A stretch of DNA of 64,000 nt from positions 16,554,001 to 16,618,000 of the forward strand of contig NW_025963813.1 in the NCBI RefSeq assembly GCF_023055435.1, read 5' to 3'. How positions within the stretch are numbered: the first letter of the stretch is position 1; the number at the start of each line of letters is the position of its first letter. This DNA comes from Haliotis rufescens. Its lineage: Eukaryota. The notes beneath the pieces are model-generated. The model was not told the DNA's origin. It ran no database searches and saw only the letters and a list, made by a program, of their open reading frames with translations. The translations under genes were made by a program, and so were the position numbers. This document shows positions 1-64,000 of this stretch, in pieces.

Positions 1-870
1 CATACATCTGATAAATAACTTCATTGTCAAGTAATCTGAAAACAGAATTATGAGTTGTTTTCAAGAAAATTCATTTGTAGAGGAAATGCAACTTTTTTAG
101 AGAATGACCCATATATTGTCACAGCCTTTTAAGATACACCAACTAAATCGATCAATTCACGCTTATGTTACCTACGATTTGGATTTCTTTGGTTATTTTA
201 TGATCAAGCATGAAATGTGTCATTTTCAAATTGCATGACGTGGTATAAGGAAATAAGTAAAACAAGACCCGTATAGATTCCGGGTAGGCCTTCAGCATCC
301 CATGCATCATCGGGCAGTGGATGCTTGTTCTGTGATGCATTGGGTAAGCTGATCTTCCCCTCCATGGCGTCTCCTGACAGCACTTTGTAAATTAATAAAC
401 TGTGGTACTCACAGGTGCTTACATCCTGAGCTCTTTTCTGCGAAACGTTTGCGATGCAAAATGATACGTTACGGTAGGTAATCAAAATACAGCAGTTATT
501 AGGCAAATGTACCACGTGTATTTCATAATGGTACCACGTTACGGAAACGTATTGTCGTTATTCTCCAGACATGCCGCGGTAATTCCCCCAAAGTTTTGCG
601 GAGATGCCGCAGTGGAGACGTGAGTAATTGTGAGAAGTACTGTAGTCATGAACTTTTGTGCTGACTTATAAATACATTTTATTTAATTTCTGAACAATAA
701 CACTGTGCATTATGTGTGTTCTTTTTCGTATGAAAGAGTACACTGACTTTTGTATGTATATCCAATATGTTTTGATATGAAATGTTGGTCTTTTTTATAC
801 AAAATTATAGCAATGACAACAGTATCTGAGTGGATTTAGACTATCACAGCTTGTTAAATATTGAATAGTA
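1..870 (-). repeat. Segmental duplicate of ~14244-15120: Sola-like right end plus first-exon/promoter block of a neighbouring SLC17 paralog lying left of the window
   Basis: 1-276 and 302-720 are near-identical to 14244-14520 and 14690-15107, including the same transposon-to-flank junction (agaatgaccc|atatattg). The ATG exon (MEGKISLPNASQNKHPLPDDA) is present but its splice donor is deleted. Confidence 0.85.
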
Positions 871-1191
871 TGTCTAGGAGATGTGTTCTCGTTACCTTAG
901 GCTAGCATCTATCTAAAAAGCTATAATTGAAACTACTGATATTTTATATACATTTTTATCTGATGATATGTATTACTTGCTAAACAATTATCATGTGAAA
1001 TGATGTATAAATATTACACCATGATAACTCATAAAAGCATTTCATGTGGATCTAATTATTATAGGAAAACTTAGTTTAAATGTTATATCATGATAGAAGA
1101 TTGATTAAGGTCGTAGAAATGGTCTAACTGTTGATGAAGAATGTCCTGGAATATCCTGTTATGTCCAATCCGTAGCTGATTGGACCATCAT

Positions 1192-4100
1192 TTATAGATT
1201 GGTTGACATGAATGTCGTGTTGTTTTTAGGCCTCCCGTTGATAACAACATCATTGGTCACCCCCCCTGTTACATCCCGCCCCTCCCCCTCCTCCACGTCC
1301 ACCGTCGCCTGTTCCACGGCCCAGGGCTGCAGCTCCCCCCTGGCCTGGGTGCCAAACACCAAAGTTCCAAGGATGCAGACTCCCCCACAGACGTAGAACA
1401 CGTTCCGCCATTCTTCCTGAGTTTTCTGTAAGAAGAGAAAGTCGATGGATCTGCTTTTACGTCATGTTCTTGAGTCGCACCATGTCCGTGCTCACGGTTA
1501 ATGTTTAAAATCTGCAATATTCTTCCCAAGTCAAGCTGACATTCCATGACCTTACTGAAATACTGCAGCGTTGAGGTGTTGAACGTTGAGCTTGTAAAAT
1601 TCCATAGGCCCGTATAGGGAGTTTACATGTTACAAGGGGCGGCGGGGTAGCCTTGTGGTTAAATCGTTCGCTTGTCACGCCGAGAGCCCGGGTTCGATTC
1701 CCCACATGTGTACAGCCCATGTGTGAAGCCCATATCTGGTGTCCCCCGCCCGTGATACTGCTCAAATATTTCCAAAAGTGGCGTAAAACCACACTCACTC
1801 ACTCACAAAACTAAACTGTTAAAAAACTTATTCTCGGTAAAATATTTGGGTTCCACTTGAGCATTTTTTTGGCCGAAATCGATCTTTCAGTATGGTACCT
1901 CGAGTGTCGAACAGGGCCAATTTTGACGTGACAAGCAAGTGACGTCACGTCAAAATGTATGACGTCATCGTATCCGTAATGGTCGCCCATTTACATACTG
2001 TTAAATTACAAGACGGCGACTGACCTGGCCAGTCAGGTAGATAGATTATTTAACTTAAAACAATAATAAATTTCCCACAGTGAGCTCTTTGTAACGTACA
2101 TGATATGTAAACAGCCTAAATAACGTCGACTAGGATAAACTTTTAGCGTTATGCTCACTGCAAACTAACAGTAAAATAATGATCAAATCTGCGTTAAACC
2201 CAACTCACTCACACACTTACATTCGGTGTTAGGATGCCGGCAAGGAGAGGTGCTAACATCCCTGGTGTTGTTGCAACAGTGTTAGAAATACCGAACAATA
2301 TTCCAGCGTATCTGAAACGAAAATTCCATGTTCATAATTTGAATCCTTTCATTTCTTTGAAGAAGAATTATTATTTACGGGTCGGCATAGAAAAGCTCGC
2401 TAATTTATAAATAGTCTTGCGTTATCTGTAACATGAAAATGTCTCAAAAGCTGCCTGCTATTAAATAATAGTTAAGTGAATAAATTGAGTATGCATTTCA
2501 AAGCCGATTTGTAAAAAGCTGAAGTCAACAAAGAGAACCACCTTTAAGATCTTATAAGATCAGTATTATTGTGTTGAAACACCCTCCACAACTGAGAAAG
2601 TCTCCAAGATTTTTACTGTTTAAAGCTCGCCTAAAACCTCTTCCTGATCTCTCTTTAACGTTTTTCAATGCGATGGAGCGCTTCCAGCATGCATTGCGCA
2701 TGGAGAATTTCGCGATAGAAGTTTTGGGTTTGGGTGATCCTGGCACAGTCAGGCTGGTTAGGCTCATCATCAGCTCAGGGCACTTGCCTCCTCTACACGC
2801 AGTCCAGACAGCGAATGGGACTTCTTCCAGGAAGCGCTGCCTTGTCAAACCCACCCAGAACTTTTCGGAGAATGTGAAGACTCCCTAAGACTGCAGCCTT
2901 CTGTATTACACACATCGTCAGAAGGGCTGTATTCCTGGTAGCAAACCCGGCTACTCTCCCAATGTCATTCAACAGATTGGGAGGGTCCAAACCCAAGGCA
3001 CCGAGACAATTATTATTATTATTATTATTATTAGTAGTAGTAGTAGTATTATTCAGATGTGTGTGTAATAGCATTAGTTTCCGGGGGCTTTTCCCACAAG
3101 TTTCGCAGAATCAACCTGCCTTGGAGCAAAGTCGGCGGTGTTGACCAGCACTCCGGCTGTCGTCAATCCCATGAATGCCATTGCAGCTGCTAACAGAAAT
3201 ACTGCAAAATATCGCTTCTCAGCGTCCATAAAGCCTGTGCCAACCAGACACGCACCTGCCCCAAGGAATGCTGCAATTAAAATAGTAACATTCTAAAGTG
3301 AACAGGACTATGACTTTCTTGGATGATGACTTCCCGGCTGTTCGTGATTTAGGAGCCAAATGTGAAGGTTCTCCACTGATGGGTCGAGGTGTGTACATGT
3401 TCAACTTGTAAAATCCCATATACCCAAACATGTAACAACTTTATCATTACAGATTCACTTACAGTAAGACTTATTTTCGGTAAATAATACATCTATACTG
3501 TGACAGCCTGTCAGTACGGTGACTGAAAGCAGGATCATTTATGACGTGACGTGCAAGTGACGTTTCGTCTTTGAAAAGAACCTTTTAAAAGATGATCGTG
3601 TGGAGCCCATTTATGGTTTCCCCCGCTGTGATATTGCTGGAATATTGCTAATAGCCTATTTACTCACTCACTCACTCACTCACTCTGAAAGATGTTCAAT
3701 AATTGAATATTTACGCACGCCCTCCCATTTAAAAGTATACAGTTTGTTTCAGTTTCATTTTTTAACATTTTTATAATTTTCAAACAGACCACACAGTAAA
3801 CACAATACTGACCGGTAGAGTGATGGGGTAGCCTAGCGGTAAAAGCGTTAAGCCCAGGTTCGATTCCCAAATGGAAACCCATGATCTGTTATCGCAGCTA
3901 GATATTGCTGGAATTGGGCAAAAAAGAAAGGAATTAAAACCATACTCACTTACCAATACTCTGAAATATCCGCCGAGTGGCTGTTGTGCTGAGGTATTTC
4001 CTTGACCGGAGATAGTCTGAGACCTGACCGGCCAGCAGCCCAAAAACAGTCTGGCTGGTAGAGGGGACGGCGGACAACAACCCGTTCTAGGTGGAGAGAA

Positions 4101-6401
4101 TGGTATACGCATCTCTCTCTTATTAATACATCAGCCTGTTATAGCCACAATAACACAATAAAAACGTTGCACGCAAATTCGGATGAAGTCGCATCACAGA
4201 AAGCTACAAATCTACCATAATGGTTCCAGTCAATATTCATCAAATGGCATTATTTTCTGTGTTCATGCCATGTGATTTCCGAAAAATAAAGACTACTTAT
4301 AGAATGGAAATGTTGTTTGTGAAAAACAAGTTTAGCCATTTAAAGGTATATTCTATAAAACCAAATGTCTTCACATATAGTTTGCATGTTGTTTGTCAGT
4401 CAATCCCCATCTCTCTGCTGCTCATTAGAGGCGTCTAAACTTATTCGAATGCCATTTAGAAAGTGGCCAAATGTAACAAACCCAGTGTGGTTTCGAATTC
4501 CGGACGGGACTCGGTTTAAAAAATACAAGAATCTGTACTTTACAAAGAAAGTGTTATCCCATATATAACGTTTGTCAGATTTGCTTGTTTGCTTGTCAAC
4601 CGACACTGACAGCTTTTGAAGTTGCAAATAATATCAACCAGTTTTTTGCTTTCGTCCACTTTCGATTATTTACAGCCGGCCGTGATACAGCTGAGCGTGG
4701 TGTTACCCAATAAATTAACAGACGGGCACACGAAAATGTACATACCTCTGCTATATCAAAGTTCAGAACCTCCTTGAAAAACGTAGGTGTATTGGTCGTC
4801 AGAGTGTACACGAGCCAGGCGAAACACACATGTCCGACTACAAACGCCCGAAACGCGGGAGACACCAAAATGGCCGCCCATGGCGTTTTGTAAGTCTGCA
4901 AATTAAGGATTTAACGGTATGTTCATTCTGAATAAAGTCACTAATAATAAAGTCATTAATTTGATGGAACATAGTTATTAAGAGGATTGATAAAATAAAT
5001 AAAATATACGCATAAACATAAAACTTGTTTGAGGCCATCATAAATTTAGATAATGTAACAAATGAATACATTTATGTGTTGAAAACTAAACCCTGCCTAC
5101 ATAAATAATATAAACCTACTGAAGACCATTGAATGCAAGGATTGTTCACAGGTGAATAATTCCTCATCTTATTTTATTTTATCAACAAGAAAGTAGTTTG
5201 CAGTAATTTGTATTATTTTGTAAACCTAGTTAAATTTTAACACAATTGTTAATTGTATAACATTTCGTTGTAATTTCTTGGCTTCACACTCAAATTCAAA
5301 CACTAGATTTCTGGGTTAACTTTTTGTTTCAGTTATGAAGTCGACACTCATCAGTATATAAGAATAAAGACGACAACGAGTGATAAATAAACAATGAGAT
5401 AAACATTAAAAACCTGCGATGTCTCCCCTATTCCCTGAATAATGTAGTTCCGCTCCCTCTTCGAGATTCGAGGATGCTGAGCTGGTGTGCTGGCGATCGT
5501 TATATACCACAGGCAGCACCATAACATCGATATAGCTCCTGTAGACATAGACACGTACACGACAGATAAACATGTATTATCTACGTTATATCATGAAGGT
5601 TATCACATAATACAAGGACGTGTACCAGTACAGTTGTCTCCACATTTAAAGTGAACCCCCTTTAAGTCGGACAATACAGTTCCCCCGAACACCATCCGGA
5701 GTAACCAGTTTTCGGGTTAACGAATCAGTGTCAAGAAATACTTCTGACAGTTTCTGCCGTTTAAACTGTTGACGTTCGACATGTTGGTTTCCGCATTACT
5801 GAAATTTCCAAGCCATAACAAAATGAACTAGTCAATTTAGTACGTTGTTTGACAGTTCATTGCAAGTGAATTTGGTCTGTTGAGGCCGTTTGAATGTTGG
5901 TGACAGCCTGTTGAACGTGAAAGGGGTCCAGATGGACAAAGAAATGGAATAGAACGAGTACCGAGCAGTCATCAAGTTTTTGACTTCAGAGAATAATAAT
6001 GATAAGTGCATTTAAATGCGCCAGATTCCATTCACCAAATGGATGCTAATAGCGCTACACTATTATTACCCCGGTCAATGGATCAGAGAGCACTCGATTT
6101 ACATTTTCAGCTCACCCAAATGTTAACCTCAAGAAATTCATAAATTCACTTGAGGAAGACACGGGTCTAAGCCATGGATACATTGAAACTATTATTCATG
6201 AACATTTACAGATGAATAAGATATCTGCTTGTTGGGTCTCAAACTTTCTAAATTATTATCCTAAGGAAAATAGAACTGACATTGCCAGAGAAAATTTAGA
6301 GCTAATTGAGGAGGATTTCGCCCAATTAAAAAAGAGATTAGTGATCCCGAGTGAAAACGTCAGTCCATGTAATGGCACCTTTCCACTTATTTCCACAGTA
6401 T

Positions 6402-6455
<54 letters not shown>

Positions 6456-9400
6456 TATGATTACCTGGAACATAGAAAATGGACCCCCAGCCATTATCGA
6501 AACCATAGATGCACATATATCCTGATATTGTGAACGTGGCTATGATTCCAAACGAAAATCCTGGAAGGTAGAAGTAAAACAGTTTTCAATATGTATTTTA
6601 AAATTCACAATTACTATCATTATTATTATTATTATTATTATTATTAACATGTTTACTCCGGGCTTTCCTCCAAATTCAAGCTTACACGCCGTATTCACTT
6701 AAATACTACTCAATGAAGCGTTTAACCTGTCTCGGACACACTTTTCTAAATATATTAGAGATTACCTCGATTATTTTCACAGTGGTAAAGCTTGGGTATC
6801 GTTAAACATACCAGGTTTCACTCCTATTCCTATTACTATTGGAAATATTAAATCTTTTTTGCCTGGTAGCTTTTGGGAAATAGCTGTTTCAACATGTGTT
6901 ACATTCTGACTTTTCTTCTCAGTTTTATCTGAAGTTTAATTCCCAACGTGTATGTCATCATCAATGACAACTCGCACTGACCTGAATAGCAGATAGCTGT
7001 AAGTATGGTTCTCTCCAATGGCGGCGCCCATCTGCCAATCATGGACTGTATAGTCGGGTTAAAGACTCCCTGGGGAGTGCAACAAAAAATGGCATAGTCT
7101 TGTGACGGTTTATTGTAAACATTCGTTTTTAAATTGTTGATTTATTTATTTATTTGTAGGTCTAATAATGTCAAACAAGCGTAACACGCCATTTTTTAAT
7201 GATATCGCATTCTCGCACTTTTTGAAAACTTTCAAATGTCGAGATTGCCAGATCTTACATTATTCCATACTTGTTGGACCAACGGAATGAATTGCCTTTG
7301 TTCTAACGAAATGTATGGTGGCGTATCTGTGACGTCTTACCAATTTAATTTTTTTTTGCGTTATGGTTGTATTTTAAAGGATTCTAGCTTGATATTCAAT
7401 GTAATTCAATATACCCTTATCTGTGTTTAATGTTTGTGTTTCGGGAGATTTTATGAATATGCAGTTGTTGTTTTTTTATTTGACAAAAAGACGTTTTCGG
7501 GGAACGATTGGCCCAGTCGTCTAAGGCTCCGCGATTCGTTGTGCAGAGTTACGTCCCTTGGGCACGCCAGAAAGATATGATTGTGGGTTCGAATCCCTGT
7601 TCGCCCCGATTATGTTTCTAGGTTTGTCAGCACCATACCCGTGCTCGTGGGTTTCACCGAAGTGGTAAACGTCTGAGACCTGTATCACTTTGGGCTTTCC
7701 TCCCACATTAAGCTAGCGCTGACACGCCGTGATATTACTGAAATACTATTAAAAGCGGCGTTAAACGCAACTCAATCACTCAATCACTTAAAGACGTTTT
7801 AAGATACACATTTCTCTTCTCTTTTGCATTTTCGGTTTTTTGTTATTTGAAAACGTGCAAAACTCCTAACGAAAACGTGTAATACACGGTGTATTTTGAA
7901 AACACATACATTGAAATTGCGAAAAGATTTCATTGTGTTTTAAGGGCCACGTTGGAGATGAGGTAACCATCATCACTATCAACACTTTCATTGGAATACT
8001 ACATCATCATCAAAAGGTTAACAGCAAACTTTTTTGTCAGGCCGTTCCGAAATACTTACTGAAACATACATGGACATATATTGCTCGACATTGCCACATG
8101 AAACACGCGTCGCCATGTGGCTGAAATATACCGATGCGACGTTAAATTTTAACTCACTTACTCATAGGACACTCCTGTTGTGTGTCTTCCTAATCCAGTC
8201 AAAACTACGTCTTTCAACCTACCATGGCCAGCCCAAGAATCACCCTCAGTGCATACACCAGATAGATGGACGTCCGGGCGCTGATTGGTAGAAGCAATGA
8301 GGCGGTCGAGCCAATCAGCATCCCAATAAACATGACGTTTTTCCCGCCATATTTCGCGGCCAGTATTCCAGATGGAATCTGTGTTACCATGTACCCATAG
8401 TAATACGCGCTGAGAATTCCAGACTGTTCTCCCTTAGACCAGTAGAACTCCGCATTCTAGAAATACAGTTTGTGTCTCAACATTAGTTAGAGAAATCACC
8501 AATTATTGATTGGCATTCTAGTAGTTGGTGAGTTAGTACGAAAACGTACAGCTTCTGGTTTATTGCATATTGCGACGTTTCGATGTAGATTCTTTCCCCG
8601 TTTTCAAGCTGGAGTGATAACAATCAAGTGACACAGTAAATGTCTTTCACGTGCATGTTGATCGCAATCCAGAAAGTGACACTAAACTGTAATGCTATAA
8701 GTCGTAATGAACAATTTTCCGTAGGTTCTGAAACTCCCATTACACTGGGACCCCTTTCCAGTTTAAATGTAGTTGTTTGTTTCTATTAAAATTATATATT
8801 TTCAGAGACTATGAATGTACCTCTGATTGTGTTTGTATTGTCTTTGTACCGTTGATGTAGTTGCCGGTGGTGTCGTTGACCATGCACACGATGGCCATGC
8901 TGAGATTTGACCTGTTGGTCTCAACCATAACTCCCCCCAAAAAAACCATTAATACCACAATCAGTCTTTGAGAACAGCATATCGAATCTGAAAATAGAGA
9001 CGTTGTTTGCCATTAGTGCAGGGTTAAACAACAAATATACCAACAAACAAACCAACAAACAATCCGATGTTGGTAAATAAACAGCAATTCTAAAACTACT
9101 TTCCCATCTCCTCACAGAATAAAATGAAGGCATCGCTTTCACTTATGTTGTAGATATATACGTGATTGTCTGTTTAAGGGCTCCAACTTTCTTTAAACGT
9201 CCCATGCCTCCAACAATAACAAATGGCCAATCGCTTATTTCGCATACGTACGGTTCGAGTGTTCTGCATCATCGGACAATGGATGGTTGTTCTGAGATGC
9301 AGTGGGTAAGCTGATCTTCCCCTCTATGGCGCTCCCTTTTTAGAAGTTCACATCACATTAATTAATGTTTTAATACTCTATGAATGTACTTTACTGCTTT

Positions 9401-12400
9401 CAAGTGCTTACCTCGAGTGCTCCTTTTTGCAAAACAACCCGGTAATTAGGCAAATATTCCATAGTTATTTCATAAAGGCACGATATTGATTATGCAAAAC
9501 GTATTGTGGTTATTCCACAATCAAGAATCATGCCGCGGTAATTTCCCAAACTTTTGCGGAGTACCGCGGTGAAGAGGTGAGTAGTTGTGAGCAATGGTGG
9601 ATTTCTGTGCGCGACTTTATGACGTGCTGTTTCATTTAATTTGTGAACAATAAAACAGTATTTTTGTATGAATGAGTGCATTAAACATTTGTATGCATAT
9701 CCAATAGCTTTGTATGAAATGTTGATGTTTTAACACAATTTATTACACTGACAACAGTGCCTGAGTGTAACTAGATTCTTGAAGATGAAAATCTTATATG
9801 GGTCATTCTCTAAAAAAGTAACATTTTGGCCTATGAAAAAATAACAAATCAAAATTCATTTTTGAAATGTTTTCATTGAGCAGATAAATAACATAACAAA
9901 TTACTTTAAGTGTAAAGTGTGCAGGCTTAATGTCTTTTTTTCTTACACACCTGTGGGTGAGACACCCATTTGAGATAACTGGTATCAAACATATGTGTGA
10001 GATCGAATTCCAGGCCCCTGATTGGTTACTCCATGGTGATGACCTGAGGTCAGATGATGACGGACTACTTTCCTGAGTGTAATTCATAAGTTGCTCGTGC
10101 TTCAGTCGAATGTTCACCCTCGTACGTCTGTATTGAACCACACTCCGGCGAAGTCGAATAAAATTCAAAATACATCACGCAGACTAATACACTTCACAGT
10201 TTTGAATTCCACCTTCTGTTTATCATTTACTGTCATTTAAGCCAATTCAAAATTACTGAAAGTGACTTCTGGAAATTAGGTACATGTAAATCTCGCCAAA
10301 TCACAATTTACGGCATTATGTAGATATTTACTGTGTGTTTAGAAATCTAAATATCGGATATTTACTCGAATAATTAAAGTGGAAAAATAGCATATTAGCG
10401 ATCACGGGTATCAAATCACTAATGATAATTTTGAAACGTCGCTTATAAGCCTAGAATCGTTTAGAATGTTTGCGAAAATACGCATACACGAACGACGAAG
10501 TGTACGTTCCGCCATATTGGATTGTGTTTACAAAATGCAGGTTATGAGACGCCTATTCGATCAGGTATATTTCAAACTCAGCTGCTATACATGCATCCCT
10601 GAATTCCTCATACATTTTCGAAGCAATGGATAAATGGTCTTTGTCACCAATGCAAATTATCTAGGTGAAATCATGAGAAATACATTAGGTATGGAAACGA
10701 AAACTGTGCTCGAAAAACTCGGAAAATTGCTGAATTGTAAACAAAGCAAAATTCAGATTTTACACTGTGTAGCATGTTTAGAGGTACTTTCATCTAATTG
10801 TTGCATACATTGGCTCGATCACGGGTTTGAGAATATTCATGGGAAAAGTATCGTTGCACTAATTATGGAAATATACATTACAATGATGTGGTAAATTCAA
10901 CAGGAGTCGTAAAAGTTTCCGTCCTGTGTGAGGCCATGACTGACGCTAAATCACGCACAACGATGACGGTAGTTATCTGCATTTCTGACTAATTCTCTTT
11001 GTTACATTGGAAAACACGGTAAACAAATAACAGTACGCAGATTGTCAGAATGTTTCTGATTACTTACGTGACGCATTTATGTGTATACGATCCCTCAATC
11101 AACGAAAATCCTCCTCTGGAAATCCCGCTTACTGTTGTCAGTGAACACGCCATTTTGTAAGTAAGTCGGTAACCGGTAGTGATGTCTTACGGAAGTAAAC
11201 ATTGTTGTACATATTTGGTAATTTCTTTGAGGTGTAAACTTTAAACTTGGCGCACAGCATGTTCTTTGTTTTTGTCTAGTTTGCATTTTTATCATCGCCT
11301 TGATAATCCACAGATATGACTGAAACCTTTTTGTGTAGGGTCACATTATTTATGAATAGTAAGCAGCACATAGGATGACGTCACTTATGACAATGGTGTT
11401 ATGTATTAATGCGCTACTGCAATCATGAGAATAGACAAAATGCATCGGTTTGATGCTAAAAAGGTGCGATTTTAGGGTGTGTAAGAAACAGATTACTGCA
11501 CTCGTGCCTGTCAGATACCATTGATCTTACAACTCGTTGTTACAAAGCGTATCTAACTCGCTTTCGCTCGTTAGATACGTTTTGAAACAACTCGTTGTAA
11601 GATCAATGGTATCTGACAGACACTCGTGTAGTAATCTCTATTTCCTTTTTGTAGAAAACTATTTTTGGCATCTCTGTACCAAATGTCTGTGCTGTTACCG
11701 TGCATAAAATTCAGTTTTTGTCTCCGAAAATAAATCTAAAATGAATTACATTTATGAAATGGTTGTTGCATTTTGGCACAGTTCATAAACCAACAGCTAT
11801 AAAATTTCATTCATTGGGTTTACTAAATTATTAGACTGTAAATATATGCATACAATGAAATTATTAGCAGAAAGATGAAAGATAAACTTGTCTACTGCTT
11901 ACACTAAAATGGAACTACCATTATTCTATAAGGTAATAATAGTTATTACACTCACTTTATGAATTATATATATTTCTGTCAGCAGAGTTGAAACAATTAT
12001 AACTTTTGAGATGCAGAAACCTGGTGACAGGAAATACATTCATGGTAACAGGACAGACAACATCGTAACAGGAAAGACAACATATTTTGTAATTGCCAAA
12101 ACTATAATAACTAATTCTGTGTTTAGGAAGCAAAGGTAGTCAAAATGAAGGAAACTCAATGAAAGTGCACTTCAAAGTGTTAGGTGTATTTTGTATGAGA
12201 CACTAGTTAAATAAAAACATGAGGTTTGGTAACAGCACAGACAAGCAAACATTCATAAACAAATCTTATGTGGAATTGCTCATCTCAAAAATAGAACTTG
12301 GTCAGAAACTATACCAACAACCTTAATGGCACTTCTTGAGGTTATTATGCTTATTCCAAGCAAAAGCCTGAAGGGACATGAGAATAGTCAACTTTCAAAA

Positions 12401-14752
12401 CTTCAACAGTAACAGCACAGACAAAGTCTGATAACAGGTTTGCACTTTTACCAAATGATAGCATTATATGACAACATTCCGTAAATCATTCTTGACCTCA
12501 TACATGTGCACATTTAACACAGGTTATTGTTTGCCATGGATTGTTTCCAACATATCTTCCCACAAAGAAGGCTCAACATCGTAATAGTCAGAGGACAGTG
12601 AGATTTTGGAAGGCTCTGGTACCAAGCTAACTATGTCCTCAAAATGGTACCAGCATTTGTCTTTAGGTTTGCGTGGCCAGAAGAAACGATTTGCATTCCT
12701 GTACTTTCCCACTTTATGAATACATTCCACAAAAACTGCACCTAGCTTTATATCTTCAACATAACCAGGATATGATATGTTATACACAATGTCAACATAT
12801 TTCCCCAGGCATTCATTTGTATCAACTGGCTGGTGTATTTCCTTTTGTCTTACTCATACACTCCATTCTGTTAGCACACAAACCTCCACTTCTCTCTTTC
12901 CCCCACGCATAGACACGGTGTTTGAAGTGATCATGTGACATTACTTTCCTTTAGAGTTGCTAAATATGTTACTTTTCTTAATTATGTACAACAGTAGGAC
13001 GAGCAAAATGAATAATTGTTCATTATTTGTGTCAACATGATAAAAGAAATCCTAAAATGTCTTTGCTGTCACTGAAATGTGCCTGTGCTGTCACTATTAA
13101 AAGTCTGTGCTGTTACCAAAGATCTACTGTGCAGTGTAATCAGTGTTTATTGACCCAAATGTTAATAGAATATTCAATTTTCCTGTAAGTAACAAAAGCC
13201 TAAGGGATAGTTTTGTTCAATGGTTCAGTGTCTATAAAACTCTTTCTCAAAATCTCTATTAAACACTAAATGTTTGTGCTGTTACTGTTAAGTGTCTGTG
13301 CTGTCACTGTCACTCATAGACACGGTGTTTGAAATGATCATGCAACATTACTTTCATTTAAAGTTGCTAAATATATTACATTTCTTAATCATGTACAACA
13401 GTAGGACGAGTAAAATGAATAATTGTTCATTATTTGTGTCAACATGATACAATAGTCTGTGCTGTTACCAAAGATCTACTGTGCAGTATAATCAGTGTTT
13501 ATTGACCCAAATGTTAATAATATTCAGATTTTCATGCAACAAGCAATCATACAAAATAAATAACCATTCATGCTTTCTTTGTCTTTTAATATATATGTGT
13601 TGAAACATTTATTGAACACTGTGTGTCTGTGCTGTCGCCCAAATATCTCACTGTCCTGTCATTTTTTTTAAAAAAGCTACAAAAAGCACACTGCTTGAGT
13701 TCCATTCTGACACTCAAATATACTCATTATATTTGATTTTTTAAATAACAATTTCGAAATACAAAATTCATGGTGACAGCACAGACACCTACGAAAAGTA
13801 CACATCAAAAGACAAGACTTACCAGTTATTTTCAAGACACTTCACCACTGTAAAATGCTTGAGCATATGGTTACATGATAGTACTGGAAAGGAAGCGACC
13901 TGCAAAGACCCTAGCCTTCTGGGATACCACAGGTGCAATTATTATTTGTATTTGTACTATTTGGTGACAGGACAGACACTATAACTCTGGACAAGATTAC
14001 TGTTGCCAAAAATAATAAATCCAAGTGGAAAACCAACAGGTTTTCTGGTGTTATTAGCCTTTCATGATGTCATGCTACATAAATCACCAGGGCTTTGGGA
14101 AGTATTTGTTCCCAGAGACTTTAGACAATTTGTGAAAGTTTGATTTTGTATTTGTTGACATCAAATTTCTGCACAATATTGCACATTTAACGTATTTGTA
14201 CTGGCTAACATAAGGTTATAGCAGTAATTTAATCAGAATATTGCATATATCTGATAGATATTTTCATTGCCAAGTAATCTGAAAACAGAAATATGAGTTG
14301 TTTTCAAGAAAATTCATTTGTACAGGAAATGTTACTTTTTTAGAGAATGACCCATATATTGGCACGGCCTTTTAAGATACACCAACTAAATCGATCAATT
14401 CACGCTTAAGTTTACTACCGATTTGGATTTCTTTTGATATTTGGTGATCAAGCATCAAACGTGTCATTTTCAAATTGCATGACATGGTATGAGGAAATAA
14501 ATAAAACAAGACCCGTGTAGATGATATTCACTCTTACATATACACTTGATCATCATGAGATGGTTAAATGCCCCAACTTCAACATATTGCATTTTTTGGA
14601 ACCAAAGGCCTTTTTTATAGAACGGACTATGTCTCCAGGAATATCAAATGGCCAATCCCTTATGGCGCACACTTACGGTTCGAGTGTTCTGCATCATCGG
14701 GCAGTGGATGCTTGTTCTGTGATGCATTGGGTAAGCTGATCTTCCCCTCCAT
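1192..14752 (-). CDS. SLC17 family (sialin-like) MFS anion transporter, 11 coding exons, ~514 aa
   Basis: Hand-spliced minus-strand exons, all phase-compatible with no internal stop: 14752-14677 (MEGKISLPNASQNKHPLPDDAEHSN), 8987-8821 (CCSQRLIVVLMVFLGGVMVETNRSNLSMAIVCMVN), 8456-8223 (EFYWSKGEQSGILSAYYYGYMVTQIPSGILAAKYGGK...LRVILGLAM), 7069-6982 (GVFNPTIQSMIGRWAPPLERT), 6560-6465 (GFDNGWGSIFYVPG), 5538-5414 (PAQHPRISKRERNYI), 4895-4746 (TPWAAILVSP), 4086-3954 (NGLLSAVP), 3270-3120, 2311-2221 (RYAGILFGISNT), 1425-1192 (TQEEWRNVFY...ELQPWA, TAA). WAPPLER, HPRIS..E..YI and YAG..FGISNT are SLC17/ACS signatures. The choice of first exon is inferred. Confidence 0.92.
1636..1806 (+). mobile_element. 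tRNA-derived SINE family A (~165 bp, (ACTC)n tail)
   Basis: A box TAGCCT.GTGGTTAA, B box GGTTCGATTCCC, tail GCGTAAAACCA-(ACTC)n. Other copies: ~3590-3683, 3815-3950, 17317-17410(-), 20949-21084, 29199-29275, 36096-36260(-), 49564-49722, 54627-54790(-), 59860-59963. Confidence 0.9.
2570..2725 (+). mobile_element. L2/CR1-like LINE 3' end remnant
   Basis: Degenerate PPQLRKSP..LLFKARLK C-terminus followed by a GAGCGCTT...CGCGATAGAAGT tail. Confidence 0.4.
2770..3008 (-). mobile_element. 5'-truncated R4/Dong-like (REL-endonuclease) non-LTR retrotransposon fragment
   Basis: GALG...IQKAAVLGSLHILRKVLG is a typical R4/Dong C-terminus; the fragment abuts a (TAA)n/(TAG)n tract at 3009-3050. Confidence 0.65.
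5930..6352 (+). mobile_element. Degenerate mariner transposase remnant (intronic)
   Basis: EYRAVIKFL and LSHGYIETIIHEHLQMNKISACWV motifs with stops and frameshifts, homologous to the 40141 transposase. Confidence 0.7.
7499..7789 (+). mobile_element. SINE family B
   Basis: Full-length match to 28739-29013. Confidence 0.88.
9252..9335 (-). pseudogene. Duplicate SLC17 first coding exon with start codon mutated ATG>ATA
   Basis: 76-nt coding part (9327-9252) aligns without gaps to 14752-14677 and keeps a GT donor, but reads ATA GAG GGG AAG instead of ATG GAG GGG AAG. Confidence 0.8.
9800..14353 (-). mobile_element. Non-autonomous DNA transposon, Sola2-like (4.55 kb)
   Basis: TIR GGGTCATTCTCTAAAAAAGTAACATTT at both ends and 4-bp ATAT TSD (9796-9799, 14354-14357). 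The remnant ORF 12524-12787 (YPG.V......V..IHKVG....RFFWP...DKCWY.FEDIV..VPEP) resembles the C-terminal domain of Sola2-type transposases, recognised from memory. GRG termini with a 4-bp AT-rich TSD fit Sola2. Confidence 0.75.
11490..11637. mobile_element. ~150-bp terminal palindrome of a Crypton-like non-autonomous element nested in the Sola element
   Basis: Near-perfect inverted repeat centred on CTCGCTTTCGCTCG, ending ...GTAATCTCTA. The classification is inference. Confidence 0.55.
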
Positions 14753-15759
14753 GACGTCTCCTGACAGCACTTTGTAAATTAATAAACTGTGGTACTCACA
14801 GGTGCTTACATCCTGAGCTCTTTTCTGCGAAACGTTTGCGATGCAAAATGATACGATACGGTAGGTAATCAAAATACAGCAGTTATTAGGCAAATGTACC
14901 AAGTGTATTTCATAATGGTACCACGTTACGGAAACGTATTGCCGTGATTCTCCAGACATGCCGCGGTAATTCCCCCAAAGTTTTGCGGAGATGCCGCAGT
15001 GGAGAGGTGAGTAATTGTGAGAAGTACTGTAGTCATGAACTTTTGTGCTGACTTATAAATACATTTTATTTAATTTCTGAACAATAACACTGTGTGTTAT
15101 GTGTGTTCACAGCTTGTTAAATAAAGTTTAACTAAACGGAGAAAAAACAATTAAGTTTATCCAAGCCATTCATATTGCTTTGGATATTTGGTGAACAATT
15201 TTATTTATCAATCGTGTCATTTTCAAATTGCATGATATAGCACAACGAATAAATAAAACAAACAAACCTGAATGTTCTTTCTGTCCGCGCCCGCAAGCCT
15301 CACATCAACACTGTATTCTAAATAATCTCGGAATGATCTCAGTCAACCATTATTGTATTGTATGTATCCTTAATGGTTTGAGCGACGTCTTGTGATCAGA
15401 GGTGGTCCGTTTATAAGGCTATATTCCAACCTCGAGTTGCATTGCGAATACGTGGTGTTCTGATGTATGTCTGCGTCATTGATACTGACCTCGTTACTAA
15501 CAGTATGCCAGAGCATGCTCTGCGTGAGTCACTGCGCCCTTGGGAGATCTATTTACAGGCAGGTTCATCCTGTTTCAGCAACAGTTCGTTTGGCTCCAAA
15601 TGAGAACGATGAATTGCAAAATAACTCAAAATCGGGAATAGTCAATTAAATATCAATACGGTACACGGCAATGAATACCCTGTAGCTAACAGTATCTGCT
15701 GTCTGTTATTTTTTATCCCTTCACTGGAAAGAACTGTTTTCGAAACTATCATGCTGGCG

Positions 15760-16140
15760 ATTAGGTGCCTCAGTCTGGCAGTGTGGGTTCGAATACCTGA
15801 TGGGACCCAAACAAGTACTAGAATCTGTACTTTCCTAATAAAATGTTATCCCCAATATAACATTTGTTACATTTGACCACTTTCAAAATTGCATTGTGTG
15901 TTCATAGCTTTTGGCCATGGGAGCCGTGCCACTTGTCAGCGGGGTACACAAAGAACGTGATCTAGACTTTCAGTGGCTGAGTGGGTTAGGTCGCTTACTC
16001 TGTGTGGTGACGATTAGGCCTCACTCCCGAATGGGATACAACCCAAAAACGTACTAGAATCTGTTCTTTACTGAGAAAGTGTTATCCGAAATATAACATT
16101 TGTTACATTTGACCACTTTCAAAATGGCATTGTGTGTTCT
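15760..16140 (+). repeat. Unclassified repeat with B-box-like motif, two tandem copies; related copy at 4448-4583
   Basis: GTACTAGAATCTGT.CTTT...GTTATCC..AATATAACATTTGTTACATTTGACCACTTTCAAAAT.GCATTGTGTGTT occurs at 15815-15902 and 16052-16138. Confidence 0.7.
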
Positions 16141-17316
16141 TAAATATCATGTTGTTATGTGTACAAGTTGACATCTTGACCCGTAGTTCACTTTGCCTGT
16201 GTGAAACTGTATTTTGTTTTGTTAAATATCTCATCTCATATTCATCACAAAAATGTTATACATTGATACAAATCCTAAAATATCCTTATGAAACTAAAAT
16301 TGACACAAAGGTGCACCACTATGAAATAACATTGTCGTGTTCACGCTGAAAAAGCACCAGTATTCGACTCGTCTCTATCGCGCTAAATGACATCGAAAGT
16401 AAAGACAAATATATTGAACTTATTTTTGAGTGTTGTATGTAAATACTTTAACGATTATGTCCCGGAAGCCATGTGTTACAGGATGTAAGTTAGATGACAG
16501 GAAAAGTCAGTGATATTAAATAGATATATATTCACCTATGGGCGACAGTGGAGTAGTTTGCGAGATCGACAAGGCAGGTAACTGGGTATGATGAGTGATG
16601 CTTACATGAAAGCTGGTTCCATAGCCACGAATTGTGCATACAGCCTAACAAGCTATTTGAAGTTTCCATATAGTGCCCTCTCCAGTCTACGGTACTAGAA
16701 TATGACAGAATTTTCTGCACGAGTCCACGGCCTTACGAAATTTACACTATACAATCAATTTACAATCTATATATAATAAGTTCCTGACGACTGGTCACTG
16801 CCCAAACACAATGCAACGAGCGTCTACCGAATCTCAACAGAAACACAGCTACAATCACTGTTAAATAATAGAATACACTGACATATAACACTTTGAAAGT
16901 TGGATAGTAATCTCCACTTAATGATTGGCAAATTTGCCACTGGGCCACCTTATGGTCTAACTGGTTAGTAAAGTGCTCAAAGATGTTGGTGTTTGCGTGA
17001 ACAGTGACATTCTCTTACTAAGTTAGTAAACTTTACTATTTCTGTCAGCGCAGCTTCTCTATGGTTTGTTCGTTGAAAACAAGATTCAACGATTTACTTT
17101 TTTTTATTAGGTATTGTCAACTTCAAGTTACATCTCACTTCCGGTAAGGCACTGATGCGAATAACAGACAAAGTGTCTGGTATAGGTAGATCAAGAGCAA
17201 GTAAGGATATAAACATGCAAAATACAACAACTGTGACAAATTTGGACGAGTATGTGACCAGATCGTTGGTTAAAAAAACATCGACGAAAACAGGTGGAGC
17301 CGATTACGATCGTTGA

Positions 17317-17410
17317 GTGAGTGAGTGAGTGAGTATGGTTTTACGCCGCTTTTAGCAATATTCCAGCAACATCACGGCGGGGGACACCAGAAATGGGCTT
17401 CACACATTGT
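17317..17410 (-). mobile_element. 5'-truncated SINE family A with 14-bp TSD
   Basis: TSD ATTACGATCGTTGA at 17303-17316 and 17411-17424. Confidence 0.9.
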
Positions 17411-17429
17411 ATTACGATCGTTGATGTGA

Positions 17430-19080
17430 ACGACATGAAACAACTTTTCGCTCAGGCTTTAAGACAGCATACGTCCGAGATCACGACTAAGATTGATGAA
17501 ACTAAAACTGAAATATCTCAAAGATTCGCACCACCCTGGATGAGACTTTAACTCTGCAGAATTTCAAACGAACCGGAATGAAATTGACAAGCTTCGTGAT
17601 TAATTTCTACTATAAAACTAAATTTGAATGCAGATGTCTGCAAAAGAAATGTACCAAAGGAATTCAAAAATCTCCTCATCTACGGAATTCCAGCTGGAGA
17701 CGGCTTGAAGGAGCTCATTTACACAACTCGGGGACCCCGAACATCCATAGACTACCCCATCTTGGGAACTGGGAACGCACTAAAAACGCCCCGGAGCCGG
17801 AGTTTCTACTGAAGCAGGATCGACACAACGTATTCCAGACAAGCTTCAGAAAAGGTAGATCTCTGCGTGGGATAAAGATCTCAATCCGATCGGACTTGCC
17901 AGTTCCCCTCAAGAAAGACGATCACACCAAGCAGCCAAGACGCCCGAACTGCGTCAGACACACAAGGTTCAATCTCGGATAATGGAGAGAGGTTTGGATA
18001 TTTCACTTGAGTATGGACGATCCTCAAACCCTGTGTGGAAACTGATTGAACTGGAAGATTTGATCGACGATTCGATAGTCTCATGACTGAACTGTCACAG
18101 GACCTGACTTGTTCGCCGTGCCGATGGTGTGCGCCTATTCCAGATACATCACAGTCTCCCGAGTAGAAACGACTCTAGATTATTCCCTGAAGTGATCCAC
18201 TTAAGGGAACGACACTAATGACACTATATATCTTAGTTTATTCGTAACCGTCTCTTCAGATGGATGGAAGGGTATTTCTCACCAATTGTTTATGTCTCCA
18301 TGTTTTGTTATAATCTATCACCAAACTTAAAATTCCATTGCATTAGTTTCCAATCTAAATGTCAATGTCAATACATTAGTCAAAATATCAATGACAATGG
18401 AAAAAGAGAGTGTCAGCAAATTGCAGATCGGGGGTTGTTGAAAAAAATAAACGCAAAGAAAGAATGAACATATGGAGAGAGAAAATGTTCAGTTATTTGC
18501 CTTCAAGATATCCACATTTCGAGCCAAGACGTTAATTTAATTAAAAAAATGAATGGAAAAGTGAAAACATAAATAACCCAAAGGCAAGAAAATTAATATT
18601 AGATAAAACAGAAACTTTTGACCTGATAGATGGTTGGAGGGACTGGATGCTATTTTCCTTGAAACCTTTCTCGAAACCTCGAGGTAAAACCGTTTTATTT
18701 GCTTCTTTTCTCAAGAAGGATAGTGACAAAAAGACTGAGTAATTATCAAAAGAGATTATTCTGATTTGGAAGAAATAATTAGAAACGACTTTCAAAAGAT
18801 TAGCAAATCTTTACTTTCAGTATTATCAACATATAAGTTGCAGCTAGAACACACTCATGAAATAGAAGTTAGGATAAGGTGGTATGAGGAAGGGGGAAAA
18901 CCAACCAATTATTTTTTTGTCATTTAGAAAACAGGAATTATACCAGTAAACTTATAAACAACATTATTAAAGATAAAGGATATGAAATATGTGATTGTAA
19001 AACTATCCTAAACGAATTAAAAGATTTCAATAGTAAGCTGTACGAAAACTCAGATACAATAGACTCAGAAAATACCTGTG
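17430..19080 (+). mobile_element. Degenerate LINE remnants (ORF1-like and L1/Tx1 ORF2-like)
   Basis: NLLIYGIP and ISIRSDLP (ORF1-like, 17650-17920); RIRWYEEGGKPTNYFF..LENRNYTSKLI...ICDCKTILNELKDF..KLY (Tx1/L1 ORF2 linker, 18870-19045). Many stops. Confidence 0.7.
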
Positions 19081-20520
19081 ATTTCCATAACATATTTTTA
19101 CATGGCAGTATATTTTATTGTTTAGCAATGATTGTAGCTGTGTTGCTTTGTTTCTGCTGGGATTCGGTAGACGTTCATTGAATTGTTTTTGGACAAGGGC
19201 AAGTCGTTAGGAAGTTACTATATTTAGATGGCGTGTAAACCTCCGGTCGCCTGTTGGGCCATGCAGAAAAATCTGTTATGTTCTCGTACTGCTAGACTGG
19301 TGAGTATGGTCGGCCACTCGGTCAAAAAATACAAAGTTGAAAAAAAGGACAGAAGTACGCAATTAAGGTCAAATATTATGAATAAAGAACTAAATGTTAC
19401 CACTAAAGGTCAAAATACAAAACAAACAGACGCCGGTTAAACATACAACGTTGAAATAAGTTGTCAAAAGTACGCAATATTAATAGTCAAATGTTACTAA
19501 AAGACGTCATATGAAAAGAAAGAACAATGTGTACGAAAGAACGTCCGTGAGCACGAAAGGACGTTTTCAATAAAGAACGCCAGTGAACACAAAGGACGTT
19601 GACAATAAAGAACGCCAGATGGCGCTGCAATTTGTAAATCATTCCGAGTTTGATCGGCTTGTTCCTCGAGGTGCCCATTAATGTATTACGTCATTCCTCT
19701 TGCACTCACCGTCTGACGTCACTCATATATATATACATGTATATATAATGTATAATGTACCAGCTTACATGTGATGATCGCTCATCGTCCCTCATTCCCT
19801 GCCTGGCTCATCTTGACGACTGTCGCCGCTGAGTGAAAATATATTATTACCACTGACGTTTGCTATCACCACAGTATTTTTGCATTTAAAACTGACCACT
19901 GCAGTAATTTGTGTTGATTTGTTAACACAGTTAATTTTGTAATACATTTGTTGATTGTTTCGACTTGTTGGTTATTTGTTGGTTCAACACATGGTTTCAA
20001 TTTGGGAATCGACATAATACTGACATAAAACTTTGTGTCTCCATCATCAAGCAGCAAAAGTTATCCTTTGAGACATTTTTAAAGGTTGTCACCGACATTA
20101 GTAAAACAGAAAAAATATATTGCTTATAACAATAACACTCAATAATCCAAATTTGATTGTTTTTATGTCTTCAAGTCAGGTACCTGACTCCATTGATCGA
20201 TTGAGGCACTAATCAAATATAATGTAATTTCAATTTTGAATGTTATACATTGTACATTTGTTTTACCCACGCATCCACTGTTAAAGAATGATGCATCCCC
20301 CCATGTACAATTCAATTAATATTACATACTGTTATGTCCTTCCTTAATATATTATCTATATTCTGTTGAAATGGAATAAAAACTGTTGAAACAAAATTAG
20401 GTTACATCTCAAAACATTTCCGATGAGCTATTATTGATTAATGTTGTAGAAAGGGTCTAACTGTGGATGAAGAATGTCCTGGAATATCCTGTTATGTCCA
20501 AACCAGAGCTGATTGGACCA

Positions 20521-21542
20521 TCATGTATAGATGGGTTGACATGAATGTATTGTTCTGTTCAGGCCTCCGTTGACAACAGCATCATTGGTCAACCCCCCAG
20601 GTACATCCTGCCCCTCCCCCACGTCCACCGTCGCCTGTTCCACGGCCCAGGGCTGCAGCTCCCCCCGGGCCTGGGTGCCAAACACCAGAGTTCCAAGGAT
20701 ACAGAATCCCCCACAGACGTAGAACACGTTCCGCCATTCTTCCTGAGTTTTCTATAAAGGGAGAAAGTCGATGGATCTGTTTTTACGTCATATGGCAGTG
20801 TCACACCATATCCGTGCTCACGGCTTCAACAAAGTGGTTAACGTTTAAAATCTACAACTTTCCACCCACGTCAAGCTGATGTTGCTGAAATACTGCTGGG
20901 TCGAGCCGTGCACGCGAACGTTGAGCTCGTGAAATCCCACATCTTACAAGGGGCGGTAGGGTAGCCTTGTGGTTAAAGCGTTTGCTCGTCACGCCAAAAA
21001 TCCGGGTACAATGTGTGAAGCCCATATCTGGTGTCCCCCGCCGTGATATTGCTAAAAGTGGCGTGAAACCATATTCACTCACTCACAGGTTACAAATAAC
21101 TTATTTTAGGTGGTATATTTGTGTACTGCTTGAGCAATAAACCGGCCGCCATCGAACTTTCAGTATGGTAGCTCGAATGTCGAACAGTGCCAAATTCTGA
21201 CGTCATGGCATCCACACTGGTCGGCCATGCGATTTGTGCACTGTTTAATTAAAAAACGGCGACTGTCGTGGTCAGTCAGATAGATAGATTATTAAACTTT
21301 AAATAATATCAAATTTCCGATTTAATGTACAAGATATGAAAATAACTTAAATAACGTCCACTCGGATAAAGTTTCACCGTGATGCTCACACTAAGGTAAC
21401 AGAAAAATAATGTGCAAAACTGCGTAAAACCCAACTCACTCACACACTTACATTCGGTGTTAGGATGCCGGCAAGGAGAGGTGCTAACATCCCTGGTGTT
21501 GTTGCAACAGTGTTAGAAATACCGAACAATATTCCAGCGTAT
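20521..21542 (-). pseudogene. SLC17 paralog remnant retaining only the last two exons
   Basis: Exons 21542-21452 and 20751-20521 match 2311-2221 and 1425-1192. The acceptor of the first is mutated AG>AC and there is a frameshift near the C-terminus. At ~21628 the intron joins directly to sequence homologous to the region upstream of exon 1 (9475 onward), so exons 1-9 are deleted. Confidence 0.88.
20949..21084 (+). mobile_element. SINE family A at the paralogous intron position of the 1636 copy
   Basis: Same flank (ttacaa|ggggcgg) as the 1636 copy, so the insertion predates the SLC17 duplication. Confidence 0.85.
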
Positions 21543-22036
21543 GTGAAACGAAAAATCGTTGTTTTCAATTTTAATCCATCCTTTCTTTAACGAAGAATTA
21601 TTATTTTACGGATAGATATGGAAAAGATTGGCACGATATTATTTATGCAAATGTAATGTGGTTATTTCACAATCATGCCTCGGAAATTCAGCCAAAATTT
21701 TGCGGTAGTACCGCCGTAAAGAGTTGAGCAGCGGTGTAAGTTAGGCCATGGATTTTTGTGATTTTAAACTGTTTTATTTTTTGTGTGAACAATATAAATA
21801 CAAGTTCTGTGTGAAAGAGTGCACCAACATTTGTATGCATAGCCAATATCCTTCCACGAAATAATATATTTAATTTTCTCAAGCATTCGTATTGATTTGG
21901 TTATTTGGAAAACAATTTAATTTATCAAAATATCATTTTCAAATTGCATGACATATCATAACGAATAGATAAAACAAATATACCTGAATGTTCTCAATCT
22001 TCAGTGTTCTCCGTAAGCCTCAATCAACCATCATAG

Positions 22037-23167
22037 TAAGGGTGAAACGATACCCCGATATTCCGATGCATCGCGATACTTGACCCACGATACGATACAC
22101 GATAAACGTGGGCCCATTTATCGATACGCCACGATACGGAACGCAAATCTCAAGTACAGCGTTTCCTTGGTATTGTGCCTTTCAATAAACCGCTAACTTG
22201 GTTATAGCGCGCTAACGCAAGGCTCCCAAAAACGTACTTACATTTTTAATAAGCTCAGGTTTTACACCGACAGATGTTTTTCCCCATCTCATAAAACATT
22301 ATCAGCTGATCACCGCAAGCACATAACACCGAAAATACAAGTCAGCAAATCCGAACTGAAGTACGCAATTCAATACCATTATTATACTATCATGTTATTA
22401 AAACGTGTTCATTGTATATCTGGTCTTGTGTTTGTAATATATTTTATTAATTTTATTCAAAATTTCATTTAATATTGTTTTTAATTAAATTATGTGAAAT
22501 CGTGTGTGAAGAGATACAGCAACCACGGTCATATTACCCCTTTTGACGCATTGAAACGAACTTTAGTTGCTAGAGAATGGATACATATATTAAAAATGCC
22601 ATACTTTGACTCTTTAACAGTCATATTTGTGGCAATTTGGCTAATATATGTCAACATAACGTTATCGCAATCGAAATACATGTAGCACGGGAAGTCCCTA
22701 GGGTGACTGGTCAAATTGTTCCATACGTAAAAATATCCTGCAACAGCAATCACCAGTACCAAAATGCTACACTTGTGGTTCTTATAATTATAAATATATA
22801 ATTGTATAGTAAAATCTGCAACTAAGGTATCACGATATTGGAATAAATTATTCCTGATAAAACAATAATTTCAGATACAATTTATTCGACCATTGCATCA
22901 AAATTCTTTGAAGTTGTATCACTGGTGGAGTACATGAATTATTTTCTGGTGTTTGAACTTTGAATTGTTTTGAGGTAAAGTTGAACAACTTCAGTAGTCT
23001 TGTTATTATGAAATAATTTTGACTGTTCCAAAATCATGAAAGTTTCAATCTTGACATGCTTTAAGTCTTGTTTTTTTTATCATTGCGTATCGAGATACGT
23101 ATCGTATCGTGACCAGAATATCGAAATGTGTATCGTATCGTGACCTTCCTGTATCGTTGCAGCCCTA
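22037..23167. mobile_element. hAT-type MITE, 1131 bp
   Basis: 17-bp imperfect TIR (TAAGGGTGAAACGATAC / GTATCGTTGCAGCCCTA), 8-bp TSD CATCATAG (22029-22036, 23168-23175), subterminal CGATAC repeats, and an empty paralogous site at ~15343-15370. Confidence 0.9.
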
Positions 23168-23934
23168 CATCATAGTATGGTATGTGTCCTTGGTGGTTTT
23201 GGCGACAACGAATTGCGATCAGAGATGGTCCGTCTGTAAGCCTTTGTTGCAACCTCGAGTTGTACCGAGGTGCAGTCCTGTTGTATCACGATGTCAATGT
23301 TTCTGACCCAGTTATTATGCCGGAGCATGCTCTGCATGAGTCGCAACATCTTTAGAAGAATTATTCAGAGACAGGTTCGCCATGTTGCAGCCGCATGCTG
23401 TCAGTGCGGTCACTTGGACATTCAAAATTGGCTTCTACAGGATATATTGCTTGGGTGATATCAATAATCCTGTGCTACAATCCTTTGCAGACCACTGTGT
23501 CGTCACAGGTTGCCATGGCGTCTCAATTAAAGGACATCACTGACATATCTGCCATTGAAGCTGAAGCTGGTGTATTTGTGACAAAAATGATATAGAATGA
23601 AATTCCCTATTTTCACTTAACCATATGTTCCCGTGTTTTTCTGGTGAATGATTGACTACCCTTTGCATGCGTTTGTGACAGGTGCCACCTGTGGGGCAGA
23701 ATACACTCACCTTCACGAACATCTGGCATTATGATTATTTGATCGTGATTCATAAAAACCTGCTCATGATATTAATCAACTCTGTTTTTTGCAGAGAGTT
23801 TCAATGAATGTGGAAAGGATTTTGTCGCTTTAATTTACACTCAAGACAGTGATTATTAGTTTTTGCAAACTGAAAAACTTGGAAGAATGTGTTCAGATAA
23901 TGCTAAACAATCATCATCGTTTAACAATCTTCTA

Positions 23935-24135
23935 ATCCTAAACATATCAAGCCTCGCCCCATCCAGACACAGTGTACTTACTCCGAGCCGACGTGTCCTT
24001 GTTTTATCCGAGCGCACGGCAGAGTAATAACAAACTCCATGTTTAAAGATGTTTAGGTATGATGCGGCGGGAATCGAATTAGCCACCTTCCATTCTCCGG
24101 ACACGCGCTTTATACACTAGATCACAGAGGCGGGC
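23935..24135 (-). mobile_element. Degenerate tRNA-derived SINE
   Basis: Minus-strand A box (TAGTGTATAAAGCG) and B-box-like AATTCGATTCCC, with a tail resembling GTTAAACG. Confidence 0.5.
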
Positions 24136-25039
24136 TCGTTCTGAAAAGAATTCATTGAAACTAAAACAGCACAAGCAAGTTATGTTTTTTAAAAACACAG
24201 CGCCATTAGTGGTATGCACTTCGCTGTGTAAGTGTGCACAATCTATTACGCGACGTTAAACCCCATATCACCTCACCTCACGCTCTGCGAGAATGACTTA
24301 AAGAGGTACTTGTCTCGCCTCATTTGGCAGGCAAGTTTGATTCAAGCCGTTAAAACCCATTTGGTTTACTTTCATATTCATCCATCTGGCAATATCTTAC
24401 CAGCTGGAGAAACGAAGCTAATTATTGGTTAATTACAACAAGATAAGAAATTAATGATAAATACAATTAAAAATTAAAAATATATTAAATTAATAAATAA
24501 TAAGGTAAATATTACTCTAATTACATGAAGACCATATTCCTGTTCCACAAGCCATATTTCCGTTTGAGGACATTTCATCCTTTAGGAAGTGCGTTTCTTT
24601 TTGAAGTGAGTATGTAAGCTGTTTTGTGAAGTGTAGCTATAGCTGTAGATTAAATACAACTCGAACACACTCAGACGCAGTAAAGTACTACTGTCGAACA
24701 ATGACGTGACATGCGCCCTTTCCGTCATACCCGCTCCCAGATACCAAACTACGTACACTTCAATACCTTTTGAATTCTTGTTAAGTGACGAAAGTATGAA
24801 ACACTTTAGGACAGAGGGCTCCACTAGGCGGAGTGTTGTGAGTCAACAGTCAATACTGTATTATATATCCACGTAAATAGCTATATACAGAGCTAGTTTG
24901 GGTGTAATGATAAGCTCCGCGGCCGCGCATCGGCTTCCTGGTACGAATAATGCATGCTTGAAGATATTCAATGGAACCAATGCATGAATACGATACTATT
25001 GCATAAAACGTGTTAGTTGGAATTGGACTACATTTCAAA

Positions 25040-28000
25040 ATGGCTGTCTCTCTGTATCTGCCTGTTAGTATCGCCCTCGTGGTTTTGACTGTCGCTGTCG
25101 GTTACACATGTGAGTCTGTCCTGTTTCTTCTCTGATTTTATGTTGTATTTAATGAAAAGAATTTGAACAATTTCACTGATAATGAATCGCGATTGAATGT
25201 ACGGCTCCGATGACTTACATAGTCAATCATTCAGTTCACTTTAGATATATTTCCCCATCAGTGAATCGTACACTTTACCGCAGATATATCTTCCTTTTAT
25301 TTCAGATGTATCGCTTAATCATTCCATCAACTTTGGATCATGAAAATAAAAAATTAAATGAGACAATCCCCCCCCCCCCCACACACACACACACACACCC
25401 TCAGCCTCATATTTTTATACAAAATGGCTGTGGCTGTGGTTGTGGTTGTGGTTGTGGCTATGGTTATGGCTATGGCTATGACTATGGCTGTGGCTGTGGT
25501 ATTGGCTGTGGTTATGTCTATGGTTGTGGTCACGGACATGGTTATGGCTATGGTTATGGCTGTGGTTGTGGTTGTGGCTATGGTTATGGCTATGACTATG
25601 GCTGTGGCTGTGGTATTGGCTTATTGGCTGTAGTTATGTCTATGGTTGTGGTCACGGATATGGTTATGGCTGTGGTTGTGGCTATGACTATGGCTGTGGC
25701 TGTGGTTGTGGCTATGACTATGGCTGTGGCTGTGGTTATGACTATGGTTGTGGTCACGGCTATAGTTATGGCTGTGGTTGTGGCTATGACTATGGCTGTG
25801 GCTGTGGTTATGTTTATGGTTGTGGTCACGGATATGGTTATGGCTGTGGTTGTGGCTATGACTATGGCTGTGGCTGTGGCTGTGGTTATTTTTATGGTTG
25901 TGGTCACGGATATGGTTATGGCTGTGGTTGTGGCTATGACTATGGCTGTGGCTGTGGTTGTGGCTATGACTATGGCTGTGGCTGTGGTTATTTTTATGGT
26001 TGTGGTCACGGATATGGTTATGGCTGTGGCTGTGTTTATGGCTGTGGCATTGGCTGTGGTTATGTTTATGGTTGTGGTCACGGATATGGTTATGGCTATG
26101 GTTGTGACTATGGCTATGGTTATGCCTGTGGTTGTGGCTGTTATTGTGGCTATGGTGAGGGTTAAGGTTCTCCCCTCTTTTTAGTGAATGTTACTTGTAC
26201 CGACCACGACGGCAAACCTATTGTTTTGATTCAGCCTGTAACTTTTCCTTTTCTTTTTCAAGCTTCCTTAACTTGCTACCAGTGCGCCGATTCAGGGGGA
26301 GGAGACGTGGATTGCGGGAATACCTCTGTCCTTCTGAACCTTCCCAAGTCGGAGAAGGTAGTGGAAGATGAGAATGAACCTGAGGAAGATGTACGGATAA
26401 ACAAGTATCATAAAAACTGCACTCCTTTCATGCAACACATGTGCATGATTGAAACGCACATGTCACAGGGTAAGACTTAATGTGAACGTGACTATACCAA
26501 CGTACTCTAAACCAATAACGGGATCAGAGAAAATTGATCTGAGTTCAAAACGTGCCCTTGCTTAGTAGGTGAGTTTGGTTTAACGCAACTATAAACAATA
26601 TGTCAGTTATATCATGCTGTGAAAGCTTGATGTTGGAGGAAAGCCTGAATGTGTCTGGACAGCGAGTTGCGGCGCCGCCCGTGAAGATCCGGGTCTTTAG
26701 CAACCCATACATGTCGTGAGAGGCGACTTACGGGATCGGGTTGTCAGGCGCGCTTCGTTGTCATGTAGACATATCCTGACTGCGTAGATAGAGGTTATCA
26801 CGCGAGTGTGTTTGGGGATAGTAAATTTCCTGCATTAGGAATAAACATTGTATTAAGCGAGCCTTGGCGAGCTAGATACATAGTGTTTATTCCTACAGGA
26901 TATTTACCATCCCAAAACACACAAGCGTGATAACCTTTTTATCATATAATGTCATTCTTTAATTCTGTGCTTGAAAATCGCTTTCCCTCTCTCACAAACA
27001 TGACCGAAACATTGCCAGTTTCCTGGAATGTGCGCATTAATATTTATTACGTCACAGGGTAAGTGATGTGTCTGTCAGACAGTGACAGTAGCCAATATAG
27101 TTCCAACTGAAATCTGTTTCTTATACAGTGGCGAAGCAACATATACGCAAAACAACAATTGTTTTACTTGCCTTTCGCGGCAATCCATTGGTCTGTCCGC
27201 TAAAGTAACTGCCCTTTGTCAAAGGGAAGCTACTCTAACCCTAGTCTATGAGACGTCACGGCCACGGCCAGACGTTGTTGACTGTCTGTCCTGTCATAAC
27301 GTTAAGAAGTGCAGTCAGATGTATACACAACGACAAAACGAAACATACATATTTCGGCCAAATCCAACTATTTTAATTTGTGGAAAAGGTTTCAGGTCGT
27401 AGAGGTCCACAAGCACAAATATGGCTACTGATCCCGCTTGGCTAGGCCTAGTGCCTAGCGCAAAAATGTTTCGAAATTTATATTTCCAAAGTTGCCAAAA
27501 CCTATAACATACCTCAGCTTCGTCACAGTTAGACACTGATTTTCAGTATATTAGATTTTTTATAATGATAGCAATTATCCCTGTAGTTTAGCCAGATTCC
27601 CGATGGTAAATTCTGACTCGATCGCCGAATGACAAGGACGACGCCATGTTTGTTAATAAACACTAAAAGTAGTCCCAACTTGACCTTTGATATTTGCATC
27701 TCTATCCGCATATGACCCCAATGGATATCGTTTTTATCCGTTGGCTTTATCCTGCCGAGAAACCTACCCATTACATGATAAATCGTGATATCAGTCACTG
27801 GATTATCTGGTCCAGACTCGATAATTTACAGACCGTCGTCATATAGCTGGAATATTGCGGCGTTGAACAACAAATAAACAAAGACTTCCAGCGCCTACTG
27901 AAACAGTCGAATCAGACCAAAAACATTGGCCCTAACTTACATTGATGTATGGTTATCTAATAATGCATATTCTCAAGAATAAAGTTTAGTTGTTATTCCA

Positions 28001-29660
28001 GAGAAGCCTCTATGAAAAGGACAGATTACGAATGTGTGTTTGTTTATTTGTTTGTTGTTTAACGCCGCACTCAGCAATATTCCAGTAATAAAAAGGCGGT
28101 TTGCAATTAATCGAGTCTGGACCAGATCATCCAATGATTGGCATCGTTCTACGCAAGTGGGATACGGTGACATGCAACCAACAGAGTCACCGAATCAGAC
28201 CACACCATCTACTTAGGATGCCGGGGACCTATTTTCTTCCACGGAATTCCCGAGGGTCTGAAGTGATAGATAACCGATGCATTTTTGTGCGATAGAGTTA
28301 AAAAATATATATATACCAACTTCAAAGCAGCTTCGTGTTTCCCGTCGTCTGACTTCTGAAATAACCGAATCAGACTACAATCATTTTGGTCATGAGCCTG
28401 AACTCTAGATGTATAATTATGTAATAATGAATAGTCATAATTAATTACTGAAGGCACGTGAATCCAAGCTGCCAAAGTCGCAACAATTCTTGTGTACCTT
28501 AGGCGTGCCAGAATTTTTTGATCATGTTTGTTTGTTGTAAAAAAATCGAGTCTGGACCAGACAATCCTGTGATTGACATCAAGCATCGTCCAACGCATTT
28601 GGGATATGATGATATGCAACCAAGTCAGCAAGCTTCACCATCCGATCCCATCAGTCGCCTCTGACAAGCATAGAAGACCAACTGAAGACCAATTCTAATG
28701 GGTTTATACCGGTCTGAATATGGCTTATGGTTGGTCAGGGGGCACGGGTGGCCCAGTCGTCTAAGGCGCCGCAATTCGCTGTGCAGAGTTCCTTCCGTTG
28801 GGCACACCAGAAACATATGATTGTGGGTTCGAATCCCGGTTGCCCCGATTATGTTTCTAGGTTTGTAAGCACCATACCTGTGCTCGTGGGTTTCACCGAA
28901 GTGGTAAACGTCCGAGACCTGCATCACTTCGGGCTTTCCTCCCACATTAAGCTGACACGCCGTGATATAACTGAAATACTGTTAAAAGCGGCGTTAAACC
29001 CAACTCACTCACTATGGTTTGTCAGCACCAACCCATGCTTCCACGTTTCACCAGAGTGTTGAACCTCTAAGACCTGCATCATTCTGAGCTTACACTGGCT
29101 TTGAGCCGACATTATGTGGTAAATTGAAATATCGTTATCAGCGGAGTTACACCCAACTCACTCACTCTAAAACACATTTCCCGTCTTACCCTTGCAGGAT
29201 TCTGGTGTCCCCCGCCGTGATATTGCTGGAATATTGCTAAAAGCGGCGTAAAACCTCACTCACTCACTCACTCACTACCCTTGCAGGTAACGTCCGCAGC
29301 TACATCCGTGACTGCAGTGATGGGAAGACCTTCTCCTTCAAGGTGGACAAGTACCCTCTTCTGCAGCACCGTCCGCCCAACAACGAGACTACATGCACCT
29401 ACGATGTTCAGCCGAATATGCAAATCTGCATCACGCTATGCAACAGCGACCTCTGTAACGGTCCGCAGCCTCTGCCGAAAAAGGACGTCGTATGTCGGAA
29501 TACTACAGATTTTTATGGTCAAGTCGAGGTTACCTGCGGAGCCTCATCGTTACGTCATGGCATGATGGATGCTTCACTGAACACATTGTTGGATGTGTTG
29601 GGAACGAGATACCTGGTACCATTTCTCATCTACAGTTTGGCTGTTTCTCTTGTGATGTAA
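25040..29660 (+). CDS. Ly6/uPAR three-finger (quiver/sleepless-like) protein, predicted secreted and GPI-anchored, 216 aa
   Basis: Exons 25040-25109 (signal peptide MAVSLYLPVSIALVVLTVAVGYT), 26263-26469 (SLTCYQC...C...C...C) and 29287-29660 (YIRDCS...C...CITLCNSDLCN, then a hydrophobic tail). GT-AG introns, phases 1/1. Ten-Cys pattern from CYQC to CNxDxCN. Confidence 0.88.
25425..26155. repeat. Degenerate hexamer microsatellite (GGYTRT)n in Ly6 intron 1
   Basis: GGCTGT/GGTTGT/GGCTAT/GGTTAT units with higher-order repetition. Confidence 0.95.
26791..27785 (+). mobile_element. ~1-kb Crypton-like non-autonomous element with 5' palindrome, inserted into a family C short retroelement
   Basis: The host repeat breaks at 26790 (ctgcgtagat) and resumes at ~27786 (gtgatatcagtcactgg). 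The insert begins with palindrome 26792-26936 centred on GCGAGCCTTGGCGAGC and ends CATGATAAA. No TIRs. Confidence 0.6.
28739..29013 (+). mobile_element. tRNA-derived SINE family B (~280 bp)
   Basis: A box TGGCCCAGTCGTCTAAGG, long spacer, B box GGTTCGAATCCC, tail GCGGCGTTAAACCCAACTCACTC. Partial copies at 37560-37670(-), 45000-45130, 47460-47640(-), 50165-50290(-). Confidence 0.88.
29199..29275 (+). mobile_element. 5'-truncated SINE family A whose TSD duplicates a splice acceptor
   Basis: TSD TACCCTTGCAGG at 29187-29198 and 29276-29287. Confidence 0.9.
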
Positions 29661-29759
29661 ATGGTGTAGGTAAATTTGGTGGTCCGAGGTCTTCAAGTTA
29701 CCCCACTGACTACTTGTTTATTCTGACAAAGACCTGGGTGAAAAAGAGGTTTAAAATCG

Positions 29760-30170
29760 CATTGAAGATAATTTCACTGATATAGCGACGTTAATGTATG
29801 TGTGTGTGTGACGGTATGTGTGTATGTATGCCGATTTTATTGTGCTAGCCCACTAAGATACCATGCCGCAGTTTAACATGTGTACTCCATTCAGGCACAG
29901 TATACCGACTCCAAGCCGACGAGTCCTTGTTTTAGCCCCTTAATGCCGAGGGCCAGGCAGGGTAAAAACAAGTTCCATCTTTTAATGCTGGTTTAGGATA
30001 CCAGACCATTGAGACACATATACAAGTCCGCACACTGATGCCCCACCTAGACACAGTATACTGTCTCCATTGTTCCTTGCTGTATCACGTAAATGCTGAG
30101 CGTCAGGCAGGGTAACAATAAGTACCATCTTTTAGTGGCCAGGGGATCGACCCTCCAACCTTCCGCTCCT
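29760..30170 (-). mobile_element. Two tandem V-SINE fragments
   Basis: Reverse-complement matches to 55087-55380. Confidence 0.7.
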
Positions 30171-30746
30171 GACAAAGAAACTTCGCGTTCTGAGCAGAGA
30201 AGACGTTACAAACCAAAACAATACCTTCCTCTTGTCTTGACGAAAATGAAACTTTTCATTCAACTGTGGACGTGCAAAATGTTCGATTGGCTGCCAAACG
30301 ATGCCAACTGAAAATCGAAGCACGGGGCGTGTTGTGTGGATCTTTTATTTCAGTCACAAGACAGCCGAACGTAAACGTTTTCGAAATCTGTTTAGATTTT
30401 ATTTGGCAATTAGAAAACAAATCAACACCACCATAGGGCCTCACTGATTGTACAGTGGACAATTAAGCCTGGACTGCGGCATGACGAACCCTCGCTTAAA
30501 CTGCCTCTCGATGGATTTTGATTCTGCACTTTGAATTATCCTGGTATCGACATTTCATTAATTCTTTGATTTTGTCGAATTTTTAAAGCTTTTGAGAATA
30601 TTTGTGGAAACCTGTACACTGTCATTTTAAATTATGTGCACTTTACATCGCAGCTACACATCGTTTTGCCTGATTGTTACAAATGAAATTAGCGCAATGA
30701 TATTATTTCACATTTGTAATTTGACCAAGCCCTTATATTCACATTA

Positions 30747-30988
30747 GGCACGGGTGGCCAAGGCGCCGCGATTCGCTGTGCAGAGTTGCGTCCCTTGGGC
30801 ACGCCAGAAACCTATGATCGTGGGTTCGAATCCCGGTTCGCCCCGATTATGTTTCTAGGTTTGTCAGCACCATACCCGTGCTCATGGGTTTCACCGAAGT
30901 TATAACGTCTGAGACCTGCATCACTTCGGGCTTACTGTTAACTGGAATACTGTTCAAAGCGGCGTTAAACCCAACACACTCACTCACT
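30747..30988 (+). mobile_element. SINE family B
   Basis: Match to 28739-29013 with small deletions. Confidence 0.85.
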
Positions 30989-32207
30989 ATATTCGCATTA
31001 CTAGCTGTCGGTTAACAAAACTTGTTGGTACTAAATCCCAACTGAAACATTTTGTTCAGCTCTTTGGCATCCAGTGAAGCAAACATGCGTAACCGTTTTA
31101 CGCCACAATCAAGTATTAGGTATCATAACGGTGACAAGTGAAAGTGAGATGCAGTTGAATGAAGCGTTTTCCCTTATCTGATTGTACCACTAGATGGAAT
31201 TCATCTGAAAGATGTACACCTGGAAATATTTAAAGAATGACAGATAAATCCTTAAAAGTGGCAAACTACGAATTGTTTTTTTTTGTTTTTTAGAAAAACA
31301 CATATTTCGGAATACATCTTCATAATACAAGAAAAAATGCAGAATGTCACAAACATTAACTGTGCATACCAATATATATAACTAAATAAATTTAATATTA
31401 TTAATAAAACATAGTTTACTTATATGTATGACACGTTGCAAAAAATGAGTGCGTACCATCTTGGGCTTCGAACTGATTTCACCTGGCAGGCGTGTTAGAG
31501 GAGGATTTCCAAAATGTTTCGTTTATACGTCGTGGGTGTGATGGAGGAGGCGTCGATCGGAGGGAGGGGTGGGGGTCGGGGTTGGGGTTGGGGCACAAAT
31601 GAAAAGGTCGGATCGGACGCCGCAATTCCTACCATACCCGTGGCCTTGGGTGTCACCACAGGCCAAAGTGCTGGACGCCTAAGAGCTGCACACATGAGAT
31701 GTTGTCAGAGCTGCGCGCATACCGTCGTGCTGTGACAGGGATAACAATGGCATATACAGTGGTTTTTCTGCCTTAGTGAAAAAAATGGTTAACGAAAGGC
31801 TCGTTCAGAGCCGCAGATTAAGATACTGGAACGTGTTTTGCACAACTTGTGGATGGAAAATAAAATTACCTGAATATTTAGAAACAATGTCTGTGGACCT
31901 CGTGATCACGCGCTCTTTGATCGGGAAAAGAGTGAGTGAGTGAGTGAGTGAGTGAGTGAGTGAGTGGGCGTCGTCAAACCAATATTTCGCTATATATTAA
32001 ACTTATTTTAAGTTCAATAATAAACGCGACAGAACCCTTTCCATATTCATAAGAGATATCTACTAAAAGCAGAGTCGATTGTACGAATCCGACTGTATCA
32101 TGATGGTGTGTCTGCGTATCAAATGGTGGTGGTACCAGGTGTTCGCGAAAATGTGAGTCTACCCTGCCCCTACTGCTACTTTAAAGATAAAGGGACAAGC
32201 ACCTGTG

Positions 32208-32712
32208 CCCGCGAAGATCCCGTAGAATAGGTCTTCAGCAACCCATGCTTGTCTTTAGAGGCGACTAACGGGATCGGGTGGTCAGGCTCGCTGACTTGGT
32301 TGATACATGTAATCGTATCCAAATTGCGTGGTTCTATACTCAAGATTGTCTTGTCCAGACTCGATTATTTACAGACCGCCGTCATATAGCTGGAATATTG
32401 CTGAGTGCGGCGTTAAACAACAATCAAACAAACAAACATAACGAAATATGCCATTTTTCAACACCGCTGATCATTAAAAATTGTTTAACATGATTAACAC
32501 AACGCTTTGCTCCCCAAGCATTTACATTAGCTGGAATATTGCTGAGTGCGGCGTTAAACAACAATCAAAAAAACAAACATAACGAAATATGCCATTTTTC
32601 AACACCGCTGTTCATTAAAAATTGTTTAACATGATTAACACAACGCTTTGCTCCCAAAGCATTTACATTAGCTGGAATATTGCTGAGTGCGGCGTGAAAA
32701 AAACAAACAAAA
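32208..32712 (+). mobile_element. Family C element followed by a 141-bp tandem duplication of its tail plus flank (~2.3 copies)
   Basis: TAGCTGGAATATTGCTGAGTGCGGCG recurs at 32387, 32528 and 32669. Confidence 0.85.
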
Positions 32713-33296
32713 GCAAACGTCACATTGAAAGAAGTTGAAATCCACAAGTCAAACCTGTCCTTACTGGTACTACAGGTCATAAGGGGTAGGTAATGGGATT
32801 TTGAGAACGGAGACTGGATATTTTTTTATCTAAAGGGTCAAAAACCAGATATTGGCAAACACCAGACCCCCCACCCCCACCCCCCACCCCCCGCCTCCAC
32901 TCACACACACCCAAACAAGGCTGTTATTCAACATGGTTGAAGACCAAGCGTCCGTGACCGTACAGCCCAGAACAATGACTACACTCTGATTCACACATTG
33001 CCCACCTACCACATACCTGTTGACAATGTCACAAACGTTAATGAACAATTGCAAATTAACACGCTTTATGCGGCCATTCATTGTGTCCCGTTACCTTAGC
33101 CTTGGAGCGGTTGTGACGGGTTCATAATTAACAATTGCTTCACATTCTACTCAATCCGATTGGATCCCGCTAATCCCTTTACAAATGACATGGCTAATTT
33201 TGTACTAATCCGACTACTCTAGATACTGTATAGTTTCTATTGAATTCCACTTGCACGTTACTCCCTCGTAAGTGGTTTTGTTGACATCACATGTTG

Positions 33297-33304
33297 TATA
33301 TAAG
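33297..33304 (+). promoter_or_regulatory. TATA box of the secreted repeat-protein gene
   Basis: TATATAAG about 30 nt upstream of an Inr-like TCAGT (~33330), followed by a short non-coding exon with a consensus donor. Confidence 0.6.
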
Positions 33305-33794
33305 AGCAGAGCGATGTTCTGTCTCCGTGTCAGTCCAAGCGGCTTCAGGTAACGACAAGAAGGTAAGTGTAGCGGGATCTATCAATCTATCTGTGAAAAC
33401 ATCGGGTGGAGCTCAACTTTATTTTGGTAGTGTACAATTAAGAAGTACTTTATGACTGTAAATATTAAGGCTCTTGGATATCCATTGCTTGTGCGGCGTC
33501 ATTAACTGAAACTGTACATAGTATATGTCGTTGCAATGGCCACTGAGCCCATTTTAGTCATCTCTTTAGACAGAAAAGATTGATTGGAGTCACTTCTAAC
33601 CCGGATCTCCACATGGTACCACATTATTGGCTTATATTCATTCAGTGTTATAAAAAAATTAGTCAATACTGATCGCATACGTATCCAATTACCTCATGTA
33701 CATATTGCATTAATCTTATTATTTGGCGCCTCTGAGCAAAGCAGTTATGCTTACTGATCAAAACTTTTAACTGCCAGTACTCGAGTCCTCCACG

Positions 33795-35693
33795 ATGAAG
33801 CTGTTCCTCTGTCTGGTCCTCCTGCCTGTGCTGGTCCTCGCCGCACCGTCCCTGAAGATGGAGCTCCTGGAGGAGCTGCTGAAGAGGCTGGAGAGGAGGC
33901 AGCTCGGGGACACGACACCTGTCACCGAGGACATGACACCTGTCACCAAGGACATGACACCTGTAAGCGAAGGTACAACGCCTCTCAGCGAGGGTACAAC
34001 CTCTCTGACCGAGATGGACACCTCTTCAGACGACCATACGGAATCGACAACTGCAGAAGAAATGGACACTTCACCATCGGTCACCTACGACATGACATCC
34101 GATACCATTCAAAGCGACATGACGACACCTTTATATGACATATCCTCTTCACCGACAACGCCTAACGACGCCAGGGATATGACAACTCCATCTGCTTCAG
34201 GTAGGTGATTCATATACGGCCAAATATATATTCTTGTCTTCATGTCATGTCAGAAGTGTTTCATCTCCCTATTAATTTCAAGACGAAGCTAAATCAATAC
34301 AGTTTTTCATTTCTAAATCGGTCTTTTCAGACATGGGACCAAGAGAATACATGAGGCAAGCTACAGAAGGCGTGTGTATGCTACTGGCTTTCGTGAAAGG
34401 ACAAGAGAGGCTTTTGGAAATGTTTGGCAATCATGGAGGTTCACCTATGATGGCTGGTCTCATGGGAGGATTACCGCCACAGTCCCGTGCAATTGGGGGG
34501 CTACCGAACATGATTGGTCCCATGGGAGATCTGCCTAAACAGTCCGGTTCTATGGGAGGTATGCGTAAACAGTCCGGTTCTATGGGAGGTATGCGTAAAC
34601 AGTTTGGTTCTATGGGAGGTATGCGTAAACAGTTTGGTTCTATGGAAGGGATGCGTAAACAGTCCGGTTCTATGGGAGGTATGCGTAAACAGCCCGGTTC
34701 TGTGGAAGGGTTACCTAAACGTCCCACTGAAGACTCTTTCCCCTGGGAGGAGGCTGAACAGAAGCTACAGGACCTCTGCGATCTCGTCAACAGCTACAGC
34801 TCCGAACCTCTGAAGCTGGCGCAGACCCTGGTTGAACAGATGGGAGGTCAGTATAAATTATATGATGATCTTATTATTGTGACACGACATCTACTCTGAC
34901 TTATCATTGAATGCACAGTACCTTAATATAACTGAATTTATTTATCTTGCATTACATTTGACCCCGTGGTCTAAGTCGACGTAGGATTATGATTTTTGGT
35001 TTATCAACACCATATCCGTGATCTTGGGTTCTATCAACCAGTAATCGTCAGCGATCTGTGTCACTTCAATACATAATATAACTGAAATACTATTCATTAG
35101 TATTAAACCCAACTCACCTCACTCACACACATTTTGTACACTCATATTTCTGCATTAGGGGGCACAGGTGGCCCAGTCGTCTGAGGCGCCGCGATTCGCT
35201 GTGCAGAGTTGCGTCCCTTGGACACGCCAGAAATCTATGATTTTGGAGTCAAAACCCGGTTCGCCCCGATTATGTTTCTAGGTTTGTCAGCACCCTACCC
35301 ATGCTCGTGGGTTTCACCGAAGTGGTAAACGTCTAAAACCTGCATCACTTCGGGCTTTCCTCCCACATTAAGCTGACACGCCGCGATATAACTGGAATAA
35401 TGTTAAAGCGGCGTTAACCTCATCTCACTCACTCAAATCGAGTCCGTTTTTACCAGTAAATGACTCATAATTTACACAGGTTTTAAATGGCAACTTAAAG
35501 CTAGATCTGCATGTGTCATTGACTCTTTATTGCATATATCAATGAATATTCATTCGTGTCTGGCGTACCGCTTATGATTAGCAAACTGAGGCTGAATTTA
35601 CGGTAAATGACGTTTCCCCTGACATCTGTTTCAAAACCCGCGTGACACAAATGTTAATGTGTTATTCGTTTTTTTTCAGCTCACAAAGGTTGA
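33795..35693 (+). CDS. Uncharacterised secreted low-complexity/repeat protein, 311 aa
   Basis: Coding exons 33795-34200, 34331-34846 and 35680-35693 (GT-AG, phases 1/1, ends AHKG then TGA TAG). Signal peptide MKLFLCLVLLPVLVLA and GC3-rich codon usage in the non-repeat parts. Upstream TATATAA at ~33297, non-coding exon donor AAG|GTAAGT at 33362, AATAAA at 35960. Confidence 0.85.
35158..35435 (+). mobile_element. SINE family B (intronic)
   Basis: Full-length match to 28739-29013. Confidence 0.88.
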
Positions 35694-36095
35694 TAGATTG
35701 TCTCTTGAGCCGACTCATTAACTCCTCCAGCCTCACCCAGACCGATGGACAACCCGCTCATTCACGAACAGTGTCGCTTCTGACGCCAGTCAGATCACCT
35801 GATCCTATGATACAAAACCATGTAACTATTGCAATGATAGTTGCTAAAAGGCATTATAAGTATTATATTCTAATCGAAGAGATTACTATTTTTATCATTA
35901 CATGAATTTCTTATTATCTTCACGTTGATCATAACCGATATTGTTCTATATTTAATACAAATAAACCACGATTGTTGTTTGTACTTGGGTCTTGTTTGTC
36001 TTCACTACTGCCATTACAATGCCAACATACCAATTGAGAAATGTGTCCAAGCGCTGATGATCTAACAATTCGGGGTCTTGTCATCAAGATTCAAG

Positions 36096-36260
36096 TGAGT
36101 GAGTGAGTATGGTTTTACGCCGCTTTTAGCAATAATCCAGCAATATCACGGCGGGGGACACCAGAAATGGGCTTCACACATTGTACACATGTAGGGAATC
36201 GAACCTGGGTTTTCGGCGTGACGAGCGAACGCTTTAACCACTAGGCTACCCGACCGCCCC
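36096..36260 (-). mobile_element. Full-length SINE family A with 15-bp TSD
   Basis: TSD TCATCAAGAT(T/A)CAAG at 36081-36095 and 36261-36275. Confidence 0.9.
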
Positions 36261-36329
36261 TCATCAAGATACAAGATACGCTTAATATATTTCACGTCGG
36301 TTTTCACAGGCAAATCATAACATTAGCTC

Positions 36330-36700
36330 TGTAGAGCTACTATGCTAACAACAGGTTAAGTGAATACAAAATATAAGCAAGGATACATGTTCGTGTACAT
36401 ACATATGTTTGATAATAAATCGCTTGTTCGAGCTTTACGTAAATTCGGAGTGTCATTACACCTTTTCAATGTGTATATTAGACATTGATGTCCAAAACGA
36501 GAAGTTGCAAAGGGTATCTGTAAAAACTGCCATTTAGGCGAAATTGAGGTTTAATTTCATGTTTTATTAGCGTGTGATAAGTATGAACATCTAAGAGAAG
36601 CGTTTATTCCGAAGGTTAACAATAGGCGTAAAAAACAAGATGTTAATGATCAGTCTTATAAAATCAAACAACTCTGCTGTTATCCGTTCACTCACATATG
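36330..36700 (+). mobile_element. LINE ORF2 C-terminal zinc-finger remnant
   Basis: Degenerate IC.NCHLGEIE..FHVLLACDKYEHLREAFIP motif. Confidence 0.55.
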
Positions 36701-37999
36701 TCTATATCATGTATATCACGTGACTGAACAAATGAAACTAAAATGTTAAAAGTACAGAGGGCCATGCTGCCATAAATACCGAACAACATGTCTCTCTGTG
36801 TCCACCTCTGTATCTTATCCTTACTTCGTACTCCATCTTCTAAATGCCTATCAAAGAAGTTAAAAAGGATATTTATAACAGAGATGACTCAATGTACACG
36901 GGAAGCTAAAACATATCTACAGTAAAATACGAGTAGTAAAAAGGAAACAAAAGAAAACCACAGGGTAAAATGGTTTAACTTACAGAAAACAGATGACATC
37001 ATTGGATGATTCCCACTGGAGATACAATATATCGATTCTATTATTGCTTATAATATTATTCAATTCATTTTACCAGACTTTACAAAATACTACCAGTACA
37101 CGCCCATAAACAGGGCCTATCACCTGATTTGAGAAATTTACAGCAAGTGGTTTTTACGTTTGATTTACTCACTGTAAAATTTATTTCACCAGAAAGGCTG
37201 AAAGAAGATTTGGTGAAAGGCTCAATAAACAAATGCCAAATACACGAATGCCGGAAAATGCTACATTTAGTCATACAATGTGATATTATTGAGATGACAA
37301 CACCTGTTTCGTTAATGCACTTGCACCTGGATCTGACAGTAACTGATAGCAACAAACGGTCACACTTTCACTCCACGTATGTCGTGAAGTGTGTTATGGG
37401 GTGCTAACATATTGGGCTGAAATGGATTCGGTGTAATATTGTTTCAACAAAAACTGTGATGTTGAAAGCTGTCCTTCCAAACCAGGGTTTAAAAGAGCAG
37501 TGTATCGTCTGCTATTTTCTTACTAAACACCGATCATGATTGGAAACCATACAGTTCGAGTGAGTGAGTGAGTGAGTTGGGTTTAACGCCGAGGTAAGCC
37601 CGAAGTGATGCAGGCCTCAGTAGGTTTCTAGCGGGGTCAAGGAACGCAACTCTTAGACGACTGGACATACCTCTGTGACATCATCATGTCATGTCAACAA
37701 CACAATATTTCACTGTTACACATTTCACAAGTAGCTGCAGAGCTCTGGCACGGGATTTAATCAAAAGTAAAGAAGCCATATTTATTGCGGACCCGTGAAG
37801 ATTCGGGGTAGAATAGGTCCTCAGCTACCCATGCTTGCCGTAAAAGGTGACTATGCTTGTGGTAAGAGGCGACTAACGGGATCGGGTGGTCAGGCTGCTG
37901 ACTTGGTTGATGCATGTCATCGTATCCCAATTGCGTGGATACAAACTCATGATGTCAATCACTGGATGGTCTGGTCTAAGCTCAAATGAAAAAAGCTCA

Positions 38000-39248
38000 A
38001 GCTTCTCTTGTTCCCCTGTTCATTGATCTCACATGGCTTCTCTCATTCCCCTGTTCACTGATCTCACATGGCTTCTCTTGTTCTCCTGTTCACTGATCTC
38101 ACATGGCTTCTCTTGTTCCCCTGTTCACTGTTCTCACATGGCTTCTCTTGTTCTCCTGTTCACTGATCTCACATGGCTTCTCTTGTTCCCCTGTTCACTG
38201 ATCTCACATGGCTTCTCTTGTTCCCCTGTTCTCACATGGCTTCTCTCATTCACCTGTTCACTGATCTCACCTGGCTTCTCTTGTTCTCCTGTTCACTGAT
38301 CTCACATGGCTTCTCTTGTTCTCCTGTTCACTGATCTCACATGGCTTCTCTTGTTCTCCTGTTCATTGCTCTCACATGGCTTCTCTTGTTCTCCTGTTCA
38401 CTGATCTCACATGGCTTCTCTCATTCAAGAGTTCATTGATCTCACATGGCTTCTCTTGTTCTCCTGTTCACTGATCTCACATGGCTTCCCTCATTCAACT
38501 GTTCATTGATCTCACATGGCTTCTCTTGTTCTCCTGTTCACTGATCTCACATGGCTTCTCTCATTCAACTGTTCATTGATCTCACATGGCTTCTCTTGTT
38601 CTCCTGTTCACTGATCTCACATGGCTTCTCTCCTTCAACTGTTCATTGATCTCACATGGCTTCTCTTGTTCTCCTGTTCACTGATCTCACATGGCTTCTC
38701 TTGTTCTCCTGTTCACTGATCTCACATGGCTTCTCTCATGCAACAGTTCACTGATCTCACATGGCTTCTCTCATTCAACTGTTCATTGATCTCACATCGC
38801 TTCTCTTGTTCTCCAGTTCACTGATCTCACATGGCTTCTCTCATTCACCTGTTCACTGATCTCACATGGCTTCTCTTATTATCCTGTTCATTGATCTCAC
38901 ATGGCGTCTCTTGTTCTCCAGTTCACTGATCTCACATGGCTTCTCTTGTTCTCCTGTTCACTGATCTCACATAGCTTCTCTTGTTCCCCTGTTCACTGAT
39001 CTCACATGGCTTCTCTTGTTCCCCTGTTCACTGATCTCACATGGCTTCTCTCATTCAACTGTTCATTGATCTCACATGGCTTCTCTTGTTCTCCAGTTCA
39101 CTGATCTCACATGGCTTCTCTCATTCACCTGTTCACTGATCTCACGTGGCTTCTCTTATTATCCTGTTCATTGATCTCACATGGCTTCTCTTGTTCTCCA
39201 GTTCACTGATCTCACATGGCTTCTCTCATTCACCTGTTCACTGATCTC
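38000..39248. repeat. 35-bp minisatellite, ~35 copies
   Basis: Unit CTGTTCACTGATCTCACATGGCTTCTCTTGTTCTC. Confidence 0.97.
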
Positions 39249-39927
39249 GCTTACCTTTTCCATCGTTAGGTTGACTGTGTGGTTAATGAAGGTTACCCCC
39301 ACACTGACCCACACCCCACCATATTTTCACAATACACTGTTTGAGTTAAACAGGGACAGGGTTGAGAGCCTCACCACCAATACACAGGCGTGAACACGTC
39401 TTAAAAATGGACAAACAAGAATTGATTGTAAACAAACAAATATTCTTTTTCAATACTGATAGTGTTGTCTTTCATGAGGATGTCTTGATTATGCACAGTA
39501 AGTGTTGCAGAAAAAAACGTTTGTCCAGGTCTAAATTTCAAATTCTTGTTTCGATTTATTTTTTGCCTGATGTCCACTTATAACATGGGGACATTTTGTC
39601 AAGTTTGTTTCTGTTCTTGTTTCAGCTGCAGTTTGCCACGTTGCACAGTGCTGAATATAGTTTTTCTCAGATAAGATATTGACTTTTACTCATGTTAGGT
39701 TACATTTCGTCTCACATTGGTCATTGGTGTACTGTCTCAGTGTCTGTAGACATGGACGATCTTGGCTCACGGTCTGAACCAGAGACCATATATCGGTATA
39801 AGGTCTCTGTCTAAACATTTACCACTGAATAATTCTCGCTGTTGTGGTGTGACTGACTCGGGTTTCAGGATACCCAACAGCATCTTGCATCTGAGGGCTG
39901 TTGACATGAGTGAAAATGTGCAGAAAT

Positions 39928-39965
<38 letters not shown>

Positions 39966-39972
39966 TGTTGTA

Positions 39973-40688
39973 CGAGGGGTGTTCATTAAAGATTTTCCCT
40001 TAAACACTTAGGGTTATCATATTTGGTTGAAATTTCACATGTGTGATGATACACGTATCTATGGGTTATGTCTGAATTTGCAGCACCGAACTATTAATCT
40101 TACCACTTTTACAGGTGTTATGATCGAGTGGGGTGTGACAATGGAGCCAGTAGAATACCGAGCAGTGATTAGGTTTTTTATATTTGAAAGGTCGCACACC
40201 AAAAGAAACTTTCGAGGAAATGAAAGCAACTTATGGGGAAGATGCCCCATCATATGACGTTGTTAAACACTGGCATCGCCAGTTCAAGTGTGGTCGGACA
40301 TCTGTGGAAACAGCTGCCATTCCTGGTTGCCCCCATTCAGCCATTGACGAGGACACTATCCATCAAGTGGAGACCGCCATTTTGGCAGACCGACGTATTA
40401 CTGTTCGCCAGTTAGCACAAGATGTCAAGATCAGTGTAGGGTCTGTGGAAAAAATCATCCATGACAATTTGAACATGCATAAGGTGTCTGCACGATGGAT
40501 TCCCAGGTTGCTCACACCTTTCCAAAAGCAGGAACGAGTCAATTGCTCAAAGGATCTTTTGGACATGAGCAAAAAACAACAGGCAAACTTTGTTGACAGA
40601 CTTATCACACAGGATGAAACATGGGTCCATCACTATGATCCTGAGACTAAAGTTCAGTCGATGCAATGGAAGCATGTGGAGTCACCCC

Positions 40689-40722
<34 letters not shown>

Positions 40723-41289
40723 AAAAAAAGGCACGTGTCCAACCCTCTGCAGGCAAGGTCATGCTCACAGTGTTTTGGGACCAGCACGGAGTAGTGATGA
40801 TGGATTTCTTGGCAAAGGGTACCACAATTACAGGAGCGTATTATGCTTCACTGCCGCGGAAATTGCGGGACGCTATCAAGCTTAAGAGGCGTGGCATGCT
40901 GACCAAGGGTGTCTGTCTCCTGCAAGACAATGCTCCAGTACACAACTCTCATGTTGCCCAGACAGAAGCGCGGTCCTGTGGCTATGAAATCCTTCCACAT
41001 CCTCCTTACTCTCCTGACCTTGCACCATCTGACTTCCACCTCTTTCCAACCATGAAGTCATTTTTGAAGGGAAAACGTTTCACAGATGATGAAACACTGA
41101 TTTCTGAAGTCAAGTCATTGTTTGAGACGCAAAATGAGGGCTTTTACAAGCGAGGTCTCCATAGTTGCATAAAACGATGGGAGAAGTGTGTAACTCTTGG
41201 TGGTTCCTATGTGGGGAAAGACTAATACCTATGCCAAGTTTCTTTCCACTGGGTCCATCGGAAGTGGGTCAGGGGAAATCTTTAATGAA
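39973..41289 (+). mobile_element. Mariner (DD34D) transposon, full length, irritans/Bytmar-like termini
   Basis: TA then CGAGGGGTGTTCATTAAAGATTTTCCCT; right TIR AGGGGAAATCTTTAATGAA runs into the N gap. Transposase 40141-41225 has WIPRLL, DETW, QDNAP and HPPYSPDLAPSDFHLF, interrupted by two homopolymer frameshifts (T run ~40174, C/A run ~40690-40729). Confidence 0.95.
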
Positions 41290-41506
41290 NNNNNNNNNNN
41301 NNNNNNNNNNNNNNNNNNNNNNNNNNNNNNNNNNNNNNNNNNNNNNNNNNNNNNNNNNNNNNNNNNNNNNNNNNNNNNNNNNNNNNNNNNNNNNNNNNNN
41401 NNNNNNNNNNNNNNNNNNNNNNNNNNNNNNNNNNNNNNNNNNNNNNNNNNNNNNNNNNNNNNNNNNNNNNNNNNNNNNNNNNNNNNNNNNNNNNNNNNNN
41501 NNNNNN
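41290..41506. other. Assembly gap
   Basis: N run. Confidence 1.
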
Positions 41507-41548
41507 TGCGTATGGCGTGCGTGTGTTGTGTGTGTGCTTGTGTGCGTG

Positions 41549-41818
41549 ACTTCACTGGATCAGGGTAATATAGGGAGGCTTCACTGGATCAGGGTAATAT
41601 AGGGAGGCTTCACTGTGGATTGGGTTAATATAGGGAGGCTCCACTGTGGATCGGGGTAATATAGGGAGGCTTCACTGTGGATCGGGGATAATATAGGGAG
41701 GCTTCACTGTGGATCGGGGGTTATGTAGGGAGGCTTCACTGTGGATCAGGGTAATATAGGGAGGCTTCACTGTGGATCAGGGTAATATAGGGAGGCTTCA
41801 CTGGATCAGGGTAATATA
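41549..41818. repeat. 31-bp minisatellite, left block
   Basis: Unit AGGCTTCACTGTGGATCGGGGTAATATAGGG. Confidence 0.95.
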
Positions 41819-42809
41819 TGTAGCAGAGTTGAGAATAATATTATTTGAAGTTATTTGGTGGTGGATTTTAAGTTCAGCATGATTATTTTAGTATTTCCAA
41901 GATAAATGAATACTTCCCACAACCCAATAAGGGCCCCCAGGCCATAGAGAGCCTCATGGTTATTGAAAGGTGTCATTTCTAAACAAGAAGCGTGTCATCA
42001 CATTTGATTGGCTACAAGTTTCTGTAAATCAAGTAGAACCAGTTTGATTGGTTTGGCAATGCACATGGTTTTCGTGCTGTGAGCATGCTTCATGCATGAT
42101 CACTTGGCTGGTGACATCAGGAGTGGGAACACCTATTTCTTTCTTGCAGGGCGTGTGAAAACTTCAGGTTAGTTTAGTTTAGTTTGTTTTAGAAAAGTAT
42201 AAAATATGGATAAAAAATGTTGTATTGTTTTACACTTTATAACAGTAGTATAATTGTTGTTCATGCAATTTGGTAATAACTTAACTTGGAACATTTCAAG
42301 TGTGTAGTTGGGTACATAATAACTGTTGATAGTAAATGTTTGGCAGTTTTGTCTATGCAGTTAATTATTGTATTTGGTGTATTTGCTATACTGTAGGTTG
42401 GATACGGCAGTGGCGACCAGGTTAATACCTGCTTGTGGGAACACGTGGTTCAGCCCATAGTTGGTAATTATAAGTGTTGTGTATATTGCTGTCATTTAAT
42501 TCATGATAATTATGGTAAGGTACAGTACAAAAGATTTTGTTAATATCTCTGTTGTAATTAAGCAGTCACTTGCCCTTTACCTTTTGTTAATGTTTTGTAT
42601 GTTGTAATGTTATTTTGCTATTAAGCTATTTTGTATGTCCTGTACAGAGTGATGTGCATCCAGCTATACATGTATGTCAGTTACAGTTGGAATAGAGTAT
42701 TTTATATTGGATGTGATAATGTTGACAGGACCGTTGTAACCACGAGATCAAGCTGTGCAATAAAGAACTCGGCCCAATACATGGATCATGTCTTCACTGA
42801 TGGATGGAC
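41819..42809 (+). mobile_element. Possible solo LTR (BEL/Pao-like) interrupting a minisatellite
   Basis: ~1-kb unique insert beginning TGTAG, with CCAAT boxes, internal GT-AG intron-like signals and AATAAA near the end. No TSD seen. Confidence 0.35.
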
Positions 42810-43010
42810 ACGTGAAGATTCTGGGGTAGAATAGGTCTTCAGCAACCTGTACTTGCCGTAAAAAGCGACTATGGGGATCGGGTGGTCAGGCTCGCTGACT
42901 TGGTTGATGCATGTCATTGATCCCAATCCCGATTGCGTGGATCGATGCTCGTGATGTCAATCACTGGATTGTCTGGTCCAGACTCGATTATTTACAGACC
43001 GCCGTCATAT

Positions 43011-43635
43011 AGGCTTCACTGTGGATCGGGGTAATATAGGGAGGCTTCACTGTGGATCGGGGTAATATAGGGAGGCTTCACTGTGGATCGGGGTAATATA
43101 GGGAGGCTTCACTGTGGATTGGGGTAATATAGGGAGGGTTCACTGTGAATCAGGGTAATATAGGGAGGGTTCACTGTGGATCGGGGGTAATATAGGGAGG
43201 GTTCACTGTGAATCAGGGTAATATAGGAAGGCTTCACTGTAGATCGGGGTAATATAGGAAGGCTTCACTGTGGATCGGGGTAATATAGGAAGGCTTCACT
43301 GTGGATCGGGGTAATATAGGAAGGCTTCACTGTAGATCGGGGTAATATAGGAAAGCTTCACTGTGGATCGGGGTAATATAGGAAAGCTTCACTGTGGATC
43401 GGGGTAATATAGGAAGGCTTCACTGTGGATCGGGGTAATATAGGAAGGCTTCACTGGGGATCGGGGTAATATAGGAAGGCTTCACTGTGGATCGGGGTAA
43501 TATAGGGAGGCTTCACTGGATTATATTGGGGTTATATGGGGAGGGTTCACTGTGGATCGGGGTAATATAGGAAGGCTTCACTGTGAATCAGGGTAATATA
43601 GGAAGGCTTCACTGTGGATCGGGGTAATATAGGAA
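43011..43635. repeat. 31-bp minisatellite, right block (~20 copies)
   Basis: Same unit as 41549-41818. Confidence 0.95.
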
Positions 43636-45820
43636 GTAGATGGCACCTACAGCAGAGTTCCAACTGGTGCTGGATATTGGATTTGTGGAGTTGCTGGAAT
43701 CACAAGAAGTCTGGGTCATCAATGGAGAATAACTTCTTCACTAGAGTGTGCAACACTTCATCGTTCCATCTGCTGGCAGAAGCCGGAACTGCGGCGTGAC
43801 TGCTGCTGTCTGGGCTGAGTGAGAAAAGTGTTGGTTGTAAGCGATGTGATTAGTACTGTCTCAATGGTTGCATAAGGACCTCCGTCCCCTGTCAGCTTTT
43901 AGTGTTGGTCTGTAACCACGATAAGTCTTCTCATTCAGTTAATCATATCGGTAGGTTCATTTTCAAGCTCATGAGCAGGAGACATTTTGGTCTCTTTGAC
44001 TTATTCTGTCAACCACTTGTTCTGTATGCACAGGGAACAGGAAAGTTGATTTATGGTCAGATATCCTGACATTTATTTACTGAGATATGATAAAGTAACC
44101 TAGGAGCTCCTCTGTAATCTGTCCATGTACAGGAATGCCTAATATGGGCATGGGGCGACCTAACTGGAGGTAAGACCCGTTTCATTGGGTATAAATCTTG
44201 ATTATCAATAAGATCGTTTTGACTTGCTGCCGACAATATATTTAAGCAAATGATATGAGAGGTGGAATCTCATTGGCCAATGGAAGGGATATTACTGGTA
44301 AAAGACTTTTATAGTGAGTTAACTCCCTTGCTTCAGGAAGATGTGTTGAAGGATGCTGCAAGAAGTCTTGTGAAACCGGACCACACAGGGACTGACCATT
44401 TGATATTCTGTGTGCAGACTAGATACTTTTTAAGCTTCAGCTGTAAAACCAGATATATTTTTTCAATGAAAACTCTGTGCCTAAATCTTTTTTTTTAAAA
44501 ACATCTTGGAACTATGTATTTTTTGTGGCAGACAATTTTCTGTTTTGACAATCTGAGCATAATTTATTGTTTGAAGCCTTTTTCCAGACAATATACACTT
44601 TTTTTTCTAAAGGCCCAGGCCATCCCCAGAATACCAAGTAATATGACCCTCATGAGGTTTACTCATGTTTAAATTTCTCCTCAGAGAATTTGTGATAATT
44701 GAATTGGGCCACACTTTGTTTTAAATCTGAATTTGACTCTTTTTTTTATCCCACCAATAATAAGTGATAGCATTTTGCACCAAAAATAAATTTTCTAAAC
44801 AAGGACCCATTATTAATTATTTGCAGTGGATCATCTGGCCACTTTGCTACACTAAATGTATGTTTTGTCTGAAATTGTTTCAGAATGGGCTAATGCCCTG
44901 TCGTAGGTCCTGCAGTGACTTTGCATTAATCAGTTCTTATGAAAACACACTGGCAGTGGATGTTTCATATTTGATAAATTATGTTTCTTTGGGGCACCCC
45001 TATTGTTTCCAGATCAGTCAGCAACATACCTGTGTTCATGGGTATGCATCTAAGACCTGCATCACTTCGGGCTTTACTCCCACATTAAGCTGACAGGTTC
45101 TGATGTAACTGATTTATGTGTTAAGAGCAGCCTCTCAGGTATTATGTTTGTAATCTATCACAGAGCAGACAGGACCCGTGAAGATCCGGGATAGAATAGG
45201 TCTTCAGCAACCCATGCTTGCGGTAAAAGCTGACTCTGCTTGTCGCAAGAGGCGACTGACGGGATCAGGTGGTCAGACTCGGTTGATGCATGTCATCAAT
45301 GCTCATGATGTCAATCACAGGATTGTCTGGTCCAGACTCGACATTTGGGCAATGTGTGTGGCGACTTCAGAACTAGTAAAACCTCTGCAGTTAGATCAGT
45401 GGTGCCAAATGTGGAACAGGTATCGGAAGTATAGCAAGATGTATTTGGTATGTATCTTTTGAAGGTTCAATGTTTTGCTCCTTGCACAATCGAATTTGAA
45501 GTTATTCCTGCTTGAAATTAAATGTCAACAGTTACAATGTTGGGACATGCCATTTTGATCATCATTCTCTACCTAAATATTGCTTTTCAATGATGTGAGT
45601 GCTATCCTCCATGAATATGACCTTGTATTAACATATCTGGATTAAAGTTGAATATTTTCTCACTTGTTTTGGTATATCAACAAATCATGTGTGTCCCCCG
45701 CCGTGACATTGCTAAAATCAGTGTAAAACCATACTGGGTGGGCATTTCCAGCAGTTGCGTCAATCACTGGATTGTCTGTCATAGCTGGAATATTGCTGAG
45801 TTTGACATCACAGATGTTGC

Positions 45821-46085
45821 ACAATGAAAGACCGCAAAAGCAATTTCAAGCTAGCAATTATCATTGGTTATCCAGTGTCTTTATGTTGCTCCTGCATCTG
45901 CCTCAAGATCACATGAAGATGTCGAGCCAATATAATGGACATTTACAAACTGAAAGTTAGATGCAAACATTATGTAATGGTGGACGATTTATGAATATGC
46001 TGCTGAGACATATTCAGTTGCAAAAAGACACTGCATAACCAATGATAATTGCTAGCTTGAAATTGCTTTTGCGGTCTTTTATTGT
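45821..46085. mobile_element. Palindromic MITE-like element
   Basis: ~60-bp near-perfect inverted arms ACAATGAAAGACCGCAAAAGCAATTTCAAGCTAGCAATTATCATTGGTTAT, with an imperfectly palindromic interior. Confidence 0.75.
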
Positions 46086-46967
46086 CCTCAGGGATGACGG
46101 CAGTCTGCACCATACAATCCAGTGACAGGCTTTAATGATTGACATGTATCAACCGAGCAATCCCTTCAGTCGCCTCTTATCGCAGCACTCAGCAATATTA
46201 CAGCTATATGGGCGGTTCCGGGTAGTGTGATGGAAAACAAAGAAGACTGGCGGCTGGCACACAACATTTATTCTGCTCAACTACACAAGATATTTCTATA
46301 TTTAAAGTAACCAAAGCTGTCTATTTGCAATCATTATGCAAACGTACACCCACAAAATCCATTTTTCTGAGCTCGTTGGATGTGCTAAAACTTGGGCCTC
46401 GGTGAGAATAGAATAATTCCATACGTGTGACCAGTGACAAAACCAACTCCGAATCATTGGGGACACATCTGAGCAAAGCAATGTAGGTAATAGTCACATC
46501 ATATTCCCAATGAATTCCATTTCACATTGTTCCAGTTTCCTCCTTCATGACCTAACTTTGTCTCCGGACTGAACTGCCCTCGTTCAGTTAAGCCATATTT
46601 CTCCCTCCCCCATTTCTGTTCGATAACTTGCCCTCATATAGTAAACAAATTTCCAAGTAAGCTATCTACTTCAGCACACACCAATCAGTTACCCAGTCAA
46701 TCAAGCATGACGCCGACCACCCAAACTGGACCCCTTGTGAACCACACAAATATACAACGTCACTCATAACACCAGGAACAGGTTAATTCTGGACAGCTTC
46801 AGTACCCATTATTTCCGGGAGTCCTTCGCCATCACCTCTCATTTGAGAAACCAAAATTGATTTCTACTATCCTTAAAGAAATGAAAGTTTCAGAGACGTC
46901 ATACTCCACGTTACCTTTGCTCAAATTGGGATTAGGTGTAAGACATGCATCCTGCCTAAATCCGTGT

Positions 46968-47188
46968 TGGTTTGTTGTTTAAAACCGCAATATTCCAGCT
47001 ATATGAGGGAGGTCTGTAAAAAATCGTGTCTGGACCAGACAATCCAGTGATTGACATCTTAAGCATTGATCCAATCGCAATGGGATACGATGTCATTCAT
47101 CAACCAAGTCCGCGAGCCTGACCACCCGTCGCCATTTACAGCAACATGGGTTGCTGAAGACCTATTCTACCCCGGATCTTCACTGGTC
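46968..47188 (-). mobile_element. Short retroelement family C (no tRNA head) with 13-bp TSD
   Basis: TSD CCTAAATCCGTGT at 46955-46967 and 47189-47201; 5' end GACC(C/A)GTGAAGATCCGGGGTAGAATAGG; (AAAC)n-type tail. Other copies: 26678-26790 plus 27786-27882, 28032-28255(-), 28530-28700(-), 32208-32440, 37790-37985, 42810-43011, 45173-45342, 56991-57232. Confidence 0.85.
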
Positions 47189-48356
47189 CCTAAATCCGTG
47201 TACAGTATTCAGAGTAATCAGAGTAGTTTGTTGATGGAATCCAAATGCAGGTTGAAGTTCTTAAGATGATAGTTTCATCATAGCAGATGGCTCGGAAGAC
47301 TGATGAAAGGCCCTGTGGAAATAATTACAGAGTTAAGTTATGCAACATACAACATTACGGTTAGAATCTTATATGATCACATAATAATTATTGATTATAG
47401 TAACTAACTAGTTACCTTTACATATCGATGTATCCACCTATTAACGATCATATCATGCCGTGTCGGCTAAATGTGTGAGGAAAGCCTGAAGTGATGCAGA
47501 TCTTAGACATTTACCACTTTGGGTACATGCTCAAAAACCAAGAACCATAACCCACTGTCATAGGATTCTGACGTGTCCAAGGGAAGCAACTCAGTACATT
47601 GAATTGCGACGTCATTGATTTGGTCACCTGTGCCTCCGTACACAAGATTAGACATAATATATACTGACAAACAGGTTATCTATGAAATTGATCACATTTA
47701 ATCATAACTTGAGTGCACAACATGCAAGAAATAACTCACCGTGTGTATGGCACCGACCCCAATGACTTCAGTTACCCCAGGTATGTAATTACCATGGTCA
47801 CCCACCTGAAGGTAAATATCAGTCCAAAGGAACATTACATAAATGTCAACAAAAAGTTCGGTTTGATCTGCCATTCCATATCACACACTGCACAAGAGTT
47901 TTTTCCATCATCGAACTGGTCCCCATGTTAGGTAAACAATTTCAATTTATTTAAAGGTAGATAGATATAATATGTGTACACGATAAGTAACACACACACT
48001 TGAGAATGCTTTTTGAAAAGAGCAATTATAAACTTACATATGTGAAGCATTTTAGCAGACCTAGTAAGGGACAGACTCTTTGATGGCTAGCATTTTACCG
48101 GATAAAATAAATTGTCATCGAAAGATTTCAGGAAAAAACTGCTTCAGACGGTTGAAAAAGATAATATTGTCGGTCGCAAGGAATACATTGTTGCAATTTT
48201 AATATATCCACTTGCACCCAAGAGACTCCAATGAAAGTGTACAAGTGAGCTGACGAGTCACCCTGTCGCCCAAAGCCCAGAGAAACAATAGTGCAGACAA
48301 ACACAATGGCAACTGCTGTTGTAACAGTGCGGCAGGTTAGATTAAATACATTAACA

Positions 48357-48499
48357 CCTTTATAGGGATAGCAACTTCTTTTACTGTTTGAATGAAAGTT
48401 TCAGACCTACTTTTTGCTCCCTCATCAAGCATTTACCTGACGAAGGAGCAAGAGGTAGCTCTGTACGTCGTACAAAAGAAGTTATTATCCATAAAAAGG
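48357..48499. mobile_element. Penelope-like inverted terminal repeat with degenerate hammerhead core
   Basis: ~65-bp inverted arms around a 7-nt loop; CTGACGA-stem-loop on the + strand and TTGATGA...GAAAC on the - strand. Confidence 0.5.
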
Positions 48500-49563
48500 G
48501 CCATGCATTCATGTTCTTCCAACTTCTAAATGCCCACCAAAGATTTCATGTCAGGTTAAGTGCTTGAACTAATACCAAGACCTAGGCATTTAAATAGTAA
48601 CTGAAATGAAATACACTTTATAATATATACATTATGACACTGCTGCATTTGTATTCACTGATCAATGTTACCAACTCACCAAGGGTGGTAAACTGGACTT
48701 TTATAGTCAGTTAATTAATACTATAAAATTACTTGTAAATCATCTTTAACAGATTTGGACTACAGAACATCATAGAAATGTTGATTCCAAATTCATCAGT
48801 GGCTTGAGAAGCTTTTTTTTAGTATGGAAATCAGTAGCTGCGTCTTGTACGTACAACAGTTCTGTCAACTTCTATAAAATACTTCTCGAATGTTTGGTGG
48901 TAAAATAAGGACACGTCCATGAAGTTCTGTCTTAAACTCAAACCAAATCCATTTCCTAAACGTTCTCGATGTATGCAGAAAATGTCATTTGCTTGGGGTA
49001 ATTAACTGGCATATTAAAACCTCCCCCGACAGTGGAAGCTGTTTGGGGTTCCCAGAGCCACCCGAATTCTCCCCCTCTGGGTCGGGCATGCTGGCCTGAC
49101 TCCGTGTGGCACACTCAACAAAAACTGTCATGAAAATGGAATACAAAGTCATTTTTTGACTTACACGTTAGATTTTCATTTGTTGTACCTTCAAACGTTC
49201 TCCACCTGTCACCAAATGTAAGTGTCAACAAGGAAAGCTGCCCGCCGGCACGCAAAATACTTTTTCAGATCGACCACACAGGACGGAAGACGAGGCTGAT
49301 CTGCACATGCTGCACGGACGACCCGTTCACCATACTCGGCCCTGATTGGCCTATCTTGTCACGTGCTGTGGCCCAAGGACAGAGCTTTATTTGAAGTGAC
49401 CCTGTCATAATGTTTACATCTCACAATAGATTGACACATTAATAAAAGGTTTGTCCAACCACTAGAGCCATCAGTTACTTTGATCACCTTAGTAAATCTA
49501 GGAACATGTTCAATAAACCACTGAATACATGAAGCTGACACACGTTTCTGCACGGAGGCTTCT

Positions 49564-49722
49564 GGGCGGTGGGGTCGCCGAGTGGTTAAATCGTTTGCTC
49601 GTCACGCCGAAGACCCGGGTTCCATTCCCCACATGGGTACGATGTGAAGCCTTAATTGGTGTCCCCGGTCGTGATATTGCTGGAATATTGCCCAAAGCGG
49701 CGTAAAAACCTACTCGCTCACT
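49564..49722 (+). mobile_element. SINE family A
   Basis: A/B boxes, body and tail match the family. Confidence 0.85.
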
Positions 49723-50482
49723 TATTTTGCATGTACTGTTGGCCCTTTGTTTCACTGTTCAAAATATCATATGGACCATTTCTCGTCTGATGTACTTCCA
49801 GTTTACCTCCAGGGGAATATTTCTGACCTAATAAGATGACACTGGAGATCAAGGTTACTCATAAATACTTACATCATGTTTGTTGATTGACGCCACACAA
49901 CAATATTACAACCATATAGTGGCAGTCTGTATACAATCAATTTGGACCAGACAGTCCAGTGATTATAATTACCCCATGAGTTTTGATCTATGCAGTTGTG
50001 ATACGATGACATGCATCAACCAATTAGATTCATATCCCTAAAACACGACAACCTGTATCAGCTGAGGAAGATTTGATTAATCATATATATCTTGCATTTA
50101 CTATTACACAGACAGCGTCCCAGTTTCACACAAGTTACTTATTACAAAATCTGGGAATTGATAAGAAGTGAAACTCATCGGTATGGCGCTGACAAACCTC
50201 AAAACTATCAGGACGAACTGGGATTCACCCCCGGTCCTAGGTGTCCGGCATTCCTGACAGATTCAACTCCTCACATTGCAGTGCCTTAGACCTACTCACA
50301 AACCGTGACCATCTGATTATCATAATAGTCGGCTCTAAGGGCAAGCATGTGCTGCTCTCACAGCCTCGGAATACCCCGCAATACCAAGGAATACCCAATC
50401 AAACCAAGGAATACGCCGCTATACTCAGGAATAAAACGCAATACCAAGAAATACCCAGGAATACACCGTCATACCCAATATA

Positions 50483-50968
50483 ATTACATATGAGAGTGTT
50501 ATATTGGCTCTGTAGCCAACATAATATTTACATATGAGTGTTATAACGGCTCTGTAGCCAACGTTATTACATATGAGACTATTATAACGGCTCTGCAGCC
50601 AAGGTTATTACATATGAGAGTGTTATAACGGCTCTGCAGCCAAGGTTATTACATATGAGAGTGTTATAACGGCTCTGCAGCCAAGGTTATTACACATGAG
50701 AGTGTTATAACGGCTCTGCAGCCAAGGTTATTACACATGAGAGTGTTATAACGGCTCTGCAGCCAAGGTTATTACATATGAGAGTGTTATAACGCCTCTG
50801 CAGCCAAGGTTATTACATATGAGAGTGTTATAACGCCTCTGCAGCCAAGGTTATTACATATGAGAGTGTTATAACGCCTCTGCAGCCAAGGTTATTACAT
50901 ATGAGAGTGTTATAACGCCTCTGCAGCCAAGGTTATTACACATGAGAGTGTTATAACGCCTCTGCAGC
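50483..50968. repeat. 41-bp minisatellite, ~12 copies
   Basis: Unit TTATTACATATGAGAGTGTTATAACGGCTCTGCAGCCAAGG. Confidence 0.95.
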
Positions 50969-51857
50969 CGCACCACTGACCTCATGTATTATAGCGGCTC
51001 TCCGACCAATGGAACTGGTCATGGGTAGTTGAAACTTCGATGAGCAGGAAGGACATTGCATAACATGCCATAAAACTCACCAGCCAAAGACAAACCCCAT
51101 TCTCATGACGGGTGTTCACCTGGAACACATGAAACAAACAAAATAACACAAAACATAAAGCATATCCATACATGTGCACGTCATGTTTAGCCTCCAAGTG
51201 TACCAGTTACTGGATAAAGCCAAACCCATGTATAGTAACTGTAGGTGTAGGAGTGGGAGTGGGAGTGGGAGTGGGAGTGGGAGTGGGAGCTGTTTATGGT
51301 ACAATAAAACAATGCAGGGAGAATAAACCATGAGGGACGCAGTGTGGTTCATTTCATGATAAAACATTGTTCTACCATGACGTCATTTCTGGAGATTTGA
51401 ACATGCGCTCGCAACTTTGGACGACGTTACTTTTAAGAGGGAATTGTCCAACGAGTTGTTCCCCGTAGATGTAGCCGGGCAACGTAGATAAACGCAATGG
51501 CAGAACGATCGTATCCAAAAGCGGGAGAGATATGACAATCGGTATTGGGAGAAAAGGTACAGTTATTGACGTGCAAATTATGAGAATATGCGGGAAAGAC
51601 CAAATAGATCCCCCGCCCCCAGCCCTTTTAATAAAATTGACTTGTCAGACATTGACGAGGTCAGATTCTATTCAGAGAATCATCATTATTTAAATACGTG
51701 AAAATACATTTAAAGCTTTTAAATTTTATTACCATCCTTGAAGAGGCTGTACATAATATTGATATTTCATATAAAAAAATAAACGATACATGGTCGTTGT
51801 TTATTGTACAATAAAAAACTGCATGATAGAATAAACTAGAAAACTATTTCCCTCTCA

Positions 51858-53509
51858 TTCAAACTTCAACCGAAAAAAATATCATTTATTGGTGAAATTA
51901 TCACGCACCTAAATCCTTTTCACTGACCGACTGACACTATCTTGTCATGCACAGAGCATTAAATTCCCATTTCCTGATAAGACGACCTGCACGTTGATAC
52001 AGATAGGTATAAGTATGTCAAACCTGATACAGTCTGACCATCAATGATCAATATCTTTATAAAGACACACTACTTCAAACTTCAACCGAAAAAATATATC
52101 ATTTATTGGTGAAATTATCACGCACCTAAATCCTTTTCACTGACCGACTGACACTATCTTGTCATGAAAAGCGCATTACATTTGCATGTCCTGATAGTGT
52201 GACCTGCACCACGTTGCACGTATCTGTGCACGTTGATATAGATAGGTATAAGTATGTCAAACCTGATACAGTCTGACCATCAATGATCAATATCTTTATA
52301 AAGACACACTACTTCAAACTTCAACCGACAAAAATATATCATTTATTGGTGAAATTATCACGCACCTAAATCCTTTTCACTGACCGACTGACACTATCTT
52401 GTCATGAAAAGCGCATTACATTTGCATGTCCTGATAGTGTGACCTGCACCACGTTGCACGTATCTGTGCACGTTGATATAGATAGGTATAAGTATGTCAA
52501 ACCTGATACAGTCTGACCATCAATGATCAATATCTTTTTAAAGACACACTACTTCAAACTTCAACCGAAAAAATATATCATTTATTGGTGAAATTATCAC
52601 GCACCTAAATCCTTTTCACTGACCGACTGACACTATCTTGTCATGCACAGCGCATTACATTTGCATGTCCTGATAGTGTGACCTGCACCACGTTGCACGT
52701 ATCTGTGCACGTTGATATAGATAGGTATAAGTATGTCAAACCTGATACAGTCTGACCATCAATGATCAATATCTTTATAAAGACACACTACTTCAAACTT
52801 CAACCGAAAAAATATATCATTTATTGGTGAAATTATCACGCACCTAAATCCTTTTCACTGACCGACTGACACTATCTTGTCATGCACAGCGCATTACATT
52901 TGCATGTCCTGATAGTGTGACCTGCACCACGTTGCACGTATCTGTGCACGTTGATATAGATAGGTATAAGTATGTCAAACCTGATACAGTCTGACCATCA
53001 ATGATCAATATCTTTATAAAGACACACTACTTCAAACTTCAACCGAAAAAATATATCATTTATTGGTGAAATTATCACGCACCTAAATCCTTTTCACTGA
53101 CCGACTGACACTATCTTGTCATGCACAGCGCATTACATTTGCATGTCCTGATAGTGTGACCTGCACCACGTTGCACGTATCTGTGCACGTTGATATAGAT
53201 AGGTATAAGTATGTCAAACCTGATACAGTCTGACCATCAATGATCAATATCTTTATAAAGACACACTACTTCAAACTTCAACCGACAAAAATATATCATT
53301 TATTGGTGAAATTATCACGCACCTAAATCCTTTTCACTGACCGACTGACACTATCTTGTCATGCACAGCGCATTACATTTGCATGTCCTGATAGTGTGAC
53401 CTGCACCACGTTGCACGTATCTGTGCACGTTGATATAGATAGGTATAAGTATGTCAAACCTGATACAGTCTGACCATCAATGATCAATATCTTTATAAAG
53501 ACACACTAC
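51858..53509. repeat. ~239-bp tandem repeat x7 directly upstream of the arylsulfatase start codon
   Basis: Units start at about 51858, 52074, 52313, 52553, 52792, 53031 and 53270. They are near-identical; the first is shorter. Confidence 0.97.
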
Positions 53510-53622
53510 AGCATCAGTAAGCTGTAGGAGGCGTTACAGCGCTTCACACACAGGCGTTCTTTGCATATTATACCGCTAATACCAGCTGTTTCTCGCACAG
53601 TATCGGAGATCTGTTCACAACA

Positions 53623-56600
53623 ATGGCGTGTCGCGGAATAGCAGTATTGGCTGTGTTGCTGTGGGCTACAACGAGCACCTCTTCTTCATCTCCACAGCGC
53701 CCCAACATTGTGTTCATCGTAGCTGACGACCTAGGTAAGCTGGACTGATGATGATTAATGTCATGCTGAATTAATACGATACTCTCTCGCAGCTCCTGAA
53801 CCATAATCATTTGCCCTTCTGCCCAGCCCTTACTGTAATCATATCACTGATTGTACCCTCCAAGTTATATATTTTCAGAGACTAAGCGTTAGTCTAGAAA
53901 TCTGACAATGTGTGCACGCTTGTCGAAGATCCATCGATCCTATGTTCACATTATTTGCTGTGATAAACCTCATTAAGACTGCAATACATCTTGCATTTCA
54001 ATTATTTATTGGAGCTTTTATCAACGTTTGGATGTACAATTTCACATTGAAGGCTCACCATGTGATGCATGGCGAAACGCCATCTCGATTAAACAACGTA
54101 ACAGCTGTTATGGCGATCACATGTTATTGACGTCTTGTCCGCGAGATTTTAGAGATGTTTCCTGAAGTATATCAATCCTGCGGACACGTTTCCTTATTTG
54201 TTTATTGTTTAACGCCTTTCTCAGCAATATGCCAGCTGTATAACGCCCCACCGGTGGTACCCGTTGCACACACATGCAAAGGCAAGTCAAACGTTCAGCT
54301 TAAAAACAACACGGGAACGTTTGGTACCTGTCAAAATAGGGAATTGCATCGGACATAGTTCTTGTCACTGGTTCGTGCAATTGTGAAATGTCCCCTACAT
54401 GATTACCAAAAAAACGTTTTTAAAGCTTTGCTTTTGATGTGAAGAATGTGTTTAAATTTATATTTTTGACGCTGAACATGAGAATGAAACCAAATATTAT
54501 GGATGGCCTTTGCCACAGGTCAGCCCTTAAGCTCTTTCAACAGGTCCGTCCTATCCGCATATGCATTACAGAGTGTAACAGGAAACTGGGGTTGTTATGT
54601 GTAAGTTTGAACTGGGGACTGTTTACTGAGTGAGTGAGTATGTTTTAAGCAGCGTATAGCAATATTCCAGCAATGTCACGACGAGGGACACCAGAAATGG
54701 GCTTCACACATTGTACCCGTGTCGGGAATCGAACCCGGGTCTTCGACGTGACGAGAGAACGCTTTAACCACTAGGTTACCCGACCGCCCCTGTGGTTTGT
54801 TTAGAGGTGTGTTGCGTGTTGGTCGTAGTAATTAATATCGTATTCAATTTTGTTAGGTATCCTCCATATTGTCAGCGTGTTGTATTTCAGGCTGGAATGA
54901 CGTTGGCTTTAGGAACCCTGACATCCTCTCCCCAAACATAGACAAGCTGGCCAGAGAAGGGGTCATCCTCAACAGTTCCTACGTCCAGCCTGTCTGTAGT
55001 CCGTATGTTGCTTTATGGCATCGATGATGTCATTGTTAAAATATCCTCCATGATTACTGTTATAATTTTTTTCTATAACGGTATAAGGTCCGGGGTTCAT
55101 ACCAAAAGACGTTAAAAGATGGTACTTGTTGTTACCCTGTCTGGCCCTCGGCATTAAGGGGCTAAAACAAGGACTGGTCGGCTCGGAGTCAGTATGCTGT
55201 GTGTGAGTGGGGTATTCATGTTAAACTGCGACATGGTATCTCAGTGAGCTAGCACTATAAGGCGGCATCAGTACGGACTATTTCAAGCAGCCACACACAC
55301 ACGCACACACACACATGCACGGCGCTATATAAGTGCAATAATCTTGGACGCGACGTTAAACACAATTTCAACTCACCTCGCCTTTTCTATAGGGCATCGA
55401 CGATATCATGGTAAAAATATACTCCATGATTACTGTTATAATTATTCTTTATAACTCTATTAAATTGGGAGCAGTGGGGGCAATAGCAATAGAGTTAGTG
55501 AGTGAGTTAGTGAATGGGTGGTTGGGTAATTGCGTGAGTGAAAACTCTAACGAAGAATGAGTGTAGAAAAAGCACAAACAAAAAGCTTGCCAAACTCTAT
55601 TGACAGTTATTTTGGGCTACCCTGTCTTGAACTGGCTGTCATTATATCATTGACACGCCTTGAAACTAAGTTGGGTCAAATCTTGGATTTGAACCCACAA
55701 TCATAGATTTATGGCAAGTCTAAAGGAGGCAACTTTAGTAGCAAAAGCAGAAGCAGTAGCAGCAGGAGTAGCAGTAGTAGTGACAGTAGTAGTAACAGTC
55801 GTAGTAGTAACAGTCGTAGTAGTAGTAGTAGTAACAGTAGTTGTAGTAGTAACAGTAGTAGTAACAGTAGTTGTAGTAGTAACAGTAGTACTAACAGTAG
55901 TTGTAGTAGTAACAGTAGTAGTAACAGTAGTTGTAGTAGTAACAGTAGTACTAACAGTAGTTGTAGTAGTAACAGTAGTACTAACAGTAGTTGTAGTAGT
56001 AACAGTAGTACTAACAGTAGTTGTAGTAGTAACAGTAGTACTAACAGTAGTTGTAGTAGTAACAGTAGTAGTAACAGTAGGAGTAACAGTAGTAGTAACA
56101 GTAGTAGTAACAGTAGCAGTAACAGTAGTAGTAACAGTAGCAGTGACAGTAGTGACAGTAGTTGTAGTAGTAACAGTAGTAGTAACAGTAGTTGTAGTAG
56201 TAACAGTAGTACTAACAGTAGTTGTAGTAGTAACAGTAGTACTAACAGTAGTTGTAGTAGTAACAGTAGTAGTAACAGTAGTAGTAACAGTAGTAGTAAC
56301 AGTAGGAGTAACAGTAGTAGTAACAGTAGTAGTAACAGTAGTAGTAACAGTAGCAGTAACAGTAGTTGTAGTAGTAACTGTAGTAGTAACAGTACTTGTA
56401 GTAGTAACAGTAGTAGTAACAGTAGTAGTAACAGTAGTAGTAACAGTAGGAGTAACAGTAGTAGTAACAGTAGTAGTAACAGTAGTAGTAACAGTAGCAG
56501 TAACAGTAGCAGTGACAGTAGTGACAGTAGTTGTAGTAGTAACAGTAGTAGTAACAGTAGTTGTAGTAGTAACAGTAGTAGTAATAGTAGTAGTAACAGT

Positions 56601-59600
56601 AGTAGTAACAGTAGTTGTAGTAGTAACTGTAGTAGTAACAGTACTTGTAGTAGNNNNNNNNNNNNNNNNNNNNNNNNNNNNNNNNNNNNNNNNNNNNNNN
56701 NNNNNNNNNNNNNNNNNNNNNNNNNNNNNNNNNNNNNNNNNNNNNNNNNNNNNNNNNNNNNNNNNNNNNNNNNNNNNNNNNNNNNNNNNNNNNNNAGTAT
56801 TAGCAACAGTAGTAGTAACAGTAGTAGTGGTAGTATTAGTGGCAGTAGTAGAGGTAGTAGTAGTGATGGTAGTAGTAGTAGCAGCAGTAGTAGTATTAGT
56901 AGCAGCAGCAACAGTAGTAGCAGTACAAGTAGCATCAGTATTAGTAGCGGTAGTGGTAGTGGTAGCAGCAGCGGTAGTCGCAGCAGTACAAGGTCTTCAG
57001 CAACCCATGCTTGCCCTGAAAGGCGACTATGCATGTCGTAAGAGACGACTAACGGGATCGGGTGGTCAGGCTCGCTGACTTGGTTGATGCATGTCATCGA
57101 TCCCAATTGCGTGTATCGATGCTCATGATATCAATCGCTGGATTGTCTGGTCCTGACTCGACTATATACAGACCGCCGTCATATAGCTGGAATATTGCTG
57201 AGTGCGGCGTTAAACCCCAAAAAACAAACAAAAAGTAGCATCTGGAGTTGCAGTAGCGCTAGTAGTAATACATGTAGCAGTAGTAATAGCAACAGCAGCA
57301 CCAGTAGTTGGTAATTTGTTTCTGAATGTGTTACTCCTCGTGTTTCAGATCTCGCAATGCTTTCATGACAGGTGTATATCCTTTCAAAGTGGGTCTTCAG
57401 GTAGGAAGTTTCACTTAGCTTGTGGTTACACGCATTTGAATTACCCAAAAGCGTAAGAAAATATAAAATTTGGACAAGAAGGATGCTTACAACGAATAAA
57501 TAAGAGACACAAACACACAAGGTTAATGTGTCTTGTTTGCGCGCTCGATGACCTGTCTGAATACTTTGCCACATTCTTGATTGAATGATTCGTGTTGAAC
57601 TCCCTCTTGCTTGAATGATTCGTGTTGAACTCCCTCTTGCTTGAATTATTCGTGTTGAACTCCCTCTTGCTTGAATGATTAGTGTTGAACTCCCTCTTGC
57701 TTGAATAATTCGTGTTGATCTCCCTCTTGCTTGAATGATTAGTGTTGAACTCCCTCTTACTTGAATAATTCGTGTTGAACTCACTCTTGCTTGAATGATT
57801 CGTGTTGAACTCCCTCTTGCTTGAATGATTCGTGTTGAACTCCCTCTTGCTTGAATAATTAGTGTTGATCTCCCTCTTACTTGAATAATTCGTGTTGATC
57901 TCCCTCTTACTTGAATGATTCGTGTTGAACTCCCTCTTGCTTGAATGATTCGTGTTGAACTCCCTCTTGTTTGAATGATTCGTGTTGAACTCCCTCTTGC
58001 TTGAATAATTAGTGTTCATCTCCCTCTTACTTGAATAATTCGTGTTGAACTCCCTCTTACTTGAATGATTCGTGTTGAACTCCCTCTTGCTTGAATGATT
58101 CGTGTTGAACTCCCTCTTGTTTGAATGATTCGTGTTGAACTCCCTCTTACTTGAATGATTCGTGTTGATCTCCCTCTTGCTTGAATAATTCGTGTTGATC
58201 TCCCTCTTGCTTGAATGATTCCTGTTGAACTCCCTCTTGCTTGAATGATTCGTGTTGAACTCCCTCTTACTTGAATAATTCGTGTTGATCTCCCTCTTGC
58301 TTGAATAATTCGTGTTGATCTCCCTCTTGCTTGAATAATTCGTGTTGAACTCCCTCTTACTTGAATGATTCGTGTTGAACTCCCTCTTGCTTGAATGATT
58401 CGTGTTGAACTCCCTCTTGCTTGAATTATTCGTGTTGAACTCCCTCTTACTTGAATAATTCGTGTTGAACTCCCTCTTACTTGAATGATTCGTGTTGAAC
58501 TCCCTCTTGCTTGAATGATTCGTGTTGAACTCCCTCTTGCTTGAATGATTCGTGTTGAACTCCCTCTTACTTGAATAATTCGTGTTGATCTCCCTCTTGC
58601 TTGAATAATTCGTGTTGAACTCCCTCTTGCTTGAATGATTCGTGTTGAACTCCCTCTTACTTGAATGATTCGTGTTGAACTCGCTCTTGCTTGAATGATT
58701 CGTGTTGAACTCCCTCTTACTTGAATGATTCGTGTTGAACTCGCTCTTGCTTGAATGATTCGTGTTGAACTCCCTCTTGTTTGAATAATTCGTGTTGAAC
58801 TCCCTCTTCCTTGAATGATTCGTGTTGAACTCCCTCTTGCTTGAATGATTCGTGTTGATCTCCCTCTTGCTTTAATAATTCGTGTTGAACTCCCTCTTGC
58901 TTGAATGATTCGTGTTGAATCCGCACATTTGTTTGTTGCAGCACATAGTCATCTGGCAGTGGCAAAACGTCTGTTCCCCTTTGAACCACACCTTTCTGCC
59001 TCAAGTGTTGAAAGGCCTGGGCTATGCAACTCACATCGTGGGCAAGTTAGTGTTGGCGCATAAGTTACCTTACTGAAACACTTGTAAAGATGTTCGCGCA
59101 ATTGTAATGATTATCATCATTAATCCTTTCAGTCTTTTACCAGAGTTTCGTAATTCTACAATTATGTGACATATTGTTGCGTTTTAGTAAAGTAACACCT
59201 TGATCGACAAAAAGCTATGAATTTCTGTACTGCTTATCTATTTGGCATTTTAATGGTGTTCAACGGTTTTTTAACGAAACGCAATTTTCGGTTCTTGTTT
59301 CCAAGATGGCATCTCGGCTTCTGCAACTGGGACTGCACGCCCACCTTCCGAGGCTTCGATAGCTTCTTCGGCTACTACAACTCTCGCGAGGACTACTACA
59401 GCCATAAACTGTGTAAGTACAACATAGATTTAGTTACTACTCGATTTTAAAGTGAAGGTCAAACATCATTCGCCTTTTCTATTGGACGAGAGGCGCGTCA
59501 CGTGACCCTAGAGGTGAAGGACACATGTTGACGTTCAAATGTCTTTTTGTCGAGACGGGTTTTCATAATGACGTAAACATCGCCACTTCCAAATTCCTGG

Positions 59601-62600
59601 GAAACCCCTTGGGATTCCCTGCATGAAAACAAATTGCTGTTGTTTAAGTACTCACACATATACATGATTGAAAGATTGTTGTGTTATTGATTGTCATTTA
59701 TGATTGTTGGTTTGTGATAAGTTATGACAGACATATCTCAACGGAAAGATGATGAAGATAATATAAGCCACCCTTCATGTTTATCAACCTTCAGCTCTGT
59801 AGTCTGAATACTTCATTGTGGTGTTAGGAATGGTCTCTGAGGTCGGTGGGATACCCGAAGACCCGGGTTCGATGGGAACAATGTGTGAAGGCCATTTCTG
59901 GTGTCCCCCACCGTGATATTGCTTGAATATTCCTGAAAGCGGCGTGAAAACCATACTCACTCACGCTGGTGTCCCCACCCCCACCCCGGACGTGATATTG
60001 CTGGAATATTGCCGAAAGCGGCATGAATGAACCAGTGCAATCACAACAATGTGACAGTCAATTTTATGCCCCCCCTCCTCTTGTAATTTTAATGAGCATC
60101 CAACGTCTGTGAAACATCTCATGTGTTCACTATTACTACATTTATGCAAAACATGTACTTGTGTGAGTGTCGACGAAGTTGTCTGGACTTTGCCGCTGAC
60201 CCCGGTGCTTGTATTACAGCAGGATATTTGGACTTCCGGGATGACCAGAAAGCTGCGTGGCAGTACGAAGGCCAGTATTCTGCGGTATGTGTGTGTGACG
60301 TCACTCAAGTGATGACATGAAATATACAACGAATACAATGTTTATATGACGAAATAATTGTTCATTGTTGTCATACACAGGACTACAGTTTAATGTACTT
60401 TTGTTCAATATCTCAAAGTTAGTGAGAGCTCATACATCTTTGGAAATCATATGATATATTATTTAATGATACTCCATACAAAACGGTATTATGTTAATAC
60501 ACACTTTCGTACAAAGTTCGACTTTGGTTTCCAGAACCTGTACTCCCAGAAGATTGTCAGTGTTATTGAAAAACATGACAAGAGCCGACCATTGTTCCTC
60601 TATCTGCCGTTCCAGTCTGTGCACTCTCCAACACAGGTACTGTGTCACCCACAGGTACACTGACACAGACACACAGGTACACTGACACAGACACACAGGT
60701 ACACTGACATAGACACACAGGTACACTGACATAGACACACAGGTACACTGACACAGACACACAGGTACACTGACACAGACACACAGGTACACTGACACAG
60801 ACACACAGGTACACTGACACAGACACACAGGTACACTGACACACACACACAGGTACACTGACACAGACACTCAGGTACGCTGACACAGACACACATGTAC
60901 ACTGACACAGACACACAGGTACACTGACACAGACACACAGGTACACTGACACACACACACACAGGTACACTGACATAGACACACAGGTACACTGACACAG
61001 ACACACACACAGGTACACTGACACAGACACACAGGTACACTGACACACACACACAGGTATACTGACACGGACACACAGGTACACTGACATAGACACACAT
61101 GTACACTGACACACACACACACACAGGTACACTGACACAGACACACAGGTACACTGACACAGAAACACAGGTACACTGACACACACACACAGGTACACTG
61201 ACACGGACACGGACACACAGGTAGACTGACACAGACACACAGGTACACTGACACACACACACAGGTACACTGACACACACACACAGGTACACTGACACGG
61301 ACACACAGGTACACTGACACAGACACACAGGTACACTGACACACACACACACAGGTACACTGACACAGACACACAGGTACACAGACAGACACACAGGTAC
61401 ACTGACACAGACACACAGGTACACTGACATAGACACACATGTACACTGACACACACGCACACAGGTACAATGACACAGACACACAGGTACACAGACAGAC
61501 ACACAGGTACTGAAACATCAGACACCCTTCTACTCTGTAAGTGACTGTATTTTGAATGTCACATTCACAAATCAAGCTAAAGATTTCGTGTGTATCCCCT
61601 CCACGTTCTTCGTGCGTCCTTGACAGATTACTTCTGATCAAGTATCCAGTGATCCACGGTAACTGCTGAGGAGCTGTTTTGACGAAACTTGCATATTTAA
61701 ATTCTAATCTCAAGGCACTCTATCTGGTATAAGGCCACACGAGACGGACGTGTAAGCAGTAGAGCCCAGGAAGGCACATAACACAGCTCTGAACCAACAG
61801 ACTTCCCCGAAGGGACCCCATCACTTGGCATCAAGTCTGAAGACATTCTGATACAAGATGGACATGGGTGCTATGTGTGTCACTATTATTATCTGTTTGA
61901 TAACAGCAGGAATGGTTAACACCATCCCACAAAGCGTTAATTGTGATTCTCTTCCCATGTTTTACAGGCTCCGGAACGCTATGTTAATCTGTACAAGAAT
62001 GTTAACAACGAAGGAAGGCGGGTTTTCAGCGGTACGTATCATGTTCCGTAAATGCTCTATCATTTCAATGATTGATCACTGCAATGGTCTGCGAGGCATT
62101 GGTATGGCGTTTAGGGAAGATATGACATATTTAGACTACTTGTTCAATTAGTTGTATGACATGACGTCCCCAAAATATGTTTAACATACAGCAATGGAAG
62201 TTCACTATTTTAATGACGTTCCAGGCAATTTCAATTAAAGAGACGTCTTGTCCACTGAACTCTTTATATGTTATTGTTGTATCCATCAGGAATGGTCTCT
62301 GCTCTCGATGAAGCGATTGGCAACGTAACCGCTGCTCTCAAACAAACCGGTCTCTATGACAACACACTGTTTCTCTTGACGACGGATGTGAGTTGCATAT
62401 TTCTGTAGTGTCTTATACACTTCTCTTACACTTGTTTCGGCAATTAGTACCGCGAACCCTCGTTAGTCCAGACTCCGTTATGACGGAAACTCAACGTTCC
62501 AGACGATTCACATCAAGAACGTCAAACATTCTACAATGGTGAGGTGAGGTGAAATGGGTTTGACGTCGCGTGCAAGATTATTGCACTTATGTAGCGACGT

Positions 62601-63288
62601 AAATGCCATACGTAGGTATATGCTATACATAGGTAAACGCTGTAGGTAGGTAAATGCTGTACTTCGGTAAATGCTATACTTCGGTAAATGCTGTACCTAG
62701 GCAAATGCTGTACTTAGGTAAATGCTATACTCAGGTAAATGCTGTACTCAGGTAAATGCTGTACTCTGGTAAATGCTGTACTTACGTAAATGCTATATTT
62801 AGGCAAATGCTATACTTCGGTAAATGCTATACTTCGGTAAATGCCATACTCAGGTAAAAGCTATACATAGGTACATGCTATACACAGGTAAATGCAATAC
62901 ACAGGTCAATGCTATACACAGGTCAATGCTATACACAGGTAAATGCTATACACAGGTAAATGCTATACTCAGGTAAATGCTATACGTTTTGGGGTGGAGA
63001 GAAAACAGATATGAACATACCGCGATACAAAAAACACAATGCTGACCTTGACTGTGCACAGTTCCTTATTTCAGTCACATTTCCAGAAGGTTTCGATCAA
63101 ACTGGAATATGACTTTTCATTGTGTGTATACTGCATGTTACATGCTGCCAGAATGGAGCCGAGATCTTCAGCCACGGCAACAACTGGCCCCTGAGAGGGG
63201 GGAAACATTCCATCTGGGAGGGGGGCACGAGGGGCACGGCGTTCCTACACGGGGCGGGGCTCAAGAAGACTGGCTACACCTATAACGG
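53623..63288 (+). CDS. Arylsulfatase B/I/J-like sulfatase, first 10 exons (~317 aa; 3' part lies beyond the window)
   Basis: Exons 53623-53734 (signal peptide, [13 protein letters not shown]), 54891-55002 ([28 protein letters not shown]), 57349-57400 (SRNAFMTG; completes the formylglycine motif CSPSR), 58942-59045 (GYATHIVGK), 59306-59412 ([19 protein letters not shown]), 60220-60284, 60535-60636 ([14 protein letters not shown]), 61968-62031, 62290-62387 ([19 protein letters not shown]), 63152-63288 ([22 protein letters not shown]). All introns GT-AG and in phase. Confidence 0.95.
54627..54790 (-). mobile_element. SINE family A (arylsulfatase intron 1)
   Basis: Reverse-complement match to the family consensus. 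Confidence 0.85.
55087..55380 (+). mobile_element. V-SINE (family D), 5'-truncated
   Basis: V-domain-like CATACCAAAAGACGTTAAAAGATGGTAC...CCCTG.CTGGC.CTCGGCATTAAGGG, a (CA)n tract and a GCGACGTTAAAC tail. Confidence 0.75.
55737..56990. repeat. Compound (GTA)n/ACA trinucleotide satellite containing an assembly gap
   Basis: GTAGTAGTAACA-type units; N run 56654-56795. Confidence 0.97.
56654..56795. other. Assembly gap
   Basis: N run. Confidence 1.
56991..57232 (+). mobile_element. Family C short retroelement
   Basis: Match to the family including GTCGTAAGAG.CGACTAACGGGATCGGGTGG and the shared tail. Confidence 0.85.
57575..58920. repeat. 30-bp minisatellite, ~45 copies (arylsulfatase intron 3)
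   Basis: Unit TTGAATGATTCGTGTTGAACTCCCTCTTGC. Confidence 0.97.
60631..61512. repeat. ~22-bp minisatellite (arylsulfatase intron 7)
   Basis: Unit ACACAGGTACACTGACACAGAC, ~39 copies. Confidence 0.97.
62598..62985. repeat. 17-bp minisatellite (arylsulfatase intron 9)
   Basis: Unit AGGTAAATGCTATACAC with variants. Confidence 0.93.
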
Positions 63289-63619
63289 GTGAGATGGACT
63301 GTTTGTAGTATTGATGTTGGGCTGTTTTTATTGTTTTGTTTGATTCTCAGTCGAATGCTGAGCATCAGAGGGAGAGTCGATCAGAATAAATCTAATATTG
63401 TCCATGCCAGTTTCATGTGACGTAGTTCCAACTTAGATGACTTGCTTGTCAAGTAACATGTGTAGCATTCATTCATTTCCAAATGACAACTTTATCAGGT
63501 CACAAGATAAACATATTATTGGTCCAGTAGCGACAAGTGTTCATTTATTATGCCTTTTCCCGTACATCGTCACGCTCGTTCTCTGGAATAATTTCCAACA
63601 TAAAGTGTTATTTCACACG

Positions 63620-63970
63620 AAAGATAAAAACAGTATTTCATCATATATTATATGTTCAGATGAAAACAGTATCTCATCATATATATGTTCAGATAAAAAC
63701 AGTACTTCATGTTATATTTGCAGATAAAAAAGTATCAAATGTGTTCAGATAAAAACAGTATGTCATCACATATTTTCTGATAAAAACAGTATCTCATCAC
63801 ATATTTTCTGATAAAAACAGTATCTCATCACATATTTTCAAATACAAACAGTATCTCATCACATATTTTCAGATAAAAACACTATCTCATCACATATTTT
63901 CGGATAAAAACAGTATCTCATCATATATTTTCGGATAAAAACGGTACATGTATCGCATCATATTTTTCAT
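63620..63970. repeat. 31-bp minisatellite (arylsulfatase intron 10)
   Basis: Unit AGATAAAAACAGTATCTCATCACATATTTTC. Confidence 0.93.
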
Positions 63971-64000
63971 CACTAAATAATAAATTGACTCAGCTGACCT

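Follow-up and report, generated by a model that had tools for sequence, protein, structure and literature searches.

The reading frames between 33795 and 35693 of this Haliotis rufescens DNA belong to a real spliced gene, and the conserved part of its family is, by alignment of the homologs, a pair of cysteine-bearing blocks that flank a repetitive Met/Gly/RK array. We tentatively read the product, at a probability of roughly 0.4, as a secreted proprotein whose two predicted helical blocks are likely joined by a Cys151-Cys285 disulfide and whose linker is dispensable and possibly excised. The array itself, although it is what draws attention to the locus, is a young repeat and probably incidental. 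Secretion as an intact structural protein is nearly as likely as this proprotein reading, and two others, a source of octapeptide signals and a shell-matrix protein, are weaker than both.

Within the window (the whole stretch analysed, 64,000 nt), joining 33795-34200, 34331-34846 and 35680-35693 yields a 936-nt coding sequence for 311 amino acids plus a stop codon, with GT/AG intron ends. The transcription unit comprises:

33297..33303, + strand: TATATAA, a TATA-like box of putative function seen in the sequence; the likely transcript start follows about 30 nt downstream
33331..33362, + strand: 5′ non-coding exon with an approximate start (415-nt joint in X13; loose contig end)
33778..34200, + strand: exon 2, the first coding exon, ATG at 33795 (sequence; contigs)
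34331..34846, + strand: exon 3 (sequence; contigs)
35680..35983, + strand: last exon, with the ..AHKG codons, the stop at 35691-35693, the 3′ UTR and AATAAA at 35960 (833-nt joint in three of four runs; X1 contig end at 35983)

Splicing was read from assembled contigs of seven of the 24 listed runs, whose RNA nature is the tool's guess; six of these seven distinct runs (X1, X5, X7, X9, X13 and X14; five coded studies) have the 130-nt intron spliced out, and the X15 contig continues through it uninterrupted, as DNA would. The 833-nt intron is removed in three of four runs, and a 415-nt 5′ intron (GT..AG) is joined in one of four, X13, with a separate loose contig end matching the 5′ exon. The absence of a spliced transcript, which the initial annotation had named as grounds for abandoning its proposal, is contradicted by these contigs, in which introns are skipped in runs presumed to be RNA, and the C-terminus predicted to read ...HKG was recovered as ...GAHKG on the joined coding sequence. 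Contig depth at the gene spread widely between runs and was not taken as a measure of expression. Very high-copy SINE-like elements lie at 35140-35460 in the last intron and at 36094-36270 just downstream, and attract most of the aligned contigs.

Further features surround the gene in the window. A three-exon gene on the + strand at 25040-29660 (about 25040-25109, 26263-26469 and about 29287-29660, the third acceptor being approximate) encodes a product that has a signal peptide and a hydrophobic tail, with a C-x-x-C start and the motif C-N-x-D-L-C-N; we take it to resemble a Ly6/uPAR (quiver-like) GPI-anchored protein, and two of its exons scanned separately gave no Pfam match. A repeat that reads as Gly/Tyr/Cys and is open on both strands (25424-26165) sits inside the first intron of that gene, a position that makes a non-coding satellite more probable than a keratin-associated-like gene. 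At 40169-41225 (+) lies what remains of a transposase, presumably Mariner/Tc1-like by its motifs; it runs through two frames that overlap and is interrupted by a poly-C run near 40685-40720. A smaller similar piece lies at 6053-6460. Tandem arrays at 38001-39248, 43011-43636 and 51988-53509 (periods of 35, 31 and 239 bp) and at 55752-56988, 57575-58919 and 60650-61510 (periods of 9-30, 30 and 22 bp) create spurious long ORFs.

Along the 311-aa protein, we distinguish the following parts:

33795..33842, + strand: predicted signal peptide, aa 1-16, cleavage point putative (KD peak 3.1; 12-16 of 16 residues identical in four full-length homologs)
33843..33899, + strand: aa 17-35, an amphipathic pro-segment that closes with ERR↓Q (ERRQ shared by all four full-length homologs; 11-19 of 19 residues identical; hydrophobic moment 0.45)
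33900..34200, + strand: aa 36-136, an acidic arm rich in Thr/Ser/Asp that contains 7-aa (21-bp) repeats and a conserved P-x-Y-D motif (charge; TRF; PxYD in five of five sequences)
34333..34431, + strand: conserved block 1, which contains Cys151 (34375-34377) and is predicted to be helical (homolog identity; helix from low-confidence homolog models)
34420..34539, + strand: four degenerate 30-bp units of the Gly/Met/Pro linker (repeat-unit comparison)
34540..34719, + strand: 30-bp minisatellite of five ...MRK↓Q units and one ...LPK unit, aa 206-265 (TRF, 6.3 copies, 91%)
34738..34846, + strand: conserved block 2 (FPW...), which contains Cys285 (34777-34779) and for which two helices are predicted (homolog identity)

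Much of this layout had been proposed before any search, and the description proved accurate overall, but it missed the pair of conserved Cys-bearing blocks flanking the array. Residues 3-17 form the sole strongly hydrophobic stretch (KD 3.1, next best 1.12), and this peak, conserved in the homologs, agrees with the signal peptide predicted there. The acidic Thr/Asp region is likewise as described (residues 36-136, net charge -19, 25% Thr, 21-bp repeats present), and so is the count of two mature cysteines, since Cys occurs only at positions 6, within the signal, 151 and 285. Division into an acidic and a basic half holds for the arm but is overstated for the remainder, where basic character is limited to the 60-aa array (+10); the C-terminal block carries -6 and the mature protein as a whole -13. 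Besides five RK↓Q sites the protein has a KR located after the array as stated, but this pair reads KR↓P, and KR followed by Pro is normally not cleaved by convertases. The number of 21-bp arm repeats (33908-34013) is not constant among runs, the difference being one unit for X7 and X15 and a net two fewer for X13, and it differs in the H. cracherodii homolog too.

The protein had been called an orphan; word-based searches and an HMM scan of 1.84 billion representatives, however, recovered six homologs, namely one from H. cracherodii (P0005), two each from H. rubra and H. asinina (P0001-P0004) and one unnamed 93-aa protein (P0006), with a further homolog search yielding no others. The named ones are RefSeq entries labelled "uncharacterized protein": XP_071109430.1 (H. 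cracherodii), XP_046577947.1 and XP_046577951.1 (H. rubra), and XP_067659399.1 and XP_067659432.1 (H. asinina). P0005 matches at 85% over exon 3, which places the present DNA in an abalone close to H. cracherodii; P0006 is distant (E 1.1e-10 in the 1.84-billion library) and aligns as two separate BLAST blocks of 30% and 41% identity, keeping both conserved blocks. Residues identical to those of the H. rubra and H. asinina proteins lie densest in the blocks (block 1, 26-29 of 33; block 2, 28-31 of 38, and 17 of 38 for P0006) and are sparser in the linker (12-23 of 100) and the acidic arm (34-43 of 101); the signal shares 12-13 of 16 and the pro-segment 11-12 of 19, P0001 being without the N-terminal part. 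Both block cysteines are present in all seven sequences, and ERRQ in all five that are full-length, which fits the earlier suggestion of an apparently real processing site at the end of the pro-segment. Linker length between the blocks ranges from 15 aa in P0006 through 48-62 aa in the four paralogs and 82 aa in P0005 to 105 aa here. Family members thus have in common the signal, ERR↓Q, the acidic arm and both Cys blocks, except that XP_046577951.1 consists of the core only. They differ in that H. rubra and H. asinina have two copies per species, with a KR↓L site and without the RK array, and the H. cracherodii member carries three RK units and is modelled with another C-terminus.

The present genome holds a single copy: repeat-free queries match this locus alone, and tblastn and HMMs found no tandem paralog in the window plus 100 kb on each side. 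Exon 3 has 41 matches in its own genome, of which the 40 non-self ones cover mainly the repeat region at 24-41% identity; we treat these as compositional, because the one that was translated proved to be an unrelated Gly/Met repeat. By the sequences recovered, the family appears unannotated and so far confined to Haliotis plus one distant homolog, and because the libraries are thin on eukaryotes its real range may be wider. Three family motifs and two LOC identifiers were not found in open-access main texts (supplements, which could contain the protein, lie outside that search), nor were the family motifs in the accessible supplements of PMC9022041 and PMC7333891.

No described family claims the protein, as had been anticipated for this secreted precursor: the two main coding exons have no Pfam match, three of the six homologs give only sub-threshold Pfam noise (E 0.12-0.71), PDB sequences yield 0 matches at E<=10 and the homologs are uncharacterized. 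AlphaFold2 models of P0001 and P0006 are of low confidence (mean pLDDT 49 and 58) and place helices on both blocks with mostly disorder between. With these low-confidence models, Foldseek returned nothing at E<=0.001 and VIA-align a best Z of 5.1 without an outlier, neither of which implies fold novelty; the best ESM Atlas score was 0.76 for P0001, with no usable match for P0006. Three known groups were considered and rejected. The insulin/relaxin superfamily needs a six-Cys B/A pattern and a Pfam match, and a saposin-like fold, which the Cys spacing presumably resembles, expects six Cys and a Pfam or fold match, whereas the present protein has two mature Cys and no Pfam match. Haliotid growth-associated peptide (HGAP), given in the available part of PMC11108583 as a 96-aa protein with nine conserved Cys, differs from a 311-aa protein with two mature Cys.

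In the two-chain proprotein that we favour, the two helical blocks are likely the working part. The signal peptide would be removed first and a convertase would then release the pro-helix by cutting at ERR↓Q, so that the chain begins with a Gln that is likely pyroglutamate, with the acidic Thr arm retained as a disordered, probably modified spacer. The two blocks would fold together, likely via the Cys151-Cys285 disulfide, the usually basic linker looping out, and the linker would probably be cleaved at its basic pairs, which are KR↓L or KR↓T in the relatives and RK↓Q in the present protein, to give a proinsulin-like product of two chains, possibly amidated at the terminal Gly. QxGSMGGM pieces, if any are released, would be left over from the linker and not selected signals. 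The product would most likely be an exocrine gland secretion; as an analogy only, SP precursors of the Sepia oviduct gland are described in the accessible text of PMC3484142 as gland precursors cut into disulfide-bearing peptides.

A basic pair not followed by Pro is found in the linker of all seven sequences (KR↓L in four, KR↓T in one, RK↓Q in two), a regularity to be read against the 10-36% of shuffled linkers that contain a cuttable pair by chance and against the close relationship of four of the five KR carriers. The KR↓L site of the relatives is lost here and in P0005, so linker excision in the present protein would depend on RK. Three of the seven sequences end in G-stop or GR-stop and four are without terminal G or GR, although the missing ends of P0001 and P0005 may be ends of gene models. 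A third mature Cys occurs in the arm of both P0002 and P0003, and pairing of the two block cysteines is therefore not forced. Gene structure, splicing, the pattern of conservation and the origin of the array are shown by the sequences and contigs; the two-chain, disulfide-linked product is best called putative, together with its secretion, cleavage, modification and bond.

Nearly as probable is an intact structural secretion, of mucus, of the pedal or hypobranchial gland, or of periostracum or cuticle, in which loss of the pro-helix is the sole processing step, oligomers form through the helical blocks, and the acidic arm and the basic Gly/Met/Pro linker act as low-complexity spacers setting charge and gel properties. 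Such a role is consistent with the composition that the family maintains: the net charge of the arm stays at -14 to -19 in four homologs, and the linker is basic in six of seven sequences and Gly/Met/Pro-rich in all seven. The lack of a basic pair between the arm and block 1 also suits an uncut protein, and would make chain 1 of a two-chain product large for a hormone. Low-complexity repeats of about 10 aa grown by slippage are, according to the available text of Kocot et al. (PMC4897951), common in lineage-restricted molluscan secreted proteins. A spacer that sets gel properties is harder to reconcile with the sevenfold range of linker length and with the linker net charge of 0 in P0004, and the family motifs were absent from two accessible supplement files of a limpet mucus proteome, a weak test in a distant taxon.

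The array, from which the release of pQ-[S/F]GSM[G/E]GM octapeptides by a new multi-copy precursor had been proposed, has a history that bears directly on that proposal. Five RK units occur here, three in P0005 and 0 in P0001-P0004 and P0006. Of the nine 10-aa repeats first counted, the five RK↓Q units and the 30-bp period stand, but TRF counts 6.3 copies, and nine or ten are reached only by including degenerate units, which match at 12-23 of 30 nt compared with 3-9 of 30 off the array. All five RK sites use the same four codons, with no synonymous differences; the flanking units end in LPK, one base at the P/R codon separates LPK from RK units, and P0002 of H. asinina has a single LPK-type unit matching the repeat (score reached by 3 of 500 shuffles), the only significant match to the ancestral unit among five array-less homologs. 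For these reasons the five sites trace to one P-to-R change in an ancestral LPK unit that was later amplified, not to five independent signals, and the array as a whole is a 30-bp repeat that has expanded recently within a linker much shorter in the relatives. One X14 contig across the array is 69 nt shorter, which we read as two units fewer plus a 9-nt indel.

With the RK array absent in five of six homologs, an outcome that the initial annotation had itself set against its octapeptides, and with a single mutation behind all the sites, that reading is weak, and we consider it unlikely. In its favour, five RK↓Q sites do lie in a secreted precursor, three units are kept in H. cracherodii, and cleavage at RK is feasible, since mammalian PC1/3 and PC2 are reported in the accessible part of PMC9070308 to cleave after Z-Arg-Lys-AMC. 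The predicted peptides would, however, be without amidation; repeat peptides in the H. discus hannai precursor list of PMC6523705 are delimited by KR, KK or G-K/R, none by RK being seen by eye in the part available, and the protein is not among the ganglion precursors or MAP1-8 of that list, which is largely homology-built and was compared outside its peptide tables. Just as doubtful is a more elaborate scenario in which these abalone proteins are helical hormones or pheromones of two chains and one disulfide, made by excising a hypervariable linker, and a single clade has recently acquired a tandem array of RK-flanked pyroglutamyl octapeptides. Under it, one point mutation and slippage would have supplied the array, a multi-copy peptide precursor being born inside a C-peptide-like linker, a version to which we give equally little credence.

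Least probable is the shell-matrix (biomineral) protein with an acidic Ca-binding arm that had also been suggested, which resembles shell low-complexity proteins in the composition of its Asp/Thr arm and Met/Gly repeats (PMC4897951, in the text available) but whose five family motifs gave 0 matches in the accessible H. laevigata nacre and prism proteome supplement files (27 of 27, peptide tables included, one numbered file lying outside the scope and long cells being partial; PMC6003135), a comparison presuming that this species' ortholog is in the proteome database with its motifs kept.

The locus is, then, a real gene whose family is undescribed and of a familiar kind; on the proprotein reading, abalone, which have many lineage-restricted proteins, gain a further secreted family that is well conserved and uncharacterised. 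The locus also illustrates how a single base change, together with slippage of a repeat, can produce the look of a neuropeptide precursor. Were the linker truly excised, a farmed mollusc would be making a two-chain secreted product not yet described; were the octapeptides active, the array would be a dated case of a peptide array arising de novo.

Set beside known systems, the protein shares with molluscan multi-copy neuropeptide precursors (pedal peptide, buccalin and FMRFamide types) tandem short units between basic pairs and an N-terminal signal peptide, the latter predicted from its hydropathy peak and conservation. It differs from them in having RK instead of KR, units without an amidation Gly and an array that is not conserved, and in being absent from the available part of the ganglion list (PMC6523705). 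Where such precursors would conserve units and basic flanks above spacers, the RK array is found in two of seven sequences and the flanking blocks are conserved instead. With the lineage-restricted molluscan repeat proteins, as far as the accessible text of PMC4897951 describes them, it has in common a signal peptide, taxon restriction and slippage repeats of about 10 aa; unlike them it has a strongly conserved non-repetitive core, and nothing found here points to a shell or mantle location. Compared with two-chain disulfide-linked precursors of the proinsulin/relaxin logic, it has no sequence or Pfam match, two Cys and not six, and a long acidic arm, and its cleavage is proposed. The califins of Aplysia are an example of such a two-chain, disulfide-linked precursor. 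What the protein shares with this logic is predicted secretion and Cys segments on either side of a variable linker with basic pairs, a conserved Cys flanking a linker of 15-105 aa on both sides in all seven sequences.
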